Shown: piece after piece, positions 1 through 64,000 of the stretch
Numbering within the stretch: the stretch's first letter is position 1
How the letters are laid out: each line of letters starts with the position of its first letter
Assembly (NCBI GenBank): GCA_018303845.1
Contig: JAGVXH010000004.1
Span: 261,165 to 325,164 of the forward strand
Direction of reading: 5' to 3'
DNA length: 64,000 nucleotides
Source of the DNA: Candidatus Pacearchaeota archaeon
Lineage (GTDB): Archaea > Nanobdellota > Nanobdellia > Pacearchaeales > GW2011-AR1
Position numbers and translations under genes: made by a program
The notes under the pieces: model-generated
Seen by the model: the letters and a program-made list of their open reading frames with translations, nothing else
What the model was told of the DNA's origin: nothing
Databases searched by the model: none

Positions 1-303
1 TATTGCTTCTCCCATCCATCTTACCCTCGGATACCACATCTCAGCTAATATTTTTGAGAGGTTTTTCTCTTTCTCCTTCATCTTCATTAATTTCCCCTTT
101 TGTGTTCCATATCCCAGAGTCAACAAAAAAGAATAAACCAAAATAGCAAACCCCAAAGAAAGTGTAAGAACCTTGAAATCTTCAGGAATCATACTTTCTT
201 TATTAATTACACTATAAAGAATTATGACCGAAGCCGTAACTCCAACACCAAAAGTTTGCCAAATTATCTTATTGTAGTCTAAAATTGTATCTTCTTCACT
301 CAT
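1..303 (-). CDS. hypothetical membrane protein, N-terminal part only (runs off left edge)
   Basis: Hand translation of the minus strand from ATG (complement of 301-303) gives MSEEDTILDYNKIIWQTFGVGVTASVIILYSV... It stays open to base 1 and has two hydrophobic segments. Absent from the ORF track because there is no stop in the window. Confidence 0.4.
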   Translation of the reverse strand, partial: MSEEDTILDYNKIIWQTFGVGVTASVIILYSVINKESMIPEDFKVLTLSLGFAILVYSFLLTLGYGTQKGKLMKMKEKEKNLSKILAEMWYPRVRWMGEAI

Positions 304-456
304 TATACAAAAAGCAATATATCGCAATTTAAATAACTACCCAATCATCTCAAACCAACAAAATTTAATTATTGACAGATAATTTCGAAGCGTAAAAATT
401 TCCGCCGTGTGTCATTACACATAAGAAAATTTTTACCAAGAAATTAACGTCAAGAA

Positions 457-1434
457 TTATAATTTACTCAACAAATCAACCAATCTCGAACTATACCCAT
501 ATTCATTATCATACCACGACAAAACCTTAACCATCTTCCCATTTCCTTGCGTCAACTTAGAATCAAACACAGACGAAGCCGAATCCCCAATAACATCACT
601 CGAAACAAGCGCGTCTTCCGAATACTTCAAAATCCCCTTCATCTTCCCTATCGAAGCCTTCTTCATAGCCGCATTAACTTCCTCAACACTAGCCACTTTC
701 TTTAATACAACAACAAAATCAACAATACTTCCCGTAGCAACTGGACCTCGAATAGAGAGCCCATCCATCTTCCCCTTAAGCGAAGGAATCACTTCAGCAG
801 TAGCCTTAGTCGCCCCACTTGAAGTCGGAACAAAATTGACCCCAGCTCCACGTCCTCGACGAAAATCCTTATGCGGAGAGTCCACCAACTTCTGGTCCCC
901 AGTATAAGCATGAATCGTAGTCATAAAACCTTTCTCAATCCCAAAAGAATCTTCCAAAACCTTCGCAACCGGAGCCAAGCAATTCGTCGTGCAAGATGCC
1001 ATGGAAATAATCTTATCACTTTTTCTCAAATCCTCATCGTTAACACCTAAAACAATTGTTCTCTCAATATCTTTCCCGGGCGCAGAAATAACAACTCGTT
1101 TCGCCCCAGCCACTAAATGTTTCCCGGCTCCTTCTTTGTCCCTAAAAAACCCAGTACATTCAACGACAACATCAACCTTAAGCTCACCCCAAGGCAAATT
1201 CACAGGATCCTTCTCACTATAAACATTTATCTTCCGATTTCCCACTTTAATAAAATCCTTCCCAAAACTAACTGGCTTTTCATATCGTCCATAAACCGAA
1301 TCAAACTTCAATAAATAAACCAAATTCTCAACATCAGTCAAATCATTAATAGCAACAACATCATAACCTTTCTCAAGTGCAATCTTAAAAAAAGCCCGAC
1401 CAATCCGACCAAATCCATTAATAGCAACTTTCAC
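457..1434 (-). CDS. gap: glyceraldehyde-3-phosphate dehydrogenase, type I (bacterial-like)
   Basis: INGFGRIGR NAD-binding N-terminus, SCTTNCLAP active-site motif and WYDNEYGYS near the C-terminus. GTG start; 325 aa. Confidence 0.9.
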   Translation of the reverse strand: MKVAINGFGRIGRAFFKIALEKGYDVVAINDLTDVENLVYLLKFDSVYGRYEKPVSFGKDFIKVGNRKINVYSEKDPVNLPWGELKVDVVVECTGFFRDKEGAGKHLVAGAKRVVISAPGKDIERTIVLGVNDEDLRKSDKIISMASCTTNCLAPVAKVLEDSFGIEKGFMTTIHAYTGDQKLVDSPHKDFRRGRGAGVNFVPTSSGATKATAEVIPSLKGKMDGLSIRGPVATGSIVDFVVVLKKVASVEEVNAAMKKASIGKMKGILKYSEDALVSSDVIGDSASSVFDSKLTQGNGKMVKVLSWYDNEYGYSSRLVDLLSKL

Positions 1435-1530
1435 CTCGAAACCTCAGACATACAACCTCGCCCGAGTTTAATAAACTTTTCTGTTAATACCATTTCTATT
1501 TTTTTCAAAAGAAAGATTTAAAACAAGGGG

Positions 1531-2022
1531 GTGCATTATTCTACAATGAGAAAGGGAGTTTGGGTTGGTTTTATAATAGCTGTTTGTTTATTCTTGTTAG
1601 CATTTTATTTTTATCAATCGAGTTATCAATCGAGTAGCGACCTAATTGTTCCAGAATGCAAAGGTTCTCAAGAGATAGAGAGATGTTATGTGGATTATGC
1701 AATTCAAAATAAAAATCCTTCTATCTGTCAAGATGTAAGCCAGGAAAGTATTCGTAATTCTTGCTATGATCAGCTTGCATCTAGACTTAATAGAGAAGAT
1801 CTATGCAGAGAGATTACAGATATAGACATGTTTAGCGTTTGCCTTATAGAAATAGCCAAAGCAAAAAAAGATTCAGTTATCTGTGACGGAGTAGATGCCT
1901 CATATTCTGATCAATGCTATCTCCTTGTTGCAGTATCTATTCCAAATCCCGACATTTGCAACAAAATAATAAATGAGCAGGTCAGAGAAGAAAGTTGCCG
2001 TTCAAGAATTTTAAATGCATAG
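1531..2022 (+). CDS. hypothetical Cys-rich protein with N-terminal membrane anchor
   Basis: 163 aa ORF with one N-terminal hydrophobic helix, then repeated C-x-D/Y patterns. Its coding strand is G/T-rich, unlike other plus-strand genes here. Confidence 0.45.
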   Translation: MHYSTMRKGVWVGFIIAVCLFLLAFYFYQSSYQSSSDLIVPECKGSQEIERCYVDYAIQNKNPSICQDVSQESIRNSCYDQLASRLNREDLCREITDIDMFSVCLIEIAKAKKDSVICDGVDASYSDQCYLLVAVSIPNPDICNKIINEQVREESCRSRILNA

Positions 2023-2068
2023 GAGATTAACAGTCAATCAATTCTAAAGATTTTCAGAAGCAACACAC

Positions 2069-2440
2069 TTATTTTACATCCTTCCCCAAAACATACTCAA
2101 TATACCCAACCAACATTCTCTCAATCCGCCGCAACTCCGCAACAACCACTCCAGCCTCATCCTCCCCCAAATAATCCAATCCAACAGCAACCTTCAAATG
2201 CTCCCGAACCTCCTTGGCACTTCCAATAGCATTATACAAATAACCAACAAAATCTTTACTAGTCCTCTTCCCTGAACCCTCAACAATATTAGCAGAAATA
2301 CTTTTAACCGCCCTCCGAACCTGAGGAACTAAATCATACTTCTCACTCGCAGGAAATTTCTTAACCAAATCATAAACAACAAAAATCAAACCATGAGCTT
2401 TATGATAAACTTCCAAATTCTCATAATTCCACATAAACAA
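2069..2440 (-). CDS. four-helix-bundle protein (23S rRNA intervening-sequence protein family)
   Basis: LEVYHKA...VKKFP..EKYDLVPQVRRAVKSISANIVEGSGKRTSKDF..YLYNAIGSAKEV matches the family pattern as I recall it. Confidence 0.75.
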   Translation of the reverse strand: MFMWNYENLEVYHKAHGLIFVVYDLVKKFPASEKYDLVPQVRRAVKSISANIVEGSGKRTSKDFVGYLYNAIGSAKEVREHLKVAVGLDYLGEDEAGVVVAELRRIERMLVGYIEYVLGKDVK

Positions 2441-2486
2441 AATAAAAATTCAATCTATATAAAACCTTAGCAGAATAGCCAAATCT

Positions 2487-2567
2487 CCAGCGAAGCTGAG
2501 CCCCCCGAGTTTTACTCGAGCCTCCCAATGCAAAGCATTGAGCCACCCATCCCTAGATGAGTCCCCC
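2487..2567. repeat. array of 4 GAGCCNCCC motifs alternating with mini-hairpins, directly behind the glucoamylase stop
   Basis: GAGCCCCCC at 2498, GAGCCTCCC at 2518, GAGCCACCC at 2540, GAGTCCCCC at 2559. Stems cgagt/actcg (2506-2518) and caatgc/gcattg (2526-2540). Confidence 0.85.
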
Positions 2568-4535
2568 TTAAGACAATTCTTTAAACTTATTCAAATATTT
2601 AATAACACCGACAACATACGAAGCATGGCTCCAAGTAAGCGGTGCAACACTAGCTGGTTTAGAATCATTTGGTCTAAACTGCTCCGACAAAACCCCAGAA
2701 GGAAGTGCCCTTTCAACAACCCAATCAAACAAATCTCTAGCGAGTTCTAATTCTTTCAAATTCCGAGCCTTAGCAATATAATATTCAGCCAACCACATAG
2801 TAGAAATAATCCAAGAATTCTCTCTCTGCCCAGGAACCCGATGATACATATCATTTTCATATCGAGCCATTCCAGAACAAGCGTCATCAAACCATAGCCT
2901 ATTCATTGTGATTTCAACAGTTCGAAGAAGCCGAGCATCATTAACATTCAATAAATTAAATTCGAACAAACCATAAAAAGTACTAGCATCAATAGTCCTA
3001 TCCATCACTAGTCTTTGATTCTCGTCAGCTCCCTCGTAATAAACACCTTTAACAAAAATCCCTCTTTCTTTATCAAACATATATTCTAAGGTCTTAGTTC
3101 GGATGTCTTCGGCGATATTCATATACTCTTCAGCCTTTTCCTTATCTTCAAAAATTCCAGCAAATTTACTCATAGCAACCAACCCAGCATAAGTGGCACA
3201 GCATGTAAAGGTATGAATTCCAAGTTTCTCTTCCCATAAATCATAACTCTCTTTGGGCAGCCCAGTATCAAGATTTCGAAACGCAACTAAAAAATCCCCC
3301 ATATTTTTGATAAAGTGTTTATACATTTTCTTAATCATTTCATCTTTGTCTCCATACTTCTCATAATGTTTCCAAAGGGCATCCAAAACAAGAGCCGTTT
3401 CATCTTCTTGAATCGGTAACTGAATCTTATCTCCCTTCAGCCAAGAATGCCAAGAACTTCCAAGTGAACCATCGGGATTATACTTGTGCATCAAATATCC
3501 TTCTCTCGCAGTAACCTCCGAACAAAATTTAAAAAATTTTTTAGTCAAATCACTATGTCCAGCATGATCCAAACTCCGTGAAATCAAAGCCCCATCTCGT
3601 GGCCACATATAACTGTAAGTGTCTCGTTTAAACCGAAGGGTGTGCGTATCATTAGCCGCCGTCACTGCCCCATGGTTATCGGTCTGTGCCCGAATAATTA
3701 AAAGCGACCTCTTAAACAAATCAACAATATCCTCGCCCAACGAATCAAAGTTAATATTCCTCTTGCTTCCCCATTGAATCCAATAATTCGCAGTTTCATT
3801 CATTGCCTTTGCAAAACCTCGCTTCAGAATAAAATCTCGAATCCCCAAAACTTCCCCATAATTCTTCCCAACACTAATCCAGTAATTTATTTCCTCCTCC
3901 TCTCTACCCTTAACTTTCAAATTAAACCCGATAGCCGAATCAGTAGACCCATGCTCAACAGGGTTTTTACTTAAAACCCCATCTTCACAATCAATATAAG
4001 TCCCCCCCTTATTTTCAACACCTCCAGAAACACCGACGGCATAATCGTCAAAATCCTTGTCCTTACTTCGTCCTCCCATCAAAAAATATCTTTTTCCCTT
4101 ATAATTCACAATTGAATTAGTTTTCGGGTCATAAAAAATACTATCCCCAATATCATCTTCCGAAATATGAAAATGTTGCGAGAAAAAAATTCGAATTTCC
4201 CTTTCCCTGTCAAAATTGTTTTTAACCTTTAAGTCCCTCAGATAAATATTCTTTTCAAAATGCACAGCTTCCATCATAGATATTTCAATCCCCAGCCGGT
4301 GATTTATCATTTTCACATCACTAACCAAAGAATCTTTTTTATATTTTATCTCGATATTCCATTCGTCCTGAGTCACCCAACTAAAAATTCCATCGACCCA
4401 AATTCCAATTCTATGAACAAATCCAGAAACATGATTTTCCTGCCCGACATAAGGATAATAAAAATCTCTAATCAAAGAATTCTTATCGGTGCAAACAAGC
4501 ATATTCCCATTGCCAAGAATCACATGTCTAGTCAT
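2568..4535 (-). CDS. GH15 glucoamylase / glucan 1,4-alpha-glucosidase family protein
   Basis: 655 aa. YSYMWPRDGALISRSLDHAGH and a later WEE...HTFT segment are typical of the archaeal/bacterial GH15 catalytic (alpha/alpha)6 domain. Last gene of the glycogen operon. Confidence 0.85.
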   Translation of the reverse strand: MTRHVILGNGNMLVCTDKNSLIRDFYYPYVGQENHVSGFVHRIGIWVDGIFSWVTQDEWNIEIKYKKDSLVSDVKMINHRLGIEISMMEAVHFEKNIYLRDLKVKNNFDREREIRIFFSQHFHISEDDIGDSIFYDPKTNSIVNYKGKRYFLMGGRSKDKDFDDYAVGVSGGVENKGGTYIDCEDGVLSKNPVEHGSTDSAIGFNLKVKGREEEEINYWISVGKNYGEVLGIRDFILKRGFAKAMNETANYWIQWGSKRNINFDSLGEDIVDLFKRSLLIIRAQTDNHGAVTAANDTHTLRFKRDTYSYMWPRDGALISRSLDHAGHSDLTKKFFKFCSEVTAREGYLMHKYNPDGSLGSSWHSWLKGDKIQLPIQEDETALVLDALWKHYEKYGDKDEMIKKMYKHFIKNMGDFLVAFRNLDTGLPKESYDLWEEKLGIHTFTCCATYAGLVAMSKFAGIFEDKEKAEEYMNIAEDIRTKTLEYMFDKERGIFVKGVYYEGADENQRLVMDRTIDASTFYGLFEFNLLNVNDARLLRTVEITMNRLWFDDACSGMARYENDMYHRVPGQRENSWIISTMWLAEYYIAKARNLKELELARDLFDWVVERALPSGVLSEQFRPNDSKPASVAPLTWSHASYVVGVIKYLNKFKELS

Positions 4536-4881
4536 TCGATTTTTCTAGGTATCTTTCAATGTAAGTGATACGAGCTCCGATTTTTTTCAAAGCACTTTCC
4601 TTATCGGCCCCAATCAAACTATCAGCCAATCTAACATCGTCAAGGCATTCACTAATCCAATTCGCAAAATCATTTCGCCCCTCGCTAGTGTGATGGAAGA
4701 AAACTTCGTTACTCATCTCTTCAAGCCCTTTTCCCAAATCTTTCAAATTATAAAAAACCTTTCCATCACTACAAAAAAAATTCTTGCCCTCATCAACATT
4801 GCCCAAAATTTTCCTAGCAAGTTTATTGTTTAATCGCATTAGCCTTCCTCCTGGCAAACCATCCCTTGGGTTTCTCGCCAA
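4528..4881 (-). CDS. small conserved protein, paralog of 5565-5861 (FFHHTxEGRNDFANWI motif)
   Basis: Shares FF.S.G......L..L...L......FFHHTSEGRNDFANWI with the ORF at 5565-5861. Overlaps the glucoamylase start by 8 nt. An alternative start at 4839 (Met15) reduces the overlap with the ParA gene. Confidence 0.6.
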   Translation of the reverse strand: MARNPRDGLPGGRLMRLNNKLARKILGNVDEGKNFFCSDGKVFYNLKDLGKGLEEMSNEVFFHHTSEGRNDFANWISECLDDVRLADSLIGADKESALKKIGARITYIERYLEKSND

Positions 4882-5572
4882 TCAAACTTCCAGCCAATCT
4901 CTTATACTCAGAAGAAACATCCTCTCTAGGAAAATTAACAACAACAGGAACCATCTTGGAAAGTGCAGACAAAACTTTAAAGTTCTCAGGAATGACGCCT
5001 AAAACTTTCGCTCCGCTAGCATCTTCAATATCCTTTTTCTTTAATTCAAACTTCTTCCCATAGGATTTGTTAATAATAATTCCACGAATCTTGGCCTCTC
5101 TTTTATCCGCAACACTAATCGCATGAATAGTAGAACTAAGTGTAGGGTAATCAGGCGAACTCACAACGAGCAACTCATCTGAAGCAGCCATCGTAGCATA
5201 CATCTCCTCGTTCAGCGAAGGAGACGAGTCAATCAAGATAACATCATAAATGTTTCGCAATTCCTCAAGCTTATCTCTCAAGCTAAGAGGCGTAGTCTTA
5301 AAAGGTGCAAGCTTCCCAGGGATAATATGAAACCCAAGTTCATGTTGATAAATAGATTCAAAGATAGAATGTTTATCATTCAAAACATGATGAAGTGTAT
5401 ACTTAGGAGCAAGAAGTCCTAAGTGCAAACCTAAATGCGGAGTAGAAAAATTAGCATCAATCATCAAAACATTCTTCCCATAATCTCTAGCCAAAGAAGC
5501 CCCAAGATTAGAAACAACAGTAGTTTTTCCAACGCCACCCTTCAATGCGACAACTCCAAAAATTTTACCCAT
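4823..5572 (-). CDS. ParA/MinD-family P-loop ATPase
   Basis: Deviant Walker A LKGGVGKTTVVSNLG, then MIDANF and ILIDSSPSL (Walker B-like). Start placed at MGKIFGVV (Met28 of the tracked ORF), which overlaps the upstream gene by 8 nt. Confidence 0.85.
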   Translation of the reverse strand: MGKIFGVVALKGGVGKTTVVSNLGASLARDYGKNVLMIDANFSTPHLGLHLGLLAPKYTLHHVLNDKHSIFESIYQHELGFHIIPGKLAPFKTTPLSLRDKLEELRNIYDVILIDSSPSLNEEMYATMAASDELLVVSSPDYPTLSSTIHAISVADKREAKIRGIIINKSYGKKFELKKKDIEDASGAKVLGVIPENFKVLSALSKMVPVVVNFPREDVSSEYKRLAGSLIGEKPKGWFARRKANAIKQ

Positions 5573-5861
5573 AAAGTATCGCTCCCTTGATCTGATCAAT
5601 AATTCCGCTCTTAACTTTAGCAGGAGTATTAACCTTCTTATCAAGAACAGCAATAATCTTCGCTCGGTCTGTCAATTTTTCAATCTTCTTCCCTAAAGTC
5701 TTATCCTTAACACAGTCATTAATCCAATTAGCAAAATCATTTCGCCCCTCGCCAGTATGATGAAAGAAACATTCGTCATCAATAACTTTCAATTTTTCAA
5801 GAAGTTCATTTAAACTTCCAGCACTTTCTCCATTAGAGAAATAAAATCGATCTATTACCAT
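5565..5861 (-). CDS. small conserved protein, paralog of 4528-4881 (FFHHTxEGRNDFANWI motif)
   Basis: 98 aa. FYFSNGESAGSLNELLEKLKVIDDECFFHHTGEGRNDFANWINDC aligns residue for residue with the downstream paralog. Confidence 0.6.
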   Translation of the reverse strand: MVIDRFYFSNGESAGSLNELLEKLKVIDDECFFHHTGEGRNDFANWINDCVKDKTLGKKIEKLTDRAKIIAVLDKKVNTPAKVKSGIIDQIKGAILYG

Positions 5862-5887
5862 CTTTTATTTACCATATACTTTATTCT

Positions 5888-7141
5888 TTATAAATTTACT
5901 CTTGTCCTGATAACTTTTCCCTTAACCGCAAATCCCCTCTCTTCTAAAATATCATCAATTTCCATTTCCAAATCCTGCAACACATTCATGTAAGCAATAA
6001 ACGCCTCATAAGGACTTTCGTAAGGATTAAAATATTTATGAACATCCCCATCGCTAAACCATTTAGTACACATATAATAAAAATGGTCTGATGTCTGCAA
6101 CTTCCTCCAGCGATGAAGCAATTTCCCATTTCCAGTCAACTTCACTTTCTCGCCCAAGGCATAAATCTTATTCATCGCCGCGTCCTGAATCTCATTCCCA
6201 GTCCACGCACTTAAATCTCTCTCAAGGTCAGCCCAAGAAATAAAATTATGACAATCATATTCCCCACGAGTTTCGTATGTGTCCACAACTTCCGAAGGTG
6301 TCTTAAAATTATTATCAGGATGCTTCAAAAATTCAACAGGCAAATAGCGAAGAAATTCAAAAATGCCAGTATCCTCCCACTGATGCTCGCCAAAAGTTTC
6401 ATAATCCATAAATAAATTCACAACTTCGCCACATCCATTAATCGAATTCAGCCACTGCACATATTTCGAAGCCGTAAGTGGCCAGTCTTTCCAGCCGCGA
6501 TTCGAAAATCTAAAAGCAACATCATCACTCAATTTATAATTCTTGAGCAAAACCTTAATCTTCTTAGCCCCAACAGGACTATATAAAAAATTCGGACTTC
6601 TCCAGCCCAAAAGATGATCCGCCCCTTCGCTAATAATTCCCTTATATCCCATCGCCTCGATCTCGTTGGCCAGTTTATTATTATAAATCAACTCTGTGTT
6701 CCGAAACACCGTAGGAGTAACCCCAAATAATTGCTTAACAAATTTATCATGAAGTCGAACCTGCTCCCGAAATTCATTCTTGTCAAACAAAAAAGAAAGT
6801 GAATGATAATAAGTCTCGCTCAAAATCTCAACTCGACCAGTAGCAACCAAATCCTGAAAACTCTTCAAAACCTCAGGCGCGAACTCTTCCAACTGCTCCA
6901 AAAAAACTCCAGAAAAAGAAAAACTAATCTTAAAATCAGGGTGCTTATTCAACAATTCCAACAAAACCGCATTCGTCGGCAAATAACATTTTCCAGCAAC
7001 CTTGTCAATAATCCATCTATTATCTAATTTCGTCCCGCTCCTATCTCCAAAATAATCCTTGTTCCTTCCAATATCAAAAACAGAATACCGCCTAATCCTA
7101 TAAGGCTGATGAACCTGAAAATAAAAACACATAGAAACCAT
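5888..7141 (-). CDS. glycoside hydrolase family 57 protein (alpha-amylase-like)
   Basis: N-terminal FYFQVHQPYRIRRY...FDIG followed by KCYLPTNAVLLELL...FKISFSFSGVFLEQL is the GH57 pattern as I recall it. 417 aa. Confidence 0.8.
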   Translation of the reverse strand: MVSMCFYFQVHQPYRIRRYSVFDIGRNKDYFGDRSGTKLDNRWIIDKVAGKCYLPTNAVLLELLNKHPDFKISFSFSGVFLEQLEEFAPEVLKSFQDLVATGRVEILSETYYHSLSFLFDKNEFREQVRLHDKFVKQLFGVTPTVFRNTELIYNNKLANEIEAMGYKGIISEGADHLLGWRSPNFLYSPVGAKKIKVLLKNYKLSDDVAFRFSNRGWKDWPLTASKYVQWLNSINGCGEVVNLFMDYETFGEHQWEDTGIFEFLRYLPVEFLKHPDNNFKTPSEVVDTYETRGEYDCHNFISWADLERDLSAWTGNEIQDAAMNKIYALGEKVKLTGNGKLLHRWRKLQTSDHFYYMCTKWFSDGDVHKYFNPYESPYEAFIAYMNVLQDLEMEIDDILEERGFAVKGKVIRTRVNL

Positions 7142-8391
7142 TATTTCTTTTCAGTAAGTTCTTTGTAAATATCAACACACCGCCGAGCCGGTTTATCCCA
7201 TGTCAACTTATTCACTTCACTATACCCCTCCCTCTTCATAGTATTACTCAAAGCATTATGTTTCAACAACGACACAATTTGATTAGCCATCATATCACTA
7301 TCCCAGAAGTCAACTTTAAAAACATTGTTCAAAATCTCACTTGCTCCAGACTGTTTAGAAATAATAGTCGGAGTCCCTTTACTCATGGCCTCAAACGCAA
7401 CAAGACCAAACGGCTCGCTAACCGAAGGCATCACATAAATATCAGCCATGCTAAAAAACTTATTCGCATCGTCTCGCGTATAAAACCCATGAAACAAAAA
7501 CTTATCCGATATCCCAAGCTCAATTGTTCTCTTAATCATCTTCTGCAACTGATCTCCAGAACCAGCCATAATAAAAATAACATTATCATAAAAATTACAA
7601 ACCTTCCTGGCGGCTTCAACAAAATAATCCGGACCCTTTTGCAAAGTCATTCGACCAGCATACAAAATAACTTTATTCTTATCTTTAAACTTTGGAAAAT
7701 CAAAATTCATATCAGGTCCAACATCAACCTTCGCATGGTAAACAATCTCAATCTTATTTGGATTAATCCCGTAATTCTTAATAAGCCCGTCTTTTACTCT
7801 TCTACTAATCGTAATAATTTTATCCGCCTTTTCCATCCCTTCTTTCTCAATAGAATAAATATGCGGGTCGGCTCCATTCCCTCCCGACTTATCAAACTCA
7901 GTAATATGCATATGAACAATCAAAGGTTTTCTCATATATTCACTCGCCTGAATAGCAGCCGGAAACGTCGTCCAATCATGCGCATGCACAACATCAAAAC
8001 TCTCATCCTCAACAATAGTCCGAACTCGTCCCGCAAAATTATAAACCTCTTCAATTAAATTCTGCCCATACAAACTCAAAGTATTATCAGCTCCAAGTCC
8101 AGTTTTCCCAGCCGAAATCAACCTTTGTCTTTCTTCCATATAACTTTCTTGCGTCATATAAGCACTAAGTAGAGATGGAATTTTTTTGAAATTTATCTTC
8201 TTCCCTTTAAATCTATCCGCAAGCAAAATCCTAAGGTGTTGATTCCTAATCTCATCCGGACCAAAAGGCATAACATAAGTTAAATCAACATCATCCATTT
8301 TCACCATCTCTCTTGTCAACTCATAGCAAACTATTCCAGCGCCCCCGGCAAAAAAAGGGGGGAACTCCCAGCCAAGCATCAAGACTTTCAT
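7141..8391 (-). CDS. glycogen synthase-like GT-B glycosyltransferase
   Basis: MKVLMLGWEFPPFFAGGAGIVCYEL N-terminus and C-terminal PSVSEPFGLVAFEAMSKGTPTI (E-x7-E). Its first base overlaps the GH57 gene by 1 nt. Confidence 0.8.
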   Translation of the reverse strand: MKVLMLGWEFPPFFAGGAGIVCYELTREMVKMDDVDLTYVMPFGPDEIRNQHLRILLADRFKGKKINFKKIPSLLSAYMTQESYMEERQRLISAGKTGLGADNTLSLYGQNLIEEVYNFAGRVRTIVEDESFDVVHAHDWTTFPAAIQASEYMRKPLIVHMHITEFDKSGGNGADPHIYSIEKEGMEKADKIITISRRVKDGLIKNYGINPNKIEIVYHAKVDVGPDMNFDFPKFKDKNKVILYAGRMTLQKGPDYFVEAARKVCNFYDNVIFIMAGSGDQLQKMIKRTIELGISDKFLFHGFYTRDDANKFFSMADIYVMPSVSEPFGLVAFEAMSKGTPTIISKQSGASEILNNVFKVDFWDSDMMANQIVSLLKHNALSNTMKREGYSEVNKLTWDKPARRCVDIYKELTEKK

Positions 8392-8503
8392 TTCACCATC
8401 TCCAAAAATAGATATTCACTTCGACTATTAAACCTTTCCATTAATATATTAGAAAATCACAGCCAATCCAAACAATTAAATATTTACGAGCTTTGAAAGT
8501 AAA

Positions 8504-9367
8504 ATGAAAGAGCTGATAAACTTAGATGAGTGTGTAATCCAAGCCTTAAAATTATTCTCCGTCACAAAACTCCCCAAAATAGAAGTCACATTCAAAAATC
8601 CCATAGTCATAGGAAGCGGAAATGCAGCAGCTCTAGGCAAAATACTATACCCTTCCGCAATCCATGCAAACGAATCAACTTACAAAACAATCCTAAAGTC
8701 CCAAAAGCCAGACGGTTGCATCTTAATTTCCGCCTCCGCCGGCAAACACGCCCCAATAATCGCAAAGCAAATGAGAAAAAACAAAATAAAAACAATCCTC
8801 CTAACAAATAACCCAGATGGCAAGGCAACAAAAATAGCAGACAAAACATACCTCTTCCCGAAAAACACAGAGCCCTACACCTACAACACCTCGACATACC
8901 TAGGGATGATTTTAGCAAAAACAGGTGAAGACCCAAAAAGGATTTTAACATTCCTTGAAAAATTAAAAGTCCCAAAAGATCTAAAAAAATATAACTCATA
9001 CTTCTTCATAGTGCCGGAATCCTTTGACCTCATAAGAGAATTCTACGAAACAAAATTCGATGAACTCTTCGGCCCAAAAATCCAAGGAGAAGCCTTCACC
9101 TTTGAAGAAGCCAAGCACGCAAAAACAATTGTAAAGTCCGACAAGGAATTATTTATCAGTTTAGGCAAAGAAAACAAAGTCTTCGGGAAAAACAGACTTA
9201 ATTATAAGCTTCCAAAAAATGCAGACTTCGCCTTAATGTTTTGTCTCGGTTATTATCTAATAGGAAAAATCCAACAACAAAATCCACCTTATTTCAAAAG
9301 AAGCATAGGCAATTACGTAAAAGAAGCAAGTAGGCTGTTCAAACAAAAAATAAAAATTCTAAGTTAG
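8504..9367 (+). CDS. SIS-domain-like sugar-phosphate binding/isomerase protein (tentative)
   Basis: IVIGSGNAAALG....DGCILISASAGKHAPIIAKQMRKNKIKTILLTNNPDGKATKIADKTYLFP follows the SIS pattern (G-x-G-x-S ... iS.SG.t.e). Divergent from the glycogen operon. Confidence 0.45.
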   Translation: MKELINLDECVIQALKLFSVTKLPKIEVTFKNPIVIGSGNAAALGKILYPSAIHANESTYKTILKSQKPDGCILISASAGKHAPIIAKQMRKNKIKTILLTNNPDGKATKIADKTYLFPKNTEPYTYNTSTYLGMILAKTGEDPKRILTFLEKLKVPKDLKKYNSYFFIVPESFDLIREFYETKFDELFGPKIQGEAFTFEEAKHAKTIVKSDKELFISLGKENKVFGKNRLNYKLPKNADFALMFCLGYYLIGKIQQQNPPYFKRSIGNYVKEASRLFKQKIKILS

Positions 9368-9564
9368 TTTCCCACTTTAGTATTGTTTTATTGTTTCGGA
9401 GTTCTTTTTGCTTATGCCTGGGATTTCGCTGAAGGTTCTTTCTTTTCAGCATTCCCATCTTTCTTTGTGTTCGTACAGGTCTATTTTCCCATAAAATAGC
9501 TGAGCTGGAATTCTTTATGATAAATTATTACTAGTATTGTAGTGTTACAAGGGTTGTAATATTA

Positions 9565-10431
9565 TCATATTCGTCCTTCTACAACATCTTTAAAATCAAT
9601 CCATTTTGTCGCAGGAGCATCTATCCTTTCTAAGATATTTTGGATATCTTTATTATAAAGTTTAGAGTTTGTATTCTTTTCTAACTTATATTTCCAGAAA
9701 AATAGTCCTGAATTAAATAGACTTCTAGATTCCCATCTGAATAAAATTCCTACGATATAATCATTATTAGAATTACTAAAGAAATCACTTAATGCTTTTA
9801 AAAAAATTTCGGATATTTCTTTTTGCAAAGTCCAGCTTTCTGGTATTTTTATAGAAATAATACTTGGATTGTTTTTTGGCATCTGTTCTTTTGCTTTCTT
9901 AAGTGTGGCCATCAATGTCTTTCGACTAAGTTCAGTGCTCTCAATTTTGTGCTTAATCTCACAATTTATTTTAGTATTGTAATTTATCACTATATCAAAA
10001 TCTTTTTCCTTTTCTCCACTCGGGATTATAAATTCAAACGGAATACCTCTCCTATAAAAATGTGTTCCAACTTCTATCTCTGCAAATCTTGACAAAAAAT
10101 TCCCTTCTTTTATTTTTTTTATAACATCTTCTATCCCTATTATATTTTGCAGATTAAACAATCGCTCAGAAAGTCTGCTCACTCTCTCCATCCATTGTAA
10201 ATTAATTTCTTTAGAACGTAAAAATTCTCTAGCTTCCATCGTTTTTTTTGTCTCATTTTCAAAATTTGCAAAAACAGATTTATTCAACCAGTCATTATCT
10301 ATTATTATTCTAAGAAATTCAGTCGATAACATCATTTTGTAAAAATCATTGCTTTTATTTGGAAATTTTTCCTTTATGGTTTTATCCATAATTTTTAAAT
10401 TTTCAAGATTAATTTTTTGCATAAAATTCAA
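9565..10431 (-). CDS. hypothetical protein, possible PD-(D/E)xK nuclease fold
   Basis: 288 aa ORF. The segment EKDFDIVINYNTKINCEIKHK fits D-x(n)-E-x-K. Composition is opposite to neighbouring minus-strand genes. Confidence 0.4.
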   Translation of the reverse strand: MNFMQKINLENLKIMDKTIKEKFPNKSNDFYKMMLSTEFLRIIIDNDWLNKSVFANFENETKKTMEAREFLRSKEINLQWMERVSRLSERLFNLQNIIGIEDVIKKIKEGNFLSRFAEIEVGTHFYRRGIPFEFIIPSGEKEKDFDIVINYNTKINCEIKHKIESTELSRKTLMATLKKAKEQMPKNNPSIISIKIPESWTLQKEISEIFLKALSDFFSNSNNDYIVGILFRWESRSLFNSGLFFWKYKLEKNTNSKLYNKDIQNILERIDAPATKWIDFKDVVEGRI

Positions 10432-10639
10432 AAAATGAGTTTGTATTTAACTATTATTATGATGTATTAACGTCCACCCAAAATCAGCTAGAACATATAT
10501 TCCTTTTGCCCATCAATAATCTCCAAAATATACCAAGATGTAAACTCGCCCTAACCGAAAGAACCAACCCATCTTCATCCAAAACAACTCCTCTTATATT
10601 TTTCATAAGCAACTCCCTCCAACATACAAAACCTAACAA

Positions 10640-10727
10640 ACCCCGCCAAGCCTCCGGCGTAGCCGAGCCCCCCAAACTCTTCCAAGAGTTTGAGCCCCCC
10701 AGACATCAGTCGAGCCCCCAGAAAAAA
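10640..10727. repeat. array of 3 GAGCCCCC(C) motifs with hairpins, directly behind the polB stop
   Basis: GAGCCCCCC at 10665 and 10692, GAGCCCCC at 10712. Perfect 8-bp inverted repeat aaactctt/aagagttt at 10674-10691. Confidence 0.85.
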
Positions 10728-13175
10728 CTAAAAAAGTTTTTTCTGCCTCTCCCCATCCAACACCGCCGCAACATCAACTCCAAACACATCAAAAATCCCC
10801 TCAACCGCCGGCAAGATCTGCTTCTTCAAATAATACTCCACATCATACTTAACCCTCTCTCCAGCCAAAAAAACCCGGTCGCCAACCTTCTTCCCACTTC
10901 CCTCTCCAATAAAATATTCAACATAAGTCCCAACGCCAACTCCAACACCAGCCTCAGCCATCCTCCGTGCCGCAACAACATGAGGCCCCTCCGCAACATA
11001 ATCTCCAACATCCCTCTTCATCTTCGTCTTAATCATCAAATCCTCTAACTCAACATCTCTCGACTTCAACTTATTAACAACCTCTAAAACTTCTTTCAAC
11101 GCAGCCTTTTCATTCCCGTCAATTAAAATCTTTCTCAAAACACTATCCTGCAAATTCCGCGACAACCGACACCAATCCCGCCGCACCGTCTCAAAACCCC
11201 GAATCTTAACTTTGTCATCTTCCCCAATCAAAGCATACTTCTTCTTTGCCCCAATCTTGCTATCTCTTTTAGCAACAAACAAACCTCGTCTGAAAAATCC
11301 CTCCAAATCAAGTTCAATAATTCCAGGAAGCTTCTCATTAATTTCTTTCAAAAGACTAACAATCTCTTCATGACTTTTCCCGTCACTCAAAAAAGCAATA
11401 GAATCTGTGTCTCCATAAATAATTCTATAACCCTCACTGCTAATCTTATCCATTGTATCGTGAGTCAATTTTCGAACATAGGCAAGAGTCGCAGCCGCAG
11501 CCTCACGCGAATAATACCGCGCCCCAAAAAACCCCTGATAACCAAAAGTCGCATTCGCCAAAAGCTTGTAAGCATTCGACCGAGCCTTTTTCATCGCACT
11601 CCCGTCTTTCTTCCATTCCTCCTTGACAATTTTCCTCTTATCAACAATTTCACTTAAGAGCGTAGAAAAAAATCCAGGCTTCTTATCAAAATAGATTTGA
11701 ACATTTTTCCCATCAAGTTCAAAGCTAGGTGCAATATGGCAATTCCCATTATCCCTGAATCGCAAAGCCTGCCCGCAAATATTAAACGTCACAATCAAAC
11801 TCGCATGCATACTAGTAAAATCAAACATAACAATATCCTCATAAAATCCAGGCACAGGTTCAAAAACAAACGCCCCTTCAAATTTCCTTTTCATCTTCCT
11901 CTCATCACTCTCATCATGCCCAGGTCGCCTCTCCGCAATCTCATCAAATCTATCAAGATTATGCAAAATATGATTCTCAACATGCGTCGCCATCCGGTCA
12001 CGAGTCACATCGAAAACAGGCTCCTTCACAATCCTACAAAATTCAATCATGTCAGGCAAAAGCTTCATTGCAAGTTTGTAAGTCGCAACCGAATCCTGCA
12101 AGTTGTAAGAAAAAAAATCCACCCAATCTTTATCATTCATATTCGCTAGCCTAGAAAATTCAAACTCTCCCTTCTCAACTCCAGCCAACTCTTTCGCCAC
12201 TTCACCCAAACTCAAAGTCTCGCTTTGCAAATACTGACTAAAAACAGAATCAACAAAACGAAACAAGTCAACATGAACAACTCCGGAAATACTTCCAGAT
12301 GGAATTCTCCCTCGAGCAAAACTAGGGTTCCGCCCATCAACACCCAAATCCAAAACAACCTTATGAAAATCCGCACGCGCTTTCAAGTAAGGCAAATCAA
12401 ATCCATCCGAGAAATACCCACACAAAATATCAGCATCAGCCTCGCGAACAATTTCCCCAAACCTCTCAAGCATCGCCGCCTCATCTTTAACAATCTCAAC
12501 ATAGTCCTGCGCACCTTCAACGTCTTTCCAACTAATCACTTTCAAAACATCTTCGCCAAAAATCGAAACCATCAAAATCTCACCATCGCCAATCTCTCGC
12601 CCCGTAGTCTCAATATCATAAGCTAAAACCTTCGGAAGAAATTCCTTCCCATTTTTCAACAACGTAATATTTTCAGCAAAATAACATCCCGCAACATCTA
12701 GCCCCTCAACCATCTTTAAAACCTCATGCTCACCAACTTCAACCTCATACCATTGCAGCGGCTCAACCTTTTTCTCCTTAATATATTTAGTAACAAGCCC
12801 AATATCATATTCTCTTCTAAAATCAATCTCTTCCATGTCCCCAATCGCTGAAGCAAAATCATGCCCATCCTTATGATTGCTAATCCAGACCCTAACAGCT
12901 TTAACCGGTTCGCCTAAAAAATGCTTATCCAAAACTTCCGTCCTTAATGCCCGACTCGCCCGTCCGCTTTTCCCTACCTCAACCTTCTCAATTTTTTTTA
13001 CAACCGCATCCGCATCATACCCATCCCTTAAAATCAAATAAAAATTAGCCTCATAAGAATCCACGACACAAATTCGTTTACCCTCAGAATTTCGCCCAAT
13101 CATCTTTACAAAATTTTGTCCCTCAAAATCAAAATAGTCATAATCAATCGGCACAAATTCCAAAGTTTTCTTCAT
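10728..13175 (-). CDS. polB: family B DNA polymerase
   Basis: Exo motif LAYDIETT and polymerase motifs SLYPS-like FDFTSMHASLI, KLLANATFGY and YGDTDS. Start placed at MKKTLEFVPIDYDY (13175). A TTATATAA box lies about 30 nt upstream; the tracked ORF extends to 13247. Confidence 0.9.
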   Translation of the reverse strand: MKKTLEFVPIDYDYFDFEGQNFVKMIGRNSEGKRICVVDSYEANFYLILRDGYDADAVVKKIEKVEVGKSGRASRALRTEVLDKHFLGEPVKAVRVWISNHKDGHDFASAIGDMEEIDFRREYDIGLVTKYIKEKKVEPLQWYEVEVGEHEVLKMVEGLDVAGCYFAENITLLKNGKEFLPKVLAYDIETTGREIGDGEILMVSIFGEDVLKVISWKDVEGAQDYVEIVKDEAAMLERFGEIVREADADILCGYFSDGFDLPYLKARADFHKVVLDLGVDGRNPSFARGRIPSGSISGVVHVDLFRFVDSVFSQYLQSETLSLGEVAKELAGVEKGEFEFSRLANMNDKDWVDFFSYNLQDSVATYKLAMKLLPDMIEFCRIVKEPVFDVTRDRMATHVENHILHNLDRFDEIAERRPGHDESDERKMKRKFEGAFVFEPVPGFYEDIVMFDFTSMHASLIVTFNICGQALRFRDNGNCHIAPSFELDGKNVQIYFDKKPGFFSTLLSEIVDKRKIVKEEWKKDGSAMKKARSNAYKLLANATFGYQGFFGARYYSREAAAATLAYVRKLTHDTMDKISSEGYRIIYGDTDSIAFLSDGKSHEEIVSLLKEINEKLPGIIELDLEGFFRRGLFVAKRDSKIGAKKKYALIGEDDKVKIRGFETVRRDWCRLSRNLQDSVLRKILIDGNEKAALKEVLEVVNKLKSRDVELEDLMIKTKMKRDVGDYVAEGPHVVAARRMAEAGVGVGVGTYVEYFIGEGSGKKVGDRVFLAGERVKYDVEYYLKKQILPAVEGIFDVFGVDVAAVLDGERQKKLF

Positions 13176-13465
13176 ACAATATAAAATCACCCGAACTTTA
13201 TATAATCTTTGAGTAACAACAAAGTAACTACTTACAAAAGACAACATTAGAAAAACTTATAAACTTTAATGACCTAATAAAAATATGAAAATAACTAAAA
13301 ATTCAATATGTATTTCAGGGGGAAAATCTCTAGCAAATATAGTGTATTCAAGTGAAATAGTTTCCAAAGCAAATCCAATAGAAGATAGTTTACAAAAATA
13401 TACTTCGAATAATGAAAATTACAAAAAACCTTATACTCTAAATAAAATAGACATCTACGTCTAAA

Positions 13466-13855
13466 ATGAAAACAACAATAGAAATAAAAGATTTGGCAAA
13501 AAAAGTAGAACATGAAGTGGCTATAGGAAAAAAAGTTCCTTTAGTAATTGAATACAATGGCAGAGAATACAGCGGAGGAGATACGGTTTTTAATTTCAGA
13601 TACATGTCTTTAGGGGAAACTGCAGACTTTTCTCCAAGATATGAAGAAGGAGATAAAGAATTCAGAGAAGCATCTTCTAATCCATTAAATCACGCTTTGG
13701 TTTATTTTAAAAACAATTTCATATACGATCATATTGATTCGTTGAAAAAAAATATTACAGGGAACAAACTAGAAACATCATTGCTTTTAAACGTAGAATC
13801 TGCAAACATGGCAATATCAGAAAAAAGAGAAAAACCCTTGCTGAAAAAAGTATAA
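13466..13855 (+). CDS. hypothetical protein
   Basis: 129 aa ORF with no recognisable motif. G exceeds C on the coding strand, unlike typical plus-strand genes here. Confidence 0.45.
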   Translation: MKTTIEIKDLAKKVEHEVAIGKKVPLVIEYNGREYSGGDTVFNFRYMSLGETADFSPRYEEGDKEFREASSNPLNHALVYFKNNFIYDHIDSLKKNITGNKLETSLLLNVESANMAISEKREKPLLKKV

Positions 13856-13880
13856 AGTAAATTGTAGTTTATATGTATTC

Positions 13881-14312
13881 ATGGGAAACAAAACAAAAAG
13901 AATCATAGATGTAGAAGAATTAGCAAGAACAATATTTGCTCTTGCAACATTCCCAAGGCAAAAGCCAGGGTACACTATAGAACTCAAAGGAGAAATAACT
14001 TATGAAAAAAGCACAAGAGACGCAACATGTTACCAATTCACGGCAAAACTTTTCTCCGGAACAATATTTAAGGGCGTAAGAAATATGCAAGAATATGCAC
14101 ACTTCTCTGAAATTTACGGATACCCTCACGACGAAAATGAAAAACATGACGAATCAAAAGAAATATACGACAGGCTTGCTAGTATAGCAAATAAAATAAA
14201 ATTATTTCCAGGTAAATCAGAATTTTACATTCCTAGAATAGCGAGAGGGAAAACACTAGAAACGATATTGGAAAAAAATGAAGATACTCTCATTATCTCC
14301 CCATTTCAATAG
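13881..14312 (+). CDS. hypothetical protein
   Basis: 143 aa ORF tandem to 13466-13855. The N-termini are weakly similar (I-D/E-V/I-E/K-E/D-LA-R/K). Confidence 0.45.
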   Translation: MGNKTKRIIDVEELARTIFALATFPRQKPGYTIELKGEITYEKSTRDATCYQFTAKLFSGTIFKGVRNMQEYAHFSEIYGYPHDENEKHDESKEIYDRLASIANKIKLFPGKSEFYIPRIARGKTLETILEKNEDTLIISPFQ

Positions 14313-14342
14313 TTATTTATATTTAAATTTCCTAATCTTTTT

Positions 14343-15368
14343 ATGGGCGTAAACATTTCACAAATCATTCCAAAAAAAGAAATCGAATTCTCAAGCCTAA
14401 AAGGTAAAACTATAGCAATCGACGCCTACGTCACCCTCTACCAATTTTTAACAACAATTCGTCAACCAGACGGAACTCCTCTCCAAGACAGCAATGGCAA
14501 CACAACATCTCACCTCTCAGGCCTTTTCTACCGAAATATCAACTTGCTCCAAGAAGGCATTAAGCCAGTCTACGTTTTCGACGGAATTCCTCCAGCTCTA
14601 AAGCAAGGAGAGATAGAAAAACGTCGTGAAGCAAAAGCAATCGCCGAAGAAAAATATATAGAAGCTAAAGACAAGCAAGACATAGAAGGGATGAAAAAAT
14701 ATTCTTCAAGAACAGTCAAAATAACAGATGAAATAATCCAAGAGTCTTACGAGTTATTAGAAGCACTAGGTATACCAGTTGTCCTCGCCCCCTCAGAGGG
14801 AGAAGCCGAAGCAGCAACACTGGCAAGACAAGGCAAAGTCTGGGCAGCAGCATCTCAAGATTATGACGCCCTTCTTTACGGCACTCCATATCTAATCCGA
14901 AACCTAACATCATCTAGGAGAAAAAAACTTCCATCTGGTCTTTATCTAGATATTAAGCCAGAACTAATAGAATTCCAAACTGTAGTAAGAGAATTAGACA
15001 TTGACCAAGATCAACTAATCTGCCTCGCAATCTTAGTCGGAACTGACTATAATCCAGGTGGCGTAAAAGGCCTCGGACAAAAACGAGCTCTCGAAATTGT
15101 CCAGCAATACAAATACCCAATAGAGATATTCAAACATGTTTCAGAAAAATACGACTTCATATTTGAATGGCAAGAAGTATTCAAACAATTCCACGGATAT
15201 AAATCAAGTCAGGTAGAAAACATAGAATTCAAAAAACCCTCTCCAGAAAAAATAAAAAAACTTCTTCTGAAGCATGGTTTTTCAGAAGCCCGAATAGACT
15301 CAGGGCTACAAAAATTAAAAAATTTAACCGAAGCAAAAAAACAAAAAGGTTTGTCAGATTTTTTTTAA
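14343..15368 (+). CDS. fen: flap endonuclease 1
   Basis: MGVNISQIIPKKEI...GKTIAIDAYVTLYQFLTTIR...G..TSHLSGLFYRNINLLQEGIKPVYVFDG, then SEGEAEAA and GTDYNPGGVKGLG (H3TH). 341 aa. Confidence 0.9.
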   Translation: MGVNISQIIPKKEIEFSSLKGKTIAIDAYVTLYQFLTTIRQPDGTPLQDSNGNTTSHLSGLFYRNINLLQEGIKPVYVFDGIPPALKQGEIEKRREAKAIAEEKYIEAKDKQDIEGMKKYSSRTVKITDEIIQESYELLEALGIPVVLAPSEGEAEAATLARQGKVWAAASQDYDALLYGTPYLIRNLTSSRRKKLPSGLYLDIKPELIEFQTVVRELDIDQDQLICLAILVGTDYNPGGVKGLGQKRALEIVQQYKYPIEIFKHVSEKYDFIFEWQEVFKQFHGYKSSQVENIEFKKPSPEKIKKLLLKHGFSEARIDSGLQKLKNLTEAKKQKGLSDFF

Positions 15369-15898
15369 CTCTGGCGGCAAGGACCTTTAATTGCACTACC
15401 CTCGCTGAAAATACTTATCTTTTCAAAATACTCTTCTATCCCATCTAAATTCCCACAGAAACAAGCATCATTGAAATTTTCCAAAAGAGAAAGATACAAA
15501 CTAGAAAGATACAAACTAGATTTACAAATCCATCCTATCTCCTCAAATCTATTTCTGGCGTAATTCACAACATCTTTACTTAATATTTTCTTTCTTTTAA
15601 GTTCATAAAAATATTCAAGACAATGCCCTCCATCAACTATCATTTCTCGCAGGCTCCCATCAAAAGCATAAATCCAAAAATCACTCATACATTTTTCAAC
15701 ATAGTCTTGCATATGTAAATCAACAGCTTTTTCGTTTTCAACAACAAATTCCAAATCACTTTCAGTCATAATTCGCCCCCTCCAGAATTTATCAATCTCT
15801 AAAGAAATCTTACCCAAGTTTTCCAAGTCGAAAGCCATAGCGTAAACTTTAGCCAACTCATATTTATCTTCAATTTTAGAAAATTCGTCTCCCAACAT
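15365..15898 (-). CDS. hypothetical protein
   Basis: 177 aa ORF containing a direct 17-nt duplication (agaaagatacaaactag x2, about 15487-15520) that encodes SSLYLSSLYLS. Confidence 0.4.
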   Translation of the reverse strand: MLGDEFSKIEDKYELAKVYAMAFDLENLGKISLEIDKFWRGRIMTESDLEFVVENEKAVDLHMQDYVEKCMSDFWIYAFDGSLREMIVDGGHCLEYFYELKRKKILSKDVVNYARNRFEEIGWICKSSLYLSSLYLSLLENFNDACFCGNLDGIEEYFEKISIFSEGSAIKGPCRQS

Positions 15899-15961
15899 CC
15901 AATAAATATCAAGCTAATACTTAAAAATATTTATGTGATATGACCTATATCTAGCGAAGCG

Positions 15962-16930
15962 TTATCCTCTAACAATAACATACCAAATATACAAAGAATA
16001 AAGCAATAACATCAAAATCCCATCTTTCCGTCTCAACTCATGTTTCTCCCCAGTCGCCATAAAAATAAACAATATCAACATCGCTAAAAACATAACTCCA
16101 ATATCAACTCCGATATAGGCAGGAATCGCCAAAGGACTAATCAACGGTACTACTCCCAAAACCCAACACACATTAAGCACATTCGCCCCAATAACATTTC
16201 CAACAGCTAGCCCAGGATTTTTTTTAATCATAGCAATAATACCAACAACTAATTCAGGAAGACTTGTCCCAACCGCAATAATCGTAGCAGAAATCAAAAA
16301 CGAACTAATTTCAAACTGATTCGCAATAACAACCGCCCCCTCAACAACCCATTTGCCGCCAAAATAAATTCCAATAACTCCAAACAAAAACTTCAGTCCA
16401 ATCAACCAATTCGACTTATCAACAACTGCGCTAATATTAAAATCTTTATTTCCTCGCCTCGCCATCAAAAAAACGTAATACAAAAAAACACCAAGTAAAC
16501 CAAGCAAAATAAACGCATCGTCTCTAGTCAAAAATTCCTTAGCCCCAAACAAATTCCCAGTCAAAATAAACAAAACAAAAGCAGCGAGTAAAGCAATTGG
16601 AATTTCATGCCAAATAGTTTCACGCTTAAGTCGAACATTTCCAAAACAAGCAACAATTCCCAGAACAAACAAGACATTCGCGATATAACTCCCAATCACA
16701 TTCCCAAACGCAATTTCCGCATTCCCACTAAACGCAGCAAATAAATTCACAACGAGCTCAGGCAAAGTCGTTCCAAAAGAAACAATTGTCAAGCCAATGA
16801 CCAAACTCGAAACACCAAGTCTTTTTGCAATTGATGAAGAACTATCAACAATCCAATTCGCACTCTCTATTAAAATAACAAGTCCCAAAATAAAAAGCAA
16901 ATATGTTATCACCATATCAAACGAACACAA
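15962..16930 (-). CDS. Ca2+/Na+ antiporter (CaCA / YrbG-type)
   Basis: Two alpha-repeat motifs, GTTLPELVV...GNVIGSYIANVLFVLG and GTSLPELVV...GNVIGANVLNVCWVLG, and about 10 hydrophobic helices. Confidence 0.8.
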   Translation of the reverse strand: MCSFDMVITYLLFILGLVILIESANWIVDSSSSIAKRLGVSSLVIGLTIVSFGTTLPELVVNLFAAFSGNAEIAFGNVIGSYIANVLFVLGIVACFGNVRLKRETIWHEIPIALLAAFVLFILTGNLFGAKEFLTRDDAFILLGLLGVFLYYVFLMARRGNKDFNISAVVDKSNWLIGLKFLFGVIGIYFGGKWVVEGAVVIANQFEISSFLISATIIAVGTSLPELVVGIIAMIKKNPGLAVGNVIGANVLNVCWVLGVVPLISPLAIPAYIGVDIGVMFLAMLILFIFMATGEKHELRRKDGILMLLLYSLYIWYVIVRG

Positions 16931-16961
16931 AGCTTATATAAAAGTTTAAGCATTAAGACTC

Positions 16962-17177
16962 ATGATAATCGGAATTCTCCTCGGCATCTCGCTCGCAATA
17001 AATTTAACATCTCTCATAATCATGATAACTGCATCGACTGGTATCCTTCGCGAAAACATGGTGACAGGTGCAGTCATTGGAACTACTCAAGCAACTTCCT
17101 ATGCTTTCATCTCTCTAGTGATATCATTAATTGTAACCTTGTTCCTATTTCTATTTCTAAAAAAAGCGAGATACTAA
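16962..17177 (+). CDS. small hydrophobic protein (2 TM)
   Basis: 71 aa, almost entirely hydrophobic, in an otherwise unassigned gap. Confidence 0.3.
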   Translation: MIIGILLGISLAINLTSLIIMITASTGILRENMVTGAVIGTTQATSYAFISLVISLIVTLFLFLFLKKARY

Positions 17178-17887
17178 TGTCTTCCAACTTGCCCCATAAA
17201 AGCATCAACAGCCTCAACACTTGCAGCCAACTTCATCTTCTCCTTCGCCACGCGTTTCCCAGCATTATATCGTGCAATAGCTGCAGTAATCGTAGCCAGA
17301 ACAGCAGGGAGAAAAAACAAAAGAACTAAGAAAAGAACAAATCCAATAACACCAATCCAAATACTAGCCTGGACAAAAACATTCCAAAAATAAATCCACC
17401 AATTATAAACAACAACAGCCATCCCGTAATAAAGCCGAACAATCAAAAACACAGCAAACACAGCAAATCCAAAAATCCTAGCTTTTTCTTTTTCTTCGAT
17501 AAAAAACCAAAGCCCTTCCCCTCCTAAAGCAAAAATAGAAAGAAACAAAAGAATAAAGTAAACATTAATAAAAAACAATAAAGAAATCGCAGGCTTCATG
17601 TGAAAAATATATCTCATCCACCCAACATTTTCATCCAACCACAAATTAATCGAAGCAATCCTCACTTCAGCCTTCGTCATAAACGGCTTATATTTCCCAT
17701 AGTCAATCTTCCCGCTCTCATCAATTGGAACATATGTATCAATCTTATCTTGCAAATCAGCAGCATCAGCTTCAGCATTATTCCCAATTCCAAAATTTTC
17801 TGCCAAACCTCCGACTTCAGGCCCAGCTTCTCCAATAACAAACCCAATTAAGAACAAAGACAGCAACAACAAAAACCACTTCTTCAT
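17174..17887 (-). CDS. membrane protein, member 1 of a 5-gene cluster (signal peptide + 4-5 TM + charged tail)
   Basis: MKKWFLLLLSLFLIGFVIG signal-like N-terminus, GGEGLWFF motif before a TM, and a K/R/E-rich C-terminal tail. Confidence 0.6.
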   Translation of the reverse strand: MKKWFLLLLSLFLIGFVIGEAGPEVGGLAENFGIGNNAEADAADLQDKIDTYVPIDESGKIDYGKYKPFMTKAEVRIASINLWLDENVGWMRYIFHMKPAISLLFFINVYFILLFLSIFALGGEGLWFFIEEKEKARIFGFAVFAVFLIVRLYYGMAVVVYNWWIYFWNVFVQASIWIGVIGFVLFLVLLFFLPAVLATITAAIARYNAGKRVAKEKMKLAASVEAVDAFMGQVGRH

Positions 17888-17955
17888 ACTATTAGATATC
17901 TTCCCAACTTTTAAACATTGCGAGATTATTTAAATTCAAATCATCTAAATCAAAT

Positions 17956-18621
17956 ATGAAAAGAGAAATAATAATTCTATTACTAATAACACTAATCTTG
18001 CCAATAGCAACGGCCGACCAAGACGTAAATCCAAAGGATTTACTGGCCACACCCCCAAACCTCCAAACCATAAAAACCCCAGATTCTGCAAAGCCAAATC
18101 TCAATGTCTGGAATGAAACCGTCATAATCTCTCCAACCTGGCAAACCCTCATAGGAACTTTCTTTGGATTAAACCTAAAAAACGTCTCAACCGAAATCTC
18201 CGTAAGAGAAGCCCTCGTCCTATTCCTAATTTTTATAATGTTCTTCATGATAATCTCAGATATCCTAAGTCTAACTCCATTCTTCAAAACAAACTTCGGT
18301 CCAATATCAGCAGAATTCCTAGCAGCTCTAATTATTACAATCCTCGTCTCAATCTCAGGCTCCTTCATTAATCTCAAAAATATCTTCATCAACGCAATAT
18401 TCTACACAATAACAGCTCTCGACTGGGACTGGTTAAACTATCTAACTCAAAACAAAGTCCCAGGAATCATAATCACAATTTTCATAATAATCCCCATCTT
18501 ATTTGTTATACATGAAATCTTCGACTTTTTAGAACCAATCATAAAAAAACATTCTCAAGTCTCAAAAGCAGAAAGCAAAGGTCGACTTCTAAATTCAGCA
18601 ATAGAAAAGTCGGGCATCTAA
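17956..18621 (+). CDS. membrane protein, member 2 of the 5-gene cluster
   Basis: MKREIIILLLITLILPIATA signal-like N-terminus, multiple TM segments and a charged tail. The antisense ORF 17892-18392 is rejected. Confidence 0.6.
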   Translation: MKREIIILLLITLILPIATADQDVNPKDLLATPPNLQTIKTPDSAKPNLNVWNETVIISPTWQTLIGTFFGLNLKNVSTEISVREALVLFLIFIMFFMIISDILSLTPFFKTNFGPISAEFLAALIITILVSISGSFINLKNIFINAIFYTITALDWDWLNYLTQNKVPGIIITIFIIIPILFVIHEIFDFLEPIIKKHSQVSKAESKGRLLNSAIEKSGI

Positions 18622-19388
18622 ATTCCAGCTTCAATTTCAAGAATTTTTCCAGCCGCGTCCCGCCTCATCTTCTTCAAATCCCTCTTTGCCTTCTCCTCAT
18701 CTCGTCGCCAATCATGAATCATCTCAGCAACTATCTTATACAAAACAGTTTGACCTATTCCCAGCCCAATCAAAATCCAGCCCGAAACAAATCTCATAAT
18801 AGCAATCACTCCTTCCTCGCCAGCCGAATGCCTAATAAAAAACACCCCAAAGAAAATCAAAAAAACTAAATTAAACATCTCTGCATAAAATGGACTGTTC
18901 GCGCTCTTCCCCTCATACGCGTTTTCATAAATCCTAAAAGTAAACGCTAGCAAAATCAAAATAGGCAGAATAACAGTTATGGTAATCCCCATCGCCTCAT
19001 AATTCAAAAAAATACTATCCAGCATCCCTTGATTTATTCCCATAAAAGCAAGAACACTAATGGCAAAAGCAATTCCAAAATTAAACTTCTCGAAGACAAA
19101 CCCAACAATACTATAAAGCATCATAAATAACAAAATAAAAAAAAGAAAATTAACAAAGCTCCCTTCTCCGCCAGCGTCAAAGAAGCCAAGACTAATAAAA
19201 CCCATAACTCCCATAAAAAATTCCTGAAACTTCAAAAGATTTTTGCCCAAAATCTCGACATAAACATTGCTGTTCCGACCAACATCTCCAAGTTTTTCTC
19301 CAGCAATTTGAACAGCTTCTTGCGGGGTAACATTCGCACTAACAAAAATTAAAGAAAACAATAGTAATAGTAAAACAATTCTTTTCAT
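18618..19388 (-). CDS. membrane protein, member 3 of the 5-gene cluster
   Basis: MKRIVLLLLLFSLIFVSA signal-like N-terminus, DAGGEGSFVNF motif, and the tail RRDEEKAKRDLKKMRRDAAGK. Confidence 0.6.
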   Translation of the reverse strand: MKRIVLLLLLFSLIFVSANVTPQEAVQIAGEKLGDVGRNSNVYVEILGKNLLKFQEFFMGVMGFISLGFFDAGGEGSFVNFLFFILLFMMLYSIVGFVFEKFNFGIAFAISVLAFMGINQGMLDSIFLNYEAMGITITVILPILILLAFTFRIYENAYEGKSANSPFYAEMFNLVFLIFFGVFFIRHSAGEEGVIAIMRFVSGWILIGLGIGQTVLYKIVAEMIHDWRRDEEKAKRDLKKMRRDAAGKILEIEAGI

Positions 19389-19438
19389 ACATTAATATAA
19401 AATATCATCTTTAAAAAAGTTTAGAGGCACAATTCTTT

Positions 19439-20149
19439 TCATTGCTTTTTCTTTTTAGGCTTAACATCTATCCCAGAAACATCACCAATGGTTTTATCGA
19501 ACTGCCCTAGCGCGGCAATCCTTTGATTGTGTCTAGTTCTAGCCTGTTCAATCTCTCCTTCAAGCGCCCACCTATTGCCCTCTTTCCTAAACAGACCAAT
19601 AAAGAAAAACATAAAGCAAGCTCCAACAAACCCTATAAAATAATACCAAGCACCTTCTCCTGTAGCTTTATTCCATTCAACAACAGAAAATGTAAGATAA
19701 TAAAGCGCAAAAAAAACCCATGTACCTTTAGCTAAGGCCAAGCTATCAACTTTTATACTAAACCAAAAAATTATAGCGAATGGAATAATCGCAAGAATAG
19801 CCGCTCCCATTGCTCCGTAACCAGCTGCAAAAGAAGAGATAGCTTCCATGGGAATTCCAACCATAGCCAAGAAAGTTACAGATCCAGTAATCGTCCACTG
19901 AACCCATATCGGGCTTCCAACAAAAAAAGTAGAAATCACACTAAAGATAACCATTCCCAAAAGAATAGCATATACCCACCCGACATAATCCCCACTATTT
20001 GCTGAAAGATCTGTAAATTTAAGGTTCTCTGCTCCCCAGCTTTTAACAGAAGAGAAAGTTTCTGTAAATGGGTTGGCAAAAACTCCGCTCATCATCGAAA
20101 ATAAAAATAACCCCAAAATCCCTAGCGTCAAAAACCTCTTCATGTTCAT
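19439..20149 (-). CDS. membrane protein, member 4 of the 5-gene cluster
   Basis: Start placed at MNMKRFLTLGILGLFLFSMMSGVFA; the tracked ORF extends to 20188. ATGEGAWYYF motif and a charged, coiled-coil-like tail ending KPKKKKQ. Confidence 0.6.
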   Translation of the reverse strand: MNMKRFLTLGILGLFLFSMMSGVFANPFTETFSSVKSWGAENLKFTDLSANSGDYVGWVYAILLGMVIFSVISTFFVGSPIWVQWTITGSVTFLAMVGIPMEAISSFAAGYGAMGAAILAIIPFAIIFWFSIKVDSLALAKGTWVFFALYYLTFSVVEWNKATGEGAWYYFIGFVGACFMFFFIGLFRKEGNRWALEGEIEQARTRHNQRIAALGQFDKTIGDVSGIDVKPKKKKQ

Positions 20150-20224
20150 ACTAAATCCAACATTACAATTCTTTATAAATATTACCACACTAAATTATAT
20201 AAACCAAATAATACTAAAATCAAT

Positions 20225-21013
20225 ATGAAAAAGAGCAAACTCCCATCATTTCTTATTCCCTGTTTATTGTTTTTTGCCTCACTAGTTCGCGCAGGTCCAG
20301 TAGAAGGCGTCGAGCAACTCTTAGGCGGATTAGGCCAAGTAATAGTAATCATAATCCAATTCGTCTCCGACACAATTTTAGACATAAATTCATTTGACGA
20401 ATTCCTTTTCGCAAAATTAGTATTTTTTATCTTAATCTCCCTAGTGATTTACGTAACGATAGACAAGAACAATTTCTTTGGAAACAACAAAACAATTGTA
20501 AAAATAATAACACTTACAATATCGATTCTCGCCGTAAGGTTTATCCCAGACGAATTAATCCAAGTAGTCTTTTTACAATATAGCACACTAGGCGTGGCAG
20601 TAGGAATGTTTCTGCCTTTCATAACAATGCTTTTTTTCTTACACCAATCAGAGCTCGGACCATTGCCAAGAAAGATAGGCTGGTTTCTCTACGGAGTTTC
20701 TTATCTTGCAATTTTTTCTTACACGTACATAGACCTAACGGGAATGGCAGGCTACATCTATTGGACAGGAATAGCCGGAATCGCTATGGCTTTCTTTTTT
20801 GACAGACAAATCCACGCGGCATTCGGGAGTGTGTCTCTTCAAGAAGCGAAGAGGGGATTTGAATCACAAAGGTATGCCGATATTCAAACAAGGATAGATA
20901 ATATTTCAACTCAGCTTTCAAGCGGAAATTTACCGTATAGTGTTCGTGTAAATCTCGAGAAAAGGAAGGCCTATTTTGAAAAAGAATTATTAAAAATTAT
21001 GAAAAGTCTTTAA
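20225..21013 (+). CDS. membrane protein, member 5 of the 5-gene cluster
   Basis: MKKSKLPSFLIPCLLFFASLVRA signal-like N-terminus, several TM segments, and a C-terminal tail of about 70 aa that is charged and helical. Confidence 0.6.
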   Translation: MKKSKLPSFLIPCLLFFASLVRAGPVEGVEQLLGGLGQVIVIIIQFVSDTILDINSFDEFLFAKLVFFILISLVIYVTIDKNNFFGNNKTIVKIITLTISILAVRFIPDELIQVVFLQYSTLGVAVGMFLPFITMLFFLHQSELGPLPRKIGWFLYGVSYLAIFSYTYIDLTGMAGYIYWTGIAGIAMAFFFDRQIHAAFGSVSLQEAKRGFESQRYADIQTRIDNISTQLSSGNLPYSVRVNLEKRKAYFEKELLKIMKSL

Positions 21014-21051
21014 TTCTAAAAATAATATTTCTAAAGCAATAACCAATCCAC

Positions 21052-21330
21052 TTATTTTACCTTTCTATATCCAACAACCCTTCTCGATCTACCAACTCCT
21101 TCATAAATCGGAACCTCGTCCTCTCCATTCTTTCCTTTTCGTCCACCTTTATCCATCAAAGCAATAAAAATTCCAATCCCAACCAACGCTAATCCAACCC
21201 CGCTAACATATTTTGTAGGCACGATATTTAAAATCTCCCACTTCACAGGAATCATATTAAACCCAACGGCCATAACCCCAAGTCCAGCAATAGACACAGC
21301 ATATCCAGTCACTCCCTTCATAATTAACAT
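21052..21330 (-). CDS. small 2-TM protein with basic tail
   Basis: 92 aa with two hydrophobic helices, then GGRKGKNGEDEVP...RRVVGYRKVK. Confidence 0.45.
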   Translation of the reverse strand: MLIMKGVTGYAVSIAGLGVMAVGFNMIPVKWEILNIVPTKYVSGVGLALVGIGIFIALMDKGGRKGKNGEDEVPIYEGVGRSRRVVGYRKVK

Positions 21331-21371
21331 AGTTTACCATTATTTATAAAATCTTCTCTTCTTAAAATAAT

Positions 21372-21629
21372 ATGAAAAATCACTTCCTATTAGACGTTCG
21401 AACCCAAGAAGAATTCAACGAGTCTCACATCCCAGGCTCAACACTAATTCCCCTAAATGAAATCCCAGCCAACCTAGAAAAACTTCGCAAAATCTCAAAA
21501 CCAATCCTAATCATCTGCCGCTCCGGTTCCCGTGCCCACGCCGCCCAAGACTACCTAAAAAACCAAGGAATAACAAACACTAAAGTCCTCGAAGGCGGAA
21601 TCCTAAAACACGGTACTGAATATCAATAA
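21372..21629 (+). CDS. rhodanese-domain protein (single domain)
   Basis: LLDVRTQEEFNESHIPGS..IPL....PILIICRSGSRAHAAQDYLKNQG contains the active-site loop C-R-S-G-S-R. Confidence 0.8.
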   Translation: MKNHFLLDVRTQEEFNESHIPGSTLIPLNEIPANLEKLRKISKPILIICRSGSRAHAAQDYLKNQGITNTKVLEGGILKHGTEYQ

Positions 21630-21660
21630 AACATATAAACGAGAAATATATATTTCAATT

Positions 21661-22341
21661 ATGTGCGAACTAATTCCCTTTCAAGCAAAATCAAATATAG
21701 AAACACATTCAAAACATTATCCCTTCCTATTATCGTCAACGCACGGCAAAGCATATCTAGGACTAGTGCTGAATGGATATGGATTTATATTTTCAAAGAA
21801 TTTAAATCAATCTTTAGGACAAAATGGACTCGCAAAAACATTATATCAAAAAATAATACATCCCGAAAAAAATCAATTCCATAAAAGAGAATGGCAATCA
21901 ATTTCAGAGTTAGAAGAAAATCTTGATATCTTCGAAGTTGTTCTTTGTCAATCGAACAAACCATTAACAAAAAAAGAATTAGGGCAAAAACAAGAAAAAC
22001 AAAAAATAGACAGGGTAAGCTTTACATCTTTCCCTCAAAGATTTTACACCTGTTCAATAGATTGGGGACATAGGATAAATCCAGAAGAGTTATTTGATTA
22101 TCTATACTATAGAGATATAACGCCAAAAGAATTTCTAAAAGAAAAAGTAAGGATAAAGATAAAAAACAGTAAAAAAAAATTTATGCCACAATTATTAAGT
22201 CCATTTGAGACATTAGAATGTTTAGCTTCTCCTGAAATAAGAGATAGTATAGAATACAAACCAAATTTCGAAAAAATAAAATGTTATTATGGAACAATGC
22301 AAAGATATACACCAGAAATGAAAGTTCCAAAAAGAATGTAA
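21661..22341 (+). CDS. hypothetical protein
   Basis: 226 aa ORF with no motif I recognise. Confidence 0.4.
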   Translation: MCELIPFQAKSNIETHSKHYPFLLSSTHGKAYLGLVLNGYGFIFSKNLNQSLGQNGLAKTLYQKIIHPEKNQFHKREWQSISELEENLDIFEVVLCQSNKPLTKKELGQKQEKQKIDRVSFTSFPQRFYTCSIDWGHRINPEELFDYLYYRDITPKEFLKEKVRIKIKNSKKKFMPQLLSPFETLECLASPEIRDSIEYKPNFEKIKCYYGTMQRYTPEMKVPKRM

Positions 22342-22539
22342 TGATAAAATTCACTTTTTCAACAACGTGTCCGCAATGTTTGCGTGTAATTATTTAGTAT
22401 CCATTCCCAAGACAATTTCCCGCCCAAGTTAATCTCGCCTCTTAAGTTAAAATCTAAAAATTCATTCTAATTAATAAAATCAAAATAACATCAAACAGAC
22501 CCCACAAAAATTTATAAACGAATATAACCAAATAACTCC

Positions 22540-22725
22540 ATGAATAAATACCTAGAAATACTAATCGGACTGGTTCTCTTACTTGCTCCAATCTATATGT
22601 GGATTGCAAACACAGCAGAATTCGGAACCGCAGCAACACTCTTCCTAAAAGGTGGCCTAGTATGGCTATTCCTTGGAATCGGTGCAATGTTCTTAATTAT
22701 CGGCATAAGCGACCTAAAAGATTAG
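22540..22725 (+). CDS. small 2-TM protein
   Basis: 61 aa with two hydrophobic helices. The antisense ORF 22454-22687 is less plausible. Confidence 0.4.
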   Translation: MNKYLEILIGLVLLLAPIYMWIANTAEFGTAATLFLKGGLVWLFLGIGAMFLIIGISDLKD

Positions 22726-22769
22726 TGAATAACAATAATCCCTTTAAACCTTAAATAGCATAGCGGCGC

Positions 22770-24020
22770 ATGGATAATTTATGTATAAGGTGCAAGGGGA
22801 AAGGATTATGCGGTTACCCGTGCAGAATTCTGGCCAGATTCAAAGACAATGCCCCAAAACCAAAACTTCACTTCTCCGGCAAATCAGCACCTGAACTTTT
22901 CGTCGGAAGAATCGGCTACCCTTACATCAACGCCGGAATCCTAACGCCTCAAGACAACGACAACATCTCAAGCTTTCCCTCGGCGGAAGAATGGTCAACC
23001 CAAAATTTTTCCATAGCAAATGTCCTAAGACTCCGAGGTCAACTAATTTACGGCAAAGCACAAACCCACATAAAAATCCCAGACAAAATAAAACAAGTTA
23101 CCCAAGAGTTAGCATTATCATCAAAACCAGTCTCAACCGAAATCTTCCTAAAGAAAAAACCAACAATGCAATTTACAGTAGACAAAGTTTTCCAGCCAAT
23201 GACAAACCCAGCGCCTCTAATAAAAGCAGTCCTCGAAGAAAACCCCTTCGTCCCAAAACAAGTAGACTACCTAATCAATGACACCGATGCAAAGTCAGTA
23301 GACGTAATTAACGAACTCTACAAAGACAAAATAAAAATAGACCATCTCCAAAAACTTTTATCAATCGGACTCCTAGGGAAAAGGGCAAATCGCAGAATGG
23401 TTCCAACAAGATGGAGCATAACAGCAACCGACGACACAATATCAAAAGAACATCTAAAAAAAATAAGATACTTTGGGCAGTTAAATCAAATAACATTATA
23501 TTCAGGAAATTTCCTAGGTAACTATATCGAAGCGTTACTTCTCCCCGGCTCGTTTGCATTCGAAGCAATAGAATCATGGCAAGAAGGTTCCACTTACGCT
23601 CCAGAAGAAGCCGAACAAGTCGGATCCAAACCCCCAAACCCCCAAACCCCCAAACCCCCAAAATTTTTAATATCTCAGGACTATGAAAATTTCAGTGGTC
23701 GCAAGGCTTACGCGTTCAATGTCACAGGAGGCTACTACGCAATGCGCCTTCCCCTAACCGAACACCTAATGAAAATACAAAGACAAGCAAGTGTTCTAAT
23801 ATTTCGAGAAATTAAGCCAGAATATTATGCGCCTCTAGGAGTAGGAATAGTTCGAGAAACAGCCAAGAGAACATTTTCTAATCTACCAAAACATTTTAAT
23901 ACAATAGAAGAAGTATTAAGTGATATGCAAACAAGAATAGAAACTCCAATAGAAACCATAAAACAAAAATCCTGGCTTCTAAGCAACTACGGAAAACAAA
24001 AAACAATTTTCGATTTCTAA
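22770..24020 (+). CDS. nre: Nre-family (DUF650/DUF651) archaeal DNA-repair-associated protein
   Basis: N-terminal CIRCKGKGLCGYPC zinc-like cluster, ELFVGRIGYPYINAGILTP, and RRMVPTRWSITATDD. Contains the in-frame (CCCCCAAA)4 insert encoding KPPNPQTPKPPK. Confidence 0.65.
   Translation: MDNLCIRCKGKGLCGYPCRILARFKDNAPKPKLHFSGKSAPELFVGRIGYPYINAGILTPQDNDNISSFPSAEEWSTQNFSIANVLRLRGQLIYGKAQTHIKIPDKIKQVTQELALSSKPVSTEIFLKKKPTMQFTVDKVFQPMTNPAPLIKAVLEENPFVPKQVDYLINDTDAKSVDVINELYKDKIKIDHLQKLLSIGLLGKRANRRMVPTRWSITATDDTISKEHLKKIRYFGQLNQITLYSGNFLGNYIEALLLPGSFAFEAIESWQEGSTYAPEEAEQVGSKPPNPQTPKPPKFLISQDYENFSGRKAYAFNVTGGYYAMRLPLTEHLMKIQRQASVLIFREIKPEYYAPLGVGIVRETAKRTFSNLPKHFNTIEEVLSDMQTRIETPIETIKQKSWLLSNYGKQKTIFDF
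23626..23663. repeat. (CCCCCAAA)4 tandem repeat inside nre
   Basis: Direct reading gives ccaaacccccaaacccccaaacccccaaacccccaaaa. The G-rich strand is the minus strand. Confidence 0.95.
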
Positions 24021-24057
24021 TAGAAACAGATAAAAAATCAAATATTTTAAAATACTA

Positions 24058-24558
24058 ATGAGTCTAAAAAAATCTTCTCAAAAAGTTGAAGCTTTTCTTC
24101 AAATTCATAACATCCCAGCAGAAATAATGGAGTTCCAGGAAACCACGAAAACCTCTCATGATGCAGCAAAGCAAATAGGTTGCAAGCTCGGGCAAATAGC
24201 AAAATCTCTAATCTTTCAAAAGCAAAATACCAATGAATTAATTTTAATAGTAGCAAGCGGAAAAAATATGGTAGATACACAAAAGGTAGAAAAAATTATC
24301 AACGATAAAATAAAACGAGCAGACCCAACCTTCATCAAACAAGAAACAGGATTTGTGATTGGAGGAGTTCCTCCCTTCGCCCATAATAAAAAACTCGAGA
24401 CTATCCTAGATAAAGACCTAGAAAATTATGAAGAAATATGGGCGGCAGCAGGAACCCCAAACTCAGTTTTTAGATTAACGCCAATTAAACTACAGCAACT
24501 AACAAAAGCAAAATTTCAAGATATAAAAAAATTGACTCAATCTCTTGTAAATTCATAA
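24058..24558 (+). CDS. YbaK/EbsC-type aminoacyl-tRNA editing domain protein
   Basis: GQIAKSLIFQ....LILIVASGKNMVDTQKV......GFVIGGVPPFAH is the YbaK/ProX pattern. 166 aa. Confidence 0.75.
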   Translation: MSLKKSSQKVEAFLQIHNIPAEIMEFQETTKTSHDAAKQIGCKLGQIAKSLIFQKQNTNELILIVASGKNMVDTQKVEKIINDKIKRADPTFIKQETGFVIGGVPPFAHNKKLETILDKDLENYEEIWAAAGTPNSVFRLTPIKLQQLTKAKFQDIKKLTQSLVNS

Positions 24559-24604
24559 ACAAATATTTTCCTATAATCACAATACACTAGAAAATAATAT
24601 ACAG

Positions 24605-24991
24605 TTAGATTTCGTTATCTAAAACAATCATTTTAAATCCAGGCTCCAAATCCATTCTCTCAAGCCCCATTTTAACTCGAACCATCTCGGCTGAAGCGAT
24701 ACAAGCATTTCTATAATTAGAAATAAAAGAAATCTCTCCCTCTTCAATTCTTGGAAGAAGGCGAACATTAATAATAGCAATTCCATATTTAGTATTATAA
24801 TTCATTTTCCCCAATATGGAAATCGTTAAAGAATTGCTTCTTTTATGGTAAAAGCCGCTCTCTTCACTTTCATATCCTTTATCTTTTAATAACCCAGTTC
24901 CAGCAAGCATTTCTCTATGAAATTTTTCAATTAAGAGGTATTGCTCTTTAACAAAATCCATCTTCCAGTACTCAGGAAACATCCTATTCAT
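24605..24991 (-). CDS. hypothetical protein
   Basis: 128 aa ORF with composition discordant with neighbouring minus-strand genes. Confidence 0.4.
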   Translation of the reverse strand: MNRMFPEYWKMDFVKEQYLLIEKFHREMLAGTGLLKDKGYESEESGFYHKRSNSLTISILGKMNYNTKYGIAIINVRLLPRIEEGEISFISNYRNACIASAEMVRVKMGLERMDLEPGFKMIVLDNEI

Positions 24992-25041
24992 AAACTTAAA
25001 TAAGAGAATATCCTTTTAATTGTTTATATTCTAAATTATAA

Positions 25042-25647
25042 TCAACCACCTAACCCAATCAACATCCCCTCAATAATCCCAGCCATAACAAGCAAAGGAA
25101 AAACAACAAAAACAAAAAACCTCAGGCCCTCTCTAAAAACATATTCAACATCTCTTTCTCTACTTAATCCCCCAAACCCCCAAACCCCCAAACCCCCGAC
25201 TTCGGCCCCCAGCCGAAGTCCCATCCCAATAGAAAACAAAACAGCCGGCAACTCGAAAATCCCATGAGGGAAAATCTTCCACATCGTCAAAATACCCTCC
25301 TGAACAACAGCCTCTCGTGCAACAAATCCAAGCAAATACCCATTAACAATACAAACCACGACAGGCAAAATCCCAAGCCCAATTCCAAAAACAAAAGCCA
25401 TAAAACTCGCCTTCAAATTATTTAAAAAAATAAAGCCAATCAATTCTAAGGTAGAAAGTCCCTCAAGCTCCGCCATCAGCATCTTAATCATCTCAATAAT
25501 CTCAGTCCTGAAAAAAACAGGAAAAGCAAACCCAATTAAAAAAAACAAACTGAATAACCCAAGAGCTACAACAAAAAACCATCGGCATTCCAAGAAAAAT
25601 CTCCAACACTTACTATAATTCTCAATAAAAAATCCTCTTCTCTTCAT
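25042..25647 (-). CDS. SpoIIM-like (DUF95) integral membrane protein
   Basis: FIFLNNLKASFMAFVFGIGLGILP....NGYLLGF and FPHGIFELPAVLFS motifs. Carries the in-frame repeat-derived insert GGLGVWGFGGLSRE. Confidence 0.65.
   Translation of the reverse strand: MKRRGFFIENYSKCWRFFLECRWFFVVALGLFSLFFLIGFAFPVFFRTEIIEMIKMLMAELEGLSTLELIGFIFLNNLKASFMAFVFGIGLGILPVVVCIVNGYLLGFVAREAVVQEGILTMWKIFPHGIFELPAVLFSIGMGLRLGAEVGGLGVWGFGGLSRERDVEYVFREGLRFFVFVVFPLLVMAGIIEGMLIGLGG
25169..25220. repeat. (CCCCCAAA)3CCCCC followed by a perfect 9-bp hairpin, in frame in the SpoIIM-like gene
   Basis: C-run at 25169-25197. Stem gacttcggc (25198-25206) pairs with gccgaagtc (25212-25220). Confidence 0.9.
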
Positions 25648-25789
25648 GATTAGGTATGAGTTAGGAACTATATAAAATTACTCCAAACACAAAATGGCAA
25701 CCTATGGTAACCATTATGGAAAACAAAAAAATCGCTATAGGTCATTTAAATCCAAATCCTAAAAACATCTATCCGTCAAAATATCTTCC

Positions 25790-25848
25790 ACCAAACCAAA
25801 CCCTCAAACCCCCCCTCGAGATATTTTTTATCGACTAAAATATCTCGA
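25790..25848. repeat. CCAAACC/C7 run followed by a perfect 12-bp hairpin at the rhomboid 3' end
   Basis: ccaaaccaaaccctcaaaccccccc at 25790-25815. Stem tcgagatatttt (25816-25827) pairs with aaaatatctcga (25837-25848). The reconstructed rhomboid stop (25828-25830) lies in the loop. Confidence 0.9.
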
Positions 25849-26489
25849 TATCATCTCTGTTTTCTTAGGAAACTTCATTTTCAAATAAAATCCATATCCA
25901 AGTCCAACAAGTAATCCGCCAAGATGCGCAGTATTCCCAATCGGCAACCCAAGTCCTAAAGACAATGCCCAAAGCGAATAATAAAGAAAACTAAAACAGG
26001 AAGCTTGGGAGTTAACACAGCCAAAAGTCCACCCAAAGCAAAAACAGCGCCACTAGCACCGACGGCATAAACATCCATATCAATCCCGCTAAAGTGAGCG
26101 ATCAAAACAAAAAACAACCCAGCAAAAAGTCCGCCACCCATATATAACCAAAGAAACCTTTTCCTCCCAATCAACTTCTCGACGAAACTTCCGATAAACA
26201 TTAACGAAACCATATTCACAAACAGATGCCCAAGACTGGCATGCATAAACATACTCGTAATAAAAGTCCAAAGTCCTTTGCCCGACAAAATATTAGCAGG
26301 CATCAATGCAACCCAAGAAATAGCAGAATCTTCACTTGTGACCGTAATCAGAATTAAAAAACAAAGAAAGGCTACAACATTAGCTGCAATCAAAATACTA
26401 GTATAAGAAAAATCAGGGCTAATACTTCTCTTCTTCAACGGGCGCCGAACAACATTTCCATTAGATTTTTGTTTAAACCATTGTCCCAT
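25828..26489 (-). pseudogene. rhomboid intramembrane serine protease, reading frame broken by a 1-nt indel (or a sequence error)
   Basis: The tracked ORF (25956-26489) has HxxxN (GHLFVNM) and GASGA but stops at ..FFIIRFGHCL*. The next frame continues ..LWALSLGLGLPIGNTAHLGGLLVGLGYGFYLK...* with the catalytic His motif. The shift lies near 25974-25980. Confidence 0.7.
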
Positions 26490-27299
26490 TTACTTTGTCC
26501 CAGAAAGCTTCTTCTTCAGTTTATTCGCCAAACTCAAACTTTTTTCTCCGCCTGCTTTCTTCACAACCTTCTTCACAACCTTCTTCACAACCTTCTTCAC
26601 AACCTTCTTCACAACCTTCTTCACAACCTTCTTCTCTTCTTTTTTGCTATCGGCAATATTTTTTCTAGCAACAGCCCTAGCAGTTTTAATTAAATCAGTT
26701 TTTTCTTTCTTCTCCTTATCTAATTTAGACTCGGCTCTCTTCCTGGAAGTTTCCGATTTCTTCCTAACAACTTCAAGCTCCCCATGAATCAAATCCAAAT
26801 TCTTTTTAATTCGAGCAATTTTCATTTTAACTTCACGAATAGGTTTTGTATTATCACTTAATTCATAAATATCTGCACATTCTTCACAGCTAAACCCATG
26901 CTCCAAAGCTTTCTCCTCGCCAACTTCAATATCACAAGACTTACAAACATAAAACCGCTTCGTTTCTCGACTACCAAGTGCTCCTTCAAGCGATGCAATT
27001 TTTCCAATCAAAGAACTCTCTAGCTTTGCCAAGCATTTTTCCGCATCTAATGTCCAGTAATAAATATACCAACCTTTCCTCTTATCTTTTTTTCTAATAA
27101 ATGAAACCAAATTATCAGCCGATAATTTATATAAAATATTTCTAACTTGATTAATCGTCAACTCCATTTTTTTTGCAATCAAAAATTCATTAACATCTTT
27201 CTTCCTAAATAAAATCTCGACAATCCTACCAGTTCCCTCTCCGGCCATTTCCTCGACGAGATCATGTAGAAGTTTAACTTGCATTTCAAACAAAATCAA
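26490..27299 (-). CDS. tfe: transcription factor E, alpha subunit (TFIIE-alpha homolog)
   Basis: N-terminal winged helix (EFLIAKKMELTINQVRNILYKLSADNLV..RKGWYIYYW) and Zn ribbon (C-K-S-C...C-E-E-C). The C-terminal K/V-rich tail contains a 12-nt repeat. Confidence 0.8.
   Translation of the reverse strand: MILFEMQVKLLHDLVEEMAGEGTGRIVEILFRKKDVNEFLIAKKMELTINQVRNILYKLSADNLVSFIRKKDKRKGWYIYYWTLDAEKCLAKLESSLIGKIASLEGALGSRETKRFYVCKSCDIEVGEEKALEHGFSCEECADIYELSDNTKPIREVKMKIARIKKNLDLIHGELEVVRKKSETSRKRAESKLDKEKKEKTDLIKTARAVARKNIADSKKEEKKVVKKVVKKVVKKVVKKVVKKVVKKAGGEKSLSLANKLKKKLSGTK
26557..26628. repeat. 6 perfect copies of the 12-nt unit ttcttcacaacc, encoding (VVKK)6 in the TFE tail
   Basis: Direct reading of the sequence. 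Confidence 0.95.
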
Positions 27300-27425
27300 A
27301 ATTCATTTATATACCTTTCTTTTTATCGAATAAATTTTATCCAGCAAATGTAACAAAATTTAATTATGGCTCTTTCTGAATAGTGTAGTCATTAGAAAAT
27401 TACTATAAACCTATAAAAAAGAACC

Positions 27426-28070
27426 ATGCCAATTAACATTATGGGGTTATTCAAAAAAAAAGAAGGAATACCAACTATTCCGACATCGTCATCTCTTCCG
27501 CCTCTTCCGTCAATTAGTGATGAGCCAATAAAAAGAGACCTTCCAGGATTACCATCTTTCCCAACGGGGTTCAAGAATACAAATCTTAATCAAGAAATGG
27601 TAAAATCTGCGGTGTCAGATATGCCATCTCCTGAGGAAGAAGAGGAATACGCGGAAGCTCCAGAAAGTTTTAACGTAGAAGAAGAGCCCGAAGAAGAACT
27701 AAAAAATTTTCAACGACCCCTTATTCGAAGTTCAATTCCAGAACCTCCAAAGCCAATTCTCCCATCCAAACCTAAGCCCGCAAGATTACAAATTCCATCA
27801 GCTCCAGTAGTTCCAACCCACCTCCAACAATCCCCAATTCCGAACCTGAGAACAAATGAACCTATCTTTATAAGAATCGATAAATTCCAAGCAGCACAAA
27901 AAAACTTTGAAGAAATAAAATCAAAAATAACAGAAATGGAATCGGTTCTTCAAAAAATAATAGAAGTAAAGGCTCAAGAAGAAGAAGAACTAAAAGGTTG
28001 GACCGAAGATGTAGAGAAACTTAAAATTAGGCTCTCGGAAATAGACAGCAACATCTTCAGTCAACTCTAA
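27426..28070 (+). CDS. hypothetical Pro-rich / C-terminal coiled-coil protein
   Basis: 214 aa with a disordered P/S/E-rich first half, then PIFIRIDKFQAAQKNFEEIKSKI... in a helical heptad-like pattern. Confidence 0.45.
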   Translation: MPINIMGLFKKKEGIPTIPTSSSLPPLPSISDEPIKRDLPGLPSFPTGFKNTNLNQEMVKSAVSDMPSPEEEEEYAEAPESFNVEEEPEEELKNFQRPLIRSSIPEPPKPILPSKPKPARLQIPSAPVVPTHLQQSPIPNLRTNEPIFIRIDKFQAAQKNFEEIKSKITEMESVLQKIIEVKAQEEEELKGWTEDVEKLKIRLSEIDSNIFSQL

Positions 28071-28074
28071 AGTT

Positions 28075-28452
28075 ATGGCTTCCGCAGAGGAACTCTTCAT
28101 CTCGGTTTCTCCTCAATTTTACAGGCAGAGTAAGTCCTCAGGACTAATGAGTCAGGCTGAACTTCTCCATTCCTTAAAACATCTCAGAAACCTATCAGTT
28201 CTCGCTCGCCAAAAAAACGATCTTAGAAAAAACTTCCATAAATTATTATCTTCGACACTAAAACAAATTAACGCAATTCAAGATAAAATGCCAACGCCAC
28301 AAATTCCAAAAACAATTTTAAGACATGAGGAGCAACTCTCAAAATCAAAGCTAGAACCAAGGCCAGAAGTCAAGAAAACATTTTCAAAACGAGACGAGAT
28401 TGAAGAAGAGCTCTTATTGATACAGGCCAAACTTAAGGAACTAAATTCTTAA
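28075..28452 (+). CDS. hypothetical coiled-coil protein
   Basis: 125 aa, starting 4 nt after the previous gene. Its last codons lie in the first copy of the 55-bp tandem repeat. Confidence 0.45.
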   Translation: MASAEELFISVSPQFYRQSKSSGLMSQAELLHSLKHLRNLSVLARQKNDLRKNFHKLLSSTLKQINAIQDKMPTPQIPKTILRHEEQLSKSKLEPRPEVKKTFSKRDEIEEELLLIQAKLKELNS

Positions 28453-28670
28453 CTCACCAGAGTTACCTACAGGGTAAAACCAGTTTTTAAGATTCCCAAA
28501 TTCTTAACTCACCAGAGTTACCTACAGGGTAAAACCAGTTTTTAAGATTCCAAAATTCTTAACTCACCAGAGTTACCTACAGGGTAAAACCAGTTTTTAA
28601 GATTCCAAAATTCTTAACTCACCAGAGCTACCTACAGGGTAAAACCAGTTTTTAAGATTCCCAAATTCTT
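28446..28670. repeat. 55-bp tandem repeat, 4 copies plus a partial fifth start
   Basis: The unit ttcttaactcaccagagttacctacagggtaaaaccagtttttaagattcc(c)aaa starts at 28446, 28501, 28556 and 28611, with ttctt again at 28666. There are 1-2 substitutions per copy. Confidence 0.95.
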
Positions 28671-28696
28671 AAAAACCCTCATCTCTAAGTTATAAA

Positions 28697-30466
28697 ATGG
28701 ACAGAAAAGAACTAATAAAAAAATACATCGAATTCTTCAAATCAAAAGGTCATGCACAAATTAAAAATTCATCTCTAGTCCCAGAAAACGATCCAACAGT
28801 TCTATTCACAACAGCAGGAATGCATCCACTAGTTCCATATCTTTTAGGGCAACCACATCCTCAAGGAAAAAGAGTTTGTAATGTCCAACGATGTATAAGA
28901 ACAGGAGACATTGACGAAGTTGGAGACACGACGCATCACACCTTCTTCGAAATGCTTGGCAACTGGTCAATCGGAGACTATTTCAAAAAAGAAGCAATCG
29001 AGATGTCCTACGAATTCTTAACACAAGTTTTAAAATTACCAAAAGAAAGGTTAGCATTCACAGTCTTCGGAGGAGATTCCAACTTCCCGCAAGTTCCAAT
29101 AGATAACGAATCAGCAGACATTTGGGAATCATTAGGAGTAGCAAAAGAAAGAATAGCTTTCCTAAAAGGAGGTGTCGCAACTTCAGAAGATAACTGGTGG
29201 GGACCAGCTGGACAAACAGGACCATGCGGACCATGTACAGAAATGTTTTACTGGAAACCAAATAATATTTCAGCTCCAAAAGTTTACGACCCAACAGACA
29301 AAAACTGGGTAGAAATCTGGAACGACGTTTTAATGGAATACATAAAAGACTCCCAAGGAAATTTCAATAAAGCATCACAGCAAAATGTGGATACGGGAAT
29401 GGGAACCGAGCGAACAATCGCAGTCTTAGACGGTTTCGAAGATAACTATCTAGCAAGTATGTGGCAACCAATAATACAAAAAATAGAACTAATCTCAAAA
29501 CACAAATACAATGAAGATGATTTAGTGAAAAAGTCAATGCGAATAATTGCCGACCATATCAAGGCGGCCGTTTTCATAATCAACGACGGAATAACTCCAG
29601 CGAATTCAGATCAAGGCTATGTCCTAAGAAGACTAATTCGTAGAGCAATCCGTTTCGGAAGAATTCTTGGAATAGAGAAATTCACAACAAAAGTAGCAGA
29701 TGCAATCTATCCAATCTACAATGACTACAATCTAGACGCAGAACGAATTAATCTAGAATTAGAGAAGGAAGAAGAAAACTTTTTAAGAACTTTAGAACAA
29801 GGACTAAGAGTTTTTGAAAAAATAACAGAGCATTCTGATGGCATCTCATCAAAAAACGCTTTCCTTCTCTACCAATCCTATGGCTTTCCAATAGAGATGA
29901 CAGAAGAAATAGCAAGAGAAAAAAACTTACAATTGGACAAGAAAGGTTTTGAGCAAGAAATGAAATCCCATCAAGACCTTTCAAGAACAGCTTCCGCCGG
30001 AAAATTCAAATCAGGACTAGCAGATAACTCCATTGCCACAACAAGACTTCACACAGCCTGCCATATCCTAAACCAAGCATTAAGAGAAGTCCTTCATAAC
30101 AAAAACATTTTTCAAAAAGGCTCCAATATAACACCAGAAAGATTACGTTTTGATTTCAACTTCGACAGAAAATTAACTGAAGAAGAAATCCAAAAAATAG
30201 AAGACCTAGTAAATGAAAAAATTTCTCAAGCACTTCCAGTAGATGTAAAAGAAATGTCAATGCAAGAAGCAAATAAATTAGGAGCAATAGGAGTTTTCGA
30301 AGATAAATACGGAGCAAGAGTGAAAGTGTATTCAATTGGAAATTTCTCCAAAGAACTCTGCGCTGGACCCCATGTGGGAAACACAAAAGAACTCGGAAAA
30401 TTCAAAATCCAAAAAGAAGAATCAAGTTCAGCAGGCGTTAGAAGAATTAAAGCAGTCTTGGAATAA
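28697..30466 (+). CDS. alaS: alanine--tRNA ligase, short bacterial-type form (catalytic plus editing domains, no long C-terminal domain)
   Basis: NDPTVLFTTAGM, RCIRTGD...HHTFFEMLGNWSIGDYFK, editing HxxxH (HTACHILNQAL) and CAGPHV. Only 589 aa. Confidence 0.9.
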   Translation: MDRKELIKKYIEFFKSKGHAQIKNSSLVPENDPTVLFTTAGMHPLVPYLLGQPHPQGKRVCNVQRCIRTGDIDEVGDTTHHTFFEMLGNWSIGDYFKKEAIEMSYEFLTQVLKLPKERLAFTVFGGDSNFPQVPIDNESADIWESLGVAKERIAFLKGGVATSEDNWWGPAGQTGPCGPCTEMFYWKPNNISAPKVYDPTDKNWVEIWNDVLMEYIKDSQGNFNKASQQNVDTGMGTERTIAVLDGFEDNYLASMWQPIIQKIELISKHKYNEDDLVKKSMRIIADHIKAAVFIINDGITPANSDQGYVLRRLIRRAIRFGRILGIEKFTTKVADAIYPIYNDYNLDAERINLELEKEEENFLRTLEQGLRVFEKITEHSDGISSKNAFLLYQSYGFPIEMTEEIAREKNLQLDKKGFEQEMKSHQDLSRTASAGKFKSGLADNSIATTRLHTACHILNQALREVLHNKNIFQKGSNITPERLRFDFNFDRKLTEEEIQKIEDLVNEKISQALPVDVKEMSMQEANKLGAIGVFEDKYGARVKVYSIGNFSKELCAGPHVGNTKELGKFKIQKEESSSAGVRRIKAVLE

Positions 30467-31903
30467 CTATTTCTTTCCCCAATCCTCAACCAATCCCCTC
30501 AACTTCAAATCAGCCTTATTTAACTTCGAAGTATCTGATTTCAAGATATTATCAATCCTCTTTATGTAGTTAGGAATAGTAGACCTTCCAACTTTTAACA
30601 TCTTAGCGATATCTCCATGTTTCTCTTCGTTCCCATTCAAAACCCAAGCCCCAAAAGCCTTCTCAACGCTAGTCCCATTTCCTTTAAGCCCGCAAACATC
30701 AACGCCAGCAAATTTACAAGCCTTATCTAAAAGTTCACTAGAAAAACTCTCCTTTCTAAACATCTCGCCCTGGTCACTTCCCCTCAAAACAGAAACAGCC
30801 TCATCGTATCCAAACTTAACATTAGGATTACACATTGCGTTGAAAACAATAGCATCACTTTCCCCAATAATTTCTCTGAAAGAAGGATTATCCGACAAAC
30901 AATGATTAATACCTCGAGCAACATCTTCAATCAATAAATTCTTAGGAACATCTTTCTTCTTATTCAAATAATCCAAAACAAAATGAGCCCTATCTTCCTC
31001 GCTAATTCCCCTAATCTCAATTGGAATTTTCCAATCAAGCCTACTAGACAAATCCCTAGCTATCTTCTCCCGAAATCCATCCCCTTTTCTATAAAGGTCA
31101 GAAACCATATCCTTGTAACTGCTTAATCCTCCAGTATAAAACATCGCAACAGGAACACCTTTTTCCTCAGCCTCATTAAATAACTTCACAATTCTACTTT
31201 GGGTCCCAGGCAATAACGAACCTTTCTTATTATGCACTTTCCCAAACTCATCCAAAACAATAAACTTAGAATCACTAGCCTCATCAAAATAGCGAGGATT
31301 AGTCCCTCCCCCCCCATATTTAGTCAGCCACCCAATCATTTCATTAACATCAATATAAGCAACAGGAACATTTTCAGAAGTTAACTTTCGAACAAAATGT
31401 TTCGCAATAGCACTCTTTCCAACTCCATTAGTCCCATAAAACAAATACCGTCTATCATCAAATTTCCCCTTAAGAACATCATCCGTAATTATCTCAAGCC
31501 CCTTTTCTGCAATCCTATTCCCCTTATGAGAAAAAAAATAACCATTAACTCTAAATCGTTTTCCCTGCGAAGCTATCCTATTATTATCATAACTAACCGA
31601 AGGATTTATTTTAATTTTATTCCTATCATCGCCAACAAAAAGTTCTTCCCTAGGTTGATTTGAATTATTCCCAATTTCATATATAATCTCTTTCCCATAA
31701 AATTTTTTCAAGCGTTCCCCATAATGTTTCTCAAATTTCTCCAGAGACATTTTATTTCGACCAATCACAACTCCATTATCAATCTTAACCCCAGAAAGCC
31801 ACAGTCGATTAACATGAGGGTCCTTTCCTTTCTCAAGGAATTCATAAACATCTTCCTTTTTCTTCTCCATCATAACACCACAGAACTCTTTCCCCCCAAC
31901 CAA
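30467..31903 (-). CDS. AAA+ ATPase with DnaA/Orc-like core and a DnaA domain-IV-like C-terminal HTH
   Basis: Walker A YGTNGVGKSAIA, Walker B FIVLDEFG, and LSSRLDWKIPIEIRGISEEDRAHFVLDYL (box VII/sensor-like). The C-terminal GDIAKMLKVGRSTIPNYIKRI is preceded by LLDKACKFAGVDVCGLKG. Confidence 0.55.
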   Translation of the reverse strand: MVGGKEFCGVMMEKKKEDVYEFLEKGKDPHVNRLWLSGVKIDNGVVIGRNKMSLEKFEKHYGERLKKFYGKEIIYEIGNNSNQPREELFVGDDRNKIKINPSVSYDNNRIASQGKRFRVNGYFFSHKGNRIAEKGLEIITDDVLKGKFDDRRYLFYGTNGVGKSAIAKHFVRKLTSENVPVAYIDVNEMIGWLTKYGGGGTNPRYFDEASDSKFIVLDEFGKVHNKKGSLLPGTQSRIVKLFNEAEEKGVPVAMFYTGGLSSYKDMVSDLYRKGDGFREKIARDLSSRLDWKIPIEIRGISEEDRAHFVLDYLNKKKDVPKNLLIEDVARGINHCLSDNPSFREIIGESDAIVFNAMCNPNVKFGYDEAVSVLRGSDQGEMFRKESFSSELLDKACKFAGVDVCGLKGNGTSVEKAFGAWVLNGNEEKHGDIAKMLKVGRSTIPNYIKRIDNILKSDTSKLNKADLKLRGLVEDWGKK

Positions 31904-31915
31904 TATTTTAAAAAA

Positions 31916-32332
31916 TCAAGCCTTTAAATTACTTACTACTCGCCTCTCAATCCAACCATCCCAAAGTTCAATAAGTTTCTTTCTCTGATATCCCCCATCC
32001 ACATTATGCCCTATATATAAAACCTCATTATCTTTAGTATTAAGAGTTATGGGCATCTCTCTAGTCACATAATCATCTCTACAAAAAAAATCTCGCTGAG
32101 ATGGGGCCATAATTAAACTACAGCTAGAAATGTCATCGAACCCAACAGAATACAACAAAAGACTAGCTCTAATAAAATCAATATGCCCTCCACTCGCGAT
32201 ATTAGCAGAATTGGTTTTCAAATAAGTAAAATCATCAAAAGACAAATCTCTCTGCCTTAATTCTCTGGCAAAGTCCTCGCGGAGCGCAATCCCAAGTCCA
32301 CTCTCGCCTAAAATTCTATAAAACTCATTCAT
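31916..32332 (-). CDS. hypothetical protein
   Basis: 138 aa ORF immediately upstream of the AAA+ gene on the same strand. Confidence 0.4.
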   Translation of the reverse strand: MNEFYRILGESGLGIALREDFARELRQRDLSFDDFTYLKTNSANIASGGHIDFIRASLLLYSVGFDDISSCSLIMAPSQRDFFCRDDYVTREMPITLNTKDNEVLYIGHNVDGGYQRKKLIELWDGWIERRVVSNLKA

Positions 32333-32603
32333 AAATAGAATAAGAATAGATTGTATATAAGATTATATATGATTCATTTAATCTTTACTTTTCCTCCCAA
32401 CTCATTCGTAAACATTAGTTATCACTCAAATTCCTGAAAAAATAAAAACGAAATAATAAAAAACCAACTCCCAGCCCATTTCATAATTCTATCAACGACT
32501 CGTTCGTCAAAAGTTTCCCCTTTTGAGTTGTCCTATGCACAAACCATCACAATGTCCCTTTTCCTCTTTATGAAATAATAGAGTTAGGGATTTGAATAAC
32601 TAA

Positions 32604-35516
32604 TCACTCTAAATAAATAGAAGCCATTCCGGGTTTGGCTTTGTTCGCTCGTCCAGCAGGATCAATCTTTGTTGAATCATTCACCGCAAAAACCGCAACT
32701 TCTCTAATATCTAATTTCGAATCCCTAATATCTCGAAGAATTTTTTCTTTATCAATCTGACCAATCTCAAACGGCATCACATAAACATAAACTTTCTTTG
32801 TATCCGATTTTAAAATTCCTTTAATTCTCTCAACAATCTTTTCATTTAATCCTTCGCCACTTATCTTTTGCCCCTTATTCTTTATAACTTTCTCGTCAAC
32901 CTTAGGCCAACTGGCAACCGAAATCAATCCCTTTTCCCCAATCTTCTCCCACAATTCCTCCGCGACATGCGGGCAAATCGGAGCAATCAACTTCAAAAAT
33001 TTCAAGCCACTATCTTTAGAACATCCCTTCTCTAACTCCCCAAACAATTCCCGAATCTCAATCGTTGCCTTCCGATATTCAAAACTATCATAATAATTCC
33101 CAATATTTTTAATACAAAGATTCAGCTTAGAAACTAACTCCTCAGAATCTTTTCCGCCTACAAACGAATCATAAAACTCGAAGACTTTCTTAATGAAACG
33201 AGTAGCTCCAAGTATACCCTTTTCCGACCAATCAAAATCCTTATCCGGACTAGCAACCGAAATCAAAAACCATCGCGTTGCATCCACCCCGTATTTCTTC
33301 ATTGTCTCAATTGGCTCAACAACATTTCCAAGACTTTTCGACATCTTCCGCCCATCCTCAGCATGAAGCATCCCCTGATGAAACAACTTCAAAAACGGCT
33401 CGTCAAAATCAAGCGCACCAATATCCCTCAAAAACTTAACATAAAACCGAGAGTAAAGCAAATGCATACAAGCATGTTCAGCCCCGCCAATATAAACATC
33501 AACCGGGTTCCAATACTTCACCTTATCAAAATCAAAAATCTTTTTCGAATTTTTAGGGTCAGCATATCTCAAAAAATACCAACTCGAATTAACAAACGTA
33601 TCCATCGTGTCACTTTCTCGTCGACCTTTCCCACCACACTTCGGGCATTTACAATTCAACCACTCACTATTAGTCTCAAGCGGATTGCCCTTCCCAAACT
33701 TAACCTCCTTAGGTAAAACAACAGGCAAATCTTTTTCAGGGACTGGCACAGCACCACACCCATCACAATAAACAATCGGAATCGGCGTCCCCCAATATCT
33801 CTGACGACTAACTCCCCAATCTCGTAACTTAAAATTCACAACTCGCTTAGCATTACCTTTTCCCGCTAACCAATTCGTAATATCCGTCTTTGCTTCCAAG
33901 CTACTCATGCCACTAAACTGCTTAGACGCCATCAAAACACCATCATCGACAAACGCTTCTTTCCCGGTATACCTATTCTTAAAATCCAAAGGATCCTTAT
34001 TCGTAACAACCTGCCGAACAGAAATCCCATACTTCTTCGCAAACTCAAAATCCCTCTTGTCATGCGCCGGAACTCCCATAACCATACCACTCCCATAATC
34101 AGCCAAAACAAAATTTCCAATCCAAATCGGAACTCTCTCACCATTTGCCGGATTAACCGCATAACTCCCGCTAAAAACCCCTTCCTTCTCTCGCCTCTCA
34201 ATATCCTTCTCCGAAACAGAATTCATTTTCCTCAAATATTCATCAACAGCTAATCGCTGCTCATTCGTCACCAACTCATCTAACTTATCATGCCCAGCCG
34301 CAACAACCATAAACGTAACCCCAAAAATCGTATCCGGCCTAGTCGTAAAAACCTTCCAAACATTTCCAGATTCGCGCGCATTGGCGGAAATTTGTGGCTT
34401 AATCTTGGAGTCAATAAATTCTTTCACCTTCTTAACATCTCCATTATAAGGCACAACATCAATTCCCAAAGATTTAGCAGAGTCAACTCCATCCTCAGAG
34501 TGTTCAAAATAAACAACATTTTCTTTTTTCAAATTGAATTCCTCTAAAACTTTTTCATAATACTTAGGAGAACTCTTTTTCGGATTAAACTCCGTAGTAA
34601 AAATCTCATAATCCTTAACCTTCCCAAAAAACAAATCAAACTTACTTTTAGGAGCCATAGTCAAAACAATCTTCCTATTAGGCAAAGAATCCAAATAATT
34701 CTTCAACTCTTGATTAACGTTTCCTTTTTCATCAACCAAACAATGAACAGCATCAACTAAAATAACTTTATCTGTGCTAATCTGTGAAATCTGTGGCTCA
34801 CCCCCAGAAATTTCGAAAGAAATTTCCGTCCCTTCGCTTCGCCCAATCCAATTCCTCTGCATAGTCTTAGTCCTCTCAGGCCAGTCAATTCTTTCTAAAT
34901 CATTAAGCAACTCCTCAGCATATTCAGTCGTCCTAAAAAACCACTGCCGAAGCTTTCGAACCTCAACATCAGTATCCTCGTGTCTCCAGCATTTTCCTTC
35001 ATTGACCTGCTCATTCGCCAAAACCGTATCACACTTAGGACACCAATTTACCGAAGCTTCCTTTTGATAAGCCAACCCCTTTTCAAGCATCTTCAAAAAA
35101 ATCCACTGGTCCCACTTATAATATTCACTATTCGCAGTATTAACCATTCGTGACCAATCATAAGAAACACCAAGTGCTCTCTGTTGCTTTACAAAATTTT
35201 CAATCGCATCATTAGTATACTTCTCTGGGTCAACCCCAGCCTTAATCGCAGCATTTTCCGCAGGAAGCCCCAAAGCATCAAACCCCATAGGATGCAAAAC
35301 ATTGAAACCTTTCATAATCTTAAACCGAGCCAAAATATCTCCAATCGTATAATTCAAAGCATGTCCCATATGAAGCCCAGCCCCGGAAGGATAAGGAAAC
35401 ATTTCCAAAACATAAAATTTTTCTTTTCCAGAATCTTCACTAATCTCAAAAACCCTTTTCTCTTCCCAAGTCTTCTGCCACTTTTTCTCTATACTTACAA
35501 AATCAATTTCATCCAT
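32604..35516 (-). CDS. leuS: leucine--tRNA ligase, bacterial type, with an extra in-frame insert of about 143 aa
   Basis: PYPSGAGLHMGHALNY (HIGH), RNWIGRSEG, TTRPDTIFG, the CP1 editing region and KMSKS. 970 aa; the insert lies at 34368-34796 between RSEGTEISF and VFTTRPDT. Confidence 0.9.
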   Translation of the reverse strand: MDEIDFVSIEKKWQKTWEEKRVFEISEDSGKEKFYVLEMFPYPSGAGLHMGHALNYTIGDILARFKIMKGFNVLHPMGFDALGLPAENAAIKAGVDPEKYTNDAIENFVKQQRALGVSYDWSRMVNTANSEYYKWDQWIFLKMLEKGLAYQKEASVNWCPKCDTVLANEQVNEGKCWRHEDTDVEVRKLRQWFFRTTEYAEELLNDLERIDWPERTKTMQRNWIGRSEGTEISFEISGGEPQISQISTDKVILVDAVHCLVDEKGNVNQELKNYLDSLPNRKIVLTMAPKSKFDLFFGKVKDYEIFTTEFNPKKSSPKYYEKVLEEFNLKKENVVYFEHSEDGVDSAKSLGIDVVPYNGDVKKVKEFIDSKIKPQISANARESGNVWKVFTTRPDTIFGVTFMVVAAGHDKLDELVTNEQRLAVDEYLRKMNSVSEKDIERREKEGVFSGSYAVNPANGERVPIWIGNFVLADYGSGMVMGVPAHDKRDFEFAKKYGISVRQVVTNKDPLDFKNRYTGKEAFVDDGVLMASKQFSGMSSLEAKTDITNWLAGKGNAKRVVNFKLRDWGVSRQRYWGTPIPIVYCDGCGAVPVPEKDLPVVLPKEVKFGKGNPLETNSEWLNCKCPKCGGKGRRESDTMDTFVNSSWYFLRYADPKNSKKIFDFDKVKYWNPVDVYIGGAEHACMHLLYSRFYVKFLRDIGALDFDEPFLKLFHQGMLHAEDGRKMSKSLGNVVEPIETMKKYGVDATRWFLISVASPDKDFDWSEKGILGATRFIKKVFEFYDSFVGGKDSEELVSKLNLCIKNIGNYYDSFEYRKATIEIRELFGELEKGCSKDSGLKFLKLIAPICPHVAEELWEKIGEKGLISVASWPKVDEKVIKNKGQKISGEGLNEKIVERIKGILKSDTKKVYVYVMPFEIGQIDKEKILRDIRDSKLDIREVAVFAVNDSTKIDPAGRANKAKPGMASIYLE

Positions 35517-35546
35517 CTAACTCAATCTTTTCGCGATTTAAAAATT

Positions 35547-35798
35547 CTATTGTTCCTCAAGCATACTAGTCTTTCCTCTCGAAAAAGACATTTTCTTAGA
35601 GGTCCTATTAGTCTTCTCAAATTCAAGCCTTTTGCCAATGTCTTCGTCATAAGAAAAATCCCATCCAAAAGGATTCGAATTTACCAAATCATAAACTCCT
35701 TTCAAATCATATTTCTTGCCATGCCTCTCTCCACTTTTCAAAATTTCAAACTGCTTACCAACCCGATTAAAATAAATAATTTCCCTATATTCTCCCAT
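35547..35798 (-). CDS. hypothetical protein
   Basis: 83 aa ORF with no recognised motif. Confidence 0.35.
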   Translation of the reverse strand: MGEYREIIYFNRVGKQFEILKSGERHGKKYDLKGVYDLVNSNPFGWDFSYDEDIGKRLEFEKTNRTSKKMSFSRGKTSMLEEQ

Positions 35799-36013
35799 CT
35801 ACATCAACCTCCTTACAAATTCATTACGAAAAAAATATTGAGCAACCATCTTAAAATAAAACAGTCGCAGCTCTAGGCGAGTGCGACACTGGCGACCAGC
35901 AACAAAACCAAAACGAAGTTACCATTCGACATATTCATAATAATAAATAACAATCAAACTTTAAAAAACTTATCTTAAGAAAAATATATAACCTATGTTA
36001 CTCTTAAACTCTA

Positions 36014-36580
36014 ATGAAAATCCTAACAATCCTCGCCCATCCTTCAAAAGACTCCTTTAATCATGCTCTTTTACGGCAATATATCAAAGGGACAAAACAA
36101 AATCACCAAGTAAAAACAATATACTTAGGCGACCTAAAATTCGACCCAATCCTCCACGAAGGTTACAAAAAAATCCAAACGCTAGAACCCGACTTACTAG
36201 ACGCCCAAAAAAAAATTCTCTGGGCAGACAAAATCACAATCTTTACCCCAATCTGGTGGACAACCCCTCCGGCACTCTTTAAGGGATTTATCGAAAGAAC
36301 CCTCCACCCAACTTTTGCCTTTAATAATCCTAGTGGCAATAAATACGAAAAACTCCTAAAGGGAAGAAACGCAAGAATAATCGCAACAATGGACGCTCCA
36401 CTTTTATATTATAAATTTATAGTCGGCGACCCACTCTACAAGCAAATGAAAGGCACCCTCTCCTTTTGCGGAATATCTCCAATCCAAAAAACCTACATCT
36501 CTAGTCTAAAATTTAAAACAAACAAACAAACAAACGAAATACTAAAACAAATTTACAAAGTAGGTTTAAACGAAAAATAA
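36014..36580 (+). CDS. flavodoxin-like-fold NAD(P)H dehydrogenase (quinone) family protein
   Basis: MKILTILAHPSKDSFNHALL N-terminus and IFTPIWWTTPPALFKGFIER, typical of the Flavodoxin_2 / NQO-like family. Confidence 0.75.
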   Translation: MKILTILAHPSKDSFNHALLRQYIKGTKQNHQVKTIYLGDLKFDPILHEGYKKIQTLEPDLLDAQKKILWADKITIFTPIWWTTPPALFKGFIERTLHPTFAFNNPSGNKYEKLLKGRNARIIATMDAPLLYYKFIVGDPLYKQMKGTLSFCGISPIQKTYISSLKFKTNKQTNEILKQIYKVGLNEK

Positions 36581-36655
36581 AATCCGTGTAAATCTCGCGT
36601 AATCTCGTGACCAACAACACTATCTAATTTCTAATCTCTATCGCCTAAAATCTAG
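36578..36655. repeat. AATCCGTGT-type motif run followed by a TAATCTC-type run
   Basis: aaaatccgtgtaaatctcgcgtaatctcgtgacc at 36578-36612, and ctaatttctaatctctatcgcctaaaatctag at 36624-36655. Confidence 0.85.
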
Positions 36656-36797
36656 TCAAGCCTCTTCTCCAATTCCCTAACCCTATCTCTCAAATACATA
36701 GCCCTCTTCACCAATCCAACAACTCCGCCGCTTCTCGCATATTAGCCTCCAACTCAATAATCACATTAGCAACCTCAGCCTTAGGAATCCCCTTAAC
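36652..36797 (-). pseudogene. diverged duplicate of the uvrB 3' end (UVR-domain codons) with a frameshift
   Basis: The minus strand reads KGIPKAEVANVIIELEANMREAAELLD, then a frameshift, then KRAMYLRDRVRELEKRLD*. The intact UvrB has SIPKAEVKNVIIELEADMREAAEMLDFERAMYLRDRVRELNKRLEK*. Confidence 0.8.
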
Positions 36798-37211
36798 TCA
36801 CCTCTAATCAAAGCATTAACATTTTTTCTTCGAAAAAATCGTTAGACAAATTCCTCCAGAATTCATATAAGAAATTTTGGCCCCAACATTCCGCAATTAG
36901 GGGTCTGCCGAGCGGCCGTAAATGGTGATTCCCTCAAATTTCAATCTATAATAACTTGCCCAACCCCAAAACTTTTAAATCATGTTACCACTACAAAATG
37001 TATAAATTAAAAAATATCCACACCACATAGAGAGTCCCACCGATTACGATTAGTAATTCCCAAGAAATACGTGGATAAAGAGAAGAAATACCAAGTCAAA
37101 GATATTTCAAAAGAGTTTTATCTTAGACTTGTCTATATAAAATAAAATTTTTACAGCGGAATATTAGTATTTAGAATTTATATTACACATAACTTACAAA
37201 AAGGAGAAAAA

Positions 37212-37403
37212 ATGAATAAAAATCCAAAAAAATCCAATTTCTTAATTACCATAATTTCAATAATGGCAATAACAGTCATTACACTATTTTTAGCAGTCAT
37301 TGGAGGTAAAAAGAGAAAAAAAACTCTGGAAAGGATAGCAAATGACAAAACCGCCTCACTTGGTATCAGAATCCAAGCCAGCAACTTAAGCAAAAAAATG
37401 TAA
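37212..37403 (+). CDS. small single-TM protein
   Basis: 63 aa with AGGAG 7 nt upstream of the ATG. One hydrophobic helix and then a basic segment. Followed by a hairpin and a T-run. Confidence 0.45.
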   Translation: MNKNPKKSNFLITIISIMAITVITLFLAVIGGKKRKKTLERIANDKTASLGIRIQASNLSKKM

Positions 37404-37407
37404 CATA

Positions 37408-37441
37408 GAAAGAGCCCGCGCCCACAAGCAAAGGCTCTTTC
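37408..37441 (+). terminator. stem-loop followed by a T-run downstream of the small ORF
   Basis: gaaagagcc (37408-37416) pairs with ggctctttc (37433-37441), and tttttt follows within 10 nt. The role is inferred. Confidence 0.35.
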
Positions 37442-37547
37442 GACCCATTTTTTATTTCAAGAAAATTATATTCTTTAAGATACTATATTAAATTAGATAT
37501 TTTAACAGTCCTTTTTATTTCCCAAATCAACATATTCCACCAACCTC

Positions 37548-37584
37548 AAAAGTCCGTGCCAGTCCATGAAGTCCGTGGTTAAAA
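37548..37584. repeat. AGTCCGTGN x3 motif run directly behind the uvrB stop
   Basis: aaaagtccgtgccagtccatgaagtccgtggttaaaa. The uvrB stop codon is at 37585-37587. Confidence 0.85.
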
Positions 37585-40227
37585 TTATTTCTCTAATCTC
37601 TTGTTAAGTTCCCTAACCCTATCCCTCAAATACATCGCCCTCTCAAAATCAAGCATCTCCGCAGCCTCCCTCATATCAGCCTCCAACTCAATAATAACAT
37701 TCTTCACTTCCGCCTTAGGTATACTCTTAGTATCCTTAATCTCAATCTTCTTATCTCTTATAGGTTTTACAATCGTCATCGGCGTAATCCCATGTTTCAA
37801 ATTATAAGCAATCTGTTTCGCCCGCCTTCTCTCAGTTTCCTTAATCGCTTCCTTAATCGACCCAGTAACAACATCAGCATACAAAACAACTTTAGCCTCC
37901 GAATTCCGAGCAGCCCTCCCAATTATCTGAATCAAACTTCTCTTATCTCGCAAGAACCCCTCCTTATCAGCGTCAAGCACCCCAACAAATCCAATCTCCG
38001 GAATATCAATTCCCTCTCGCAATAAATTAATCCCAACAAGTACATCAAACTTACCCAACCGTAGCTCCCGCAAAATCTCCGTCCTCTCAAACGTATCAAT
38101 CTCCGAATGCATATACCGACACTTAACCCCATTCTCCCCCAAAAAATCCGTCAACTCCTCCGCCATCCTCTTAGTAAGAGTCGTAAGCATAACCCGAAAC
38201 CCCTTCTTAACAGCCTTATCAATCTCAACCAAACAATCCCTCACCTGCCCCCCATAAGATTCGCGTCCATTCGCGGCTAAAATCTCACCCAGCAACTCAG
38301 AAAACTCCATGTTCTCACCATTCCCCCTGTTTGTAAAATGTCCCCTATCTTTCAATACAACAGACTTAACACCAAGCGCCTTAGAATAAATTTTAACAGA
38401 TTCTCTAATGCTCTTAGCATCATCAGAAGATTCAATTATAACAATGTCAGAAACTCTATTTGAAATTTTTTTATCAATCTTAAAATCATAAAACTCCTCA
38501 GCCTCCCATTCCTCCGTCCCCTTGTTCTTACAAGCAGCCGCAACCAAAATCAACTTCTTAACCTTCCTCTTAGTTTGCCCAAGCCACCGAACCAAAAAAG
38601 CCGCACCGGCACTAGCCCCAACCAAAACAGAATTCTCATCAACATCAATCTTTTCAAACTCTGCCTTCCACTTCTCATAATCAGGCTTCCAATTCTCAGG
38701 CATCAAAGGAGTAAATACGGCAGCACCTTTTTTCTCAAGTTCTGACTTAATCCAAGGAAACCAATTTCTTTCATTCTGCTCAGGCAAGCTATACCTCTTC
38801 ATATTCTCTCTATCATTAGGATTGGCCCCATGCACAATAACAACATTCCCCAAGCCCCCAGCGCAGCTGAGCTCTTCCACCGAAGGTGAGCCCTTCCGAC
38901 CACGAGCCCTTCCAGCAGAGCTGAGCCCCTCCGTAGAACTAATAGGTCGAATTTCGACCTCGGGATCAATTAGTCCTGTAGGCCTAATTATCTGTTCTAC
39001 GACGTTAGAAGAGCAACGCTCTTCGTATTCCCCAGGCGTCGCACTCACAAAAACAGTCGAATTCCCCTTCATATACTTTTCAAACTCACCAAACTTCAAC
39101 GGCCGATTGTCATATGCCGAAGTCAACCGAAATCCATAATCAATCAAATTCTTCTTCCGTGCCCGGTCCCCATTAAACATACCACCAACCTGCGGAACCG
39201 ACCGATGACTCTCGTCAATAATAAAAAGAAAATCCCCCTTAGGAAAATAGTCAAGCAAACAAAAAGCCTGTTCACCCTCACGCCTTCCATCAAAATGCCG
39301 CGAATAATTTTCAATTCCCTTGCAAGTCCCAGTCTCCTTCAACATCTCCAAATCATAAAGCGTCCTCTGTTTCAACCGATGTTTAACCAACTCATCGCTA
39401 ATCTCAGCCAAGTCAATCTTCAACTGTTCCCGAATTTCCAAAGCAGCCTTATCAAAAACACTCTCTGGCACAACATAATTACGCGCAGGCCAAACATGAA
39501 AATACTTCATATCACTAAGCTTCTCACCAGTCACCTTATCAATCTCAAAAATTTTCTCAACCTCATCTCCAAAAAATTCAATCCTAATAATATTTTCCGA
39601 ATATCCAGGAATAAAATCAATAACATCTCCCTTAACTCTGAAGCGCCCTTGAATTAAATCCAAATCATTCCGTTCAAAAGCTCCACTAACCAACTTCCCA
39701 ATAAAATCCTTCCTTCCAATCTTCTCGCCAACTTCAACAGGAAACCCCATAGACCGAAACATTTTAGGGTCACTCATTCCATAAATACAACTAACACTCG
39801 CAACAACAATAACGTCACTTCGAGTCAAAAGACTAGCAACAGTCGCATGCCTCATCATCTCAATTCGCGGATTAATCGCCGAATCTTTCTCAATATACTG
39901 ATCCTTCGCAGGCAAATAACTCTCCGGCTGATAATAATCATAATACGAAATAAAATACTCAACCCGGTTCTCAGGAAAAAACTCCCGCATCTCCTCATAA
40001 AGCTGAGCCGCAAGTGTCTTATTATGGGCCAAAATCAAAGTAGGCCTCCCAACCTTCGCAATAACATTCGCCATCGTAAAAGTCTTCCCTGACCCAGTCA
40101 CACCCAAAAGAGTCTGCATATTCTTACCTTCTCGGATCCCATCAACTAAACCAGCAATCGCCACAGGCTGGTCCCCAGTAGGTTTAAACTTCGATTTCAA
40201 CTTAAACTTTCGCTTTTCAATTTCCAT
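37585..40227 (-). CDS. uvrB: excinuclease ABC subunit B with an in-frame alpha/beta serine-hydrolase domain insert of about 229 aa
   Basis: GVTGSGKTFTMA, YYDYYQPE, DESH, TTLTKRMAEELT, the helicase C motifs and a UVR domain. 880 aa versus the usual ~660; the insert lies at about 38254-38943. Confidence 0.9.
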   Translation of the reverse strand: MEIEKRKFKLKSKFKPTGDQPVAIAGLVDGIREGKNMQTLLGVTGSGKTFTMANVIAKVGRPTLILAHNKTLAAQLYEEMREFFPENRVEYFISYYDYYQPESYLPAKDQYIEKDSAINPRIEMMRHATVASLLTRSDVIVVASVSCIYGMSDPKMFRSMGFPVEVGEKIGRKDFIGKLVSGAFERNDLDLIQGRFRVKGDVIDFIPGYSENIIRIEFFGDEVEKIFEIDKVTGEKLSDMKYFHVWPARNYVVPESVFDKAALEIREQLKIDLAEISDELVKHRLKQRTLYDLEMLKETGTCKGIENYSRHFDGRREGEQAFCLLDYFPKGDFLFIIDESHRSVPQVGGMFNGDRARKKNLIDYGFRLTSAYDNRPLKFGEFEKYMKGNSTVFVSATPGEYEERCSSNVVEQIIRPTGLIDPEVEIRPISSTEGLSSAGRARGRKGSPSVEELSCAGGLGNVVIVHGANPNDRENMKRYSLPEQNERNWFPWIKSELEKKGAAVFTPLMPENWKPDYEKWKAEFEKIDVDENSVLVGASAGAAFLVRWLGQTKRKVKKLILVAAACKNKGTEEWEAEEFYDFKIDKKISNRVSDIVIIESSDDAKSIRESVKIYSKALGVKSVVLKDRGHFTNRGNGENMEFSELLGEILAANGRESYGGQVRDCLVEIDKAVKKGFRVMLTTLTKRMAEELTDFLGENGVKCRYMHSEIDTFERTEILRELRLGKFDVLVGINLLREGIDIPEIGFVGVLDADKEGFLRDKRSLIQIIGRAARNSEAKVVLYADVVTGSIKEAIKETERRRAKQIAYNLKHGITPMTIVKPIRDKKIEIKDTKSIPKAEVKNVIIELEADMREAAEMLDFERAMYLRDRVRELNKRLEK
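38869..38932. repeat. 4 copies of GAGC(C/T)C(T/C)TCC at 16-19 nt spacing, in frame at the N-terminal border of the UvrB insert
   Basis: Copies start at 38869, 38888, 38904 and 38923. On the minus strand they encode EGLSSAGRARGRKGSPSVEELS. Confidence 0.9.
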
Positions 40228-40270
40228 AAAAAAGCAAGAAATTCAGACTATAAGAAATTTTTGTTAACAA

Positions 40271-41908
40271 TCACTCCCGAATCTTCTTGCCCCGAAGCAA
40301 CCTCTGATAACCAATCGCAAACCGATGTGCCTCATCCCGAATCTCAATCAACAATTTTAAAGCCCCACTCTTTTTATCTAGCCTAACCTCTCTTCCCAAA
40401 CCCCCATGCCCCCATACCCCCAAATCCCCATCTTGCCGTTTTGGCAAGATTACAGTCTCTTCGGCCTTAGCCAAACCAATAACCTCAATTCCCAATTTCA
40501 ATTCCTCCAAAACCCCAACCGCAACCCCAAGTTGCCCCTTCCCTCCATCAACAACAATCAAATCCGGGGCCTCCATTTTTTCATCCCGAGCTTCCGAACT
40601 CCCAATCCCCCGAACTTCCGCCAAGCGATGATATCGTCGCGAGATAACTTCCCTCATCGCAGCATAATCGTCATTAACATCCCCGCCACGAATTCGAAAC
40701 TTCCGATAATTACTTTTATCCGCAACACCATCCCTAAACTGAACCATCGAAGCAACAACATCAGTCCCACTCAAATGCGAAACATCAAAACACTCAATCA
40801 CTCTAGGCAACTTAATCAATCCCAACTTCTCCTTCAACTCCTTAACCTTATCAACATTCCCAAAAACCGCCAAATCAACATTCTTCTTCACAAGCTCCAA
40901 TAGCTTAACTTTCTCTCCCATCTTTGGCACAACAACTTTTCCGCCAAGTCTCTCAATAAATTCCTTCAATCCAGAATCAACATCTTCGGGCAACACAACC
41001 TCTTTTGGACAATCATAGTCCGAATAAAACTGAACCAAAAATTCCTCCAAAAAATTAGGACTCCAATCAAACTCAAAAAACTGCTTATTCTCTAGTATAC
41101 CTCTTCTAGCATTAAACAAAATCAAGTATACCTTATCTCCAGAAATAATCCAATTAATAAAATCCTCATCATACTTCTTATCCCTCTCCATCTTCTGCTT
41201 CTCACCCAAATCCTTAATCGCCCTAATCTGCTCTCTCAAAATAAGCGCTCTCTCAAAATCTTTGTCAATAGAAAATCCTTTCATTCTCTTCGACAAAATC
41301 TCAACAACAGCCTTAGTCTTGCCCTTCAAAACCATTTCGGCATTCTTAACATTCTCCAAATAATCCGTCTTGCTAATCTTCCCCTCGCACGGTCCAGAAC
41401 AAAGTCCAATCTGAAACCTCATACAAACTTTTTTAGGCAACTTTACGCAAGTTCGAATCTTAAAAATTTTCCTAAGCGCATGCAAAACATAATCTCTCGA
41501 CATCCCAGAAACAAACGGCCCATAAAATCTCGAAGCTCTTTCTAATTTCGAATCTCTAATCTCTAATCTCTTTCGTGCAATCAAAAGTCGCGGGAACATT
41601 TCTCCCGTGACTTGCACGAACGCATACCTCTTGCTATCCTTCAAGTCAATATTATATTTAGGCTTATACTTCTTAATCAAATTATTCTCCAATATCAAGG
41701 CCTCAACCTCAGAATCCGTAACAACAAATTCAACAGAATCAATATGTGAAACCAAAACATTAGTCTTAACAGACTCGTGCTCTTTAGCAAAATAACTCTT
41801 AACTCGGTTTACCAAACTCTTCGCTTTTCCAACATAAATAACTTTATCCTTAGAATCCTTAAACAAATAACATCCAGGATTTTTAGGAATTTCCTTTAGA
41901 TTAATCAT
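40271..41908 (-). CDS. uvrC: excinuclease ABC subunit C
   Basis: GIY-YIG N-terminus ([24 protein letters not shown]), a UVR-like segment, the endonuclease domain (ECFDVSH) and C-terminal IRDEAHRFAI. Contains two repeat-derived in-frame inserts. Confidence 0.9.
   Translation of the reverse strand: MINLKEIPKNPGCYLFKDSKDKVIYVGKAKSLVNRVKSYFAKEHESVKTNVLVSHIDSVEFVVTDSEVEALILENNLIKKYKPKYNIDLKDSKRYAFVQVTGEMFPRLLIARKRLEIRDSKLERASRFYGPFVSGMSRDYVLHALRKIFKIRTCVKLPKKVCMRFQIGLCSGPCEGKISKTDYLENVKNAEMVLKGKTKAVVEILSKRMKGFSIDKDFERALILREQIRAIKDLGEKQKMERDKKYDEDFINWIISGDKVYLILFNARRGILENKQFFEFDWSPNFLEEFLVQFYSDYDCPKEVVLPEDVDSGLKEFIERLGGKVVVPKMGEKVKLLELVKKNVDLAVFGNVDKVKELKEKLGLIKLPRVIECFDVSHLSGTDVVASMVQFRDGVADKSNYRKFRIRGGDVNDDYAAMREVISRRYHRLAEVRGIGSSEARDEKMEAPDLIVVDGGKGQLGVAVGVLEELKLGIEVIGLAKAEETVILPKRQDGDLGVWGHGGLGREVRLDKKSGALKLLIEIRDEAHRFAIGYQRLLRGKKIRE
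40395..40450. repeat. degenerate (CCCCCAWA)4 run followed by an 8-bp hairpin, in frame in uvrC
   Basis: cccaaacccccatgcccccatacccccaaatcccc at 40395-40429. Stem atcttgcc (40430-40437) pairs with ggcaagat (40443-40450). Encodes ILPKRQDGDLGVWGHGGLG. Confidence 0.9.
41541..41570. repeat. TAATCTC-type run, in frame in uvrC
   Basis: tctaatttcgaatctctaatctctaatctc encodes RLEIRDSKLE. This is inserted between the conserved FPRL..R and YFGPF segments. Confidence 0.85.
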
Positions 41909-42015
41909 GTCCCCACCTTACGCATAGCAATTTAGAAACGTATTTCGAATTCATAATAATGATATGAAGAATATCAAGTTTAAAACATTAATCCAATAAA
42001 TTAATTTTAATATTT

Positions 42016-42597
42016 TTATTTTAAATATACTTTTCTTTTCATCCAAAAAAAACTTGCAGTTAATCCGGCAAGGAACAATATGCTACCAGCCCAAGAGGTT
42101 GAATTGATGGATAAGTTTGCAATCGAATTACCTGTTATGTGAGAGGATAACAAAAACATTCCCCCAATAAGTCCGACAGTAGCCACAACACCACTATATT
42201 TTGTCATCCCAGATACAGCTTGTTTTTCTCCATATTTACCATCACTTGCTCTATAGAGAAGACCTTGCAAAGAGTTAATTTTCTCCTGTTCGTCCCCAGA
42301 TAGAAGTCGATGTGGGCATGTATCATATATGTCAACTTTCGTATGTCCAATTTCGTCCATCCGGTCTAAAACTTTATTGGCGAGATTATAAAAATGATCA
42401 GCCTTCTCAGCGGATAATTCTTTTTTTGCTTTCTCCGCTCGCGATAAAATATAATATATAGCTGAAAAAGTTCTAGGGTCCTGAGAGTTCGGATTATCTA
42501 GCGTTTCCTCCAAAAAACGAATATTTTTTTTCACATCACACGGCTTTTCATTTATGAATTTTCCCGCACCTCCAATACACCCCTTTTTTCTCCCCAT
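42016..42597 (-). CDS. hypothetical protein with two C-terminal TM helices
   Basis: 193 aa ORF lying between intact uvrC and a duplicated uvrC 5' fragment. Composition is discordant with neighbouring genes. Confidence 0.45.
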   Translation of the reverse strand: MGRKKGCIGGAGKFINEKPCDVKKNIRFLEETLDNPNSQDPRTFSAIYYILSRAEKAKKELSAEKADHFYNLANKVLDRMDEIGHTKVDIYDTCPHRLLSGDEQEKINSLQGLLYRASDGKYGEKQAVSGMTKYSGVVATVGLIGGMFLLSSHITGNSIANLSINSTSWAGSILFLAGLTASFFWMKRKVYLK

Positions 42598-42634
42598 ATT
42601 ATGCTAAATAGAATATGCTTTAAATAAATATCTG

Positions 42635-42754
42635 AAAATAACTCTTAACCCGGTTTACCAAAACCTTCGCCTTCCCAACATAAATAATTTTGCCCTTAGA
42701 ATCCTTAAACAAATAACATCCAGGATTTTTAGGAGCATGCCCTAAATCTATCAT
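42635..42754 (-). pseudogene. diverged duplicate of the uvrC 5' end (first ~40 codons)
   Basis: The minus strand reads [40 protein letters not shown], then QIFI*. The intact UvrC has [40 protein letters not shown]. Confidence 0.85.
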
Positions 42755-42868
42755 AACACAGCAAAGACAATACACGTTAAATACTTTTCATAATCCATAA
42801 ATTTCCAATACTCCAATTCAAATCAGACCCTTAATAAGATTTATAAAAAACAATAAACAATAAACAAT

Positions 42869-43144
42869 ATGAAAAACAATAAACTTTTCTTAATAACACT
42901 AGCAATTATATTAACCTTAGCAGTTATCACAACCCTAGCCTTATTTTGTTTCAAATCACAGTCACTGGACGAAAACTCACAAACAGTCCCAGTAGCAATT
43001 GCAAATCCAGCCGCAACATTTTGCATCGAACAAGGCGGAGAGTCAAAAATCAAAACAAACGAAGACGGCTCCCAATCTGGACTATGTATAATCGACGGCC
43101 AAGAATATGACGACTGGGAATATTTCAGAAACAACCAAAAATAA
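42869..43144 (+). CDS. DUF333-like small secreted/lipoprotein-type protein
   Basis: N-terminal hydrophobic signal, then ANPAATFCIEQGG...GLCIIDGQEYDDWEYFR, the DUF333 pattern as I recall it. Confidence 0.65.
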   Translation: MKNNKLFLITLAIILTLAVITTLALFCFKSQSLDENSQTVPVAIANPAATFCIEQGGESKIKTNEDGSQSGLCIIDGQEYDDWEYFRNNQK

Positions 43145-43159
43145 ATATTTCAATTTCCT

Positions 43160-43198
43160 TTACATAACCTTCCCCAAAAACTTCCAACTCCAACTCCT
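43160..43198 (-). pseudogene. short diverged duplicate of the uvrA 3' end
   Basis: The minus strand reads RSWSWKFLGKVM* followed by AGGAAA. The intact uvrA ends KSWTGKFLGKVM* followed by GGAAAG, 137 nt upstream. Confidence 0.5.
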
Positions 43199-43253
43199 CT
43201 CTAACCCTCACAGCCTCCCTCTCCCTCTCATTCCCACAATCTTGTCTCGCCAT

Positions 43254-43287
43254 AAAATCCGTGTAATCCGTGTAATCTGTGGCTAAA
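43254..43287. repeat. AATCCGTGT x2 plus AATCTGTGGCTAAA directly behind the uvrA stop
   Basis: aaaatccgtgtaatccgtgtaatctgtggctaaa. The uvrA stop is at 43297-43299. Confidence 0.9.
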
Positions 43288-43296
43288 TTTCTTTCC

Positions 43297-46092
43297 TTAC
43301 ATAACCTTCCCTAAAAATTTCCCCGTCCATGATTTCTTATTCAAGACCACCTCTTCCGGAGTCCCAACTGCCACCACAGTCCCCCCACCTTCCCCGCCCT
43401 CGGGCCCCAAATCAATCACATAATCCGCAGTCTTAATCACATCCAAATTATGCTCAATCACAACCATCGTATTCCCCTTCTCAACCAAACTATCAATCAC
43501 TCGAAGCAACTTCTTAACATCATGAAAATGAAGCCCAGTCGTAGGTTCATCCAAAATATACAAAGTCCGACCAGTTCCCCTTTTCGCCAACTCTTTAGTT
43601 AACTTAATCCTCTGACTCTCTCCACCAGAAAGCGTCGTAGAACTTTGCCCGAGCTTAATATATTCCAGCCCCACCTTTTTCAAAGTCTCAATCTTCCCAT
43701 GAATAGAAGAAACATTTTCAAAAATTACCAATGCCTCTTCTACGCTCATATCCAAAACATCCGCAATATTTTTTCCCTTAAATAAAATATCCAAAGTGTC
43801 CCGATTATACCGCTTTCCCTTACATTCCTCACATTCAACATAAACGTCCGGCAAAAAATGCATCTCAATTTTAATCGTCCCATCGCCCTTACATCTTTCA
43901 CAACGACCTCCACTGACATTAAACGAAAACCTTCCAGGCCCATATCCCCGAATCTTCGCCTCTTTAGTCGAAGCAAACAACTTCCTAATTTCATCAAATA
44001 CTCCAACATAAGTAGCAGGGTTCGACCGTGGCGTCTTCCCGATCGGCGACTGATTAATCACAATCACCTTATCAATTTTCTCATCCAAAGAAATTTCCTT
44101 ATGCTTCCCAACCAAAATCTTCGATCCCTTATTCAACTTCTTCTCCATTCCCTTATACAAAATCTCATTCATTAGCGTAGACTTTCCAGAACCCGAAACT
44201 CCAGTTATACAATTTAAAATTCCAATCGGAATATTAACATCAATATTTTTCAAATTATTTTCCGAACATCCTTTCAGCCGAATATACTTATTACTCGCTC
44301 GCCTTCGAAGTGGCGTCTCAACCTTCAACTCACCAGAAAGATATTTCCCAGTCAAACTCTTTTCATTCTTCTCAATTTCCTTCGGAGTTCCAGCCGCAAC
44401 AATTTCGCCCCCATGAATCCCGGCACCAGGCCCAACATCAACAACATAGTCCGCAGCCCGAATCGTATCCTCGTCATGCTCAACAACAATCAAACTGTTT
44501 CCCAAATCCCGAAGCCGATGCAGTGTCTCAATTAACTTAGCATTATCCCTTTGATGCAAACCAATCGACGGCTCATCTAAAACATACATCACTCCCATCA
44601 GGTTCGCCCCAATCTGCGTAGCAAGCCGAATTCTCTGCGCCTCACCCCCACTCAAACTCCCAGCCGTTCTAGACAAATTCAAATATCCAAGTCCAACATT
44701 ATTCAAAAAACTAAGCCGACTTCGAATCTCCTTCAAAATCAAATTCGCAATCTCCATCTCTTTATCAGAGAGCTTCAAGTTCTCAAAAAACTCCGCACAC
44801 TTCCCAATCGACATCTCAGTCACATTCACAATATTCTTATCCAATATTTTAATTGACAAAATCTTTTCTTTCAGTCGCTTCCCTTCACAACTAGGACAAG
44901 TCTTAGACCTCTGAAACTTCTCAAGCATCCGTCTTCGATAATCACTATCAGTTGACTTATACAATCTCTCCGACTGCGGAATCAAACCCTCCCATCCTTC
45001 TTCCATATTCATATTCGCTCCGCTAGACCACTTCGCAAAAATCGGCCTCTTGTCGCCATACATCAAAATCTCATATTGCTTCTCACTCATGTTACAAACC
45101 GGCTTCATAATATTAAACCCAAAACTTTTCCCTACCGCACCCAACTGCTGAATCCTCCAAGAATTATCCATCTTCCCATAAAGCTTAATCGCCCCGTCCG
45201 CTATCGTCTCATCCTCGTCAGGAATAATCAACTCAGGATCAAACTCAGTCTTAACGCCAAGCCCATGACATTCCTCACACGCGCCAAAAGGACTATTGAA
45301 CGAAAACATTCTTGGCTGCAACTCTTCAAAAGCAAGCCCACACTCAGGACAAGCCATGACAGTAGAATAAATATGCAACTTCCCCTTCTCATCAAGAACT
45401 TCAATCATCCCACCTTCGCTAACCTTCGCCGCATTCTCAATCGCCTCACTAAGTCGTCCAGAGTCAGTCACATTAACTCTATCAACAACAATAGCAATAT
45501 CATGTTTCACATATCTCCCCATCTTAATCGTCTCATCAGTCCGATAAATCACACCATCAACTCGAACCCGCGCCCAACCATCCCGATTCAAACCCAAAAT
45601 AACCTGCTCATGCGTCCCCTTCTTGTCAACAACAACAGGCGCCAAAATAGTAACATTCCCCTCAACCTCATTCCCAATCCGGTCACTAATCCTTTGAGGA
45701 GAACTCGACTCAATTTTACAACCATGCTCAGGGCAATAAGCAGTCCCAACTCTAGCAAAAAGCAATCTTAAATAATCATAAATCTCAGTCACAGTCCCAA
45801 CAGTTGACCGCGGATTTTTACTCGTCGTCTTCTGCTCAATAGAAATAGCAGGGCTAAGCCCCTCGATAGAATCGACATCAGGCTTATTCATAACGCCCAA
45901 AAACTGCCGAGCATAAGCCGAAAGCGATTCAACATAACGCCTCTGCCCTTCAGCATAAAGCGTATCAAATGCGAGAGTAGACTTCCCCGAACCAGACAGC
46001 CCAGTAATAACTACAAACTTCTCTCGTGGCAAATCAATGCTCACATTTTTCAAATTGTGTTCTCGTGCTCCCTTAATTCGTATCTGTTTCAT
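43297..46092 (-). CDS. uvrA: excinuclease ABC subunit A
   Basis: Two ABC modules (GLSGSGKSTLAFDT and GVSGSGKSTL), LSGGE signatures and Zn-finger Cys pairs. Start placed at MKQIRIKGAREHNLKN; the tracked ORF extends to 46122. Confidence 0.9.
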   Translation of the reverse strand: MKQIRIKGAREHNLKNVSIDLPREKFVVITGLSGSGKSTLAFDTLYAEGQRRYVESLSAYARQFLGVMNKPDVDSIEGLSPAISIEQKTTSKNPRSTVGTVTEIYDYLRLLFARVGTAYCPEHGCKIESSSPQRISDRIGNEVEGNVTILAPVVVDKKGTHEQVILGLNRDGWARVRVDGVIYRTDETIKMGRYVKHDIAIVVDRVNVTDSGRLSEAIENAAKVSEGGMIEVLDEKGKLHIYSTVMACPECGLAFEELQPRMFSFNSPFGACEECHGLGVKTEFDPELIIPDEDETIADGAIKLYGKMDNSWRIQQLGAVGKSFGFNIMKPVCNMSEKQYEILMYGDKRPIFAKWSSGANMNMEEGWEGLIPQSERLYKSTDSDYRRRMLEKFQRSKTCPSCEGKRLKEKILSIKILDKNIVNVTEMSIGKCAEFFENLKLSDKEMEIANLILKEIRSRLSFLNNVGLGYLNLSRTAGSLSGGEAQRIRLATQIGANLMGVMYVLDEPSIGLHQRDNAKLIETLHRLRDLGNSLIVVEHDEDTIRAADYVVDVGPGAGIHGGEIVAAGTPKEIEKNEKSLTGKYLSGELKVETPLRRRASNKYIRLKGCSENNLKNIDVNIPIGILNCITGVSGSGKSTLMNEILYKGMEKKLNKGSKILVGKHKEISLDEKIDKVIVINQSPIGKTPRSNPATYVGVFDEIRKLFASTKEAKIRGYGPGRFSFNVSGGRCERCKGDGTIKIEMHFLPDVYVECEECKGKRYNRDTLDILFKGKNIADVLDMSVEEALVIFENVSSIHGKIETLKKVGLEYIKLGQSSTTLSGGESQRIKLTKELAKRGTGRTLYILDEPTTGLHFHDVKKLLRVIDSLVEKGNTMVVIEHNLDVIKTADYVIDLGPEGGEGGGTVVAVGTPEEVVLNKKSWTGKFLGKVM

Positions 46093-46243
46093 GGTGTCTC
46101 CCAAAGAATAAACAATATCCAAAGAGAAATACGACCTTTAAATTTGTTCCGTTTACAATATTATCAACAACCTAAAGGGTTAAAAATCAAAATTTCCCCA
46201 AACAATAAGGTGATCAGCCACAGACTGTTTCTGTAAATTCAAA

Positions 46244-47317
46244 ATGGCAGATCCAAGAACAATCGAGTTAGCGAAACTTGTAGTCGATCACGCACTAAAA
46301 GTCAAGAAAGGAGAAAATGTAATCCTATCAGGCGGAGTCGAAGCCGAACCTTTCCTTTTGGCACTCTACAAAGAAGTCATCCTAAGAGGCGCCCACCCAG
46401 ACTTCCGAATCGCAATCAGAGAAACCGCACCATTCTTCTTCAAACACGCAAAGCCTCATCAAATAGAAAAATTCCCAGACACCTTCGACTACCAAGTAAA
46501 GAAAGCCCAAAAATACGTAGGTATACTAACAGATACCAATACCCGTAGTCTAGCCAACTGCGACCCCAAAAAAATAGCAGCCAGACAAAAAATCGTCAAA
46601 CCAATCTCAACCTACATCTGCAACGGCAAACCTCATATTCAAAGAAGTTCAGTCGCCTACCCCTGCCAAGCCCTAGCACAAGAAGCCGAAATGTCGCTAA
46701 CAGATTATGAAAACTTTGTCTACGGAGCCTGCCTCCAAGACTGGAAAACAATAGGAAGAAGAATGAACCAAATTTTAAAAGTATTTCAAAAAGGAAAATC
46801 AGTCCATCTAATAGGGCGCGGTGTAGACCTAAAATTTCAAATTCATGGCAAATTAGCAAAGTCAGACCTCGACGGAGAAAATATCCCAATGGGAGAAATA
46901 TTTATGGCGCCTGTAAGAGAATCTCTAAACGGTTGGATAAAATTTGACTACCCAGCAATCGAGTCGAGTAAAGAAGTAACCGACATCTACCTAAAATTTG
47001 AAAATGGAAAAGTAATAGAATCTTCAGCCAGTAAAAACGAAGACTTCCTAAAAGAAATGTTATCAGCAGACGAAAATGCATCTTATGTAGGAGAGTTTGG
47101 AATAGGGATGAACCCGAAGATAAAAAAGTTCACAAAAAATCTTTTATTCGACGAGAAAATGGGAGGAACAATCCATCTAGCACTAGGAGCAGCCTACAAA
47201 GCAAACGGCGGTGGCAACGACTCAATAATCCACTGGGACATCGTAAAAGACATGAGTCATGCAAAAATAATTCTCGACGGGAAAATAGTCCAAAACAAAG
47301 CCAAGTGGTTAATCTAA
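46244..47317 (+). CDS. M29-family aminopeptidase (AmpS/PepS-like)
   Basis: LAKLVVDHALKVKKGENVIL......PFLLALYKEVILRGAHP and C-terminal EFGIGMNP...GGTIHLALG....HWD. Confidence 0.8.
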   Translation: MADPRTIELAKLVVDHALKVKKGENVILSGGVEAEPFLLALYKEVILRGAHPDFRIAIRETAPFFFKHAKPHQIEKFPDTFDYQVKKAQKYVGILTDTNTRSLANCDPKKIAARQKIVKPISTYICNGKPHIQRSSVAYPCQALAQEAEMSLTDYENFVYGACLQDWKTIGRRMNQILKVFQKGKSVHLIGRGVDLKFQIHGKLAKSDLDGENIPMGEIFMAPVRESLNGWIKFDYPAIESSKEVTDIYLKFENGKVIESSASKNEDFLKEMLSADENASYVGEFGIGMNPKIKKFTKNLLFDEKMGGTIHLALGAAYKANGGGNDSIIHWDIVKDMSHAKIILDGKIVQNKAKWLI

Positions 47318-47423
47318 AATAAAAATAACAAAGCTGCACCAGCAATCTAATTTCTAATTTATAAAATCTAATCTCGATGAAAAAGAAGTAACTTTAAAAA
47401 CAAATTAGTTCTTTTTCATTTAC

Positions 47424-47583
47424 GCTCGCATAGTCTAGTGGCCAAGGATTCCACCCTCTCAAGACCAGTGGGAAGTCCTAGTCGATGAGACAACGACTTC
47501 ATGTTCTCTTGAACAACCACGGGATCTCTCCGAGATTCATTTGGAGAACGGTGGCGACCCGGGTTCAAATCCCGGTGCGAGCG
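47424..47583 (+). tRNA. tRNA-Glu(CUC) with an intron of about 87 nt 3' of the anticodon
   Basis: Acceptor GCTCGCA/TGCGAGC, D-arm GTCT-AGTGGCCAA-GGAT, and anticodon stem CCACC (47451-55) pairing with GGTGG (47550-54). The loop CTCTCAA gives anticodon CTC. T-arm is CCGGG-TTCAAAT-CCCGG, discriminator G, and no encoded CCA. Confidence 0.8.
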
Positions 47584-47901
47584 TTCATTTTTACGTCCAA
47601 ACCATTTAATTAAAATATACCACCTTACCCACAAACTTATAAGTCCTAAAACCATATCAAGCAAATTGCAACTAAGAAATCCCAAACAATAGAAGCCAAC
47701 TTATCAAAATTAGGGCTAACAAAAGAACTAATCCCAATCTTCATCAGTTTCGTAAACGAAAAAAATCAAGAAGAGGCAATCAAAATTTTCAAAACTCTAG
47801 AAATTTCAAAAGAAAGAATCGACACAAAAAACGAAAACAATACCCTAATCCGAGCAGGCAACAAATCATATGACGTAAGCATCGAAGTCATCAACGACAA
47901 A

Positions 47902-50900
47902 ATGTTCCACTACTGCACATGCCCGCATAAAACCGAAAGCAAAGCCTGTGCTCACGCTGGAGCAATCCTCCTATACAAAATGCTAAAAAAAGAAAAAAAC
48001 GAATTCAACTCTAAAGCAAAAACTATTCTAAAAAAACACGAAACAGAAAAAAAGAACCAAGGAGGAATAAACTACTTCAAAGAATTATTTCCAAAAATCA
48101 GCGAAGAAGATAAAAGAAACATAATCTATTTCAACTTTGAAAATTTCAGCGCCACCTCTCAAAGCCTAACACTTCAAAGAGGCGTAGTAAAAAAAGACGG
48201 CTCAAATTCTGCACCTATGAGATTCACAGGAAAAGATTTCGATTTTAAAAAATTAAGAATAAGCAAAGAAGTAAAAGATTTACTAAGCCTAATCATAACA
48301 GAAGAAAACGCAGCAAAAAGTCATTTGGCAGAAGGCTTCTCAAAAGAAAAATTCTATGACTCAAACACAGACCTTATGATGCCAATTTTCAAAGAACTTT
48401 ATTTCAAAGAACAAGAGCTAATCATCGGAGCAACTTTCGCAAAAGAACCTTTCCATATCACATGGGAAGCCACAAGAAATCAAGACAAAACTTACACAAT
48501 AAAACCTTTCTTCGTCTCAGGAAAAAGAAAATGCAATCTAGTTAACATGCAACTCTCAGAGCTAGGATTAAACAGCTTATGGATTTTCGACGACAAAGAA
48601 CGATGTTTTTATTGCCACAAAGAAACCTCAGACTTAAACGCAGTAAAAAACATTATTAGTTTCCCAAAAGAAATAGCCCTAGAAGAAAGCGAATTAAAAA
48701 CATTCTTCTCAAAATACTATCAAAAAATCCTAAATGCTTTTGAATTCAACGTTTCAGACGAACTAAAAAGAGAAGAAAAATCCCTAATCCCACAATCAAA
48801 ACTTTGTCTTGAAAGAACCGGAAATGAAATAAAAATAAATTTAAGGTTTGATTACGGAGGAAGGGAAATAGATTATTTCTCCCCGACAAGAGAATTAATT
48901 TTAGTAAGCGAAGATACAATTTATGATGTTTCTCGTGACATAGAAGAAGAAAATCGAGTTGCAGAAATTCTAAATAAATATGAGATTATAACTTCCAGAA
49001 GATACGATGAGTTCAAGCTCGAAGGAGATTTAATAGATTTCGTAGTGCACACACTTCCAGCTATAACTGAATTGGGAGTAAAAGTTTTAGGAGAAGAAAA
49101 CTTATTCAACTTCAAAGTTTCAAAAAGAAAAGCCAGCATGATGATGGAGGTCAGAAATGATGTAGACTGGTTTAATATTAAAGGAGAAGTCAGATTCGGA
49201 AAAGATTCCGTCCAAATGGAGAGTGTTCTAGAGGCAGTTTTTCAAGGCAAAAGATTTGTAGATTTATTAGATGGAGAAAAAGGAGTAATTCCAAAAGATT
49301 GGATAAGCGCACTTCGATCATATCGCGGGCTTTTCTCCATAGACAATAAAGGAATAAAGTTATCAAAATATCACATGTCAGTTTTAGAAAGCCTAATCCA
49401 ATTATCTCAAAAAACAGATATAGACGCCAAAACAAAAGAAACAGTAGGCAAGTTAAAAAGTTTTGACAAAATTTCTTCAGCGACACTTCCAAAAAACCTA
49501 AATGCAAAACTTCGAGAATACCAAAAAACAGGTTATGATTGGCTAAATTTTCTTCGAGATTATGACTTCAATGGAATCCTGGCAGATGATATGGGACTTG
49601 GAAAAACACTTCAAGCTTTAAGTTTATTACAGAAAATAAAAGAAGAAGGCAAGGCGAAAAACCCATTCTTAGTAGTCGTTCCAACTTCCTTAGTGTTTAA
49701 CTGGAAAAACGAAATAGAAAAATTCACTCCAGGACTAAGCGCCTACATTCATTACAGCGCCACAAGAGAAAAGTCTGAAAAGCCATTTCTAAAAATCCTA
49801 AAAGAAACAGACATAATCATAACTACTTATGGAATTTTAAAAAACGACTTAGCACTTTTTGCAAAGGAAGAATTTGAATACATAATTCTTGACGAAGCAC
49901 ATACGATAAAAAACCCTCAAAGCGTCAACGCGAGAACAGTTTCCGAATTGCAAGGAAAAAACAAATTAGCAATATCAGGAACTCCAATTCAAAACAATCT
50001 GATAGAACTTTGGAGCATATTCAATTTTCTTTCCCCTGGATATCTAGGAACTTATGAATCCTTCAAAGAAAATTTCGTCATTCCAATAGAAGTAGAAAAA
50101 GACAAAACAGTAGCGGGAAACTTAACAAAATTAATCGAACCATTTTTGTTAAGAAGAAACAAAGAGGTCATTGCAGAAGAACTTCCAGAGAAAACAGAAA
50201 TGACATTGAAAAGTGATTTCTCAGAAGAAGAGGCAAAAATATACAATACATGGAAAGATTATTACAGCTCAGAAATATCAAGAAGCATCAAAGACAAAGG
50301 CTTAAACAAATCACGTATGAAAATATTACAAGGACTAACAAAATTAAGACAGCTTAGTCTACATCCAAAAATGATAGATCCAAATTACAAAGGAACAAGC
50401 GGAAAGTTTGACCTTCTAATGATGGAAGTAGAAAAAATATTATCAGAGGGACACAAGGTTTTAGTCTTCTCATCTTTTGTAAAAATGTTAGACATAATCA
50501 AAGAAGATTTAGAAAAGAAAGGGGTAAAATATTCTTATCTTTGCGGAGCTTCCAAAAACCGAGAGCAAATAGTCAAAGAATTCCAAGAGTCAAAATCCCC
50601 TAGACCTTTCTTAATTAGCATAAAAGCCGGAGGTGTAGGAATCAATTTAACATCAGCCGATTATGTCTTTATCGTAGACCCTTGGTGGAACCCAGCAGTA
50701 GAAATGCAAGCAATGGACAGAGCTCATAGAATCGGGCAAACAAAATCAGTTTTCGTTTACAAAATGATAGCAAAAGATTCCATAGAAGAAAAAATCCTAG
50801 ACTTGCAAAAATCCAAAAAGAAATTAGTTGAAGATATAATAACTACTGAAAAAAGTTTATCTAAATCAATTGATGCAGAAACAATAAGGGAAATCTTCGG

Positions 50901-50904
50901 CTAA
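47902..50904 (+). CDS. SWIM zinc-finger / SNF2-family helicase
   Basis: CTCPHKTESKACAHAGAIL (SWIM CxC...CxH), LADDMGLGKT, ILDEAHTIKN and QAMDRAHRIGQ. The frame is open for 84 more codons upstream (47650-47901) without ATG, GTG or TTG. Confidence 0.85.
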   Translation: MFHYCTCPHKTESKACAHAGAILLYKMLKKEKNEFNSKAKTILKKHETEKKNQGGINYFKELFPKISEEDKRNIIYFNFENFSATSQSLTLQRGVVKKDGSNSAPMRFTGKDFDFKKLRISKEVKDLLSLIITEENAAKSHLAEGFSKEKFYDSNTDLMMPIFKELYFKEQELIIGATFAKEPFHITWEATRNQDKTYTIKPFFVSGKRKCNLVNMQLSELGLNSLWIFDDKERCFYCHKETSDLNAVKNIISFPKEIALEESELKTFFSKYYQKILNAFEFNVSDELKREEKSLIPQSKLCLERTGNEIKINLRFDYGGREIDYFSPTRELILVSEDTIYDVSRDIEEENRVAEILNKYEIITSRRYDEFKLEGDLIDFVVHTLPAITELGVKVLGEENLFNFKVSKRKASMMMEVRNDVDWFNIKGEVRFGKDSVQMESVLEAVFQGKRFVDLLDGEKGVIPKDWISALRSYRGLFSIDNKGIKLSKYHMSVLESLIQLSQKTDIDAKTKETVGKLKSFDKISSATLPKNLNAKLREYQKTGYDWLNFLRDYDFNGILADDMGLGKTLQALSLLQKIKEEGKAKNPFLVVVPTSLVFNWKNEIEKFTPGLSAYIHYSATREKSEKPFLKILKETDIIITTYGILKNDLALFAKEEFEYIILDEAHTIKNPQSVNARTVSELQGKNKLAISGTPIQNNLIELWSIFNFLSPGYLGTYESFKENFVIPIEVEKDKTVAGNLTKLIEPFLLRRNKEVIAEELPEKTEMTLKSDFSEEEAKIYNTWKDYYSSEISRSIKDKGLNKSRMKILQGLTKLRQLSLHPKMIDPNYKGTSGKFDLLMMEVEKILSEGHKVLVFSSFVKMLDIIKEDLEKKGVKYSYLCGASKNREQIVKEFQESKSPRPFLISIKAGGVGINLTSADYVFIVDPWWNPAVEMQAMDRAHRIGQTKSVFVYKMIAKDSIEEKILDLQKSKKKLVEDIITTEKSLSKSIDAETIREIFG

Positions 50905-50931
50905 AATAACAATAAAATATCTCAAGTAACC

Positions 50932-51663
50932 ATGACAATACAAAAAACCCAAATCCGAATAAACGACATCATATACACAGTCACAACTCACATCGAGCGC
51001 AGAAGTTCGGTCCGAGTTTCCATTACAAAAACCGGCATCAACATAAGAATCCCTCGCCATCTAAGTTCCTTCCAAAGAGAATCCGAGGGAAAAAGATTTC
51101 TTGATTGGGCAATAGAAAAGATAAAATCAAAACCAACCATAGTCCCAAAAACTCCAATATACCAAAACAATCACCTAATAAGAACACATTCTAAAATCTA
51201 CAAACTCCAAATTGAGCACAGGGATTCAATAAAAAACTTCTCAAAAATTTCCGGTTCTTACATAATTCTTAAAATATCAAACTCTCACGACGAACAAGCC
51301 AAGCAAAAATATATCTCAAAGCAACTTCAAAAACTCCTAGCAAAGAATCACTTAGAAGAATTAAAATCCCGCGTCCATAGACTAAACACAGTCCACGTCA
51401 ATAAGCCAATTAATAAGATATCTTACAAATACACGATATCAAGATGGGGAATTTGCAACTCCACAAAAAAAGAAATCAACATCTCAACAAGACTTCTTTT
51501 AGCTCCAATAGAAATCTTAGAATATGTAATAATCCATGAACTCTGTCATTTGATAGAGCCAAACCATTCCAAAAGATTTTGGAATATAGTAAAGTCTATT
51601 GACCCACAATACAAGCAAAAGAAAAAATGGATAAATGCAAACGGCAGTAGTTTGAATATATAG
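50932..51663 (+). CDS. YgjP-like (DUF45, M48-related) zinc metallopeptidase-fold protein
   Basis: The C-terminal ILEYVIIHELCHLIEPNHSKRFWNIV (HExxH...H) pattern. 243 aa. Confidence 0.75.
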   Translation: MTIQKTQIRINDIIYTVTTHIERRSSVRVSITKTGINIRIPRHLSSFQRESEGKRFLDWAIEKIKSKPTIVPKTPIYQNNHLIRTHSKIYKLQIEHRDSIKNFSKISGSYIILKISNSHDEQAKQKYISKQLQKLLAKNHLEELKSRVHRLNTVHVNKPINKISYKYTISRWGICNSTKKEINISTRLLLAPIEILEYVIIHELCHLIEPNHSKRFWNIVKSIDPQYKQKKKWINANGSSLNI

Positions 51664-51668
51664 AAAAA

Positions 51669-53657
51669 TTATTCTTCTAAAATAAATCCCCGAACCAAAT
51701 TATAAACCTCAGGATACTTTCCCGGCAAAATCATCTTATTATGCAAATATTCAAATCCCTCGCAAGTCCCATTCACATAATAATTATCAGCCCAAGAAAG
51801 ATAAACACTTGAATTTTTCGCAACACCGTCGCCATTTCCTCCAGATGTATCACATCCAATTCCAATTATGTTTTCAACAGGAATCTTTGGGGTCACGCCA
51901 TAGTCCAATTTATTCATAAATAAACTCCTCGCATCCATATCAGCACAATGTTTATCTTCGCCCAAAATAGAGCAACCAGATAAAGTCGTACCATCAATTC
52001 CATGATTCGGAGTTCCAATCATTATCAATTCAGCAACATCATCCTCTCCATAAATCTGAAGATATTTTCTAGAAACCAAGCCGCCCATACTATGCGCGAC
52101 AATAACAACCTTATCCTTCCCTGTCTCTGCCTTAACTTCCTTAATTATCTCATTTAACCTCAGTGCGTAACTGTCCAAATTATCAGATTGCGTCTCAAGG
52201 ACAATAGTCTCTTCGGTGTTTTTGTAAATATCAAAATAATAACTCACCGAAAAAATTATTCTTTCTCTAGTTTTCTTGAAAGTTTCAAAATCATTCCCAC
52301 TCCTCAAAATCAAATCTCCTCCATCTAAAAACCCATCCAAAAACAACTTCTCACGTATCCTTTGCAAATCCCCCAAACTTTTCTCTGCCGAAATGGCACT
52401 ATTAAACGAATGCCCATGAAGCAAAATCACGGGATATTTATCCGAATCTTTCGCACAACTCTCATCACAACAAGTCCCATAAATACCGTCATAACTACAT
52501 ATTAAATCCTCTGGCAAGATAGACAAATTACTTTCATAGCTATCACTAAAGTTAATCGTAATAAATTCAAGAGTGGAAGAATTAATTTTATCAAAAACAA
52601 AATCACTTTCATTTAATTTATCTAGGCTCAAAAAAATCTCATCAGACCTAGCAACCAAAGTTCCAATCTCATGTGTTTTCTTCTTAACATCGATAGAAGA
52701 ATTAAGAGAACTCAAAAAAGCATTATATTCAAAAATCAGCATAGCCACATTACTCTCGTCGTAATCACTCATATTCTTTTCTAAACTCAGCCCAATCAAC
52801 TTCGCCTCTTCTTCTCTAACCAACAAAACAAAATTATTATAATCATCTACCTCAAGTCTCAATCGCAAATTCTCATCAACAAGAGTCCTATTAGAAAGAT
52901 TAACCACATCACTAATCACCCCGCCATATTCATAATGTCTAAACTCATTCAAACTCTCATTCATTTTAACTTCAATCTCAGTTAAATTAATTTTCAAAAG
53001 CCCTTTCGTCAAAGTCCTATTAGACAAAACCTCAAACAAATATTTATTCTCTAAAGCCAAAACATTCAATGCAACAAAATCCTCAATCGTCCTATTCAAC
53101 TTCTCAATAGCTACTTCTCTTAAAACAGATTGCTCTTCGCTGAGATTATAATTTAAAGAAACAATAAAACTTTTCTCAATCGCTTCTCCTGTCGTTTCGC
53201 AAAAACCAGATTCGCTACTCACACAACTTACTCCAAACCTATAAAGTTTTTGCCCCTCACCTTTGTCAGGAGCATAAAGCGTATACTTCTGCGAACTAGG
53301 ATTGGTGACTATTGTATCAAAACTATTTCTATCTAAAACCTCGCCACTGGACAAATCTTTCAAACTATATTCACAACTAGACTTACAAAAAGGATTCGCA
53401 GAAACATAAGTATCAAATTCAATCTCGACGGATTCAGAATTAGACAAAAACAAATCCTGATCACTAGCAGTCAGCCTAACTAGGGCGTCGTTCCCAATCA
53501 ACAAGTTAAAAGCCAAATATATTTTAGTCCCAAATAGAATAACAATTCCAATAACAACAATCAAACCCAAAACATAAAAAAACTTTTTCCGCAAAACAAA
53601 ATATTCCTTTACGTCAATAAAAATCTTTTTCACCGAGCCTTTTTTCACCGATTTCAT
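51669..53657 (-). CDS. membrane-anchored protein with a C-terminal alpha/beta-hydrolase (lipase/PGAP1-like) domain
   Basis: N-terminal TM helix and a long extracytoplasmic region. Then PVILLHGHSF and VVIVAHSMGGLVSRKYL (GxSxG). Confidence 0.65.
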   Translation of the reverse strand: MKSVKKGSVKKIFIDVKEYFVLRKKFFYVLGLIVVIGIVILFGTKIYLAFNLLIGNDALVRLTASDQDLFLSNSESVEIEFDTYVSANPFCKSSCEYSLKDLSSGEVLDRNSFDTIVTNPSSQKYTLYAPDKGEGQKLYRFGVSCVSSESGFCETTGEAIEKSFIVSLNYNLSEEQSVLREVAIEKLNRTIEDFVALNVLALENKYLFEVLSNRTLTKGLLKINLTEIEVKMNESLNEFRHYEYGGVISDVVNLSNRTLVDENLRLRLEVDDYNNFVLLVREEEAKLIGLSLEKNMSDYDESNVAMLIFEYNAFLSSLNSSIDVKKKTHEIGTLVARSDEIFLSLDKLNESDFVFDKINSSTLEFITINFSDSYESNLSILPEDLICSYDGIYGTCCDESCAKDSDKYPVILLHGHSFNSAISAEKSLGDLQRIREKLFLDGFLDGGDLILRSGNDFETFKKTRERIIFSVSYYFDIYKNTEETIVLETQSDNLDSYALRLNEIIKEVKAETGKDKVVIVAHSMGGLVSRKYLQIYGEDDVAELIMIGTPNHGIDGTTLSGCSILGEDKHCADMDARSLFMNKLDYGVTPKIPVENIIGIGCDTSGGNGDGVAKNSSVYLSWADNYYVNGTCEGFEYLHNKMILPGKYPEVYNLVRGFILEE

Positions 53658-53718
53658 TTATTTATAACGAATTGAAACTTTATTAACTTTAACTATATCG
53701 TCAAGAAAAAAGTTAGGC

Positions 53719-55290
53719 CTAGTTTATACGAGCGATAAAGTCCCTAACAATTCCCAAAACCTCTGCCTTTTTTCGTGGAATAAAATTAATCGTTCCAGCA
53801 TTCTTATGCCCGCCACCCTCAACAAAAGCATTCGGCAACTCCTTCCTCAATTCCGCAATCAGTTCATGTGTAGAAAAACCAGACTCATCAGTCGCCCTAA
53901 AAGTCACAGCAGTCGCCATAACCCCAGCAGAAACTAATCGAATCACGCCCTCATTCTTAAGGGAATCATGTAATAATCCGGTAGCTCGACCAGGCTTAGG
54001 GAAAAAACCAAACCCAGGAAAACTCTTATCAATATCAATCGTCTGCAAAGTCACATTCCCTAGAACTTCAACCTCAGCCGCAACTTTACCAATAGCCAAA
54101 CCTTTCCGATCAAGCTCTCGAATATAAGGTGCCATCAATTCAACAAGTTTTTTCTGTTTGTCCCGTGGCTCACCGAATAAAACTTCGACATATTCCCGCG
54201 CTTCCATAAACCGAACCTTCGTTGAAACAAACTCAATAACCAAAGAAATATCCTTAAGCAGTTCCTTATCATATCCCTCCCTTCCAGCAATCGCCAAATA
54301 CTTTTCCATCAAATCATTATTCCCAAGTTCAATCCTGTCGGCATAACCAGCGAGAGCTGGAATCTGGGAAACGTTCTCGACTTTCTCATTAATGAACCTA
54401 GCAATCTCGGCACAAAGCATTCCAGCAGAAATATGAGTTCCAGATTCCCCAACCAAATGTGGATTAATATTAGCTAAAACTTCCGCGCTAATAACATCCT
54501 TCTCCCCAAAATCATGATGGTCAATAACAATAACATCAGCCCCATGAATCCGTGCCTGTTTAACCGCCATCAAATCCTCAACAGAAGAACCATTATCAGC
54601 AATAATAATCAAAGGCATTTTCGCAGAAAACTTCGCAACGTCCCGCAAACTCATAGCAGTATCCTTAATCGAATCCTCAAGTTCATAATAAGGAGCAGTC
54701 GAAGGAGCCCTCTTAAAATATTCCCAAGCAGCTTTAGGTGCACTATGTTGCCTCTCAACTAAAGGCAAAATCGCCCGCTCCAACGCGAACCCAGAACAAT
54801 AGCCATCAGTATCATTATGATGCCTAACAATAATCGGCCGACCCTGAATCACAGCAAGCCTAATTTCTTCAGCCGCCTTCAAAATTGGAGCCCTCAACTT
54901 TTCCAAAATATGATTTTCTAACATAAAATTAACATTAACAACTTTCGCCCTCTCTCTTTGTTGATACGCAATATGCTTCTTCATCGCCTCAACTTCTTCC
55001 CCAACCTTCTTCTTAATCTTCAAAATATTCCCTTCCATCTCACCTTGAAACTCATCAACTCTAATCCAAGCCTCAACAAAATCTCCCTCTACAATTTCAG
55101 GATGAGCTCTAACCCCAGGTGAAACAAATCCTTTCAAAGATAAACTTCCAGTCCCATCAACTATCCCAAAAACAGTCGGACCACCAGTCTGTGCAATTCG
55201 CTCAATCAGTCCCAAAACTACAACTTCCTTTTTCAGAAAATTCTCACCAACATCTCCAATCGGCGTTTGCTTTGCTTTTTCGTATACCAT
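53719..55290 (-). CDS. archaeal RecJ-like DHH-family nuclease (GAN/Cdc45-related) with an N-terminal OB-like segment
   Basis: DHH motifs VRHHNDTDGYCSG, IADNG and VIVIDHHD, and the DHHA1-like C-terminal GGGHKNAG. Confidence 0.75.
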   Translation of the reverse strand: MVYEKAKQTPIGDVGENFLKKEVVVLGLIERIAQTGGPTVFGIVDGTGSLSLKGFVSPGVRAHPEIVEGDFVEAWIRVDEFQGEMEGNILKIKKKVGEEVEAMKKHIAYQQRERAKVVNVNFMLENHILEKLRAPILKAAEEIRLAVIQGRPIIVRHHNDTDGYCSGFALERAILPLVERQHSAPKAAWEYFKRAPSTAPYYELEDSIKDTAMSLRDVAKFSAKMPLIIIADNGSSVEDLMAVKQARIHGADVIVIDHHDFGEKDVISAEVLANINPHLVGESGTHISAGMLCAEIARFINEKVENVSQIPALAGYADRIELGNNDLMEKYLAIAGREGYDKELLKDISLVIEFVSTKVRFMEAREYVEVLFGEPRDKQKKLVELMAPYIRELDRKGLAIGKVAAEVEVLGNVTLQTIDIDKSFPGFGFFPKPGRATGLLHDSLKNEGVIRLVSAGVMATAVTFRATDESGFSTHELIAELRKELPNAFVEGGGHKNAGTINFIPRKKAEVLGIVRDFIARIN

Positions 55291-55406
55291 TTTTATCTGT
55301 AGAATTCGTCCATTTTATACCTGAACACTAACATATTCTTCATTTAATATACCAAAAAAGACTTAAGAGTTTAAAAATCTTCGTAGTAGTAATTCCAAAC
55401 TATTTT

Positions 55407-56057
55407 TTAAATCAAGTTAAACTCCAACACCCGCGAATCATAAGCCACGCCATCTTTCGTAATCACAAAATTATACTTAATGTTACACGTTTTAACATCA
55501 GAAGGAAACGCAAAATAAATAGTCATAGCATCATACCACTCATTCCAATCCTGTCTCCACCGCCCACTAATCATCCCCGTGCTAGCCATCCCTCTCTCAA
55601 TCCAACCTTGAGCAACTTTTGCGCTAACTCCACAATTTCCAACCGAAGTCGGATCAACTGCAAAATTAAAACTAAACTCACTTCCCTCGGGGATCTTTGG
55701 GTTCACATTCTGAACAAGCCAAGCAACTCCATACTTCGTCCCCCTTGAAACATTAATATATCCAGTAGGTGGTAAATAAAAAGCAGTCTTGCCACTCGTC
55801 CCCGCTTGCCTCACAAGTGTAGCTTTAATGTTATCATTCATGTAATCAATATTATAATTTCCAAAGTTAACAGGTTGTGGAACGCTAGGCGTAGGGACAG
55901 GCGCAGGAGCAGCAGCGGGAATCGGCGCAGTATTTTCAGGAGTCTGAATCTCATCAACCGGACTTTTAGGACCATTGCCAACAAATCCAAAACTAAAAAC
56001 CAAAACCAAAACAACAGCCACTCCAACCCCCCAATAAATCATCCTCTTCCTTTCCAT
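55407..56057 (-). CDS. hypothetical secreted or membrane-anchored protein
   Basis: Start placed at MERKRMIYWGVGVAVVLVLVF; the tracked ORF extends to 56156. A Pro/Ala linker is followed by a beta-rich domain. Confidence 0.45.
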   Translation of the reverse strand: MERKRMIYWGVGVAVVLVLVFSFGFVGNGPKSPVDEIQTPENTAPIPAAAPAPVPTPSVPQPVNFGNYNIDYMNDNIKATLVRQAGTSGKTAFYLPPTGYINVSRGTKYGVAWLVQNVNPKIPEGSEFSFNFAVDPTSVGNCGVSAKVAQGWIERGMASTGMISGRWRQDWNEWYDAMTIYFAFPSDVKTCNIKYNFVITKDGVAYDSRVLEFNLI

Positions 56058-56147
56058 ATGTTCTCCAAACAACAAACCAAATATAAACCTTTTCCCGAAC
56101 ATCTTCAAAATATAAAAGAATATAAGTAATAGTTTTTTTAAAATATC

Positions 56148-56372
56148 ATGTTGCAAAAAATAAAAACAACCTATCTAAAATTAGAACAAAAAATTTCATG
56201 CGCCGTGGGAAGAACATATAAAGAAATATACCATTCAGATACACATGGCTCAGGAGGTCTAGATAAAATAATAACCGATTATAACTCTGTGACAGGAGAT
56301 ATCATAAGCAGAGAAATAATATTATCCAAAGAGGCAAGGTCGAAGATATTAAAGGACATTAGGTCATTATAA
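56148..56372 (+). CDS. hypothetical small protein
   Basis: 74 aa ORF only, with no supporting motif. Confidence 0.25.
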   Translation: MLQKIKTTYLKLEQKISCAVGRTYKEIYHSDTHGSGGLDKIITDYNSVTGDIISREIILSKEARSKILKDIRSL

Positions 56373-56451
56373 TTAAACATATAAATCATATTTTTCCCAA
56401 ACTCATTTTAATTAAAATTTCTCTTCAGCAGTCCCAGTAAAGAATTAATAA

Positions 56452-56572
56452 AAAATCCGTGTAATCCGTGTAATCTGCGGCTAAATAATTAACAAAATCC
56501 AAAAACAAAATCTGCGTAATCTGCGTAATCTGCGGCTAAATAATTAACAATCAATCCAAAAAAAATCCGTGC
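56452..56572. repeat. two tandem ~44-nt units (AATCYGYGT x3 + GGCTAAATAATTAACAA) plus a partial third, behind the helicase gene
   Basis: 56452-56495 is aaaatccgtgtaatccgtgtaatctgcggctaaataattaacaa. 56507-56550 is aaaatctgcgtaatctgcgtaatctgcggctaaataattaacaa. 56560-56572 is aaaaatccgtgcc. Confidence 0.95.
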
Positions 56573-56598
56573 CAATTCAAACTCAAGCCCCCTAACAG

Positions 56599-58755
56599 CT
56601 AACCCCTAATCTCAGAATCCCCCCCACTAAAAATCGAAACAATCTCCAAAATCCTCTCCCCATATTTCATCAACTTCTCTGGTCCAATCCCAGAAATCTT
56701 AATCAACTCCTGAGCATTAACTGGCATCATCCGAGCAATTTCATCTAAAGTTGCATTCGGCAAAATAACATAAGGCGGAACACCTCTCTCCTCCGCAACA
56801 ACACTCCTCCAACTCTTTAATTCTCCAACCAACCCCTCATCCGCCTCTTCAAAATCATTCTTACTTTTTACTCCCTGTTCCTTGTCCCTAGCAAGATTAC
56901 GCATCTCATTAGTTATATAATAAGTCGCCTTCTTCGTATGCGTCACAACCAATTCTCTCTTCGCCCTAGAAACCGCAACATAAAACAATCGCCGCTCCTC
57001 TTCTTCCCGGTCATAGTCATCCATCTTCACCATCTCAACAGCAGGATGGTCACTCGCCTTACAAGGAAAATTTTGTTCACTCGCTCCAATTATAAAAACT
57101 CGTCCAGCTTCAAGACCTTTAATCGCATGAATCGTAGCCAAAGTGACCTCTTGTTCCTTGTCTTCCACTCCTTGTTCTCCGCCATTAGAGTCATCCGCTC
57201 TAACCATATGCGCAATACCACGAAGCTTCATCGCCCGACTAAGCTCAAGCAAAATCTTATTCGTCCGAGCCAAAACAAAAACCTTTCCAACCAAATCCGA
57301 ATCCTCAATCTCTCTCAAAACAAATTCTCTCTCCGCATCCTCATCTGCAAAATCCAAAATCCTAATCTTCGCATCACCTTCAAGATGCCCTTCTAAATCC
57401 GGCAACTTCATCTCACGAATAGCATGATTCATAAATTCAACGACCTTAGGCAAACTTCGATAATTCCTCTTCAAATGCACAATCTCAATATTATCCTTAT
57501 CCGAGTTCACCTTCTTCCCAAAATCAGATTCAAAATTCAAAATAAAAGAAACATCACTACCTCTCCATCCAAAAATTGACTGCCGCGGGTCCCCAACCGC
57601 AAAAAGATTCGGCGACTTCAAAAGCCCAATCAATTCAATCTGCAACGCATTAACATCTTGATACTCGTCAATTAAGACATGTTCAAATTTAGGAACCTTG
57701 TCAGGATTCGCCTTCAAAAAATTGACAGCATCAATAATTTGGTCACTATAATCCCGCAAACCCTGAACCTCCATATGCTCTTTCAAGTATCGAGTAATCC
57801 GATAAATCCTCTCCGCATTAACCCGGTCCTTCCCCGCAACATCTCGACTCCAATCATAATCCCTTTTCCCGCTCACCTTAAAATAATCCATCACAGCAAA
57901 ACAATCATTCATGAAAGCATTAGACAATTGCGAGCTAGTCCGAAACTTTTTCTGTCCTGCACTAAAATATTCATCAACCACAACTTCCATATCAAGCCCC
58001 ATCGTAGCAACCGCCATATTCATCGCCAAAATTTTATCGCTATAACTTTGCACCCGAACCGCCCGACCATAAATTTCCGCCCCATGCTTCTGTAAAATCC
58101 TCTCGCAAAAAGAATTAAATGTATGAACTTTCACTCCAAAAATCCCCAAATCATCCAACCTCTTCTTCATCTCTAACCGAGCCTTTCGCGTAAACGTTAT
58201 CGCCAAAATATTCTCAGGCTCAACATTTCGATACTTAACCAGAAATTCAATCCTCTTAGTTAAAACCGTAGTCTTCCCAGTTCCAGCTCCAGCAACACAA
58301 AGCAAATTCCGCGCCCCAGAAACAATCGCCTTTTTCTGCTCGTCATTATACTTCTTCAAAAAATCCCGATACTTCTCAAACCTAATTTTATCCTCTTCCT
58401 CAATCTTACTCTCCGAAAAATCAACTCTATTCCCAAGCCTCTTCGCTTCCAGTGTAGGATGCGTAATTTCATTTCTCCCACGAATCGTCAATTGCAAAAC
58501 TTTGACAAACCTATTATAATCACTCACAACCATCTCAATCATTCCATTACTAATCAACCTATCAATCTCCCCCGCAACTTTTCCTTTATCCCAAGACAAG
58601 CTATCAAAATTATCAAGTTCATCAAGCCTATTCTTACTAATAGATTTATTAGAATAATCTCCAACCAAAAAATCAATCAAAAGTGTCCGCCCCACCTGAA
58701 ACGGCAACTCCATCAACGCTTTCAATATATGTGTATATTCCAAATTCTCTTTCAT
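56599..58755 (-). CDS. UvrD/Rep-family helicase with an N-terminal winged-helix (HTH_40/RQC-like) and a C-terminal HRDC domain
   Basis: CVAGAGTGKTTVL, LIDEYQDVN and RNYRS. The C-terminal RGVPPYVILPNATLDEIARMMPVNAQELIKISGIGPEKLMKYG is HRDC-like. Confidence 0.8.
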   Translation of the reverse strand: MKENLEYTHILKALMELPFQVGRTLLIDFLVGDYSNKSISKNRLDELDNFDSLSWDKGKVAGEIDRLISNGMIEMVVSDYNRFVKVLQLTIRGRNEITHPTLEAKRLGNRVDFSESKIEEEDKIRFEKYRDFLKKYNDEQKKAIVSGARNLLCVAGAGTGKTTVLTKRIEFLVKYRNVEPENILAITFTRKARLEMKKRLDDLGIFGVKVHTFNSFCERILQKHGAEIYGRAVRVQSYSDKILAMNMAVATMGLDMEVVVDEYFSAGQKKFRTSSQLSNAFMNDCFAVMDYFKVSGKRDYDWSRDVAGKDRVNAERIYRITRYLKEHMEVQGLRDYSDQIIDAVNFLKANPDKVPKFEHVLIDEYQDVNALQIELIGLLKSPNLFAVGDPRQSIFGWRGSDVSFILNFESDFGKKVNSDKDNIEIVHLKRNYRSLPKVVEFMNHAIREMKLPDLEGHLEGDAKIRILDFADEDAEREFVLREIEDSDLVGKVFVLARTNKILLELSRAMKLRGIAHMVRADDSNGGEQGVEDKEQEVTLATIHAIKGLEAGRVFIIGASEQNFPCKASDHPAVEMVKMDDYDREEEERRLFYVAVSRAKRELVVTHTKKATYYITNEMRNLARDKEQGVKSKNDFEEADEGLVGELKSWRSVVAEERGVPPYVILPNATLDEIARMMPVNAQELIKISGIGPEKLMKYGERILEIVSIFSGGDSEIRG

Positions 58756-58828
58756 AACAAAGAAAACAGGAGTTCGCTTTTAAGTTTTATTGAGATTGCA
58801 AGGATTTTTTAAAATAAGAATACAAAAT

Positions 58829-59191
58829 TCACCGCCCGTATTTCTTCTTCCTTAGATTATCATAATAAGAAATTCCCCTCTCCAGCAACTCTCTTGCTTC
58901 TGAAGATAAACTTTCCACAATATCATCCCTTATTTTATTTTCTAGTCTAGCAAAACCATCAAAGACAGGACTATATCCAAATTTTCCTCCAAACTTTATT
59001 CCTATTCCATCTTCAGTCAAATATATAACATCCTGGAAAGACTTAATCGCTCCAGAATTAAATCCGTCTTTATCGGGAAATATTTCCCTAATGACCATAC
59101 TAGAATCAACCGCACCTCTTTCTTTATCTAACTCACATGGATAAGAATAAGAATTATATTCAATTTCCCAGCGTCTTTCTCCCAGCAACAT
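58829..59191 (-). CDS. hypothetical protein, paralog of 59196-59573
   Basis: Start placed at MLLGERRWEIEY (Met11 of the tracked ORF). Shares W.(F/I)EY ... (E)(I/Y)FP(D/A) ... LLE..I.YY with the upstream neighbour. Confidence 0.45.
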   Translation of the reverse strand: MLLGERRWEIEYNSYSYPCELDKERGAVDSSMVIREIFPDKDGFNSGAIKSFQDVIYLTEDGIGIKFGGKFGYSPVFDGFARLENKIRDDIVESLSSEARELLERGISYYDNLRKKKYGR

Positions 59192-59195
59192 TTCG

Positions 59196-59573
59196 TTACA
59201 GCCTAACACAATATCTATCATGAGGCTTCCCCTCGGTTTTCAACTCATAATAATCTATTGCAGAAAGTATCAACTCCAAAACTCCAGAAGGCAATTTCTC
59301 AGAGAACGCCGCATTTTGTTTTTTATAAGAAGAAGAAAGATCCTCAAGAACCTCGCTTCGTCCATATTTTTCAATTCCACCGATAATAATGTCTTCGTCT
59401 TTTCTAACAATACTATCCTTAAAAGTAACATCAGTTGCGGGAAAATATTCTAAAACTTTCAAGCTCTTATCTCCACTACTAGAATTATCTGGAAAATATT
59501 CAAACTTCCAAGTAGTCCTTCCCTCGTATTTTACCTCAAAGAAAGCACTAGATTTTCTATTTGTTTTAATCAT
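59196..59573 (-). CDS. hypothetical protein, paralog of 58829-59191
   Basis: 125 aa with the shared motif order described for the downstream paralog. Confidence 0.45.
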   Translation of the reverse strand: MIKTNRKSSAFFEVKYEGRTTWKFEYFPDNSSSGDKSLKVLEYFPATDVTFKDSIVRKDEDIIIGGIEKYGRSEVLEDLSSSYKKQNAAFSEKLPSGVLELILSAIDYYELKTEGKPHDRYCVRL

Positions 59574-59615
59574 CCCAAAAAAATCTAATCACCCTTTTTA
59601 AAAATTTCCCTTTCC

Positions 59616-60539
59616 TCAAATCTTCATCTCAACTCGATTATTATCTTCTTTTAACTCTAAAACCTTATCTGAATAATCCACAGCAAATTCCATCACTTCA
59701 ACCTTTCCATCTAGCAGCATATTCTCAACTCTAAGCGTTCTCCCATAACCAATCTCAATATCACCCAAATCAACCACATCAACAATTTCACCGTCGGCAA
59801 TAACAGTTAAATCAATGCCATCTATTCTCACAAGCCCCTCATTTAAAATAGAAATATTAAAATCCAAATATCTTCCTTGAATCTTTCCATTTACACTTTC
59901 AACTCGCGCGTCCGCCAAAGCCTCAACCAAATAAAGCTCTCTCATAATCTTCCCCATGTCAGGGCTCATTCTTTGCCAGCAATTCGAAGTGTTATACATA
60001 ATATTCCTAATATCTGGAGAATGGTCAAATCCAAAAACATGTCCAAGCTCATGCAAAGCAACAATAGGATACACGCAATCCTCCCCATTATACAAAATCA
60101 CTTTCCCTTCTTCAATCACCTTAAATCCACTCGTGTTAATAATCCTCGACGGACCGCCTTCTCCGGCCGCAAACAACTCATCACCCAATTCAACAAAATC
60201 ATTAGAACATTCAACCTTAATATCAGAACTTCCATTTCCTTCATAAAACGCAATAACTTTAACCTCGCTAGAAAAAATATTAAACGCCGCAACCATATCA
60301 TCTCTTCTCACCTTATCACAATCTTCGTCAATCCAATACGAAATCAAATTATGATTAAACCTCAAATTCTCCGCAAAAATCGGAACCGCACCATAATCAA
60401 CCACAGCTCCAACATTTTTGGGCTCAATATAATTAACCTTCAATTCAATAGGCGCCCTAGGCAAATTATCAAACATCAAAGCAACGCTAAAAATCACCAT
60501 CATAAAAATAATCATCACCGCAGCCACCTTCCAAACCAT
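59616..60539 (-). CDS. membrane-anchored metzincin (matrixin-like) zinc protease with a C-terminal beta-sandwich (CARDB-like) region
   Basis: N-terminal TM helix, then VALHELGHVFGFDHS (HExxHxxGxxH) followed by NIMY (Met-turn). Confidence 0.7.
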   Translation of the reverse strand: MVWKVAAVMIIFMMVIFSVALMFDNLPRAPIELKVNYIEPKNVGAVVDYGAVPIFAENLRFNHNLISYWIDEDCDKVRRDDMVAAFNIFSSEVKVIAFYEGNGSSDIKVECSNDFVELGDELFAAGEGGPSRIINTSGFKVIEEGKVILYNGEDCVYPIVALHELGHVFGFDHSPDIRNIMYNTSNCWQRMSPDMGKIMRELYLVEALADARVESVNGKIQGRYLDFNISILNEGLVRIDGIDLTVIADGEIVDVVDLGDIEIGYGRTLRVENMLLDGKVEVMEFAVDYSDKVLELKEDNNRVEMKI

Positions 60540-60575
60540 AATCCCACAAACAAAAAACCCTATTTATTCTTATCG

Positions 60576-61472
60576 TCAAACAACAAGGGCTTCCAGTGGT
60601 TTCCTTAATTTTTTCCTAGCCCTTTTTTCAGCCATCCGAATTCCTTCAATACCAATCCCGTATTTTTCAGATAATTTCTTAAAAGTAATCCCTCTCCCAT
60701 GACTTTCAATAATATCCACATCCCTTTCAGAAAGATTACAGCTACAAATAACACCCCTAACTTTCTCAACAATATCCAATTCCTCGACACATTTTTCTGG
60801 TCCACAAGCATTATCCCCCAAATAAACACTTTCCCAGGAATCGCCATAAGGATTATCCAAAAATGCAGGACCATTAATATTTCGAGCAGAAGCCATATTT
60901 GTCCCAAGCGCAAGCGCCCCAAGCGCCCCTCTATCCATTCGCTCGCCTCTTTCAAAAATAAAATTCGAGAATAGAGCTTCCTGCAAATTATCCCCATTTT
61001 CAATCGCTCTCTTAACCGCCGATCTAGCTCTTACAAAATCGTTTCTACTCAGTGGTATATCAGTATATTTCATTCCCATATCATACATCCGACTAGCTAC
61101 TTGATATCCAATAAAAGTAGTCATCCCAGATTTCTCAGGATTATAATTATGTAAATTCTCCAATACACAAATAATTCCTTCGGGGACCAATTCCTTCATC
61201 CCTACATTAAACCCCTTAAGAGAAACCCTCCCATTTCCTCCCATTTTCCATCCTCTCCCATGAAGCATCTCCTTCGCAACAACATAAACAAACGACTCAG
61301 ACCTAACAACAACTTCATTTGCAATTTCAATTTGATGAGCAGTCCTTTTACGCAAGTCAAATTTTCCAGCCTTATTAAACTGGTCAGAAGTTATGGACTC
61401 AACATATTCTCGCCCCAAAGAATTCAGTATTTTCCCTTTATCCGAAATAGTATAACTTTCCACCATTAACAA
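60576..61472 (-). CDS. sigma-70-family-like protein
   Basis: ELVPEGIICVLENLHNYNPEKSGMTTFIGYQVASRMYD aligns by eye to region 2 (DLIQEGNIGL..AVEKFDP.KG.KFSTYA.WWIRQAI). LSERDVDIIESHGRGITFKKLSEKYGIGIEGIRMAEKRARKKLR aligns to region 4. Confidence 0.55.
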   Translation of the reverse strand: MLMVESYTISDKGKILNSLGREYVESITSDQFNKAGKFDLRKRTAHQIEIANEVVVRSESFVYVVAKEMLHGRGWKMGGNGRVSLKGFNVGMKELVPEGIICVLENLHNYNPEKSGMTTFIGYQVASRMYDMGMKYTDIPLSRNDFVRARSAVKRAIENGDNLQEALFSNFIFERGERMDRGALGALALGTNMASARNINGPAFLDNPYGDSWESVYLGDNACGPEKCVEELDIVEKVRGVICSCNLSERDVDIIESHGRGITFKKLSEKYGIGIEGIRMAEKRARKKLRKPLEALVV

Positions 61473-61531
61473 TACAAAAAATATTTTATAAAGTTTGTCA
61501 TTGTAATCATTAAAGAGTTATTACAATAAAA

Positions 61532-62440
61532 TTATTCCTTCCTTCCCATAATCCTCTCAATATCTTCAGTCGTCTTCGCTCCAACCAAATCCCCACGCAA
61601 CTTCTTCCCGTCCGCTAACCCCTTCGTGAAATTCATCGCCTGATATTTAACCTGCCGAAAATAGAGCCCATATTTCTTAGCCAATTTCAAATACTCTCCA
61701 AATCCAACCTCGTCCCCCTTTAGTCCGTGTTCGTCCGTGTTCGTCCGTGTGCCATTTTTTAAGAGTTGACCAGATTTATTTTCAAGCCCCAAGAAAATTC
61801 CAGGTCTCCCGATAGCCTCTCGTCCAATCATCACAAAATCAAAATCCCTCAAAATCTTCTCCACATCATTAAGATTGGAAACCCCACTAAAAATAACAGG
61901 CATACTAGCCTTCTCCTTAATCTTCAAAGCAAAATCATAATCAACTTCTCCGCTATACCCCTGACTCAAAGTCCGAGCATGAATACAAACAGCACTCACT
62001 CCAATCTCCTCACAAATCCTCAAAATATCAAAGGCCAAATCACTCTTCCGAATTTTAACAGTCAATGGTTTTCTAGTACAACTTCTCATCACTCTCAAAA
62101 TATCTTCAATTACTTCCAAATCATTTAAACAAGCTCCATGTTTCAATTTCTTAGACAACTTCGACGGACACCCCAAATTAAAATCCCAACCCGAAACCCT
62201 AGAATCATATTCCTTCATAAAACTCTTAATCCCACGAGAAGAATTCCCAAACAACTGCAAAACAGGCTTATCATCTAAATCAAGTTTAGCCTTAGATAAA
62301 GCCGAAGTCATCCCAGTCCAAGTCAACCCACATCCAGCCCGCCTACAAAGCAACCGAAAAGCAATATCATTAGGCTCAAGCATCGGAGCAAGAAAAACTC
62401 TGGCCTTCAATTTCAAATTCCCAAGTCTATAATCCATCAC
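61532..62440 (-). CDS. dus: tRNA-dihydrouridine synthase
   Basis: LAPMLEPNDIAFRLLCRR.G, DFNLGCP, VKIR and IHART motifs. Carries the repeat-derived insert GTRTNTDEHGLKG. Confidence 0.8.
   Translation of the reverse strand: MMDYRLGNLKLKARVFLAPMLEPNDIAFRLLCRRAGCGLTWTGMTSALSKAKLDLDDKPVLQLFGNSSRGIKSFMKEYDSRVSGWDFNLGCPSKLSKKLKHGACLNDLEVIEDILRVMRSCTRKPLTVKIRKSDLAFDILRICEEIGVSAVCIHARTLSQGYSGEVDYDFALKIKEKASMPVIFSGVSNLNDVEKILRDFDFVMIGREAIGRPGIFLGLENKSGQLLKNGTRTNTDEHGLKGDEVGFGEYLKLAKKYGLYFRQVKYQAMNFTKGLADGKKLRGDLVGAKTTEDIERIMGRKE
61721..61753. repeat. (TCGTCCGTGT)-type x3 run, in frame in dus
   Basis: Direct reading gives tagtccgtgttcgtccgtgttcgtccgtgtgcc. Confidence 0.9.
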
Positions 62441-62557
62441 AGATTATCCAAAGGAGACTTTATATTTTTAATTCTAGTTTAACTAACGAGGTTTTCTTGT
62501 CTTTAACGAGAGTTATCCCAAATAAATTTATTAAGTAGTCTAAAAATTATAGATAAT

Positions 62558-63799
62558 ATGATAATCCCAATAATAATTCTAGTTATCGTTCTTATCCTTA
62601 TTGCAATTAGACAAGTTGGCAATATAAAACTTCAGATTTGGCAGATAATGCTTTTCGGAGCAATTGCCGTTTTAATAACAGGTCAAATCTCTCCACTTAA
62701 TGCCTTAAAGTCGGTAAATGTAGACATAATGTTTTTTTTGTTTAGTATGTTTGTCATAGGCGTTGCACTTGAAGAGAGCGGCTACCTTTCTCATCTATCG
62801 TATAAAATATTTGGAAGAGCAAAAAATACAAACCAATTATTATTACTAATTTTATTCGGAATGGGATTTGCGTCGGCACTTCTTATGAATGATACTTTAG
62901 CAATCATAGGAACACCAATGATCATACTTCTCGCCAAAAAACATGGCATTAGTCCAAAGGCTCTTCTAATCGCACTAGCATTTGCAATAACAATTGGTAG
63001 CGTCATGAGTCCCATAGGAAATCCACAAAATTTTCTTATTGCAACACAAGGAAATATCGATAACCCATTTCTGACTTTTTTACAATATTTATTTATGCCA
63101 ACACTAATAAATCTCTTAGCGGCTTTCTTCCTGCTGAAATTTTTTTACAAAAAACAATTTGCAAATGTCTCATTAAACCATTCTCAAGAGCCAATAAAAA
63201 ATCGCACACTTGCAATGTTATCTAAGATGTCGCTTGCCCTCTTGCTAATATTAATATTTATAAAAATTGCAATGACATTTCTAAATATACATCTTGACCT
63301 TAAATTAGTCTATATCGTATTTATAGCAGCACTGCCGATTTTACTATTCAGTAAAGAAAGAATTTCTATAATAAAGAAAATAGATTGGAGCACATTAATA
63401 TTTTTTGCCGCTATGTTTATACTGATGGAGAGTGTTTGGAATACCGGATTTTTTCAATCAACCATAACCACTCTAAACATAAATATTCTTTCAATCCCGA
63501 TAATATTAGTTATTAGTATTTTGTTAAGTCAGTTAATATCAAATGTCCCCTTAGTAGCACTTTACCTGCCAATGCTTTCTCATGCAGGAGCAACAACTAG
63601 GGAGATGATGGTATTGGCCGCCGGAAGCACCATAGCAGGCAATCTTCTTATATTCGGAGCTGCAAGCAATATCATTATAATCCAAAACGCAGAAAAGAAA
63701 TCTGGAGAAACAATAACTTTCCTAGAATTCGCAAAAATAGGGATCCCGATGACAGCAGTTAATCTCTTGATTTACTGGTTATTTTTTATAATAATTTGA
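62558..63799 (+). CDS. ArsB/NhaD/CitMHS-superfamily anion permease
   Basis: 413 aa with about 10-12 TM helices and the duplicated pattern SPIGNPQNFLI / AGNLLIFGAASNIII typical of this permease superfamily. Confidence 0.65.
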   Translation: MIIPIIILVIVLILIAIRQVGNIKLQIWQIMLFGAIAVLITGQISPLNALKSVNVDIMFFLFSMFVIGVALEESGYLSHLSYKIFGRAKNTNQLLLLILFGMGFASALLMNDTLAIIGTPMIILLAKKHGISPKALLIALAFAITIGSVMSPIGNPQNFLIATQGNIDNPFLTFLQYLFMPTLINLLAAFFLLKFFYKKQFANVSLNHSQEPIKNRTLAMLSKMSLALLLILIFIKIAMTFLNIHLDLKLVYIVFIAALPILLFSKERISIIKKIDWSTLIFFAAMFILMESVWNTGFFQSTITTLNINILSIPIILVISILLSQLISNVPLVALYLPMLSHAGATTREMMVLAAGSTIAGNLLIFGAASNIIIIQNAEKKSGETITFLEFAKIGIPMTAVNLLIYWLFFIII

Positions 63800-63847
63800 A
63801 TGGATGGCAATTCTCTAAAGAAATTTTTTAAATTCTGATTTTAAACT

Positions 63848-63913
63848 CCTAATCTCTAATCTCTATCATCTAATCTCTATCATCTAATCTCTAACATCTA
63901 ACCCCTAACCCCT
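63848..63913. repeat. TAATCTC / CTAACCC-type motif run behind a minus-strand stop codon
   Basis: Direct reading gives cctaatctctaatctctatcatctaatctctatcatctaatctctaacatctaacccctaacccct. Confidence 0.9.
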
Positions 63914-64000
63914 CTCCCTCTTCACCGCTCGCCCAATTCTCTCCAAATAAGCCCGCCCAAGCATTGGCAATCCAATTCTAAACTTCTCCTCACAATTTTC
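63905..64000 (-). CDS. C-terminal end of an unidentified gene (runs off right edge)
   Basis: The minus strand reads ENCEEKFRIGLPMLGRAYLERIGRAVKRERG* with the stop at 63905-63907. G/T-rich codon style matches other minus-strand genes. Confidence 0.35.
   Translation of the reverse strand, partial: ENCEEKFRIGLPMLGRAYLERIGRAVKRERG

What the first reader, a model, noticed from the sequence alone, without database searches (positions are those of the whole stretch)
38254..38943. Apparently intact serine-hydrolase domain inserted in frame in the middle of UvrB
UvrB is 880 aa here against a typical ~660. About 229 extra codons (residues ~430-658) sit between the conserved RPTGLIDPEVEIRP segment and the conserved GQV.D...EI.....R(V)..TTLTKRMAEELT segment. 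They read VVIVHGANP..NWFPWIKSELEKKGAAVFTPLMP..VLVGASAGAAFLVRWL..VIIESSDDA..LKDRGHF. This matches the motif order of the YdeN/RBBP9 alpha/beta serine-hydrolase family, with the GxSxG nucleophile, Asp and His all present. There are no stops, no frame change and no intein-type junctions. The N-terminal border is a Gly/Ser/Arg linker encoded by four GAGCCCTTCC repeats. The C-terminal border (ILAANGRESYGG) is encoded by TTTAGCC-GCGAATGGA-CGCGAATCT, the same motif family that sits behind stop codons elsewhere in the window. I do not know of a described repair helicase carrying a whole hydrolase domain.
Basis: partly seen in the sequence, partly recalled or inferred. Interest (0 to 1): 0.8.

Follow-up and report, generated by a model that had tools for sequence, protein, structure and literature searches.

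The report
Hydrolase gene cassette nested inside UvrB
A complete small serine-hydrolase enzyme is built, in frame, into a surface loop of the DNA-repair helicase UvrB of an ultra-small (DPANN) archaeon, and it behaves as an exchangeable cassette that also turns up inside several other housekeeping proteins, which gives a natural system for watching how one protein domain gets inserted into another.

Summary
uvrB (window 37585-40227, minus strand) is one 880-codon ORF. Residues 429-659 (window 38251-38943) are an extra segment. It consists of a disordered 32-residue linker, a complete 190-residue RBBP9/YdeN-type serine hydrolase (Pfam PF06821, triad Ser539/Asp602-603/His630) and a 9-residue linker.

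It is not an assembly artefact. Eleven other archaeal UvrB proteins from independent assemblies carry the same family at the same loop.

New findings:
- Between this window and its closest relative, the uvrB flanks differ at 107 of 648 codons, but the insert is 100% identical. It forms a 713-nt perfect block, the longest in about 20 kb of synteny.
- Among other alleles the flanks are 70-88% identical, but the hydrolase cores only 24-63%. Several inserts are closest to free-standing hydrolases, and insert-bearing alleles are not monophyletic.
- The same domain sits inside LeuRS, Kae1/TsaD, EngA and a glycosyltransferase elsewhere.
- The linkers are made from the genome's dispersed 9-10-nt repeats, which otherwise sit behind stop codons.
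- LeuRS in this window carries a HAD-like insert with the same linker motif.

Best reading: a recombination-exchanged hydrolase cassette in a permissive loop, giving a bifunctional protein whose hydrolase acts autonomously. A repair-specific role and a dedicated mobility mechanism remain open.

The parts
37585..40227 (-). uvrB, one continuous 880-codon ORF including the insert
   Evidence: ORF. UvrB equivalog, 940 bits against a cut-off of 743, in two stretches; the AF2 model matches solved UvrB structures with TMt 0.90-0.96. Walker A GSGKT is at 40081-40095, DESH at 39205-39216, the beta-hairpin YYDYYQPESY at 39916-39945 and motif VI QIIGRAARN at 37903-37929.
38944..38985 (-). Conserved UvrB segment RPTGLIDPEVEIRP (aa 415-428). 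This is the last UvrB element before the insert; in the model the strand covers residues 423-427.
38848..38943 (-). N-linker, aa 429-460 (ISSTEGLSSAGRARGRKGSPSVEELSCAGGLG), predicted disordered
   Evidence: pLDDT is below 50 for residues 432-458; nucleotide sequence. The linker varies in length and sequence among the 12 alleles.
38869..38932 (-). Four copies of GGAAG[G/A]GCTC (coding strand) at 19/16/19-nt spacing inside the N-linker
   Evidence: TRF period 19, 3.7 copies
38278..38847 (-). Hydrolase module, aa 461-650 (NVVIVHG ... FSELLGEIL). It corresponds to a whole free-standing ~190-aa gene minus its start and stop codons.
   Evidence: PF06821, 42.5 bits; free-standing homologues of 188-204 aa, up to 59% identical; free-standing genes start MNVVIVHG and end ...ELLGEIL*; pLDDT 92.7, TM 0.78-0.86 to RBBP9 and YdeN; 21 of 23 family-conserved positions are kept.
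38611..38613 (-). Nucleophile Ser539 in G-A-S-A-G
   Evidence: A Ser is present in all 12 insert-bearing UvrB.
38419..38424 (-). Asp602/Asp603 (SSDDA), the acid of the triad
   Evidence: aligned with the RBBP9 STDD segment; coordinates.
38338..38340 (-). His630 (RGHF), the triad histidine
   Evidence: (invariant column)
38251..38277 (-). C-linker, aa 651-659 (AANGRESYG). It is encoded by TTTAGCC-GCGAATGGAC-GCGAATCT, which belongs to the dispersed repeat family.
38243..38955 (-). 713-nt block that is 100% identical to the uvrB of the closest relative (L001), although the flanks differ
37540..37582 (-). Repeat element directly behind the uvrB stop codon (TTTTAACCACGGACTTCATGGACTGGCACGGACTTTT)
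36581..36795 (-). Decayed remnant of an older uvrB 3' end (it would end ...RVRELEKRLD*, the C-terminus of the relative), followed by its spacer and repeat element
   Evidence: 87% identical to the L001 uvrB end plus spacer
40271..41908 (-). uvrC, immediately upstream on the same strand
   Evidence: The same synteny with a called UvrC is seen in L001, L003 and L009.
43297..46122 (-). uvrA

Best explanation
What it is (shown). A whole gene for an RBBP9/YdeN-type serine hydrolase (PF06821) lies in frame inside uvrB. It sits in the loop between the strand VEIRP and the first helix of helicase domain 3. The start and stop codons of the gene are replaced by linkers. The protein is translated as one chain. 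The UvrB core keeps all its helicase motifs and is under purifying selection. The hydrolase is a separately folded globule on a roughly 30-residue disordered tether and a short second tether.

How it got there (inferred). In one clade of DPANN archaea (Woese-/Pacearchaeota-like) this loop is enlarged and bracketed by ISP...(S)YGG. It acts as a permissive landing pad. Its content ranges from 10-27 residues of repeat-derived filler to a full hydrolase. The linkers come from the genome's dispersed 9-10-nt tandem repeats (TTTAGCC + (C)ACGGAT-type units), which normally sit behind stop codons. The cassette is gained, swapped and probably lost by recombination, with breakpoints at its borders. It spreads between uvrB alleles through the conserved flanks. 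In the two relatives whose context I fetched, the free-standing gene lies directly after leuS, a few kb from uvrB in this synteny.

How it works (inferred). The product is a two-enzymes-in-one protein. UvrB does ordinary nucleotide excision repair together with the adjacent uvrA and uvrC. The tethered hydrolase acts autonomously. By analogy with RBBP9, it would hydrolyse an amino-acyl or N-terminal amide/ester bond. It would not be a working part of the repair reaction.
For: Real and translated:
- Single ORF.
- Twelve alleles with the domain at the same loop, from independent assemblies.
- No pairing between the two junctions.

Intact enzyme:
- Pfam score above the gathering cut-off.
- RBBP9 and YdeN hits by sequence and by fold, TM 0.78-0.86.
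- 21 of 23 family-conserved positions retained.

UvrB intact:
- Equivalog score.
- Fold match TMt 0.90-0.96.
- The flanks show 83 synonymous against 24 non-synonymous codon differences versus L001.

Tethered globule: pLDDT is below 50 for residues 432-458 and 653-657, and 85-97 within the domain.

Cassette behaviour:
- No differences in 232 codons against 107 of 648 in the flanks. The 713-nt perfect run is the longest in about 20 kb.
- Flanks are 70-88% identical but cores only 24-63%. P0127 has 87% flank identity and 31% core identity.
- The nearest relatives of several inserts are free-standing genes.
- Insert-bearing alleles are interleaved with insert-less ones, with bootstrap support of 75-100%.
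- All members of the core clade have enlarged ISP... loops.

Repeat-derived linkers.

Not repair-specific:
- The same domain is nested in LeuRS (several sites), Kae1/TsaD, EngA, GT2 and YdjC.
- The free-standing copies sit directly after leuS.

RBBP9 chemistry: PMC8866121.
Against: - The same family has been placed at exactly this UvrB loop in at least four lineages, and at a second site in another UvrB (P0259). That recurrence could equally mean selection for a UvrB-linked function.
- No enzymatic, transcript or peptide data exist.
- The direction of events in the core clade (gain versus loss) is unresolved. NJ support inside that clade is weak, 11-49%.
- The identical block could result from replacement of the flanks rather than movement of the cassette. 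The uvrB 3' remnant shows that at least the 3' flank was replaced.
- The link to leuS rests on only two fetched contexts.
- A tested similarity between a free-standing gene's 3' flank and the C-junction was not significant.
- Some inserted copies look degenerate: P0166 has lost the GxSxG glycines and keeps 13 of 23 conserved positions. Intactness here may therefore reflect recent acquisition rather than selection in place.
Confidence: 0.6

Rival explanations
1. Repair-coupled function. The tethered hydrolase is part of the repair reaction. For example, it could trim peptide remnants of DNA-protein crosslinks, or remove amino-acyl or ester adducts, so that UvrABC can process the lesion.
For: - The PF06821 domain recurs at the same UvrB loop in lineages whose nearest relatives lack it, and at a second UvrB site in P0259.
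- The triad is conserved in the 12 alleles.
- RBBP9 is an aminopeptidase that needs a free alpha-amine (PMC8866121).
- A screen linked RBBP9 to Fanconi-anaemia-deficient cells (PMC9839743, title and abstract only).
- uvrA, uvrC and a UvrD-like helicase lie in the same window.
Against: - The same domain is nested in LeuRS, Kae1/TsaD, EngA, GT2 and YdjC, so the association is not specific to repair.
- The linkers are long, disordered and not conserved. This argues against a fixed geometry relative to the DNA.
- Very different family members (24-38% identical) occupy the site.
- Close relatives do without the domain (P0128, P0131, P0132).
Confidence: 0.15
2. Dedicated mobile element. The hydrolase cassette is a selfish, in-frame-inserting element with its own targeting mechanism. 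In lifestyle it would resemble an intein, but without splicing. It would spread among permissive loops of essential genes, with the repeat arrays acting as its recombination sites.
For: - A perfectly identical 713-nt block with sharp borders lies inside diverged alleles.
- Many unrelated housekeeping hosts carry the domain, with precise module borders from N(V/C)(V/I)I(V/I)HG to FPELLxEI.
- Presence and absence are polymorphic among close alleles.
- Repeat-derived sequence lies at the junctions here. In bacterial-type hosts the junction peptides read IPAEAGIQ/H; my reading of these as palindromic-repeat-derived rests on my own knowledge.
- uvrB fragments next to full genes in L007, L010 and this window suggest repeated allele replacement.
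Against: - The cassette encodes no nuclease, integrase or transposase. It is only the hydrolase.
- No near-identical copy was found at two different loci. The closest copy in another host is 60% identical.
- There are no terminal inverted repeats or target-site duplications.
- No flank tract is co-converted next to the block.
- Ordinary homologous recombination between uvrB alleles explains the one recent event.
Confidence: 0.2
3. The segment is removed before the protein functions, either as an archaeal bulge-helix-bulge intron at the RNA level or as an intein-like element at the protein level.
For: Archaea splice BHB introns, and this window has an intron-bearing tRNA. Related UvrB genes do carry a true intein, but at the Walker A site (P0166 and P0173).
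Against: - No Hint or intein domain was found.
- The insert begins with Ile, not Cys or Ser, and ends SYG|G with no His-Asn followed by Cys, Ser or Thr.
- The two junctions do not pair: cofold z = -0.8, and the duplex energy equals that of shuffles.
- The insert is a complete, well-conserved enzyme read in the host frame in 12 alleles, with linkers of many lengths.
Confidence: 0.03
4. Assembly or binning chimera that joins uvrB halves to an unrelated hydrolase gene.
For: The window appears to come from a metagenome-type genome. Repeats lie at both junctions.
Against: - The identical junctions occur in an independent NCBI MAG and a Logan assembly.
- Eleven further alleles with the same architecture come from different samples and assemblers. 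One is on 18 contigs of up to 783 kb.
- Frame is preserved on both sides.
Confidence: 0.01

Closest known systems
Canonical UvrB (UvrABC excinuclease helicase subunit; e.g. Bacillus caldotenax 1T5L/2FDC, 3UWX)
   Same: Both flanks together make a complete UvrB. The equivalog score is well above the cut-off. All helicase motifs, the beta-hairpin, the UvrA-interaction domain and the C-terminal UVR domain are present. The model superposes on solved UvrB structures with TMt 0.90-0.96. uvrC and uvrA are adjacent.
   Different: None of the matched solved UvrB chains (504-621 residues) has anything at this loop. Standard archaeal and bacterial relatives have a 4-residue loop (PxEG). Here the loop holds 231 residues.
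RBBP9 / YdeN serine hydrolases (Pfam PF06821; PDB 2QS9, 7OEX, 1UXO)
   Same: Same fold (TM 0.78-0.86), same motif order and the same Ser-Asp-His positions. The size matches that of a whole free-standing member.
   Different: About 25% identity to the solved members. The domain is embedded in another protein rather than free-standing. The nucleophile elbow reads G-A-S-A-G instead of the family's usual G-H-S-x-G, and LVAP is replaced by LVAA. The substrate is unknown.
Inteins (including the Walker-A intein seen in related UvrB, P0166 and P0173)
   Same: An in-frame foreign segment inside a conserved housekeeping protein. Presence and absence are polymorphic among close alleles. The segment is sharply delimited and behaves as a unit in recombination.
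   Different: There is no Hint fold, no splicing residues and no homing endonuclease. The segment stays in the mature protein as a folded enzyme.
Rickettsia palindromic elements and other intragenic MITE/REP-type repeats that are translated in frame (review PMC10969869)
   Same: Short dispersed repeats that usually lie between genes are also found inside ORFs. There they are read as surface peptide: the linkers here, 'NGTRTNTDEHG' in the Dus gene, and the LeuRS linker.
   Different: The repeats here are short direct tandem 9-10-mers, not ~150-bp palindromic elements. They flank a whole captured enzyme gene instead of being the entire insertion.
Nested (domain-in-domain) architectures, such as the CP1 editing domain inside class I aminoacyl-tRNA synthetases
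   Same: A complete globular domain is spliced into a loop of a parent domain, with both retaining their folds.
   Different: Those insertions are ancient, fixed and functionally integrated. This one is lineage-restricted, polymorphic and exchangeable, and it is shared by unrelated hosts.

Membership tests
UvrB (excinuclease ABC subunit B) | Full-length match to the curated UvrB equivalog model above its cut-off | tested here: met
   NF003673 scores 940.5 bits (cut-off 743) and TIGR00631 scores 904 bits (cut-off 750). Each matches in two stretches split at residue 430.
UvrB (excinuclease ABC subunit B) | SF2 helicase motifs (Walker A, DExH, motif VI), the beta-hairpin aromatic cluster, the UvrA-interaction domain and the C-terminal UVR domain | tested here: met
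   GSGKT, DESH, QIIGRAARN and YYDYYQPESY are located. Pfam UvrB_inter, Helicase_C, UvrB and UVR all match.
UvrB (excinuclease ABC subunit B) | UvrB three-dimensional fold | tested here: met
   The AF2 model has mean pLDDT 84.8. Foldseek to 1T5L, 3UWX and 6O8G gives TMt 0.94-0.96.
UvrB (excinuclease ABC subunit B) | Damage-dependent ATPase and pre-incision complex formation with UvrA and UvrC | not testable with these tools
   Only indirect evidence: uvrA and uvrC are adjacent, and the flanks show about 3.5 synonymous differences per non-synonymous one versus the closest allele.
PF06821 Ser_hydrolase (RBBP9/YdeN) | Profile match above Pfam's gathering score | tested here: met
   42.5 bits against 22 on the insert alone, profile positions 11-155 of 172.
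PF06821 Ser_hydrolase (RBBP9/YdeN) | Compact lid-less alpha/beta-hydrolase fold like RBBP9 and YdeN | tested here: met
   The insert-only model has pLDDT 92.7. The top PDB matches are 7OEX, 2QS9, 1UXO and 9FCR, with TM 0.77-0.86 and rmsd 2.3-2.5.
PF06821 Ser_hydrolase (RBBP9/YdeN) | GxSxG nucleophile, Asp and His in family order | tested here: met
   G-A-S539-A-G, SSD602D603 and GH630F align to the RBBP9 HSSG, STDD and GHF segments. The His column is invariant and the Ser column at least 90% conserved in 85 sequences.
PF06821 Ser_hydrolase (RBBP9/YdeN) | Catalytic activity (serine hydrolase or aminopeptidase) | not testable with these tools
   Needs activity-based probe labelling and substrate assays.
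Intein | Hint/splicing domain | tested here: not met
   There is no Hint or intein Pfam match in the 880-aa protein down to E = 0.1. By contrast, the relatives P0166 and P0173 carry PF14890 at another site.
Intein | A Cys/Ser/Thr as first residue, and a terminal His-Asn followed by Cys/Ser/Thr | tested here: not met
   The insert starts with Ile429 and ends ...ESYG|GQV.
Archaeal bulge-helix-bulge intron | The two exon-intron junctions pair to form the helix with bulges | tested here: not met
   Cofold of the two junction segments gives z = -0.8 against shuffles, and the duplex energy equals the shuffle mean.
Translated intragenic dispersed repeats (RPE/MITE-like) | The same short repeat family occurs both between genes and in frame inside ORFs | tested here: met
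   The head motif has 6 hits against 0.67 expected. They lie in the uvrB and LeuRS linkers and behind three stop codons. The 10-mer array lies inside the Dus ORF and in the uvrB linkers of relatives.
Translated intragenic dispersed repeats (RPE/MITE-like) | Terminal inverted repeats, target-site duplication or a palindromic structure, as in a MITE | tested here: not met
   Only short direct tandem units are present. No significant inverted repeats flank the insert.

The most novel reading that the evidence does not exclude
The PF06821 hydrolase is the cargo, or the body, of a previously unrecognised kind of genetic element in ultra-small archaea and bacteria. It would be a non-splicing, in-frame 'domain cassette' that moves between free-standing positions and permissive loops of essential genes (UvrB, LeuRS, Kae1/TsaD, EngA, glycosyltransferases). 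It would move by recombination at dispersed short-repeat arrays, persist because the host protein tolerates it, and spread among alleles as a discrete unit. The HAD-like insert in this window's LeuRS, which carries the same linker motif, would be a second cargo of the same process.
Probability: 0.3. Interest if true: 0.9.

Novelty: new variant of a known kind. Interest (0 to 1): 0.72.

Why it matters
Domain insertion is a major route to new protein architectures, yet intermediates are almost never caught. This locus and its relatives show the whole series side by side:
- the free-standing gene;
- the same gene nested in frame, with linkers that still look like inter-genic repeat DNA;
- alleles with different family members in the same slot;
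- alleles with only a repeat-derived 'footprint' loop;
- standard alleles with a 4-residue loop.

That makes the mechanism and the fitness cost of domain insertion directly testable.

For DNA-repair research, it identifies a loop at the start of UvrB domain 3 that tolerates a 230-residue globular insert. This is useful for tagging and engineering. It also raises a testable question: whether a tethered amino-acyl/peptide hydrolase contributes to handling protein-DNA adducts.

For the biology of DPANN and CPR organisms, the tight link of this hydrolase family to leuS (adjacent gene, and multiple nested sites around the editing domain) suggests an unrecognised partner of LeuRS.

Tried and rejected
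1. A strict period-10 search, CG[AG]AT-N5-CG[AG]AT, found only the uvrB linker itself. The motif family became visible only with looser patterns.
2. A metagenome scan for the back-translated elbow peptide VGASAGAAFLVRW gave 0 hits. A scan for the 31-nt 10-mer array gave one hit, the orthologous Dus gene of a relative. Neither produced a new copy of the cassette.
3. The third protein search, using the junction-spanning 318-aa query, did not list the UvrB fusions at all, presumably because of candidate pre-selection. It could not be used for a census, but it did reveal the Kae1/TsaD host.
4. The genome-collection scan found only two species representatives with the insert and did not find the source genome.
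5. I suspected that the 3' flank of a free-standing hydrolase gene (L012) is homologous to the uvrB C-junction (CGAAGGATATGG). The score of 25 does not exceed the best shuffles (27), so I dropped the claim.
6. A BHB intron and an intein were both rejected.
7. An assembly chimera was rejected.
8. dN/dS inside the insert could not be measured. The only close pair has no differences in the insert, and all other pairs are saturated at 60-70% nucleotide identity.
9. The palindrome GGTCGAA-A-TTCGACC at the 5' border is broken in the relative and lies in conserved UvrB codons, so I treated it as chance.
10. No tool returns model coordinates. The position of the insert relative to the DNA, UvrA and UvrC surfaces could therefore not be measured.


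Full report
**1. The observation**

The region holds one uninterrupted ORF on the minus strand, 37585..40227, of 880 codons. The curated UvrB equivalog models match it far above their cut-offs, but in two stretches broken at residue 430. Pfam finds the UvrB-specific domains on both sides and, between them, PF06821 Ser_hydrolase.

Exact borders are as follows:
- RPTGLIDPEVEIRP is aa 415-428 and GQVRD is aa 660-664.
- The extra segment is aa 429-659, window 38251-38943.
- On the insert alone PF06821 scores 42.5 bits against a gathering score of 22.

PDB sequence search gives RBBP9 (E = 1e-6) and YdeN (2e-5). G-A-S539-A-G, SSD602D603 and GH630F align to the catalytic Ser75, Asp138 and His165 positions of RBBP9.

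An AlphaFold2 model of the insert with 85 homologues has pLDDT 92.7. Its best PDB matches are RBBP9 and YdeN, with TM 0.77-0.86.

Their 19/16/19-nt spacing shows a DNA-level repeat read through in changing frames.

**2. It is real, and UvrB is intact**

The full-length search returned eleven other UvrB proteins that carry PF06821:
- P0121 at 97% identity;
- P0122-P0127 at 69-73%;
- P0129, P0130 and P0133 at 64-66%;
- P0166 at 57%.

In the alignment the domain sits at the same loop in all of them. They come from NCBI, JGI, ENA and Logan assemblies. P0126 is on 18 contigs of up to 783 kb, and P0121 is in an NCBI MAG and a Logan assembly. A chimeric assembly is therefore excluded.

Names attached to relatives are 'archaeon', Candidatus Woesearchaeota and Candidatus Pacearchaeota. 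The window also has an intron-bearing tRNA seen only by Rfam. Together these point to a DPANN archaeon.

The full-length model has mean pLDDT 84.8:
- a confident UvrB core;
- a confident hydrolase globule, residues about 459-652;
- very low confidence for residues 432-458 and 653-657, which are the linkers.

The model superposes on solved UvrB structures with TMt 0.90-0.96. Walker A, DESH, motif VI and the beta-hairpin aromatic cluster are all present. uvrC lies immediately upstream and uvrA 3 kb further on.

Against the closest allele, the UvrB flanks differ at 83 synonymous and 24 non-synonymous codons. The host gene is therefore under purifying selection with the insert in place.

**3. The insert is a whole gene minus its start and stop**

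Searched alone, the insert finds mostly free-standing proteins of about 190 aa from DPANN archaea and Patescibacteria, at up to 59% identity. The two whose DNA I fetched begin MNVVIVHG and end ...FPELLGEIL* or ...EEILK*.

In uvrB the module runs from N461VVIVHG to ...SELLGEIL650. Only the first Met and the stop codon are missing.

The window copy keeps 21 of the 23 positions that are at least 85% conserved in free-standing members. Free-standing sequences average 21.7.

**4. It behaves as a cassette**

(a) *The closest pair.* Window and L001 (GCA_053534935.1) are syntenic over about 20 kb at 90-98% nucleotide identity.
- Within uvrB, 107 of the 648 flank codons differ, but none of the 232 insert codons do.
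- The longest perfect match in the whole shared region is 713 nt, window 38243-38955. That is the insert plus at most 3 codons on each side. The next longest run is 342 nt.
- Differences are dense right up to both borders.

(b) *Other alleles.* Among the 12 insert-bearing alleles the flanks are 70-88% identical, but the hydrolase cores only 24-63%. P0127 groups with the window allele at 100% bootstrap and has 87% flank identity, yet its hydrolase is 31% identical and has different indels.

(c) *Relation to free-standing genes.* Several inserts are closer to free-standing genes than to any other UvrB insert:
- P0125 is 67% identical to P0019, against at most 57% to another insert.
- P0130 is 55% identical to P0366, against about 34% to the closest other UvrB insert.

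(d) *Flank-only NJ tree.* Insert-bearing alleles are not monophyletic:
- P0129 pairs with P0151, which has a 4-residue loop (100% bootstrap).
- P0130 pairs with P0141/P0142 (76%).
- P0166 pairs with P0173 (75%).
- In the core clade (72% support) alleles with the cassette are interleaved with alleles that have only a 10-27-residue loop.
- All of those loops begin (G/P)I(S/T)P, whereas standard relatives have a 4-residue loop PxEG.
- Support inside the core clade is weak, so gains and losses cannot be counted.

(e) *A remnant of the older allele.* About 0.8 kb downstream of uvrB the window holds a decayed copy of a uvrB 3' end. Its reading frame would end RVRELEKRLD*, which is the C-terminus of the L001 allele. 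It is 87% identical to the L001 uvrB end plus spacer.

So at least the 3' flank of the window allele was replaced by recombination. The identical block may therefore reflect replaced flanks, a moved cassette, or both. Either way the cassette borders are recombination breakpoints. uvrB fragments next to complete genes in L007 and L010 point the same way.

**5. The linkers come from a dispersed repeat family**

In relatives the linkers are visibly tandem 10-mers:
- CACGGATGAACACGGATGAACACGG in L008;
- CACGGACGAACACGGACGAACACGGAC in L005;
- similar arrays in L009;
- the same kind of array in the insert-less loops of L006 and L007.

They translate as TRMNTDEHG-like peptides.

In the window, the C-linker TTTAGCC-GCGAATGGAC-GCGAATCT belongs to this family. 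The head motif TTTAGCCRCRRAT has 6 hits with at most 1 mismatch against 0.67 expected:
- the uvrB C-linker;
- the LeuRS insert linker;
- the element right behind the uvrA stop;
- two elements behind the UvrD-like helicase stop;
- one at the end of the SNF2 gene.

Further copies lie directly behind the uvrB stop, behind the old uvrB remnant, and in frame inside the Dus gene, where they read NGTRTNTDEHG. The Dus copy is nucleotide-identical to the L005 uvrB linker and is conserved in a relative.

The closest described parallel is repeats translated in frame, such as Rickettsia palindromic elements (PMC10969869). The units here are short direct repeats without inverted ends.

**6. The phenomenon is wider than UvrB**

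The exhaustive representative search with the insert found the same domain, at 31-52% identity, inside much longer proteins. Pfam scans and inspection of the borders identify the hosts:
- LeuRS, at several different positions around and within the editing domain;
- a GT2 glycosyltransferase;
- EngA/Der, between its two GTPase domains;
- YdjC;
- terminal fusions to NUDIX;
- another UvrB (P0259), with the domain about 20 residues further upstream;
- Kae1/TsaD (P0389, 60% identical to the window cassette).

In nearly all of them the module runs from N(V/C)(V/I)I(V/I)HG to FPELLxEI.

The two free-standing relatives whose context I fetched lie immediately after leuS, overlapping or within about 50 nt of it. 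They sit in the same leuS-alaS-TFIIE synteny that lies next to uvrB in this window.

The window's own LeuRS (32604..35516) has no PF06821. Instead it carries an extra segment of about 140 residues at the GTEISFEI|...|WKVFTTRPDT hinge, where other genomes carry PF06821.
- That segment has a HAD_2 match (25.4 bits against a cut-off of 23.8).
- It has a C-linker ANARES (ANGRES in L001).
- This is the same peptide and DNA motif as the uvrB C-linker AANGRES.

No second PF06821 copy exists in the 64 kb.

**7. How it most likely works**

*Shown:* one polypeptide; an intact UvrB core; an intact-looking hydrolase on flexible tethers; exchange of the cassette as a unit; repeat-derived linkers; many unrelated hosts.

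*Inferred:* the loop at the start of helicase domain 3 is a permissive site that became enlarged in one archaeal clade. Hydrolase genes are placed, swapped and probably deleted there by recombination involving the repeat arrays and the conserved uvrB flanks. The product is bifunctional, with the hydrolase acting on its own substrate.

RBBP9, the best-studied relative, removes N-terminal hydrophobic or aromatic residues. It needs a free alpha-amine and was proposed to cleave amide, ester or thioester bonds to such amino acids (PMC8866121). Combined with the leuS linkage, this suggests an amino-acyl/peptidyl hydrolase whose home context is translation, not repair. This is a lead, not a test.

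The main rival is a repair-linked role. Its support is the repeated placement of this family at the same UvrB loop. A dedicated mobility mechanism is the most novel reading not excluded, but the cassette encodes nothing except the hydrolase. Removal as an intron or intein is contradicted.

**8. Novelty**

Searches of the held literature for UvrB with a hydrolase domain, for DPANN/Patescibacteria domain insertions and for archaeal UvrABC found nothing that describes this. JGI's automatic annotation does label such proteins 'UvrB / predicted alpha/beta hydrolase family esterase', so the sequences are public but apparently undescribed.

I rate it a new variant of a known kind: a nested-domain architecture combined with translated repeats. 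There is a moderate chance that the underlying process is something new.

Noticed in passing
window 34383-34811 (-), inside leuS 32604..35516: LeuRS carries its own in-frame insert of about 140 residues at the hinge before the editing domain (GTEISFEI|...|WKVFTTRPDT). It has a HAD_2 match (25.4 bits against 23.8) and a C-linker ANARES, encoded by the same TTAAGCC...GCGCGAATC motif as the uvrB C-linker. Other genomes carry the PF06821 hydrolase at this very site.
   Followed up: partly
window 43256-43287, 56452-56569, 36580-36607, 37540-37582 (all - strand); 61723-61750 inside the Dus ORF 61532..62440: A dispersed family of short tandem repeats: a TTTAGCC head followed by 9-10-nt (C)ACGGAT(TA/GAA) units, often ending in a T-run. 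It sits just behind stop codons of minus-strand genes (uvrA, uvrB, the UvrD-like helicase and the old uvrB remnant). It also occurs in frame inside the dihydrouridine synthase gene as NGTRTNTDEHG. Whether these are terminators or mobile repeats is unknown.
   Followed up: partly
window 36581-36795 (-): A pseudogene remnant of a uvrB 3' end whose frame would end RVRELEKRLD*, the C-terminus of the closest relative's allele. It is separated from the current uvrB stop by about 0.8 kb of AT-rich DNA with no long ORF. The relative has only 72 nt between uvrB and the flavodoxin-like gene. This indicates replacement of the 3' part of uvrB.
   Followed up: partly
L010 4891-5247 and 9895-10197; L007 2850-3347: Short uvrB fragments (ResIII N-terminal pieces, and a UvrB/UVR C-terminal piece) lie next to complete uvrB genes in two related genomes. 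This suggests recurrent allele replacement at this locus.
   Followed up: no
P0166 and P0173 (relatives, alignment A1 columns 1-560): Related archaeal UvrB genes carry a true intein in the Walker A P-loop (GSGK|...|TFT), with LAGLIDADG and HTH domains. P0166 has both that intein remnant and the hydrolase insert.
   Followed up: no
P0145, P0123, P0124, P0127, P0133 (alignment A1 columns 695-775): A second variable loop in UvrB, after ...EVG. It holds short Gly-rich inserts in several alleles and a run of about 70 residues of GDGSGVT-type heptad repeats in a Pacearchaeota allele.
   Followed up: no
window 47424-47583 (+): A tRNA detected only by Rfam (44.3 bits) and spanning 160 nt, so it carries an intron of about 90 nt. 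ARAGORN in bacterial mode found no tRNA in the 64 kb.
   Followed up: no
window 28443-28672: A 55-nt unit repeated 4.2 times at 98% identity between two genes. Its copy number appears to differ from the relative L001.
   Followed up: no
window 26557-26634: A perfect 12-nt tandem repeat (TTCTTCACAACC, 6.5 copies) inside the ORF 26490..27299 (-), which would encode a repeated tetrapeptide.
   Followed up: no
window 35000-42000: Strongly negative GC skew on the plus strand throughout the region (-0.06 to -0.66, mostly -0.3 to -0.6). It includes the stretch covering the plus-strand gene 36014..36580, so it is not simply a coding-strand effect.
   Followed up: no
L011 3988-5174: Two PF06821 hydrolase genes in tandem, with overlapping stop and start, directly after leuS in a related genome. 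The first (P0001) is the closest free-standing relative of the window's insert.
   Followed up: partly
P0241 and P0381 (LeuRS with nested hydrolase): In these LeuRS hosts the junction peptides read IPAEAGIQ / IPAEAGIH. By my own recollection these are translations of a common palindromic inter-genic repeat, which would extend the 'repeat-derived linker' pattern beyond this archaeal lineage.
   Followed up: no

What the first reader, a model, noticed from the sequence alone, without database searches (positions are those of the whole stretch)
56452..56572. One short tandem-motif family lies behind stop codons and also in frame at the borders of inserted protein domains
On the minus strand the element reads TTTAGCC-(RCRGATTAC)2-3-RGATTTT. 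Copies lie directly 3' of the uvrA stop (43254-43287), the uvrB stop (37548-37584) and the uvrB remnant (36578-36612). Two tandem units plus a partial third lie behind the helicase gene (56452-56572). Recognisable copies are also translated in frame in leuS at both insert borders (34770-34800, 34368-34404), in uvrB at the C border of the hydrolase insert (38254-38284) and in dus (61721-61753, encoding GTRTNTDEHG). That makes at least 9 copies in 64 kb. The layout gene part / 3'-flank-type repeat / extra domain / 3'-flank-type repeat / rest of gene suggests two readings. Either formerly separate ORFs with their flanking repeats were fused into the host gene, or a repeat-bounded cassette can insert while keeping the frame. 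The closest analogy I know is Rickettsia palindromic elements, which insert in frame into genes, but those do not carry whole domains. An RNA-level role such as processing or splicing signals cannot be excluded from sequence alone.
Basis: partly seen in the sequence, partly recalled or inferred. Interest (0 to 1): 0.85.

Follow-up and report, generated by a model that had tools for sequence, protein, structure and literature searches.

The report
Stop-flank repeats bordering genes inserted within genes
In a tiny-genome archaeon (Pacearchaeota), one family of short DNA repeats that normally sits just behind genes also lies in frame inside essential genes, where it marks flexible linkers into which whole small enzyme genes have been built repeatedly.

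Summary
The window is from a Pacearchaeota (DPANN) archaeon. On the minus strand it carries about nine elements built as head TTTAGCC/TTTAACC, then 2-3 tandem units of 9-10 nt with core RCRRA, then an oligo-T tail in the intergenic copies. Three sit behind the uvrA and helicase stops, and divergent ones sit behind uvrB and a uvrB 3' remnant. In-frame copies lie at both borders of a HAD insert in LeuS, at the C border of a Ser_hydrolase insert in UvrB, and in the Dus interdomain linker.

Sister genomes hold canonical intergenic copies of the same sequence variants ("flavours") as the coding copies. Across Pacearchaeota, the same LeuS and UvrB linkers are either empty (4-6 aa), hold a solo repeat, or hold whole ~190-aa genes, often with repeat peptides on both sides. 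The inserts are complete free-standing genes minus start and stop. They evolve under purifying selection, with histories discordant from the host gene. The repeat-encoded stretches are predicted to be disordered.

Identical 23-34-mers occur in many bacterial phyla, often as inverted pairs. I found no Rfam family or paper describing the element. Whether the repeats cause the insertions is not shown. Splicing is not supported.

The parts
43254..43287 (-). Canonical element TTTAGCC(ACAGATTAC)(ACGGATTAC)ACGGATTTT, starting 9 nt after the uvrA stop.
   Evidence: E = 1.2e-10
56452..56572 (-). Two canonical elements (56452-56485, 56507-56540) within a 55-nt tandem duplication, plus a partial third (56558-56572). 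All lie behind the UvrD/HRDC helicase stop at 56599.
37548..37584 (-). Divergent element TTTTAACC ACGGACTTC ATGGACTGGC ACGGACTTTT, directly after the uvrB TAA.
   Evidence: Same ACGGAC flavour and TTAACC head as the L147 intergenic copy. Not found by the strict HMM.
36578..36612 (-). Element GGTCACGAGATTACGCGAGATTTACACGGATTTTA, 39 nt behind the stop of the displaced original uvrB 3' end.
   Evidence: E = 0.013. Identical arrangement directly behind the intact uvrB in L147.
36652..36790 (-). uvrB 3'-end remnant (IPKAEVANVIIELEANMREAAELLD..). In the sister genome this is the real uvrB end.
34770..34800 (-). In-frame copy at the N border of the LeuS insert (aa 239-249, GEPQISQISTD). The head reads TGAGCC, so the head's TAG frame is read as GAG.
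   Evidence: (E = 9.5e-4)
34407..34769 (-). HAD-type hydrolase cassette inside LeuS (about aa 250-370).
   Evidence: Pfam HAD_2/Hydrolase. Same cassette in P0011 and P0014. dN/dS 0.16, dS 0.82 against host 0.13.
34368..34404 (-). In-frame copy at the C border of the LeuS insert (aa 371-383, KPQISANARESG). Orthologous to the solo repeat of P0002.
38854..38937 (-). N border of the UvrB insert. It is a different tandem repeat (about 19 nt, GGAAGGGCTCA..) encoding STEGLSSAGRARGRKGSPSVEELSCAGG.
   Evidence: pLDDT below 50.
38287..38853 (-). Ser_hydrolase (PF06821) cassette inside UvrB (about aa 459-647). It is a whole gene from NVVIVHG to LLGEIL, with the GASAG and GHF motifs intact.
38254..38284 (-). 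In-frame copy at the C border of the UvrB insert: TTTAGCC GCGAATGGAC GCGAATCT, encoding (EI)LAANGRES.
   Evidence: pLDDT below 50 at 652-658.
61721..61753 (-). In-frame copy (ACGGACGAAC)x3 in the Dus interdomain linker, encoding GTRTNTDEHG.
   Evidence: The same peptide occurs in LeuS P0013 and UvrB P0244.
43155..43317 (-). 26-nt duplication of the uvrA 3' end (43292-43317 and 43155-43180). It flanks about 110 nt that begins with the element.

Best explanation
The window is from a Pacearchaeota (DPANN) archaeon. It carries a dispersed family of 30-37-bp elements. Each has a head TTTAGCC/TTTAACC, then two or three tandem units of 9-10 nt with core RCRRA, then an oligo-T tail. The units come in GATTAC, GGACGAAC and GCGAAT flavours.

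In this lineage every copy lies on the G-rich strand, which is also the coding strand of most genes. Intergenic copies sit just behind stop codons and keep the oligo-T tail, which resembles an archaeal terminator signal. The tandem units have no stop codon in any forward frame. A copy that is read through, or that lands in coding DNA, can therefore survive in an interdomain linker, where it encodes a disordered peptide. Coding copies have lost the T-run.

The LeuS and UvrB linkers that accept such copies are also hot spots where complete small enzyme genes have repeatedly been built in, in frame. These include Ser_hydrolase, HAD, NUDIX, Ham1 and others. They often come with intergenic-type repeats of different flavours on each side.

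My preferred mechanism is inferred, not shown. A segment running from one gene's 3' repeat, through the next gene, to that gene's own 3' repeat is placed in the linker. This could happen by recombination at or near resident repeat copies. It could also happen by re-fusion of a host gene that had been split at the linker. Selection then keeps only events that are in frame and free of stops and terminators. Once present, the cassette plus its borders is exchanged between strains as a unit.

Shown: the family, its positions and frames, the polymorphism among relatives, the whole-gene origin of the inserts, purifying selection on them, discordant histories, and disordered borders.

Inferred: the terminator role, the recombination pathway, and any causal role of the repeats.
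For: Family and enrichment:
- Motif and grammar counts far exceed shuffles.
- Intergenic and coding copies of the same flavour occur within one genome or its sister.

Organism:
- The exact LeuS is annotated as Candidatus Pacearchaeota.
- Archaeal PolB, Nre, FEN1 and TFIIE are present.
- The exact UvrB lies on 24 independent contigs.

LeuS linker states:
- 26 proteins are empty (6-7 aa), 12 hold 16-39 aa, and 18 hold 126-320 aa.
- The 16-39-aa class is often repeat-type, such as PRICANGRESGKN, PRTSTDEHG and GTRTNTDEHG.
- The large inserts are of at least five unrelated kinds.

Canonical elements in frame in relatives:
- In L131 a canonical TTTTTAGCCACGGATTACACGGATTCACACGGATTT lies in frame at the N border, with an ACGAAT-flavour copy at the C border.
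- UvrB shows the same series: a 4-aa baseline, solos (IGTDSTDLHG, PRINASLHERE), and cassettes with or without repeats.

Whole-gene origin of the inserts:
- Free-standing homologues are about 190 aa.
- Two of them lie next to an insert-free LeuS in L130.
- The same cassette is embedded in LeuS at four or more sites, and in UvrB, the Der GTPase, a GT2 glycosyltransferase and another aaRS.

Independent histories, window against L147:
- The UvrB cassette plus borders is a 714-nt identical tract (aa 424-662), set within a gene that has 143 differences.
- Cassette dS is 0.013 against 0.25 for the host.
- The LeuS HAD cassette has dS 0.82 against 0.13 for the host, with dN/dS 0.16.

Structure: AlphaFold gives host and insert pLDDT of 80-95, and below 50 for borders 431-458 and 652-658.

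Local churn at gene 3' ends: the uvrB and uvrA 3' ends are duplicated around inserted DNA that begins with the element.
Against: - Many embedded cassettes have clean borders without repeats.
- The free-standing Ser_hydrolase genes in L130, L149 and L150 have no flanking repeats.
- The two border repeats differ in flavour, which makes simple homologous excision and integration between them inefficient.
- No recombinase, transposase or integrase was found among window ORFs of 150 aa or more.
- No split-LeuS intermediate was seen.
- In bacteria, single arms show no sense or antisense preference relative to the nearest gene end (21 against 20). A sense-strand RNA role is therefore not general.
- The general grammar was defined after seeing the copies.
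- Strand polarity in Pacearchaeota cannot be separated from gene orientation or replication strand with the DNA in hand.
Confidence: 0.6

Rival explanations
1. Secondary invasion. The small enzyme genes entered the LeuS and UvrB linkers by ordinary rare gene fusion or domain insertion. The repeats are independent invasive or slippage-prone DNA that later settles wherever the protein tolerates extra residues. Under this reading the repeats mark permissive linkers but play no part in insertion.
For: - There are cassettes without repeat borders (P0073, P0048, P0023; P0242, P0243, P0246, P0249; many).
- There are repeats in linkers without any cassette (Dus; solos).
- UvrB cassettes of one clade carry different border flavours.
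- Other tandem families, (GGGTTTGG)n and (GATTAGA)n, also lie in frame in UvrC, LeuS and SpoIIM.
- The LeuS 3' border shows a 14-aa indel between close strains.
Against: - At least five unrelated genes have entered the same 6-aa LeuS loop. That is hard to explain by rare random fusion alone.
- The C-border repeat head abuts the last codon of the cassette, just as a 3'-flank copy abuts a stop.
- An SD-like GGAGGG lies between the N-border repeat and the cassette in L131.
- The recombination tract in uvrB ends just outside both border repeats.
Confidence: 0.3
2. Dedicated cassette system. The repeat is the recognition site of a site-specific recombinase or nuclease. Repeat-bounded gene cassettes are excised and integrated at resident repeat copies, in an integron-like or homing-like manner, in both intergenic and coding DNA.
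For: - Identical 23-34-mers occur across many phyla and across genomes of 36-65% GC. This argues for sequence-specific recognition or mobility.
- Different flavours occur as nested inverted pairs in Flavobacterium.
- The cassette plus borders behaves as one unit.
- The same cassette occurs in several host genes.
Against: - No recombinase was found in the window.
- There is no fixed target duplication. The duplications seen are 26 nt or about 150 nt of the gene end.
- Border flavours differ.
- Pacearchaeota copies are single arms, not the inverted pairs seen in bacteria.
- Donor genes lack repeats.
Confidence: 0.1
3. Removal after transcription or translation. The border repeats are processing signals, and the insert is spliced out of the mRNA (archaeal bulge-helix-bulge intron) or out of the protein.
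For: - The window has an intron-containing tRNA, so the splicing endonuclease is presumably present.
- Some UvrB relatives carry true inteins (P0286 and P0293).
Against: - Border regions show no excess complementarity (z = -1.7 and -1.4).
- All inserts are in frame and stop-free, with dN/dS 0.16.
- Pfam finds hydrolase folds and no Hint or intein domain in this UvrB or LeuS.
- AlphaFold models the insert as a separate folded domain on disordered linkers.
- The catalytic GASAG and GHF motifs are intact.
Confidence: 0.03
4. Chance or low-complexity resemblance. Under this reading the coding 'copies' are unrelated to the intergenic motif.
For: The strict HMM misses four of the nine copies.
Against: - Shuffles give 0.01-0.2 hits against the 4-7 observed.
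- Exact flavour matches to canonical intergenic copies occur in sister genomes.
- A canonical element lies in frame in the L131 LeuS.
Confidence: 0.01

Closest known systems
Rickettsia palindromic elements (RPE; Ogata et al. 2000, from my own knowledge)
   Same: A dispersed short repeat found both between genes and in frame inside essential genes. It is tolerated at permissive surface sites and adds a peptide segment.
   Different: RPEs are 100-150-bp palindromes restricted to Rickettsiales and do not flank whole inserted genes. Here the copies are 30-37-bp single arms made of 9-10-nt tandem units. They have an unrelated sequence, occur across phyla, and border whole-gene inserts.
REP / REPIN elements with RAYT transposases, and bacterial MITEs (from my own knowledge; review PMC3184786 listed, not read)
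   Same: Short, abundant, extragenic elements near gene 3' ends. In bacteria 62 of 129 forward arms have a reverse arm within 150 nt in the fwd..rev arrangement, against only 5 in rev..fwd. Nested copies also occur.
   Different: No arm is itself a palindrome. Pacearchaeota copies are unpaired. There is no GTAG-type REP head. No RAYT or transposase was seen in the window. No fixed target duplication exists. Identical sequences are shared across phyla, which vertically inherited REPINs do not show.
Integron gene cassettes (ORF plus attC)
   Same: It works like a set of promoterless ORFs, each followed by a short repeat. Different ORFs are found at one acceptor site.
   Different: There is no attC-type imperfect palindrome or core sites, and no IntI, attI or Pc. 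The acceptor sites lie inside coding sequence and the product is a fusion protein.
Inteins and homing elements in conserved proteins
   Same: In-frame occupation of conserved essential proteins (LeuS, UvrB, Der), with presence or absence varying among relatives. UvrB relatives also carry real inteins.
   Different: The inserts are ordinary enzymes (Ser_hydrolase, HAD, NUDIX) with no Hint fold or splicing residues. They sit in linkers, not in conserved motifs.
Borg tandem repeats that create disordered regions (PMC9879509; abstract seen)
   Same: Archaeal tandem direct repeats occurring both intergenically and in ORFs. They evolve rapidly and generate intrinsically disordered protein segments.
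   Different: Per that abstract, Borg repeats arise independently and are recently formed. Here one sequence family with a fixed head and core is dispersed through the genome and shared across phyla. Units of 10 nt are not multiples of three.
Cyanobacterial STRR heptamers and mycobacterial MIRUs (from my own knowledge)
   Same: Short tandem units in intergenic 3' regions, with several families per genome. Herpetosiphon loci show arrays of many such families next to this one.
   Different: The sequences are different, and no in-frame whole-gene insertion association is known for them.

Membership tests
RPE-type in-frame selfish repeats | The same repeat family is present intergenically and in frame inside ORFs. 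| tested here: met
RPE-type in-frame selfish repeats | A palindromic consensus able to form a hairpin. | tested here: not met
   No reverse arm near any Pacearchaeota copy. Arms are direct tandem units.
RPE-type in-frame selfish repeats | Insertion at permissive, surface or linker positions of the host protein. | tested here: met
   Loop length polymorphism, AlphaFold pLDDT below 50 at the borders, and the Dus linker position.
REP/REPIN-RAYT | Inverted doublets of the repeat (REPIN) predominate. | tested here: inconclusive
   62 of 129 are paired fwd..rev in bacterial loci. None is paired in the window or in Pacearchaeota loci.
REP/REPIN-RAYT | A cognate RAYT (Y1 transposase) gene in the genome. 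| not testable with these tools
   None among window ORFs of 150 aa or more. The rest of the genome is not in hand.
MITE | Terminal inverted repeats plus a fixed-length target-site duplication. | tested here: not met
   Window copies have no TIR. The flanking duplications are 26 nt (uvrA) and about 150 nt (uvrB) of the gene end, which is not a fixed TSD.
Integron cassette | An attC imperfect palindrome with RYYYAAC/GTTRRRY core sites. | tested here: not met
   The sequence of the copies shows this directly. The head TTTAGCC is followed by direct tandem units.
Integron cassette | IntI integrase with attI and Pc next to the array. | tested here: not met
   No integrase in the window. The acceptor sites are inside leuS and uvrB.
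Intein | Hint/splicing domain and junction residues. | tested here: not met
   Pfam finds Ser_hydrolase and HAD only. Relatives P0286 and P0293 do carry PF14890/PF14528.
Archaeal bulge-helix-bulge intron | The exon-intron junctions pair to form the BHB motif. | tested here: not met
   Duplex energies of the border regions are not different from shuffles (z = -1.7 and -1.4).
Borg-type aaTR | Tandem units in ORFs with length divisible by three, creating disordered regions. | tested here: inconclusive
   The 9-nt units fit and the 10-nt units (dus, uvrB, leuS 3') do not. Disorder is predicted.
Rfam RNA families | A match to a curated covariance model. | tested here: not met
   No family covers the element in the window or in 18 bacterial loci.

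The most novel reading that the evidence does not exclude
DPANN archaea (and CPR bacteria) may possess a frame-preserving gene-cassette mechanism. In it, a short repeat conserved across phyla serves as the recombination site through which whole enzyme genes are shuttled into, out of and between the interdomain linkers of essential proteins such as LeuS, UvrB and Der. That would amount to an 'integron inside proteins'. It would also give the widespread but undescribed repeat family a function.
Probability: 0.15. Interest if true: 0.92.

Novelty: new variant of a known kind. Interest (0 to 1): 0.78.

Why it matters
If the reading is right, it shows a route by which ultra-small genomes build multidomain proteins. 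Entire free-standing genes are nested into linkers of essential proteins, repeatedly and reversibly, at sites marked by a dispersed repeat.

It also exposes a short repeat family shared, down to identical 34-mers, by DPANN archaea and many bacterial phyla with 36-65% GC. No Rfam model, annotation or searchable paper describes it. Some of the bacterial hosts, such as Flavobacterium and Bacteroides, are genera with cultured, genetically tractable members. Its function (terminator module, recombination site or mobile element) is therefore directly testable.

In practice, gene callers annotate these fusions misleadingly. This LeuS is named 'HAD-IA family hydrolase' in NCBI.

Tried and rejected
- Literature: I searched full text for the repeat as DNA strings, for its peptide translations, and by topic. 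Nothing relevant came back.
- Rfam on the window and on 18 bacterial loci found nothing at the element.
- BLAST of the element against annotated plasmids and phages gave hits in Bacteroides and Persicobacter replicons and in gut phage contigs. No feature is annotated under them.
- My first assumption, that this was a CPR bacterium (from the Rifle metagenome sources), was wrong. One search shows Pacearchaeota.
- The strict three-copy HMM fails on the other flavours, so I moved to a grammar and to cross-genome flavour matches.
- I tested for a BHB-like pairing of the insert borders. There is none.
- I looked for donor loci with a repeat-gene-repeat layout. L130, L149 and L150 have none.
- I tested whether bacterial single arms are sense-oriented behind genes. 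They are not.
- The 34-mer scan of metagenomes gave only 14 loci, two of them Pacearchaeota-like. That is too few for genome-wide statistics.
- Ideas I considered from memory and could not tie to all flavours: similarity to DnaA boxes, CsrA, PUF or Rho sites, the 16S 790 loop, an IS5/IS630 target duplication, and retro-insertion.
Full report
**1. What is in the window**

The window has about 37% GC and a very strong strand asymmetry, with GC skew around -0.36 on the plus strand. Most genes lie on the minus strand.

Pfam annotation gives the following genes:
- the repair genes uvrA, uvrC and uvrB;
- the aminoacyl-tRNA synthetase genes leuS and alaS;
- a UvrD/HRDC helicase, an SNF2 helicase and Dus;
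- archaeal markers: family B DNA polymerase, Nre, FEN1 and TFIIE-alpha.

The exact LeuS protein is deposited as Candidatus Pacearchaeota archaeon, and the longest contig carrying it is 964,825 bp. The exact UvrB protein occurs on 24 contigs from ENA, JGI and Logan assemblies, including aquifer metagenomes. The long ORFs are therefore not an assembly accident. My initial guess of a CPR bacterium was wrong.

**2. Checking the observation**

The canonical form on the minus strand is TTTAGCC, then (RCRGATTAC)2, then RCRGATTTT. It occurs three times:
- 43254-43287, starting 9 nt after the uvrA stop;
- 56452-56485 and 56507-56540, behind the helicase and inside a 55-nt tandem duplication.

The statistics on the window are as follows:
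- The head-plus-unit pattern gives 4 hits against 0.06 expected. The two-unit pattern gives 7 against 0.2.
- An nhmmer profile of the three clean copies also finds the leuS N-border copy (E = 9.5e-4) and the copy behind the uvrB remnant (E = 0.013). It misses the other four.
- Those four are different 'flavours' of the same design: ACGGACTTC behind uvrB, ACGGACGAAC in dus, and GCGAATGGAC in uvrB and at the leuS C border.
- A grammar of three RC[AGC]RA cores spaced 9-10 nt finds six minus-strand sites against 0.045 in dinucleotide shuffles. Head plus two cores finds five against 0.01. I wrote this grammar after seeing the copies, so I looked for independent support.

The independent support comes from sister genomes:
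- L147 has an intergenic TTAACC ACGGACGAAC ACGGACGAAC ACGGACTTTT. This is the dus flavour, with the canonical head and T tail.
- L132 has an intergenic CC GCGAATTTGC GCGAATGGGC GCGAATTTTG. Some 1.5 kb away, the same flavour lies in frame in its LeuS.
- In L131 a fully canonical TTTTTAGCCACGGATTACACGGATTCACACGGATTT lies in frame inside LeuS.

The coding copies are therefore real family members. Every copy found in Pacearchaeota-like DNA is on the G-rich strand.

**3. Where the coding copies sit**

- LeuS is 970 aa, against about 810-820 aa in most relatives. The extra ~140 residues (aa 241-381) are a small HAD-type hydrolase. The two repeat copies encode aa 239-249 (GEPQISQISTD) and aa 371-383 (KPQISANARESG), which are exactly the two borders.
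- UvrB is 880 aa, against about 650. Its insert is a PF06821 Ser_hydrolase. The repeat copy (LAANGRES) follows the last residues of that domain. The N border is a different tandem repeat of about 19 nt.
- In Dus the copy (GTRTNTDEHG, aa 230-240) follows the end of the TIM barrel at about aa 221. It lies in the linker to the C-terminal domain, and no domain is inserted there.
- An AlphaFold model of UvrB folds both the host domains and the insert confidently (pLDDT 80-95). It leaves exactly the two border stretches, 431-458 and 652-658, below 50. These are flexible linkers.

**4. The inserts are whole genes**

Free-standing homologues of the UvrB insert are about 190-aa proteins. They are common in DPANN and CPR genomes. 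They start M(x)0-8 NVVIVHG and end FPELLEEILK-stop. The insert runs from NVVIVHG to LLGEIL, with the GxSxG (GASAG) and GHF motifs intact.

In locus L130, two such genes lie directly downstream of an insert-free LeuS.

A search of 1.84 billion representative proteins finds the same cassette embedded in several hosts:
- LeuS, at four or more different positions;
- UvrB;
- the Der/EngA GTPase, between its two G domains;
- a GT2 glycosyltransferase;
- another class I synthetase.

**5. The sites are polymorphic hot spots**

In LeuS relatives with recognisable anchors, the loop between GTEIxFEI and WKVFTTRPDT falls into three classes:
- 6-7 aa in 26 proteins;
- 16-39 aa in 12 proteins, several of them plainly repeat-encoded (PRICANGRESGKN, PRTSTDEHG and GTRTNTDEHG, the last identical to the Dus peptide);
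- 126-320 aa in 18 proteins.

The large inserts are of at least five unrelated kinds: two Ser_hydrolase subtypes, HAD, Ham1 and an unknown type. Six of the 18 carry repeat-type peptides at one or both borders. Examples are FLATDYTDSHGF ... LSTNCANERE in P0072 and LATNFTDEHE ... LTTDGTDLRGHG in P0043.

A second LeuS site takes NUDIX or PF10706.

The UvrB linker between GLIDPEVEIRP and QVxDLxxEI shows the same series:
- a 4-aa baseline;
- solo repeats (IGTDSTDLHG, PRINASLHERE);
- cassettes with repeats (TRMNTDEHG ... STDCTGSHRQE; ... GTRTNTDEHGHDEG);
- cassettes without repeats.

**6. Cassettes have their own history**

L147 is a close relative, with 97% UvrB identity. The comparison gives these results:
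- uvrB differs at 143 of 2643 nt. However, nt 1272-1986 (aa 424-662, window 38956-38242) are identical. This tract is the cassette plus both border repeats to within 7 codons. The 72 nt just upstream of it carry 25 differences.
- dS is 0.013 for the UvrB cassette and 0.25 for the host part.
- In leuS the pattern is the reverse. Host dS is 0.13 (dN/dS 0.07). HAD cassette dS is 0.82, with dN/dS 0.16.
- The leuS differences are concentrated in the 3' half of the cassette, and the 3' border repeat has a 14-aa indel.

The inserts are therefore translated and under purifying selection. They also recombine independently of the gene they sit in.

**7. Gene 3' ends are being rebuilt around the element**

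In L147, uvrB ends with ..RELEKRLD-stop, followed by GATAGAGATTAG.., then GGTCACGAGATTACGCGAGATTTACACGGATTTTA, then the convergent flavodoxin gene. In the window exactly this sequence is the 'remnant' at 36578-36790. It has been displaced by about 950 bp of other DNA and by a new uvrB 3' end that brings its own element, 37548-37584.

Behind uvrA, a 26-nt copy of the gene's end (43292-43317) is repeated at 43155-43180. The two copies bracket about 110 nt that starts with the element. A Pacearchaeota-like contig, L134, shows the same kind of gene-end duplication with several flavours in a row.

**8. The family outside this lineage**

By my own arithmetic, about 0.3 hits would be expected by chance in 596 Gb.

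The hosts include Flavobacterium isolates, Herpetosiphon aurantiacus DSM 785, Pyrinomonadaceae, Anaerolineae, Planctomycetota, Nitrospirota, Cloacimonadota, Verrucomicrobiota and proteobacteria. The 23-mer also occurs in viral contigs. The exact 34-mer occurs in metagenomic contigs ranging from 36% to 65% GC.

In these loci the element behaves as follows:
- 62 of 129 forward arms have a reverse arm within 150 nt downstream, against 5 in the opposite arrangement.
- Different flavours can be nested inside one another.
- Arms lie close to gene ends, with a median of about 10 nt after a same-strand stop.
- Single arms show no sense or antisense preference (21 against 20).

No Rfam family matches the element. 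No annotation lies under the matches in plasmids or phages. Full-text searches for the DNA strings, for the peptide translations, or by topic returned nothing relevant.

**9. Interpretation**

What is shown:
- one dispersed repeat family;
- copies polar on the G-rich strand in this lineage;
- copies behind stops that keep an oligo-T tail;
- copies without the T-run, in frame, in interdomain linkers;
- the same linkers repeatedly occupied by complete small enzyme genes, often with intergenic-type repeats of different flavours on each side;
- cassettes that move or recombine as units.

- At the leuS N border the head reads TGAGCC in the very frame in which the canonical head TTTAGCC would give a TAG stop.
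- In L131 an SD-like GGAGGG lies between the N-border repeat and the cassette.

Two routes could produce the layout. I cannot decide between them.
- Recombination at or near resident repeat copies, which occur behind many genes and as solos in the linkers.
- Re-fusion of a host gene that had been split at the linker, reading through the intervening gene and its 3' repeats.

A simpler rival remains plausible. The repeats may only settle in places that tolerate extra residues and so merely mark permissive linkers. This fits three facts:
- many cassettes lack repeats;
- three free-standing donor genes have no flanking repeats;
- two other tandem families, (GGGTTTGG)n and (GATTAGA)n, also lie in frame in UvrC, LeuS and a SpoIIM-like protein.

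Removal by splicing is not supported.

**10. Comparison and verdict**

The closest known behaviour is that of Rickettsia palindromic elements, which show in-frame tolerance. In bacteria the closest is REP/REPIN or MITE-type extragenic repeats. The element fails the defining tests of each:
- it is not a palindrome in this genome;
- it has no fixed target duplication;
- no transposase was seen in the window;
- it has no attC cores and no Hint domain.

Borg tandem repeats (PMC9879509) are a useful comparator for repeat-made disordered segments. According to that paper's abstract they arise independently, whereas this is one family shared across phyla.

I rate the finding real and largely undescribed. 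It is a new variant of known kinds: in-frame repeats plus domain insertion. A minority reading, a repeat-guided and frame-preserving gene-cassette system, would be categorically new.

Noticed in passing
window 47424-47583 (+): Rfam finds a tRNA (44 bits) spread over 160 nt, which implies an insertion of about 89 nt. ARAGORN finds no tRNA at all in the window. This is probably an archaeal intron-containing tRNA.
   Followed up: partly
window 36613-37547: About 950 bp lie between the present uvrB stop and the displaced original uvrB 3' end. This DNA is absent from sister genome L147. It holds only small ORFs, such as a 63-aa hydrophobic ORF at 37212-37403 (+), and tandem repeats at 37207-37272.
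   Followed up: partly
window 42620-42754 (-) and 42016-42597 (-): A 44-aa GIY-YIG fragment (weak Pfam hit in the contig gene calls) lies upstream of an unknown 193-aa ORF, which itself lies upstream of uvrC. This looks like a displaced uvrC 5' end. The uvrA-uvrC interval holds entirely different genes in L147 (23S_rRNA_IVP, SLFN_AlbA_2).
   Followed up: no
window 40395-40431, 25169-25197, 18047-18069 (-) and 23626-23662 (+ strand gene): (GGGTTTGG)n octamer runs are translated in frame in UvrC, a SpoIIM-like protein and an unknown ORF. In the plus-strand gene Nre the same run appears as CCAAACCC on the coding strand. This family therefore keeps its DNA-strand orientation, not its gene orientation.
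   Followed up: partly
window 41541-41571, 32703-32733, 47346-47372, 63849-63913: (GATTAGA)n heptamer runs occur in several places. They lie in frame in UvrC (KRLEIRDSKLE) and near the LeuS C terminus (RDIRDSKLDIR, a 6-aa insertion relative to most relatives). They also occur intergenically, and next to the element behind the uvrB remnant.
   Followed up: partly
window 28443-28672: A 55-nt unit is repeated 4.2 times at 98% identity in the intergenic region upstream of alaS.
   Followed up: no
window 26557-26634: A perfect 12-nt x 6.5 tandem repeat inside the TFIIE-alpha-like gene encodes (KKVV)n.
   Followed up: no
L147 4950-5200: Behind uvrA, the sister genome carries a different repeat family. 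It consists of several copies of TAGAGAGACG followed by small GC hairpins such as GGCTTTGCC and GAAAGCTTTGCTTTC.
   Followed up: no
proteins P0286, P0293 (UvrB relatives): Some UvrB relatives carry true inteins (PF14890 Intein_splicing, PF14528 LAGLIDADG) with an HTH domain. One of them carries these in addition to the Ser_hydrolase insert.
   Followed up: no
proteins P0361, P0494; locus L020: In other lineages the cassette borders contain the peptide IPAEAGIQ/H. I believe from memory that this peptide derives from a palindromic repeat of the GTCATTCCCGCGAAGGCG.. type. That DNA also sits inside an inverted pair of the present element in L020.
   Followed up: no
L044, L045, L071, L094, L129: In Herpetosiphon and other loci the element sits in long arrays of many different short tandem-unit families. 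Examples are CCACGAAGGACACGAAGG, CCCATAGCC, CATCCTT and GGGTTACGGGTTGC.
   Followed up: no
whole window: GC skew of -0.2 to -0.46 on the plus strand is sustained over all 64 kb. This is unusually strong and is shared by related contigs (skew about 0.26-0.49 on the coding strand).
   Followed up: partly

Follow-up and report, generated by a model that had tools for sequence, protein, structure and literature searches.

Sigma factors on the one side, and TBP, TFB, and TFE on the other, are the textbook markers of bacterial and of archaeal/eukaryotic transcription, respectively. The locus described here, part of a 64,000-nucleotide stretch of a contig from a very small groundwater archaeon of the DPANN group (hereafter, the window), raises the question of what a sigma homolog is doing in an archaeal chromosome. 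Sigma-70 genes have been reported in DPANN archaea, where they are "particularly prevalent in Woesearchaeota" (Castelle et al., 2021, fam00359, PMC8204110); in the passages of that report that deal with sigma factors, these genes coexist with TBP, TFB, and TFE, mis-binning is excluded, the organisms carry an archaeal transcription apparatus with no bacterial core polymerase known there, no anti-sigma factor turned up, and the mechanism is left unexplained. Why hundreds of DPANN lineages keep an intact sigma homolog has lacked an explanation since then, and the gene in the window is a divergent member of this already published oddity. The same passages make no mention of slot insertion, presence/absence polymorphism, or allele replacement, and relative to them these features of a DPANN sigma gene are new here.

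Four minus-strand open reading frames, encoding a sigma-like protein, a protease, and two small proteins, are found as in the preliminary description, and are framed by Dus and UvrD:

56599..58755, minus strand: UvrD-like helicase with a C-terminal HRDC domain, downstream member of the Dus-M10-UvrD array
58829..59221, minus strand: small protein 2, a deletion allele with its ATG inside the end of small protein 1
59183..59184, no strand: junction of a 107-bp deletion, by comparison with the population's other assemblies
59196..59573, minus strand: small protein 1, 125 aa, in the variable M10-UvrD slot
59616..60539, minus strand: membrane-anchored extracytoplasmic metzincin (M10), 307 aa, with an N-terminal anchor, M10-like motif, Met-turn, and C-terminal CARDB
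60576..61466, minus strand: sigma-70-family gene, 296 aa, from the ATG at 61466
61484..61492, minus strand: TATA-like box TTTATAAAA, beginning 26 nt upstream of the sigma ATG
61532..62440, minus strand: dihydrouridine synthase (Dus), upstream member of the Dus-M10-UvrD array

The start initially assigned to the sigma gene (61472) is a TTG codon, and the ATG at 61466 matches the gene calls in other assemblies as well as the homologs. The TATA-like box is conserved (AAAGTTTATATATT) in all five sigma-bearing lineages and lies at the position of an archaeal-type promoter; across the genes of the window, TATA-like starts peak at -30 to -11. Both the promoter and the first codons of the sigma gene are conserved across lineages, and the archaeon would transcribe the gene from its own TATA-box promoter.

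The encoded protein is divided as follows:

aa 1-40: N-terminal helix, family-specific, with an LNxLGxxY motif
aa 43-69: region 2.1-like helix
aa 70-89: beta-hairpin insertion
aa 90-135: regions 2.2-2.4
aa 136-190: putative region 3
aa 191-222: region 3.2-like acidic linker
aa 223-296: regions 4.1-4.2

This window protein (60576-61466) is a true sigma-70-family protein, native to an archaeal genome, and its similarity to sigma factors is far beyond chance. The early alignment by eye of ORF 60576-61472 with bacterial sigma-70 regions 2 and 4 is borne out by sequence, profile, and fold, while the HMM search proposed alongside it gave a mixed outcome for the protein on its own: Pfam Sigma70_r4 matches residues 248-291 just above threshold (E = 1.3e-5, 25.0 bits against a gathering score of 24.1), which is the sole Pfam sigma threshold passed, and Sigma70_r2 returns no match. 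Across the family, Sigma70_r4 is matched by 35 of 39 members and Sigma70_r2 by 25 of 39 relatives; Sigma70_r3 is matched by none of the 39 at E <= 0.01, and in the alignments to SigA, by profile and by fold, region 3 is covered without a break. The sigma-70 model TIGR02937 covers residues 55-293 of the window protein (E = 3e-8) at 33.4 bits, under its curated cutoff of 42.9 bits; five typical members (54.6-72.8 bits) and P0003 (44.0 bits) exceed this cutoff, and P0006 (29.4 bits) falls below it. A two-sequence profile aligns residues 87-295 with Escherichia coli RpoH (8hkc_E; E = 8.5e-7), with residues 87-135 on RpoH region 2, and the stretch PEGII..NPEKSGMTTFIG falls on region 2.2-2.3, as first proposed. 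Searched against the PDB, the profile of all 39 sequences matches SigA/RpoD at E = 2e-41 over regions 2.2-4.2. The AlphaFold2 model built with this alignment (pLDDT 87.9) has a predicted fold that matches sigma factors bound in holoenzyme structures, and the best 50 Foldseek matches listed from the PDB are all sigma factors, with about 300 columns aligned. An acidic region 3.2-like loop with a conserved W (DSW..VYL.D) is also retained in the closest relatives.

With a threshold of E <= 1e-3 the family has 246 cluster representatives, and with one of E <= 1e-10 it has 40; most are about 300 aa long and are matched over their full length, and the full three-domain sigma architecture appears to be preserved across hundreds of them. 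Typical members find their best NCBIfam matches among RpoD C-terminal models and over regions 2.2-4.2 share 36-40% identity with RpoD from many bacterial phyla, with scores far under all RpoD/RpoS model cutoffs (e.g., 115 vs. 354 bits). At the level of sequence, these comparisons show that the family (∼300 aa, DPANN archaea) derived from the conserved part of RpoD, regions 2.1-4.2. As in RpoD/SigA and RpoS (groups 1 and 2), regions 2.1-2.4, a putative region 3, and regions 4.1-4.2 follow one another in the same order, and in typical members region 4.2 is almost canonical. Unlike RpoD/SigA, the DPANN family has lost region 1.1, has no non-conserved region, and has gained an N-terminal helix of its own and a hairpin between regions 2.1 and 2.2; the host of the window gene, moreover, has an archaeal transcription apparatus. 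Conservation reaches 90% or more across the 39 aligned members at the start methionine and at L17, Y21, Q45, A64, L93, and P110; of the latter, the first three belong to the N-terminal part. A family profile of the N-terminus matches seven of seven archaeal loci, and its match to bacterial RpoD is marginal and confined to region 2.1.

In E. coli sigma, Y430, W433, W434, Q437, and T440 serve in -10 recognition and melting, and Q406 and N409 in core binding. In contrast to RpoD/SigA, the W433/W434 melting dyad is not conserved in the DPANN family (its counterpart in the window protein is Y/Q, with variable residues elsewhere), nor are Q437 and T440; the Y430 position is the only one of these sites still aromatic (F), and Q406 and N409 are variable. 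The window protein is a divergent member of this RpoD-derived family, within an unusually divergent sub-clade in which the region 4.2 recognition helix is degenerate (IGIEGIRMAE), where that of typical members is near-canonical. Among the syntenic members of this sub-clade, the N-terminus and region 2 are most conserved and regions 3-4 least, a pattern that fits a conserved protein-protein contact combined with variable DNA specificity. Compared by the description of the family only, fam00359 is likewise a sigma-70 class in DPANN, and the relatives found here come from Woese-/Pacearchaeota-type contexts; the degenerate region 4.2 and unusual divergence set the window protein's sub-clade apart (Castelle et al., 2021, PMC8204110).

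The archaeal context noted at the outset (TFE-alpha, FEN1, PolB, and an intron-bearing tRNA) is confirmed, and the window holds the following archaeal markers:

10728-13247: PolB
14343-15368: FEN1
22770-24020: Nre
26490-27299: TFE-alpha
47424-47583: intron-bearing tRNA

Archaeal genes flank the sigma gene on both sides on one contig, and no bacterial core-polymerase family was matched in the Pfam-scanned ORFs (∼35 of 49 presumed genes in the 64-kb window). The compositional check suggested in the preliminary description gave no chimera signal: the codon usage of the sigma gene is fully host-like (r = 0.88 against pooled genes), and the tetranucleotide correlation of the segment is 0.92-0.93, against a window mean of 0.92. 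Gene order is the same in independent ENA, JGI, and Logan assemblies, and the sigma locus recurs with identical sequence in at least 18 contigs (of up to 965 kb) from several samples and assemblers. Elsewhere in the family, the contig of one member (L016) carries PCNA, prefoldin, and diphthamide synthase, and another member (L015) is named Woesearchaeota; genomes whose titles name Woese-, Pace-, or Nanoarchaeota hold M10 orthologs.

The variable slot that houses the sigma gene lies between Dus and M10 of an otherwise tight Dus-M10-UvrD array; the gene is an accessory cassette there, and does not function together with its neighbors. M10 orthologs were fetched from 38 GTDB species genomes and 36 metagenome loci (some being mutual duplicates), and wherever the contig also has Dus, M10 lies within this array; in 27 fetched loci, Dus and M10 abut (-16 to +44 nt) and the sigma slot is empty. 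A sigma gene within 5 kb of M10 is found in none of the 38 GTDB loci, and near M10 in only two of the 36 metagenome loci, both re-finds of L001 and L013. The gene is present at the slot in five lineages and missing from equally related ones, and presence and absence are interleaved on a Dus+M10+UvrD tree. Neighboring proteins are about 60-86% identical between relatives, compared with 27-55% for sigma. In the sister pair L008 and L012, nucleotide identity is mostly 85-93% in the flanks and 37-63% in the sigma gene, with sharp edges at the gene ends; dS is 0.35-0.41 in the flanks and 1.28 in the sigma gene (dN 0.67), and at four-fold sites of codons for identical amino acids, the difference is 0.19-0.29 in the flanks and 0.63 ± 0.08 in sigma. 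This excess at silent sites indicates a probable allele replacement of the sigma gene, as read from one well-resolved sister pair. Divergent sigma alleles would be exchanged between lineages via recombination in the conserved flanks.

The best explanation that we can offer, held tentatively and with somewhat less than even confidence, is that the gene is an RpoD-derived accessory cassette with its own promoter, encoding a regulator that docks on archaeal RNA polymerase via region 2. The sigma-like protein would act as an accessory, gene-specific transcription regulator and not as a general initiation factor. The clamp coiled-coil of RNA polymerase is a universally conserved site, where sigma region 2 binds in bacteria and TFE and Spt5 bind in archaea, and region 2, together with the conserved N-terminal helix, may dock on this element of the archaeal enzyme. 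Region 4 would provide the DNA contacts, with a specificity that drifts fast in the window protein's sub-clade, and promoter melting would remain the task of TBP, TFB, and TFE. The locus narrows the question posed by DPANN sigma genes, given that the gene is native, has its own promoter, is not tied to an anti-sigma or protease partner, and behaves as an accessory, recombining cassette, and that the conserved surface is region 2 plus the new N-terminal helix and not the DNA-reading helix. The locus thereby offers a hypothesis concrete enough to test, namely that the protein binds the clamp of the archaeal polymerase, and a natural allele series for experiments; if the protein engages the archaeal polymerase, this would bear on the exchange of initiation factors between the two polymerase lineages. 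Observations that weigh against this explanation are the non-conserved -10 recognition and melting residues, the variable Q406 and N409, the degenerate region 4.2 helix, and the narrow margin of the one Pfam threshold passed, Sigma70_r4.

A possible, if unlikely, alternative is a plain DNA-binding regulator, i.e., an HTH repressor or activator that binds operators via region 4 and makes no RNA polymerase contact, with regions 2-3 as a mere scaffold, dimerization, or ligand-sensing surface (compare Tfx). Archaeal regulators are mostly bacterial-type HTH proteins, the melting residues are lost here, and the region 4 part weakly matches both the archaeal transcription regulator 8hno_A (E = 0.38) and the Tfx-like model NF003055 (E = 0.007). 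The Tfx and 8hno regulators do place an HTH of bacterial type, akin to that of sigma region 4 or LuxR, in an archaeal cell, but their weak similarity is to the C-terminal 50 aa of the window protein, and they have a region-4-like domain alone, whereas the window protein also keeps region 2, a putative region 3, and the linker. It is further at odds with a plain regulator that region 4 is among the least conserved parts in the sub-clade and region 2 and the N-terminus the most, that the three-domain architecture appears to have been preserved so widely, and that the protein still has the region 3.2-like linker, whose bacterial counterpart functions solely within the polymerase.

We regard as rather unlikely that the sigma gene is cargo exchanged among DPANN by viruses or mobile elements in a host-virus or symbiont-host arms race, whether as a virus-derived takeover factor kept by the cell or as a decoy against such factors. 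Mobile cargo in an arms race would explain both the patchy presence and the allele replacement, in which an old, divergent allele appears within conserved flanks, and a second variable cargo slot adjoins that of sigma. For one typical member, NCBIfam gives as its best match the sigma part of MzaA, an anti-phage protein, on par with RpoD, and divergent "rpoS" genes have been reported in DPANN viruses, including one prophage-derived case (Nat Commun 2025, PMC12647753). Compared by description, the latter are likewise DPANN-associated members of the sigma-70 family, with strong divergence from known rpoS, and could offer a route for the exchange seen here; they reside on viral contigs, however, whereas the window gene lies within a housekeeping array of the chromosome, and no viral genes are close by. 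Several further results speak against such cargo: the window protein has no relatives in IMG/VR, the family-specific N-terminus matches none of the ORFs from the best 80 viral loci, no integrase, repeats, or att-like sites were found around the gene, PADLOC returned no match for the protein or its neighbors, codon usage is host-like, and the promoter and first codons are conserved. The early suggestion of a "mobile or viral module" survives, then, in its exchangeable cassette and not in viral relatives or mobile-element genes, none of which were found. A broader reading, which we consider decidedly doubtful, is that DPANN keep a pool of RpoD-derived cassettes, that a fixed slot in the chromosome receives, by swapping, alleles much older than the genome around it, that the proteins dock on and reprogram the archaeal RNA polymerase clamp, and that their turnover reflects an arms race with hosts or with DPANN viruses, some of which reportedly carry "rpoS"-like genes. 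If true, this would be the first sigma-type factor working with a polymerase of the archaeal/eukaryotic type.

That the gene is a functionless, decaying remnant of an old transfer from bacteria, or a chimera of assembly or binning, is very improbable. The gene does evolve fast (dN/dS 0.30-0.55, vs. 0.09-0.37 for its neighbors), canonical functional residues have been lost, and many related genomes lack it, but its dN/dS is below 1, its ORFs are intact and full-length in all five syntenic lineages and in hundreds of cluster representatives, its conserved motifs are structured, its fold is confidently predicted, and its promoter is conserved. The recurrence of the identical locus across samples and assemblers, its host-like composition, and the archaeal genes on both sides also weigh against this origin.

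The adjoining protease had suggested a signaling module in which sigma, metzincin, and small proteins act together and the protease frees sigma from an anti-sigma factor, which we find hardly credible: the genes lie on one strand with short gaps (36-42 nt) and sigma-M10 adjacency is held in five lineages, down to 27% sigma identity, but M10 is extracytoplasmic and is not an M50 site-2/intramembrane protease, every gene has its own TATA-like box or gap, M10 is conserved beside Dus and UvrD with no sigma gene in GTDB and nearly all metagenome loci, distant sigma-family members (L010, L015, and L016) have no M10 neighbor, and the small proteins are not conserved. The membrane-anchored HExxHxxGxxH protease itself was correctly recognized, with HELGHVFGFDH, a NIMY Met-turn, and an N-terminal hydrophobic anchor; Pfam places both Peptidase_M10 (E = 1.6e-7, 31.7 bits vs. 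24) and CARDB (E = 1.2e-6) above threshold on 59616-60539, and the motif and Met-turn are largely invariant in five orthologs, with the G and D positions varying. Only about three residues precede the anchor, and the catalytic and CARDB domains are outside the cell, so that the metzincin cannot sequester a cytoplasmic sigma. Between relatives, M10 identity is 59-81% against 27-55% for sigma, and the two therefore do not co-evolve; among Woese-/Pacearchaeota the metzincin gene belongs to the conserved core, and it is no partner of sigma. The likeness to ECF sigma/anti-sigma/RseP-type modules is one of layout only, a sigma-family gene followed by a membrane-associated protease gene: the window sigma is RpoD-like and not ECF, the protease is an extracytoplasmic M10 metzincin where theirs is an intramembrane M50, and there is here no transmembrane anti-sigma with a cytoplasmic sigma-binding domain, nor are the neighbors co-conserved.

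The neighbors were also considered as candidates for an adjacent anti-sigma factor with a cytoplasmic sigma-binding domain, and were rejected: M10 has no cytoplasmic domain, and neither small protein has a membrane segment, a known domain, or a PDB match. That the two small proteins are paralogs holds, weakly (27% identity, pairwise E = 1e-5). Their slot is empty in L014 and holds unrelated genes in L008 and L012. Small protein 1 has its own TATA-like box at -29. With the 107-bp deletion, small protein 2 loses its native start, and an intergenic TATA-like sequence is gone as well; in the same-population assemblies covering the slot, small protein 2 is 138-145 aa long and has its own start.

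Six open reading frames occupy 56.6-62.4 kb of the window, all on the minus strand and with gaps of 36-73 nt. They are given here with three archaeal genes located elsewhere in the same stretch:

61532-62440 (-), dihydrouridine synthase (Dus)
60576-61466 (-), sigma-family ORF, 296 aa, ATG start at 61466
59616-60539 (-), M10+CARDB protein (M10, a metzincin), 307 aa, with an N-terminal hydrophobic anchor and the motifs HELGHVFGFDH and NIMY
59196-59573 (-), small protein 1
58829-59221 (-), small protein 2
56599-58755 (-), UvrD-like helicase with an HRDC domain (UvrD)
14343-15368, FEN1
22770-24020, Nre
26490-27299, TFE-alpha

PolB, LeuRS, and AlaRS are encoded elsewhere in the window, as are UvrABC and an SNF2 helicase. 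The archaeal context named in the preliminary description (TFE-alpha, PolB, FEN1, and an intron-bearing tRNA) was located in full, and the remainder of the window is archaeal. The sigma-family ORF, described there as 60576-61472, was confirmed as a gene, with the ATG at 61466 a likelier start than the TTG at 61472, based on other gene callers and the homologues. The tRNA (47424-47583, plus strand; 160 nt, 44.3 bits) was found by Rfam and not reported by ARAGORN, and its length is compatible with a long, possibly non-canonical intron.

The ORF at 60576-61466 encodes a sigma factor homologue. The window protein narrowly passes the Pfam Sigma70_r4 threshold (25.0 bits vs. 24.1), and its alignment to TIGR02937 (aa 55-293) falls below the cutoff; a profile of this protein and a 55%-identical relative aligns to Escherichia coli RpoH over aa 87-295 (E=8.5e-7), supporting the matches to regions 2.2/2.3 and 4.2 previously drawn by eye. 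Exhaustive HMMER searches over 1.84 billion cluster representatives recovered 246 relatives at E<=1e-3 (40 at E<=1e-10), most of them ∼300 aa long and matching end to end, while a scan of the GTDB species genomes with the window protein found no relative. Among 39 aligned family members, Pfam Sigma70_r4 is matched by 35 and Sigma70_r2 by 25, and the profile of all 39 matches SigA/RpoD structures in the PDB from region 2.2 to the C-terminus (E=2e-41). An AlphaFold2 model built on the 39-sequence alignment reached a pLDDT of 87.9 (a two-sequence alignment gave an unusable 41), and the best 50 listed Foldseek matches in the PDB are all sigma factors, over ∼300 aligned columns, with the low TM-scores expected of a flexible multi-domain protein.

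The gene has the character of its host. Its codon usage correlates at 0.88 with that of the pooled window genes, and tetranucleotide profiles across 57-63 kb correlate with that of the window at 0.92-0.93, against a window mean of 0.92. A TATA-like box (61484-61492) begins 26 nt 5' of the sigma ATG, the modal position for the window's genes, and its conservation extends to all five sigma-bearing lineages. The identical protein occurs on at least 18 contigs (24 read), up to 965 kb in length, from ENA, JGI, Logan, and NCBI assemblies. Contamination or chimerism is excluded for practical purposes by this host-like composition and repeated independent assembly. The hosts of the relatives are archaeal as well: of two sigma-family loci found elsewhere, one (L016) lies near genes for PCNA, prefoldin, and diphthamide synthase, and the other (L015) is named Woesearchaeota. 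Sigma-70-type promoter-like sites are in excess in window positions 44001-64000 (87, vs. 52±7 in shuffles), with most listed sites inside ORFs; this looks like an effect of oligonucleotide composition and is not evidence for sigma promoters.

Sigma-70-class genes have been described in DPANN as "particularly prevalent in Woesearchaeota" in passages of Castelle et al. (2021; PMC8204110), which also exclude mis-binning, report that no anti-sigma factors were found, and leave the mechanism open; a 2025 paper describes divergent "rpoS" genes in DPANN viruses (PMC12647753). Because of these reports, finding a sigma homologue in an archaeon of this type is not new, and the window protein is an unusually divergent representative of the published kind. 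What is added here is the rejection of a proposed module, the definition of a family-specific architecture, and the demonstration that sigma is encoded in an accessory cassette subject to recombination.

The first ∼40 residues are specific to the family (motif W..LN.LG..Y). L17, Y21, and Q45 in the N-terminal part are three of the most conserved family positions; A64, L93, and P110 are also kept in at least 90% of the 39 aligned members. A profile of the N-terminal 88 residues matched 7/7 archaeal loci tested and no ORF in the best 80 viral loci, with bacterial RpoD giving no more than a marginal match, at region 2.1. Between regions 2.1 and 2.2, the family carries an extra hairpin of 15-20 residues. 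Of the region 2.2 residues of bacterial sigma, E. coli D403, E407, and G408 are conserved in the archaeal family, whereas W433, W434, Q437, and T440, which act in melting and -10 recognition, are not. An acidic loop resembling region 3.2 is retained in the closest relatives. Region 4.2 is near-canonical in most members and departs from this in the sub-clade of the window protein (IGIEGIRMAE, VTRQRIDKIV, MKHQGVDYYE, etc.); within this sub-clade, conservation is highest in the N-terminus and region 2 and lowest in regions 3-4. RpoD C-terminal models give the highest scores for typical members, at values far below cutoffs, and over regions 2.2-4.2 these members share 36-40% identity with RpoD from many bacterial phyla; the family therefore derives from a bacterial primary sigma, the donor of which is not identifiable.

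The order Dus-sigma-M10-[variable slot]-UvrD recurs in four relatives, L001, L008, L012, and L014, with sigma proteins 55, 52, 34, and 29% identical to that of the window, respectively. Searching with M10 gave 38 GTDB species genomes, almost all with Woese-, Pace-, or Nanoarchaeota or the bare word "archaeon" in their titles, and 36 fetched metagenome loci, some of which duplicate GTDB loci. A sigma-family ORF lies within 5 kb of M10 in none of the 38 GTDB loci, and near it in only two of the 36 metagenome loci, both re-finds (L001 and L013). On contigs that include Dus, it usually lies directly against M10 (-16 to +44 nt; 27 fetched loci), as UvrD usually does where it adjoins M10 (4-43 nt). 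The position between Dus and M10, occupied by sigma in the window, is filled in the sigma-less locus L017 (4291-4965) by an unrelated 224-aa ORF that lacks any known domain. The position between M10 and UvrD holds a homologue of the window's two small paralogues in L001, an unrelated 101-aa orphan ORF in L008 (12000-12305), and a HIT-like 149-aa ORF in L012 (9970-10419), and is empty in L014. Small accessory genes seem to have a hotspot in this array. In a neighbor-joining tree of Dus, M10, and UvrD (without support values), the sigma-bearing loci fall in one clade, interleaved with sigma-less loci (L017, L056, L057, L061, and L063). Elsewhere, genes of the sigma family lie among unrelated neighbours, and M10 itself has ∼3 residues before its anchor, without a cytoplasmic part. 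Small proteins 1 and 2 have no Pfam, NCBIfam, or PDB-sequence match.

The preliminary description had likened these genes to a sigma/anti-sigma/protease module. Since M10 mostly occurs without sigma nearby, the slot genes vary and are unrelated, sigma occurs elsewhere without M10, and the metzincin has no cytoplasmic part, this interpretation is rejected; the sigma homologue in an archaeal genome, proposed alongside it, is upheld.

The anchored M10+CARDB protein is widely conserved in Woese- and Pacearchaeota (L017-L090), usually packed directly between Dus and the UvrD/HRDC helicase, with long invariant stretches, e.g., LFAAGEGGPSRIINTSGFK.

Identity between relatives is 60-86% for Dus, M10, and UvrD and 27-55% for sigma, and the sigma pattern is incongruent with that of the other three. 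The flanks of L008 and L012 are sisters (Dus 82.5%, M10 80.7%, UvrD 85.6%), whereas their sigma proteins are only 35% identical, the L008 protein being 52% identical to that of the window. At the nucleotide level, the flanks of this pair are mostly 85-93% identical and the sigma gene interior 37-63%, the edges of the drop lying ∼45 nt inside the gene and at the gene's end. Nei-Gojobori dS is 0.35-0.41 for four flanking genes and 1.28 for sigma (dN 0.67). At four-fold sites limited to codons with an identical amino acid, which removes alignment and selection artefacts, differences are 0.19-0.29 in the flanks vs. 0.63±0.08 in sigma; the alleles of sigma thus predate their present host genomes by a wide margin. 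The comparison indicates replacement by recombination, not rapid evolution in place, and draws on the one well-resolved pair, the flanks of other pairs being near saturation. The analysis shows sigma as an accessory cassette that recombines within an array of housekeeping genes. A repeat search around the cassette found only short, chance-level repeats and no att-like or terminal repeats.

Region 2.2 of bacterial sigma factors contacts the beta-prime clamp coiled-coil, a structure that every multi-subunit polymerase retains; its archaeal counterpart binds TFE and Spt5. The conserved surface of the sigma protein comprises region 2 and the new N-terminal helix. With region 2 and the N-terminus conserved, the 3.2-like loop kept, the melting residues lost, and region 4 variable, the most economical reading, held tentatively, is an accessory regulator that would dock on the archaeal polymerase clamp and add DNA contacts, leaving melting to TBP/TFB/TFE. 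A plain helix-turn-helix regulator is a possible but unlikely alternative. Conflict-related or virus-exchanged cargo is rather doubtful: PADLOC gave no defence-system match for the sigma, M10, or slot genes, its sole match being the sigma part of MzaA, for sigma relatives rather than the window protein. IMG/VR gave no match to the window protein and, with typical members, only RpoD-like phage sigmas without the family N-terminus among the best 80 of 455 viral matches. A relic or artefact is improbable; the gene is constrained, since dN/dS is 0.30-0.55 and below 1 throughout, although close-relative values are not computable for the window gene, the cluster mates of which are >99% identical and the next relatives at most 55%. 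The module is the least credible of all, its M10 neighbourhood usually lacking sigma.

Several further observations concern the assemblies and the window. Other assemblies of the same population (L002, at 5284-5390, and L003) carry 107 bp missing from the window at the junction 59183-59184, and two more (L004 and L006) have a longer gene call for small protein 2; the remainder of the 660-nt stretch aligned around the junction is identical. Small protein 2 thereby loses its start and a promoter-like sequence, and the remaining ORF begins inside small protein 1; the deletion could be genuine variation within the population or an error of assembly or curation. L014 (GCA_013166765.1, contig JABKBV010000001.1, 569 kb) is labelled "Methanococcoides sp. 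SA1" at NCBI. It has the same Dus-sigma-M10-UvrD order, with proteins 62-73% identical to the window's, and looks like a relative of the window's DPANN organism and not like a methanogen; a wrong label or a co-culture may lie behind the record. The UvrB homologue (37585-40227, minus strand; 880 aa) has a Ser_hydrolase (alpha/beta-hydrolase) domain at aa 485-632 (Pfam E=1.2e-9), preceded by the UvrB interaction domain and followed by the C-terminal helicase domain, an unusual insertion for a repair helicase. Finally, GC skew in the window is very strong, at approximately -0.4 in minus-strand genes vs. only -0.02 to -0.16 in plus-strand genes (e.g., 46001-52000 vs. the rest), and codon usage correlates with pooled usage at 0.31-0.50 for plus-strand genes vs. 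0.72-0.88 for minus-strand genes near sigma, which suggests a strong replication-strand mutational bias added to purine loading of coding strands.
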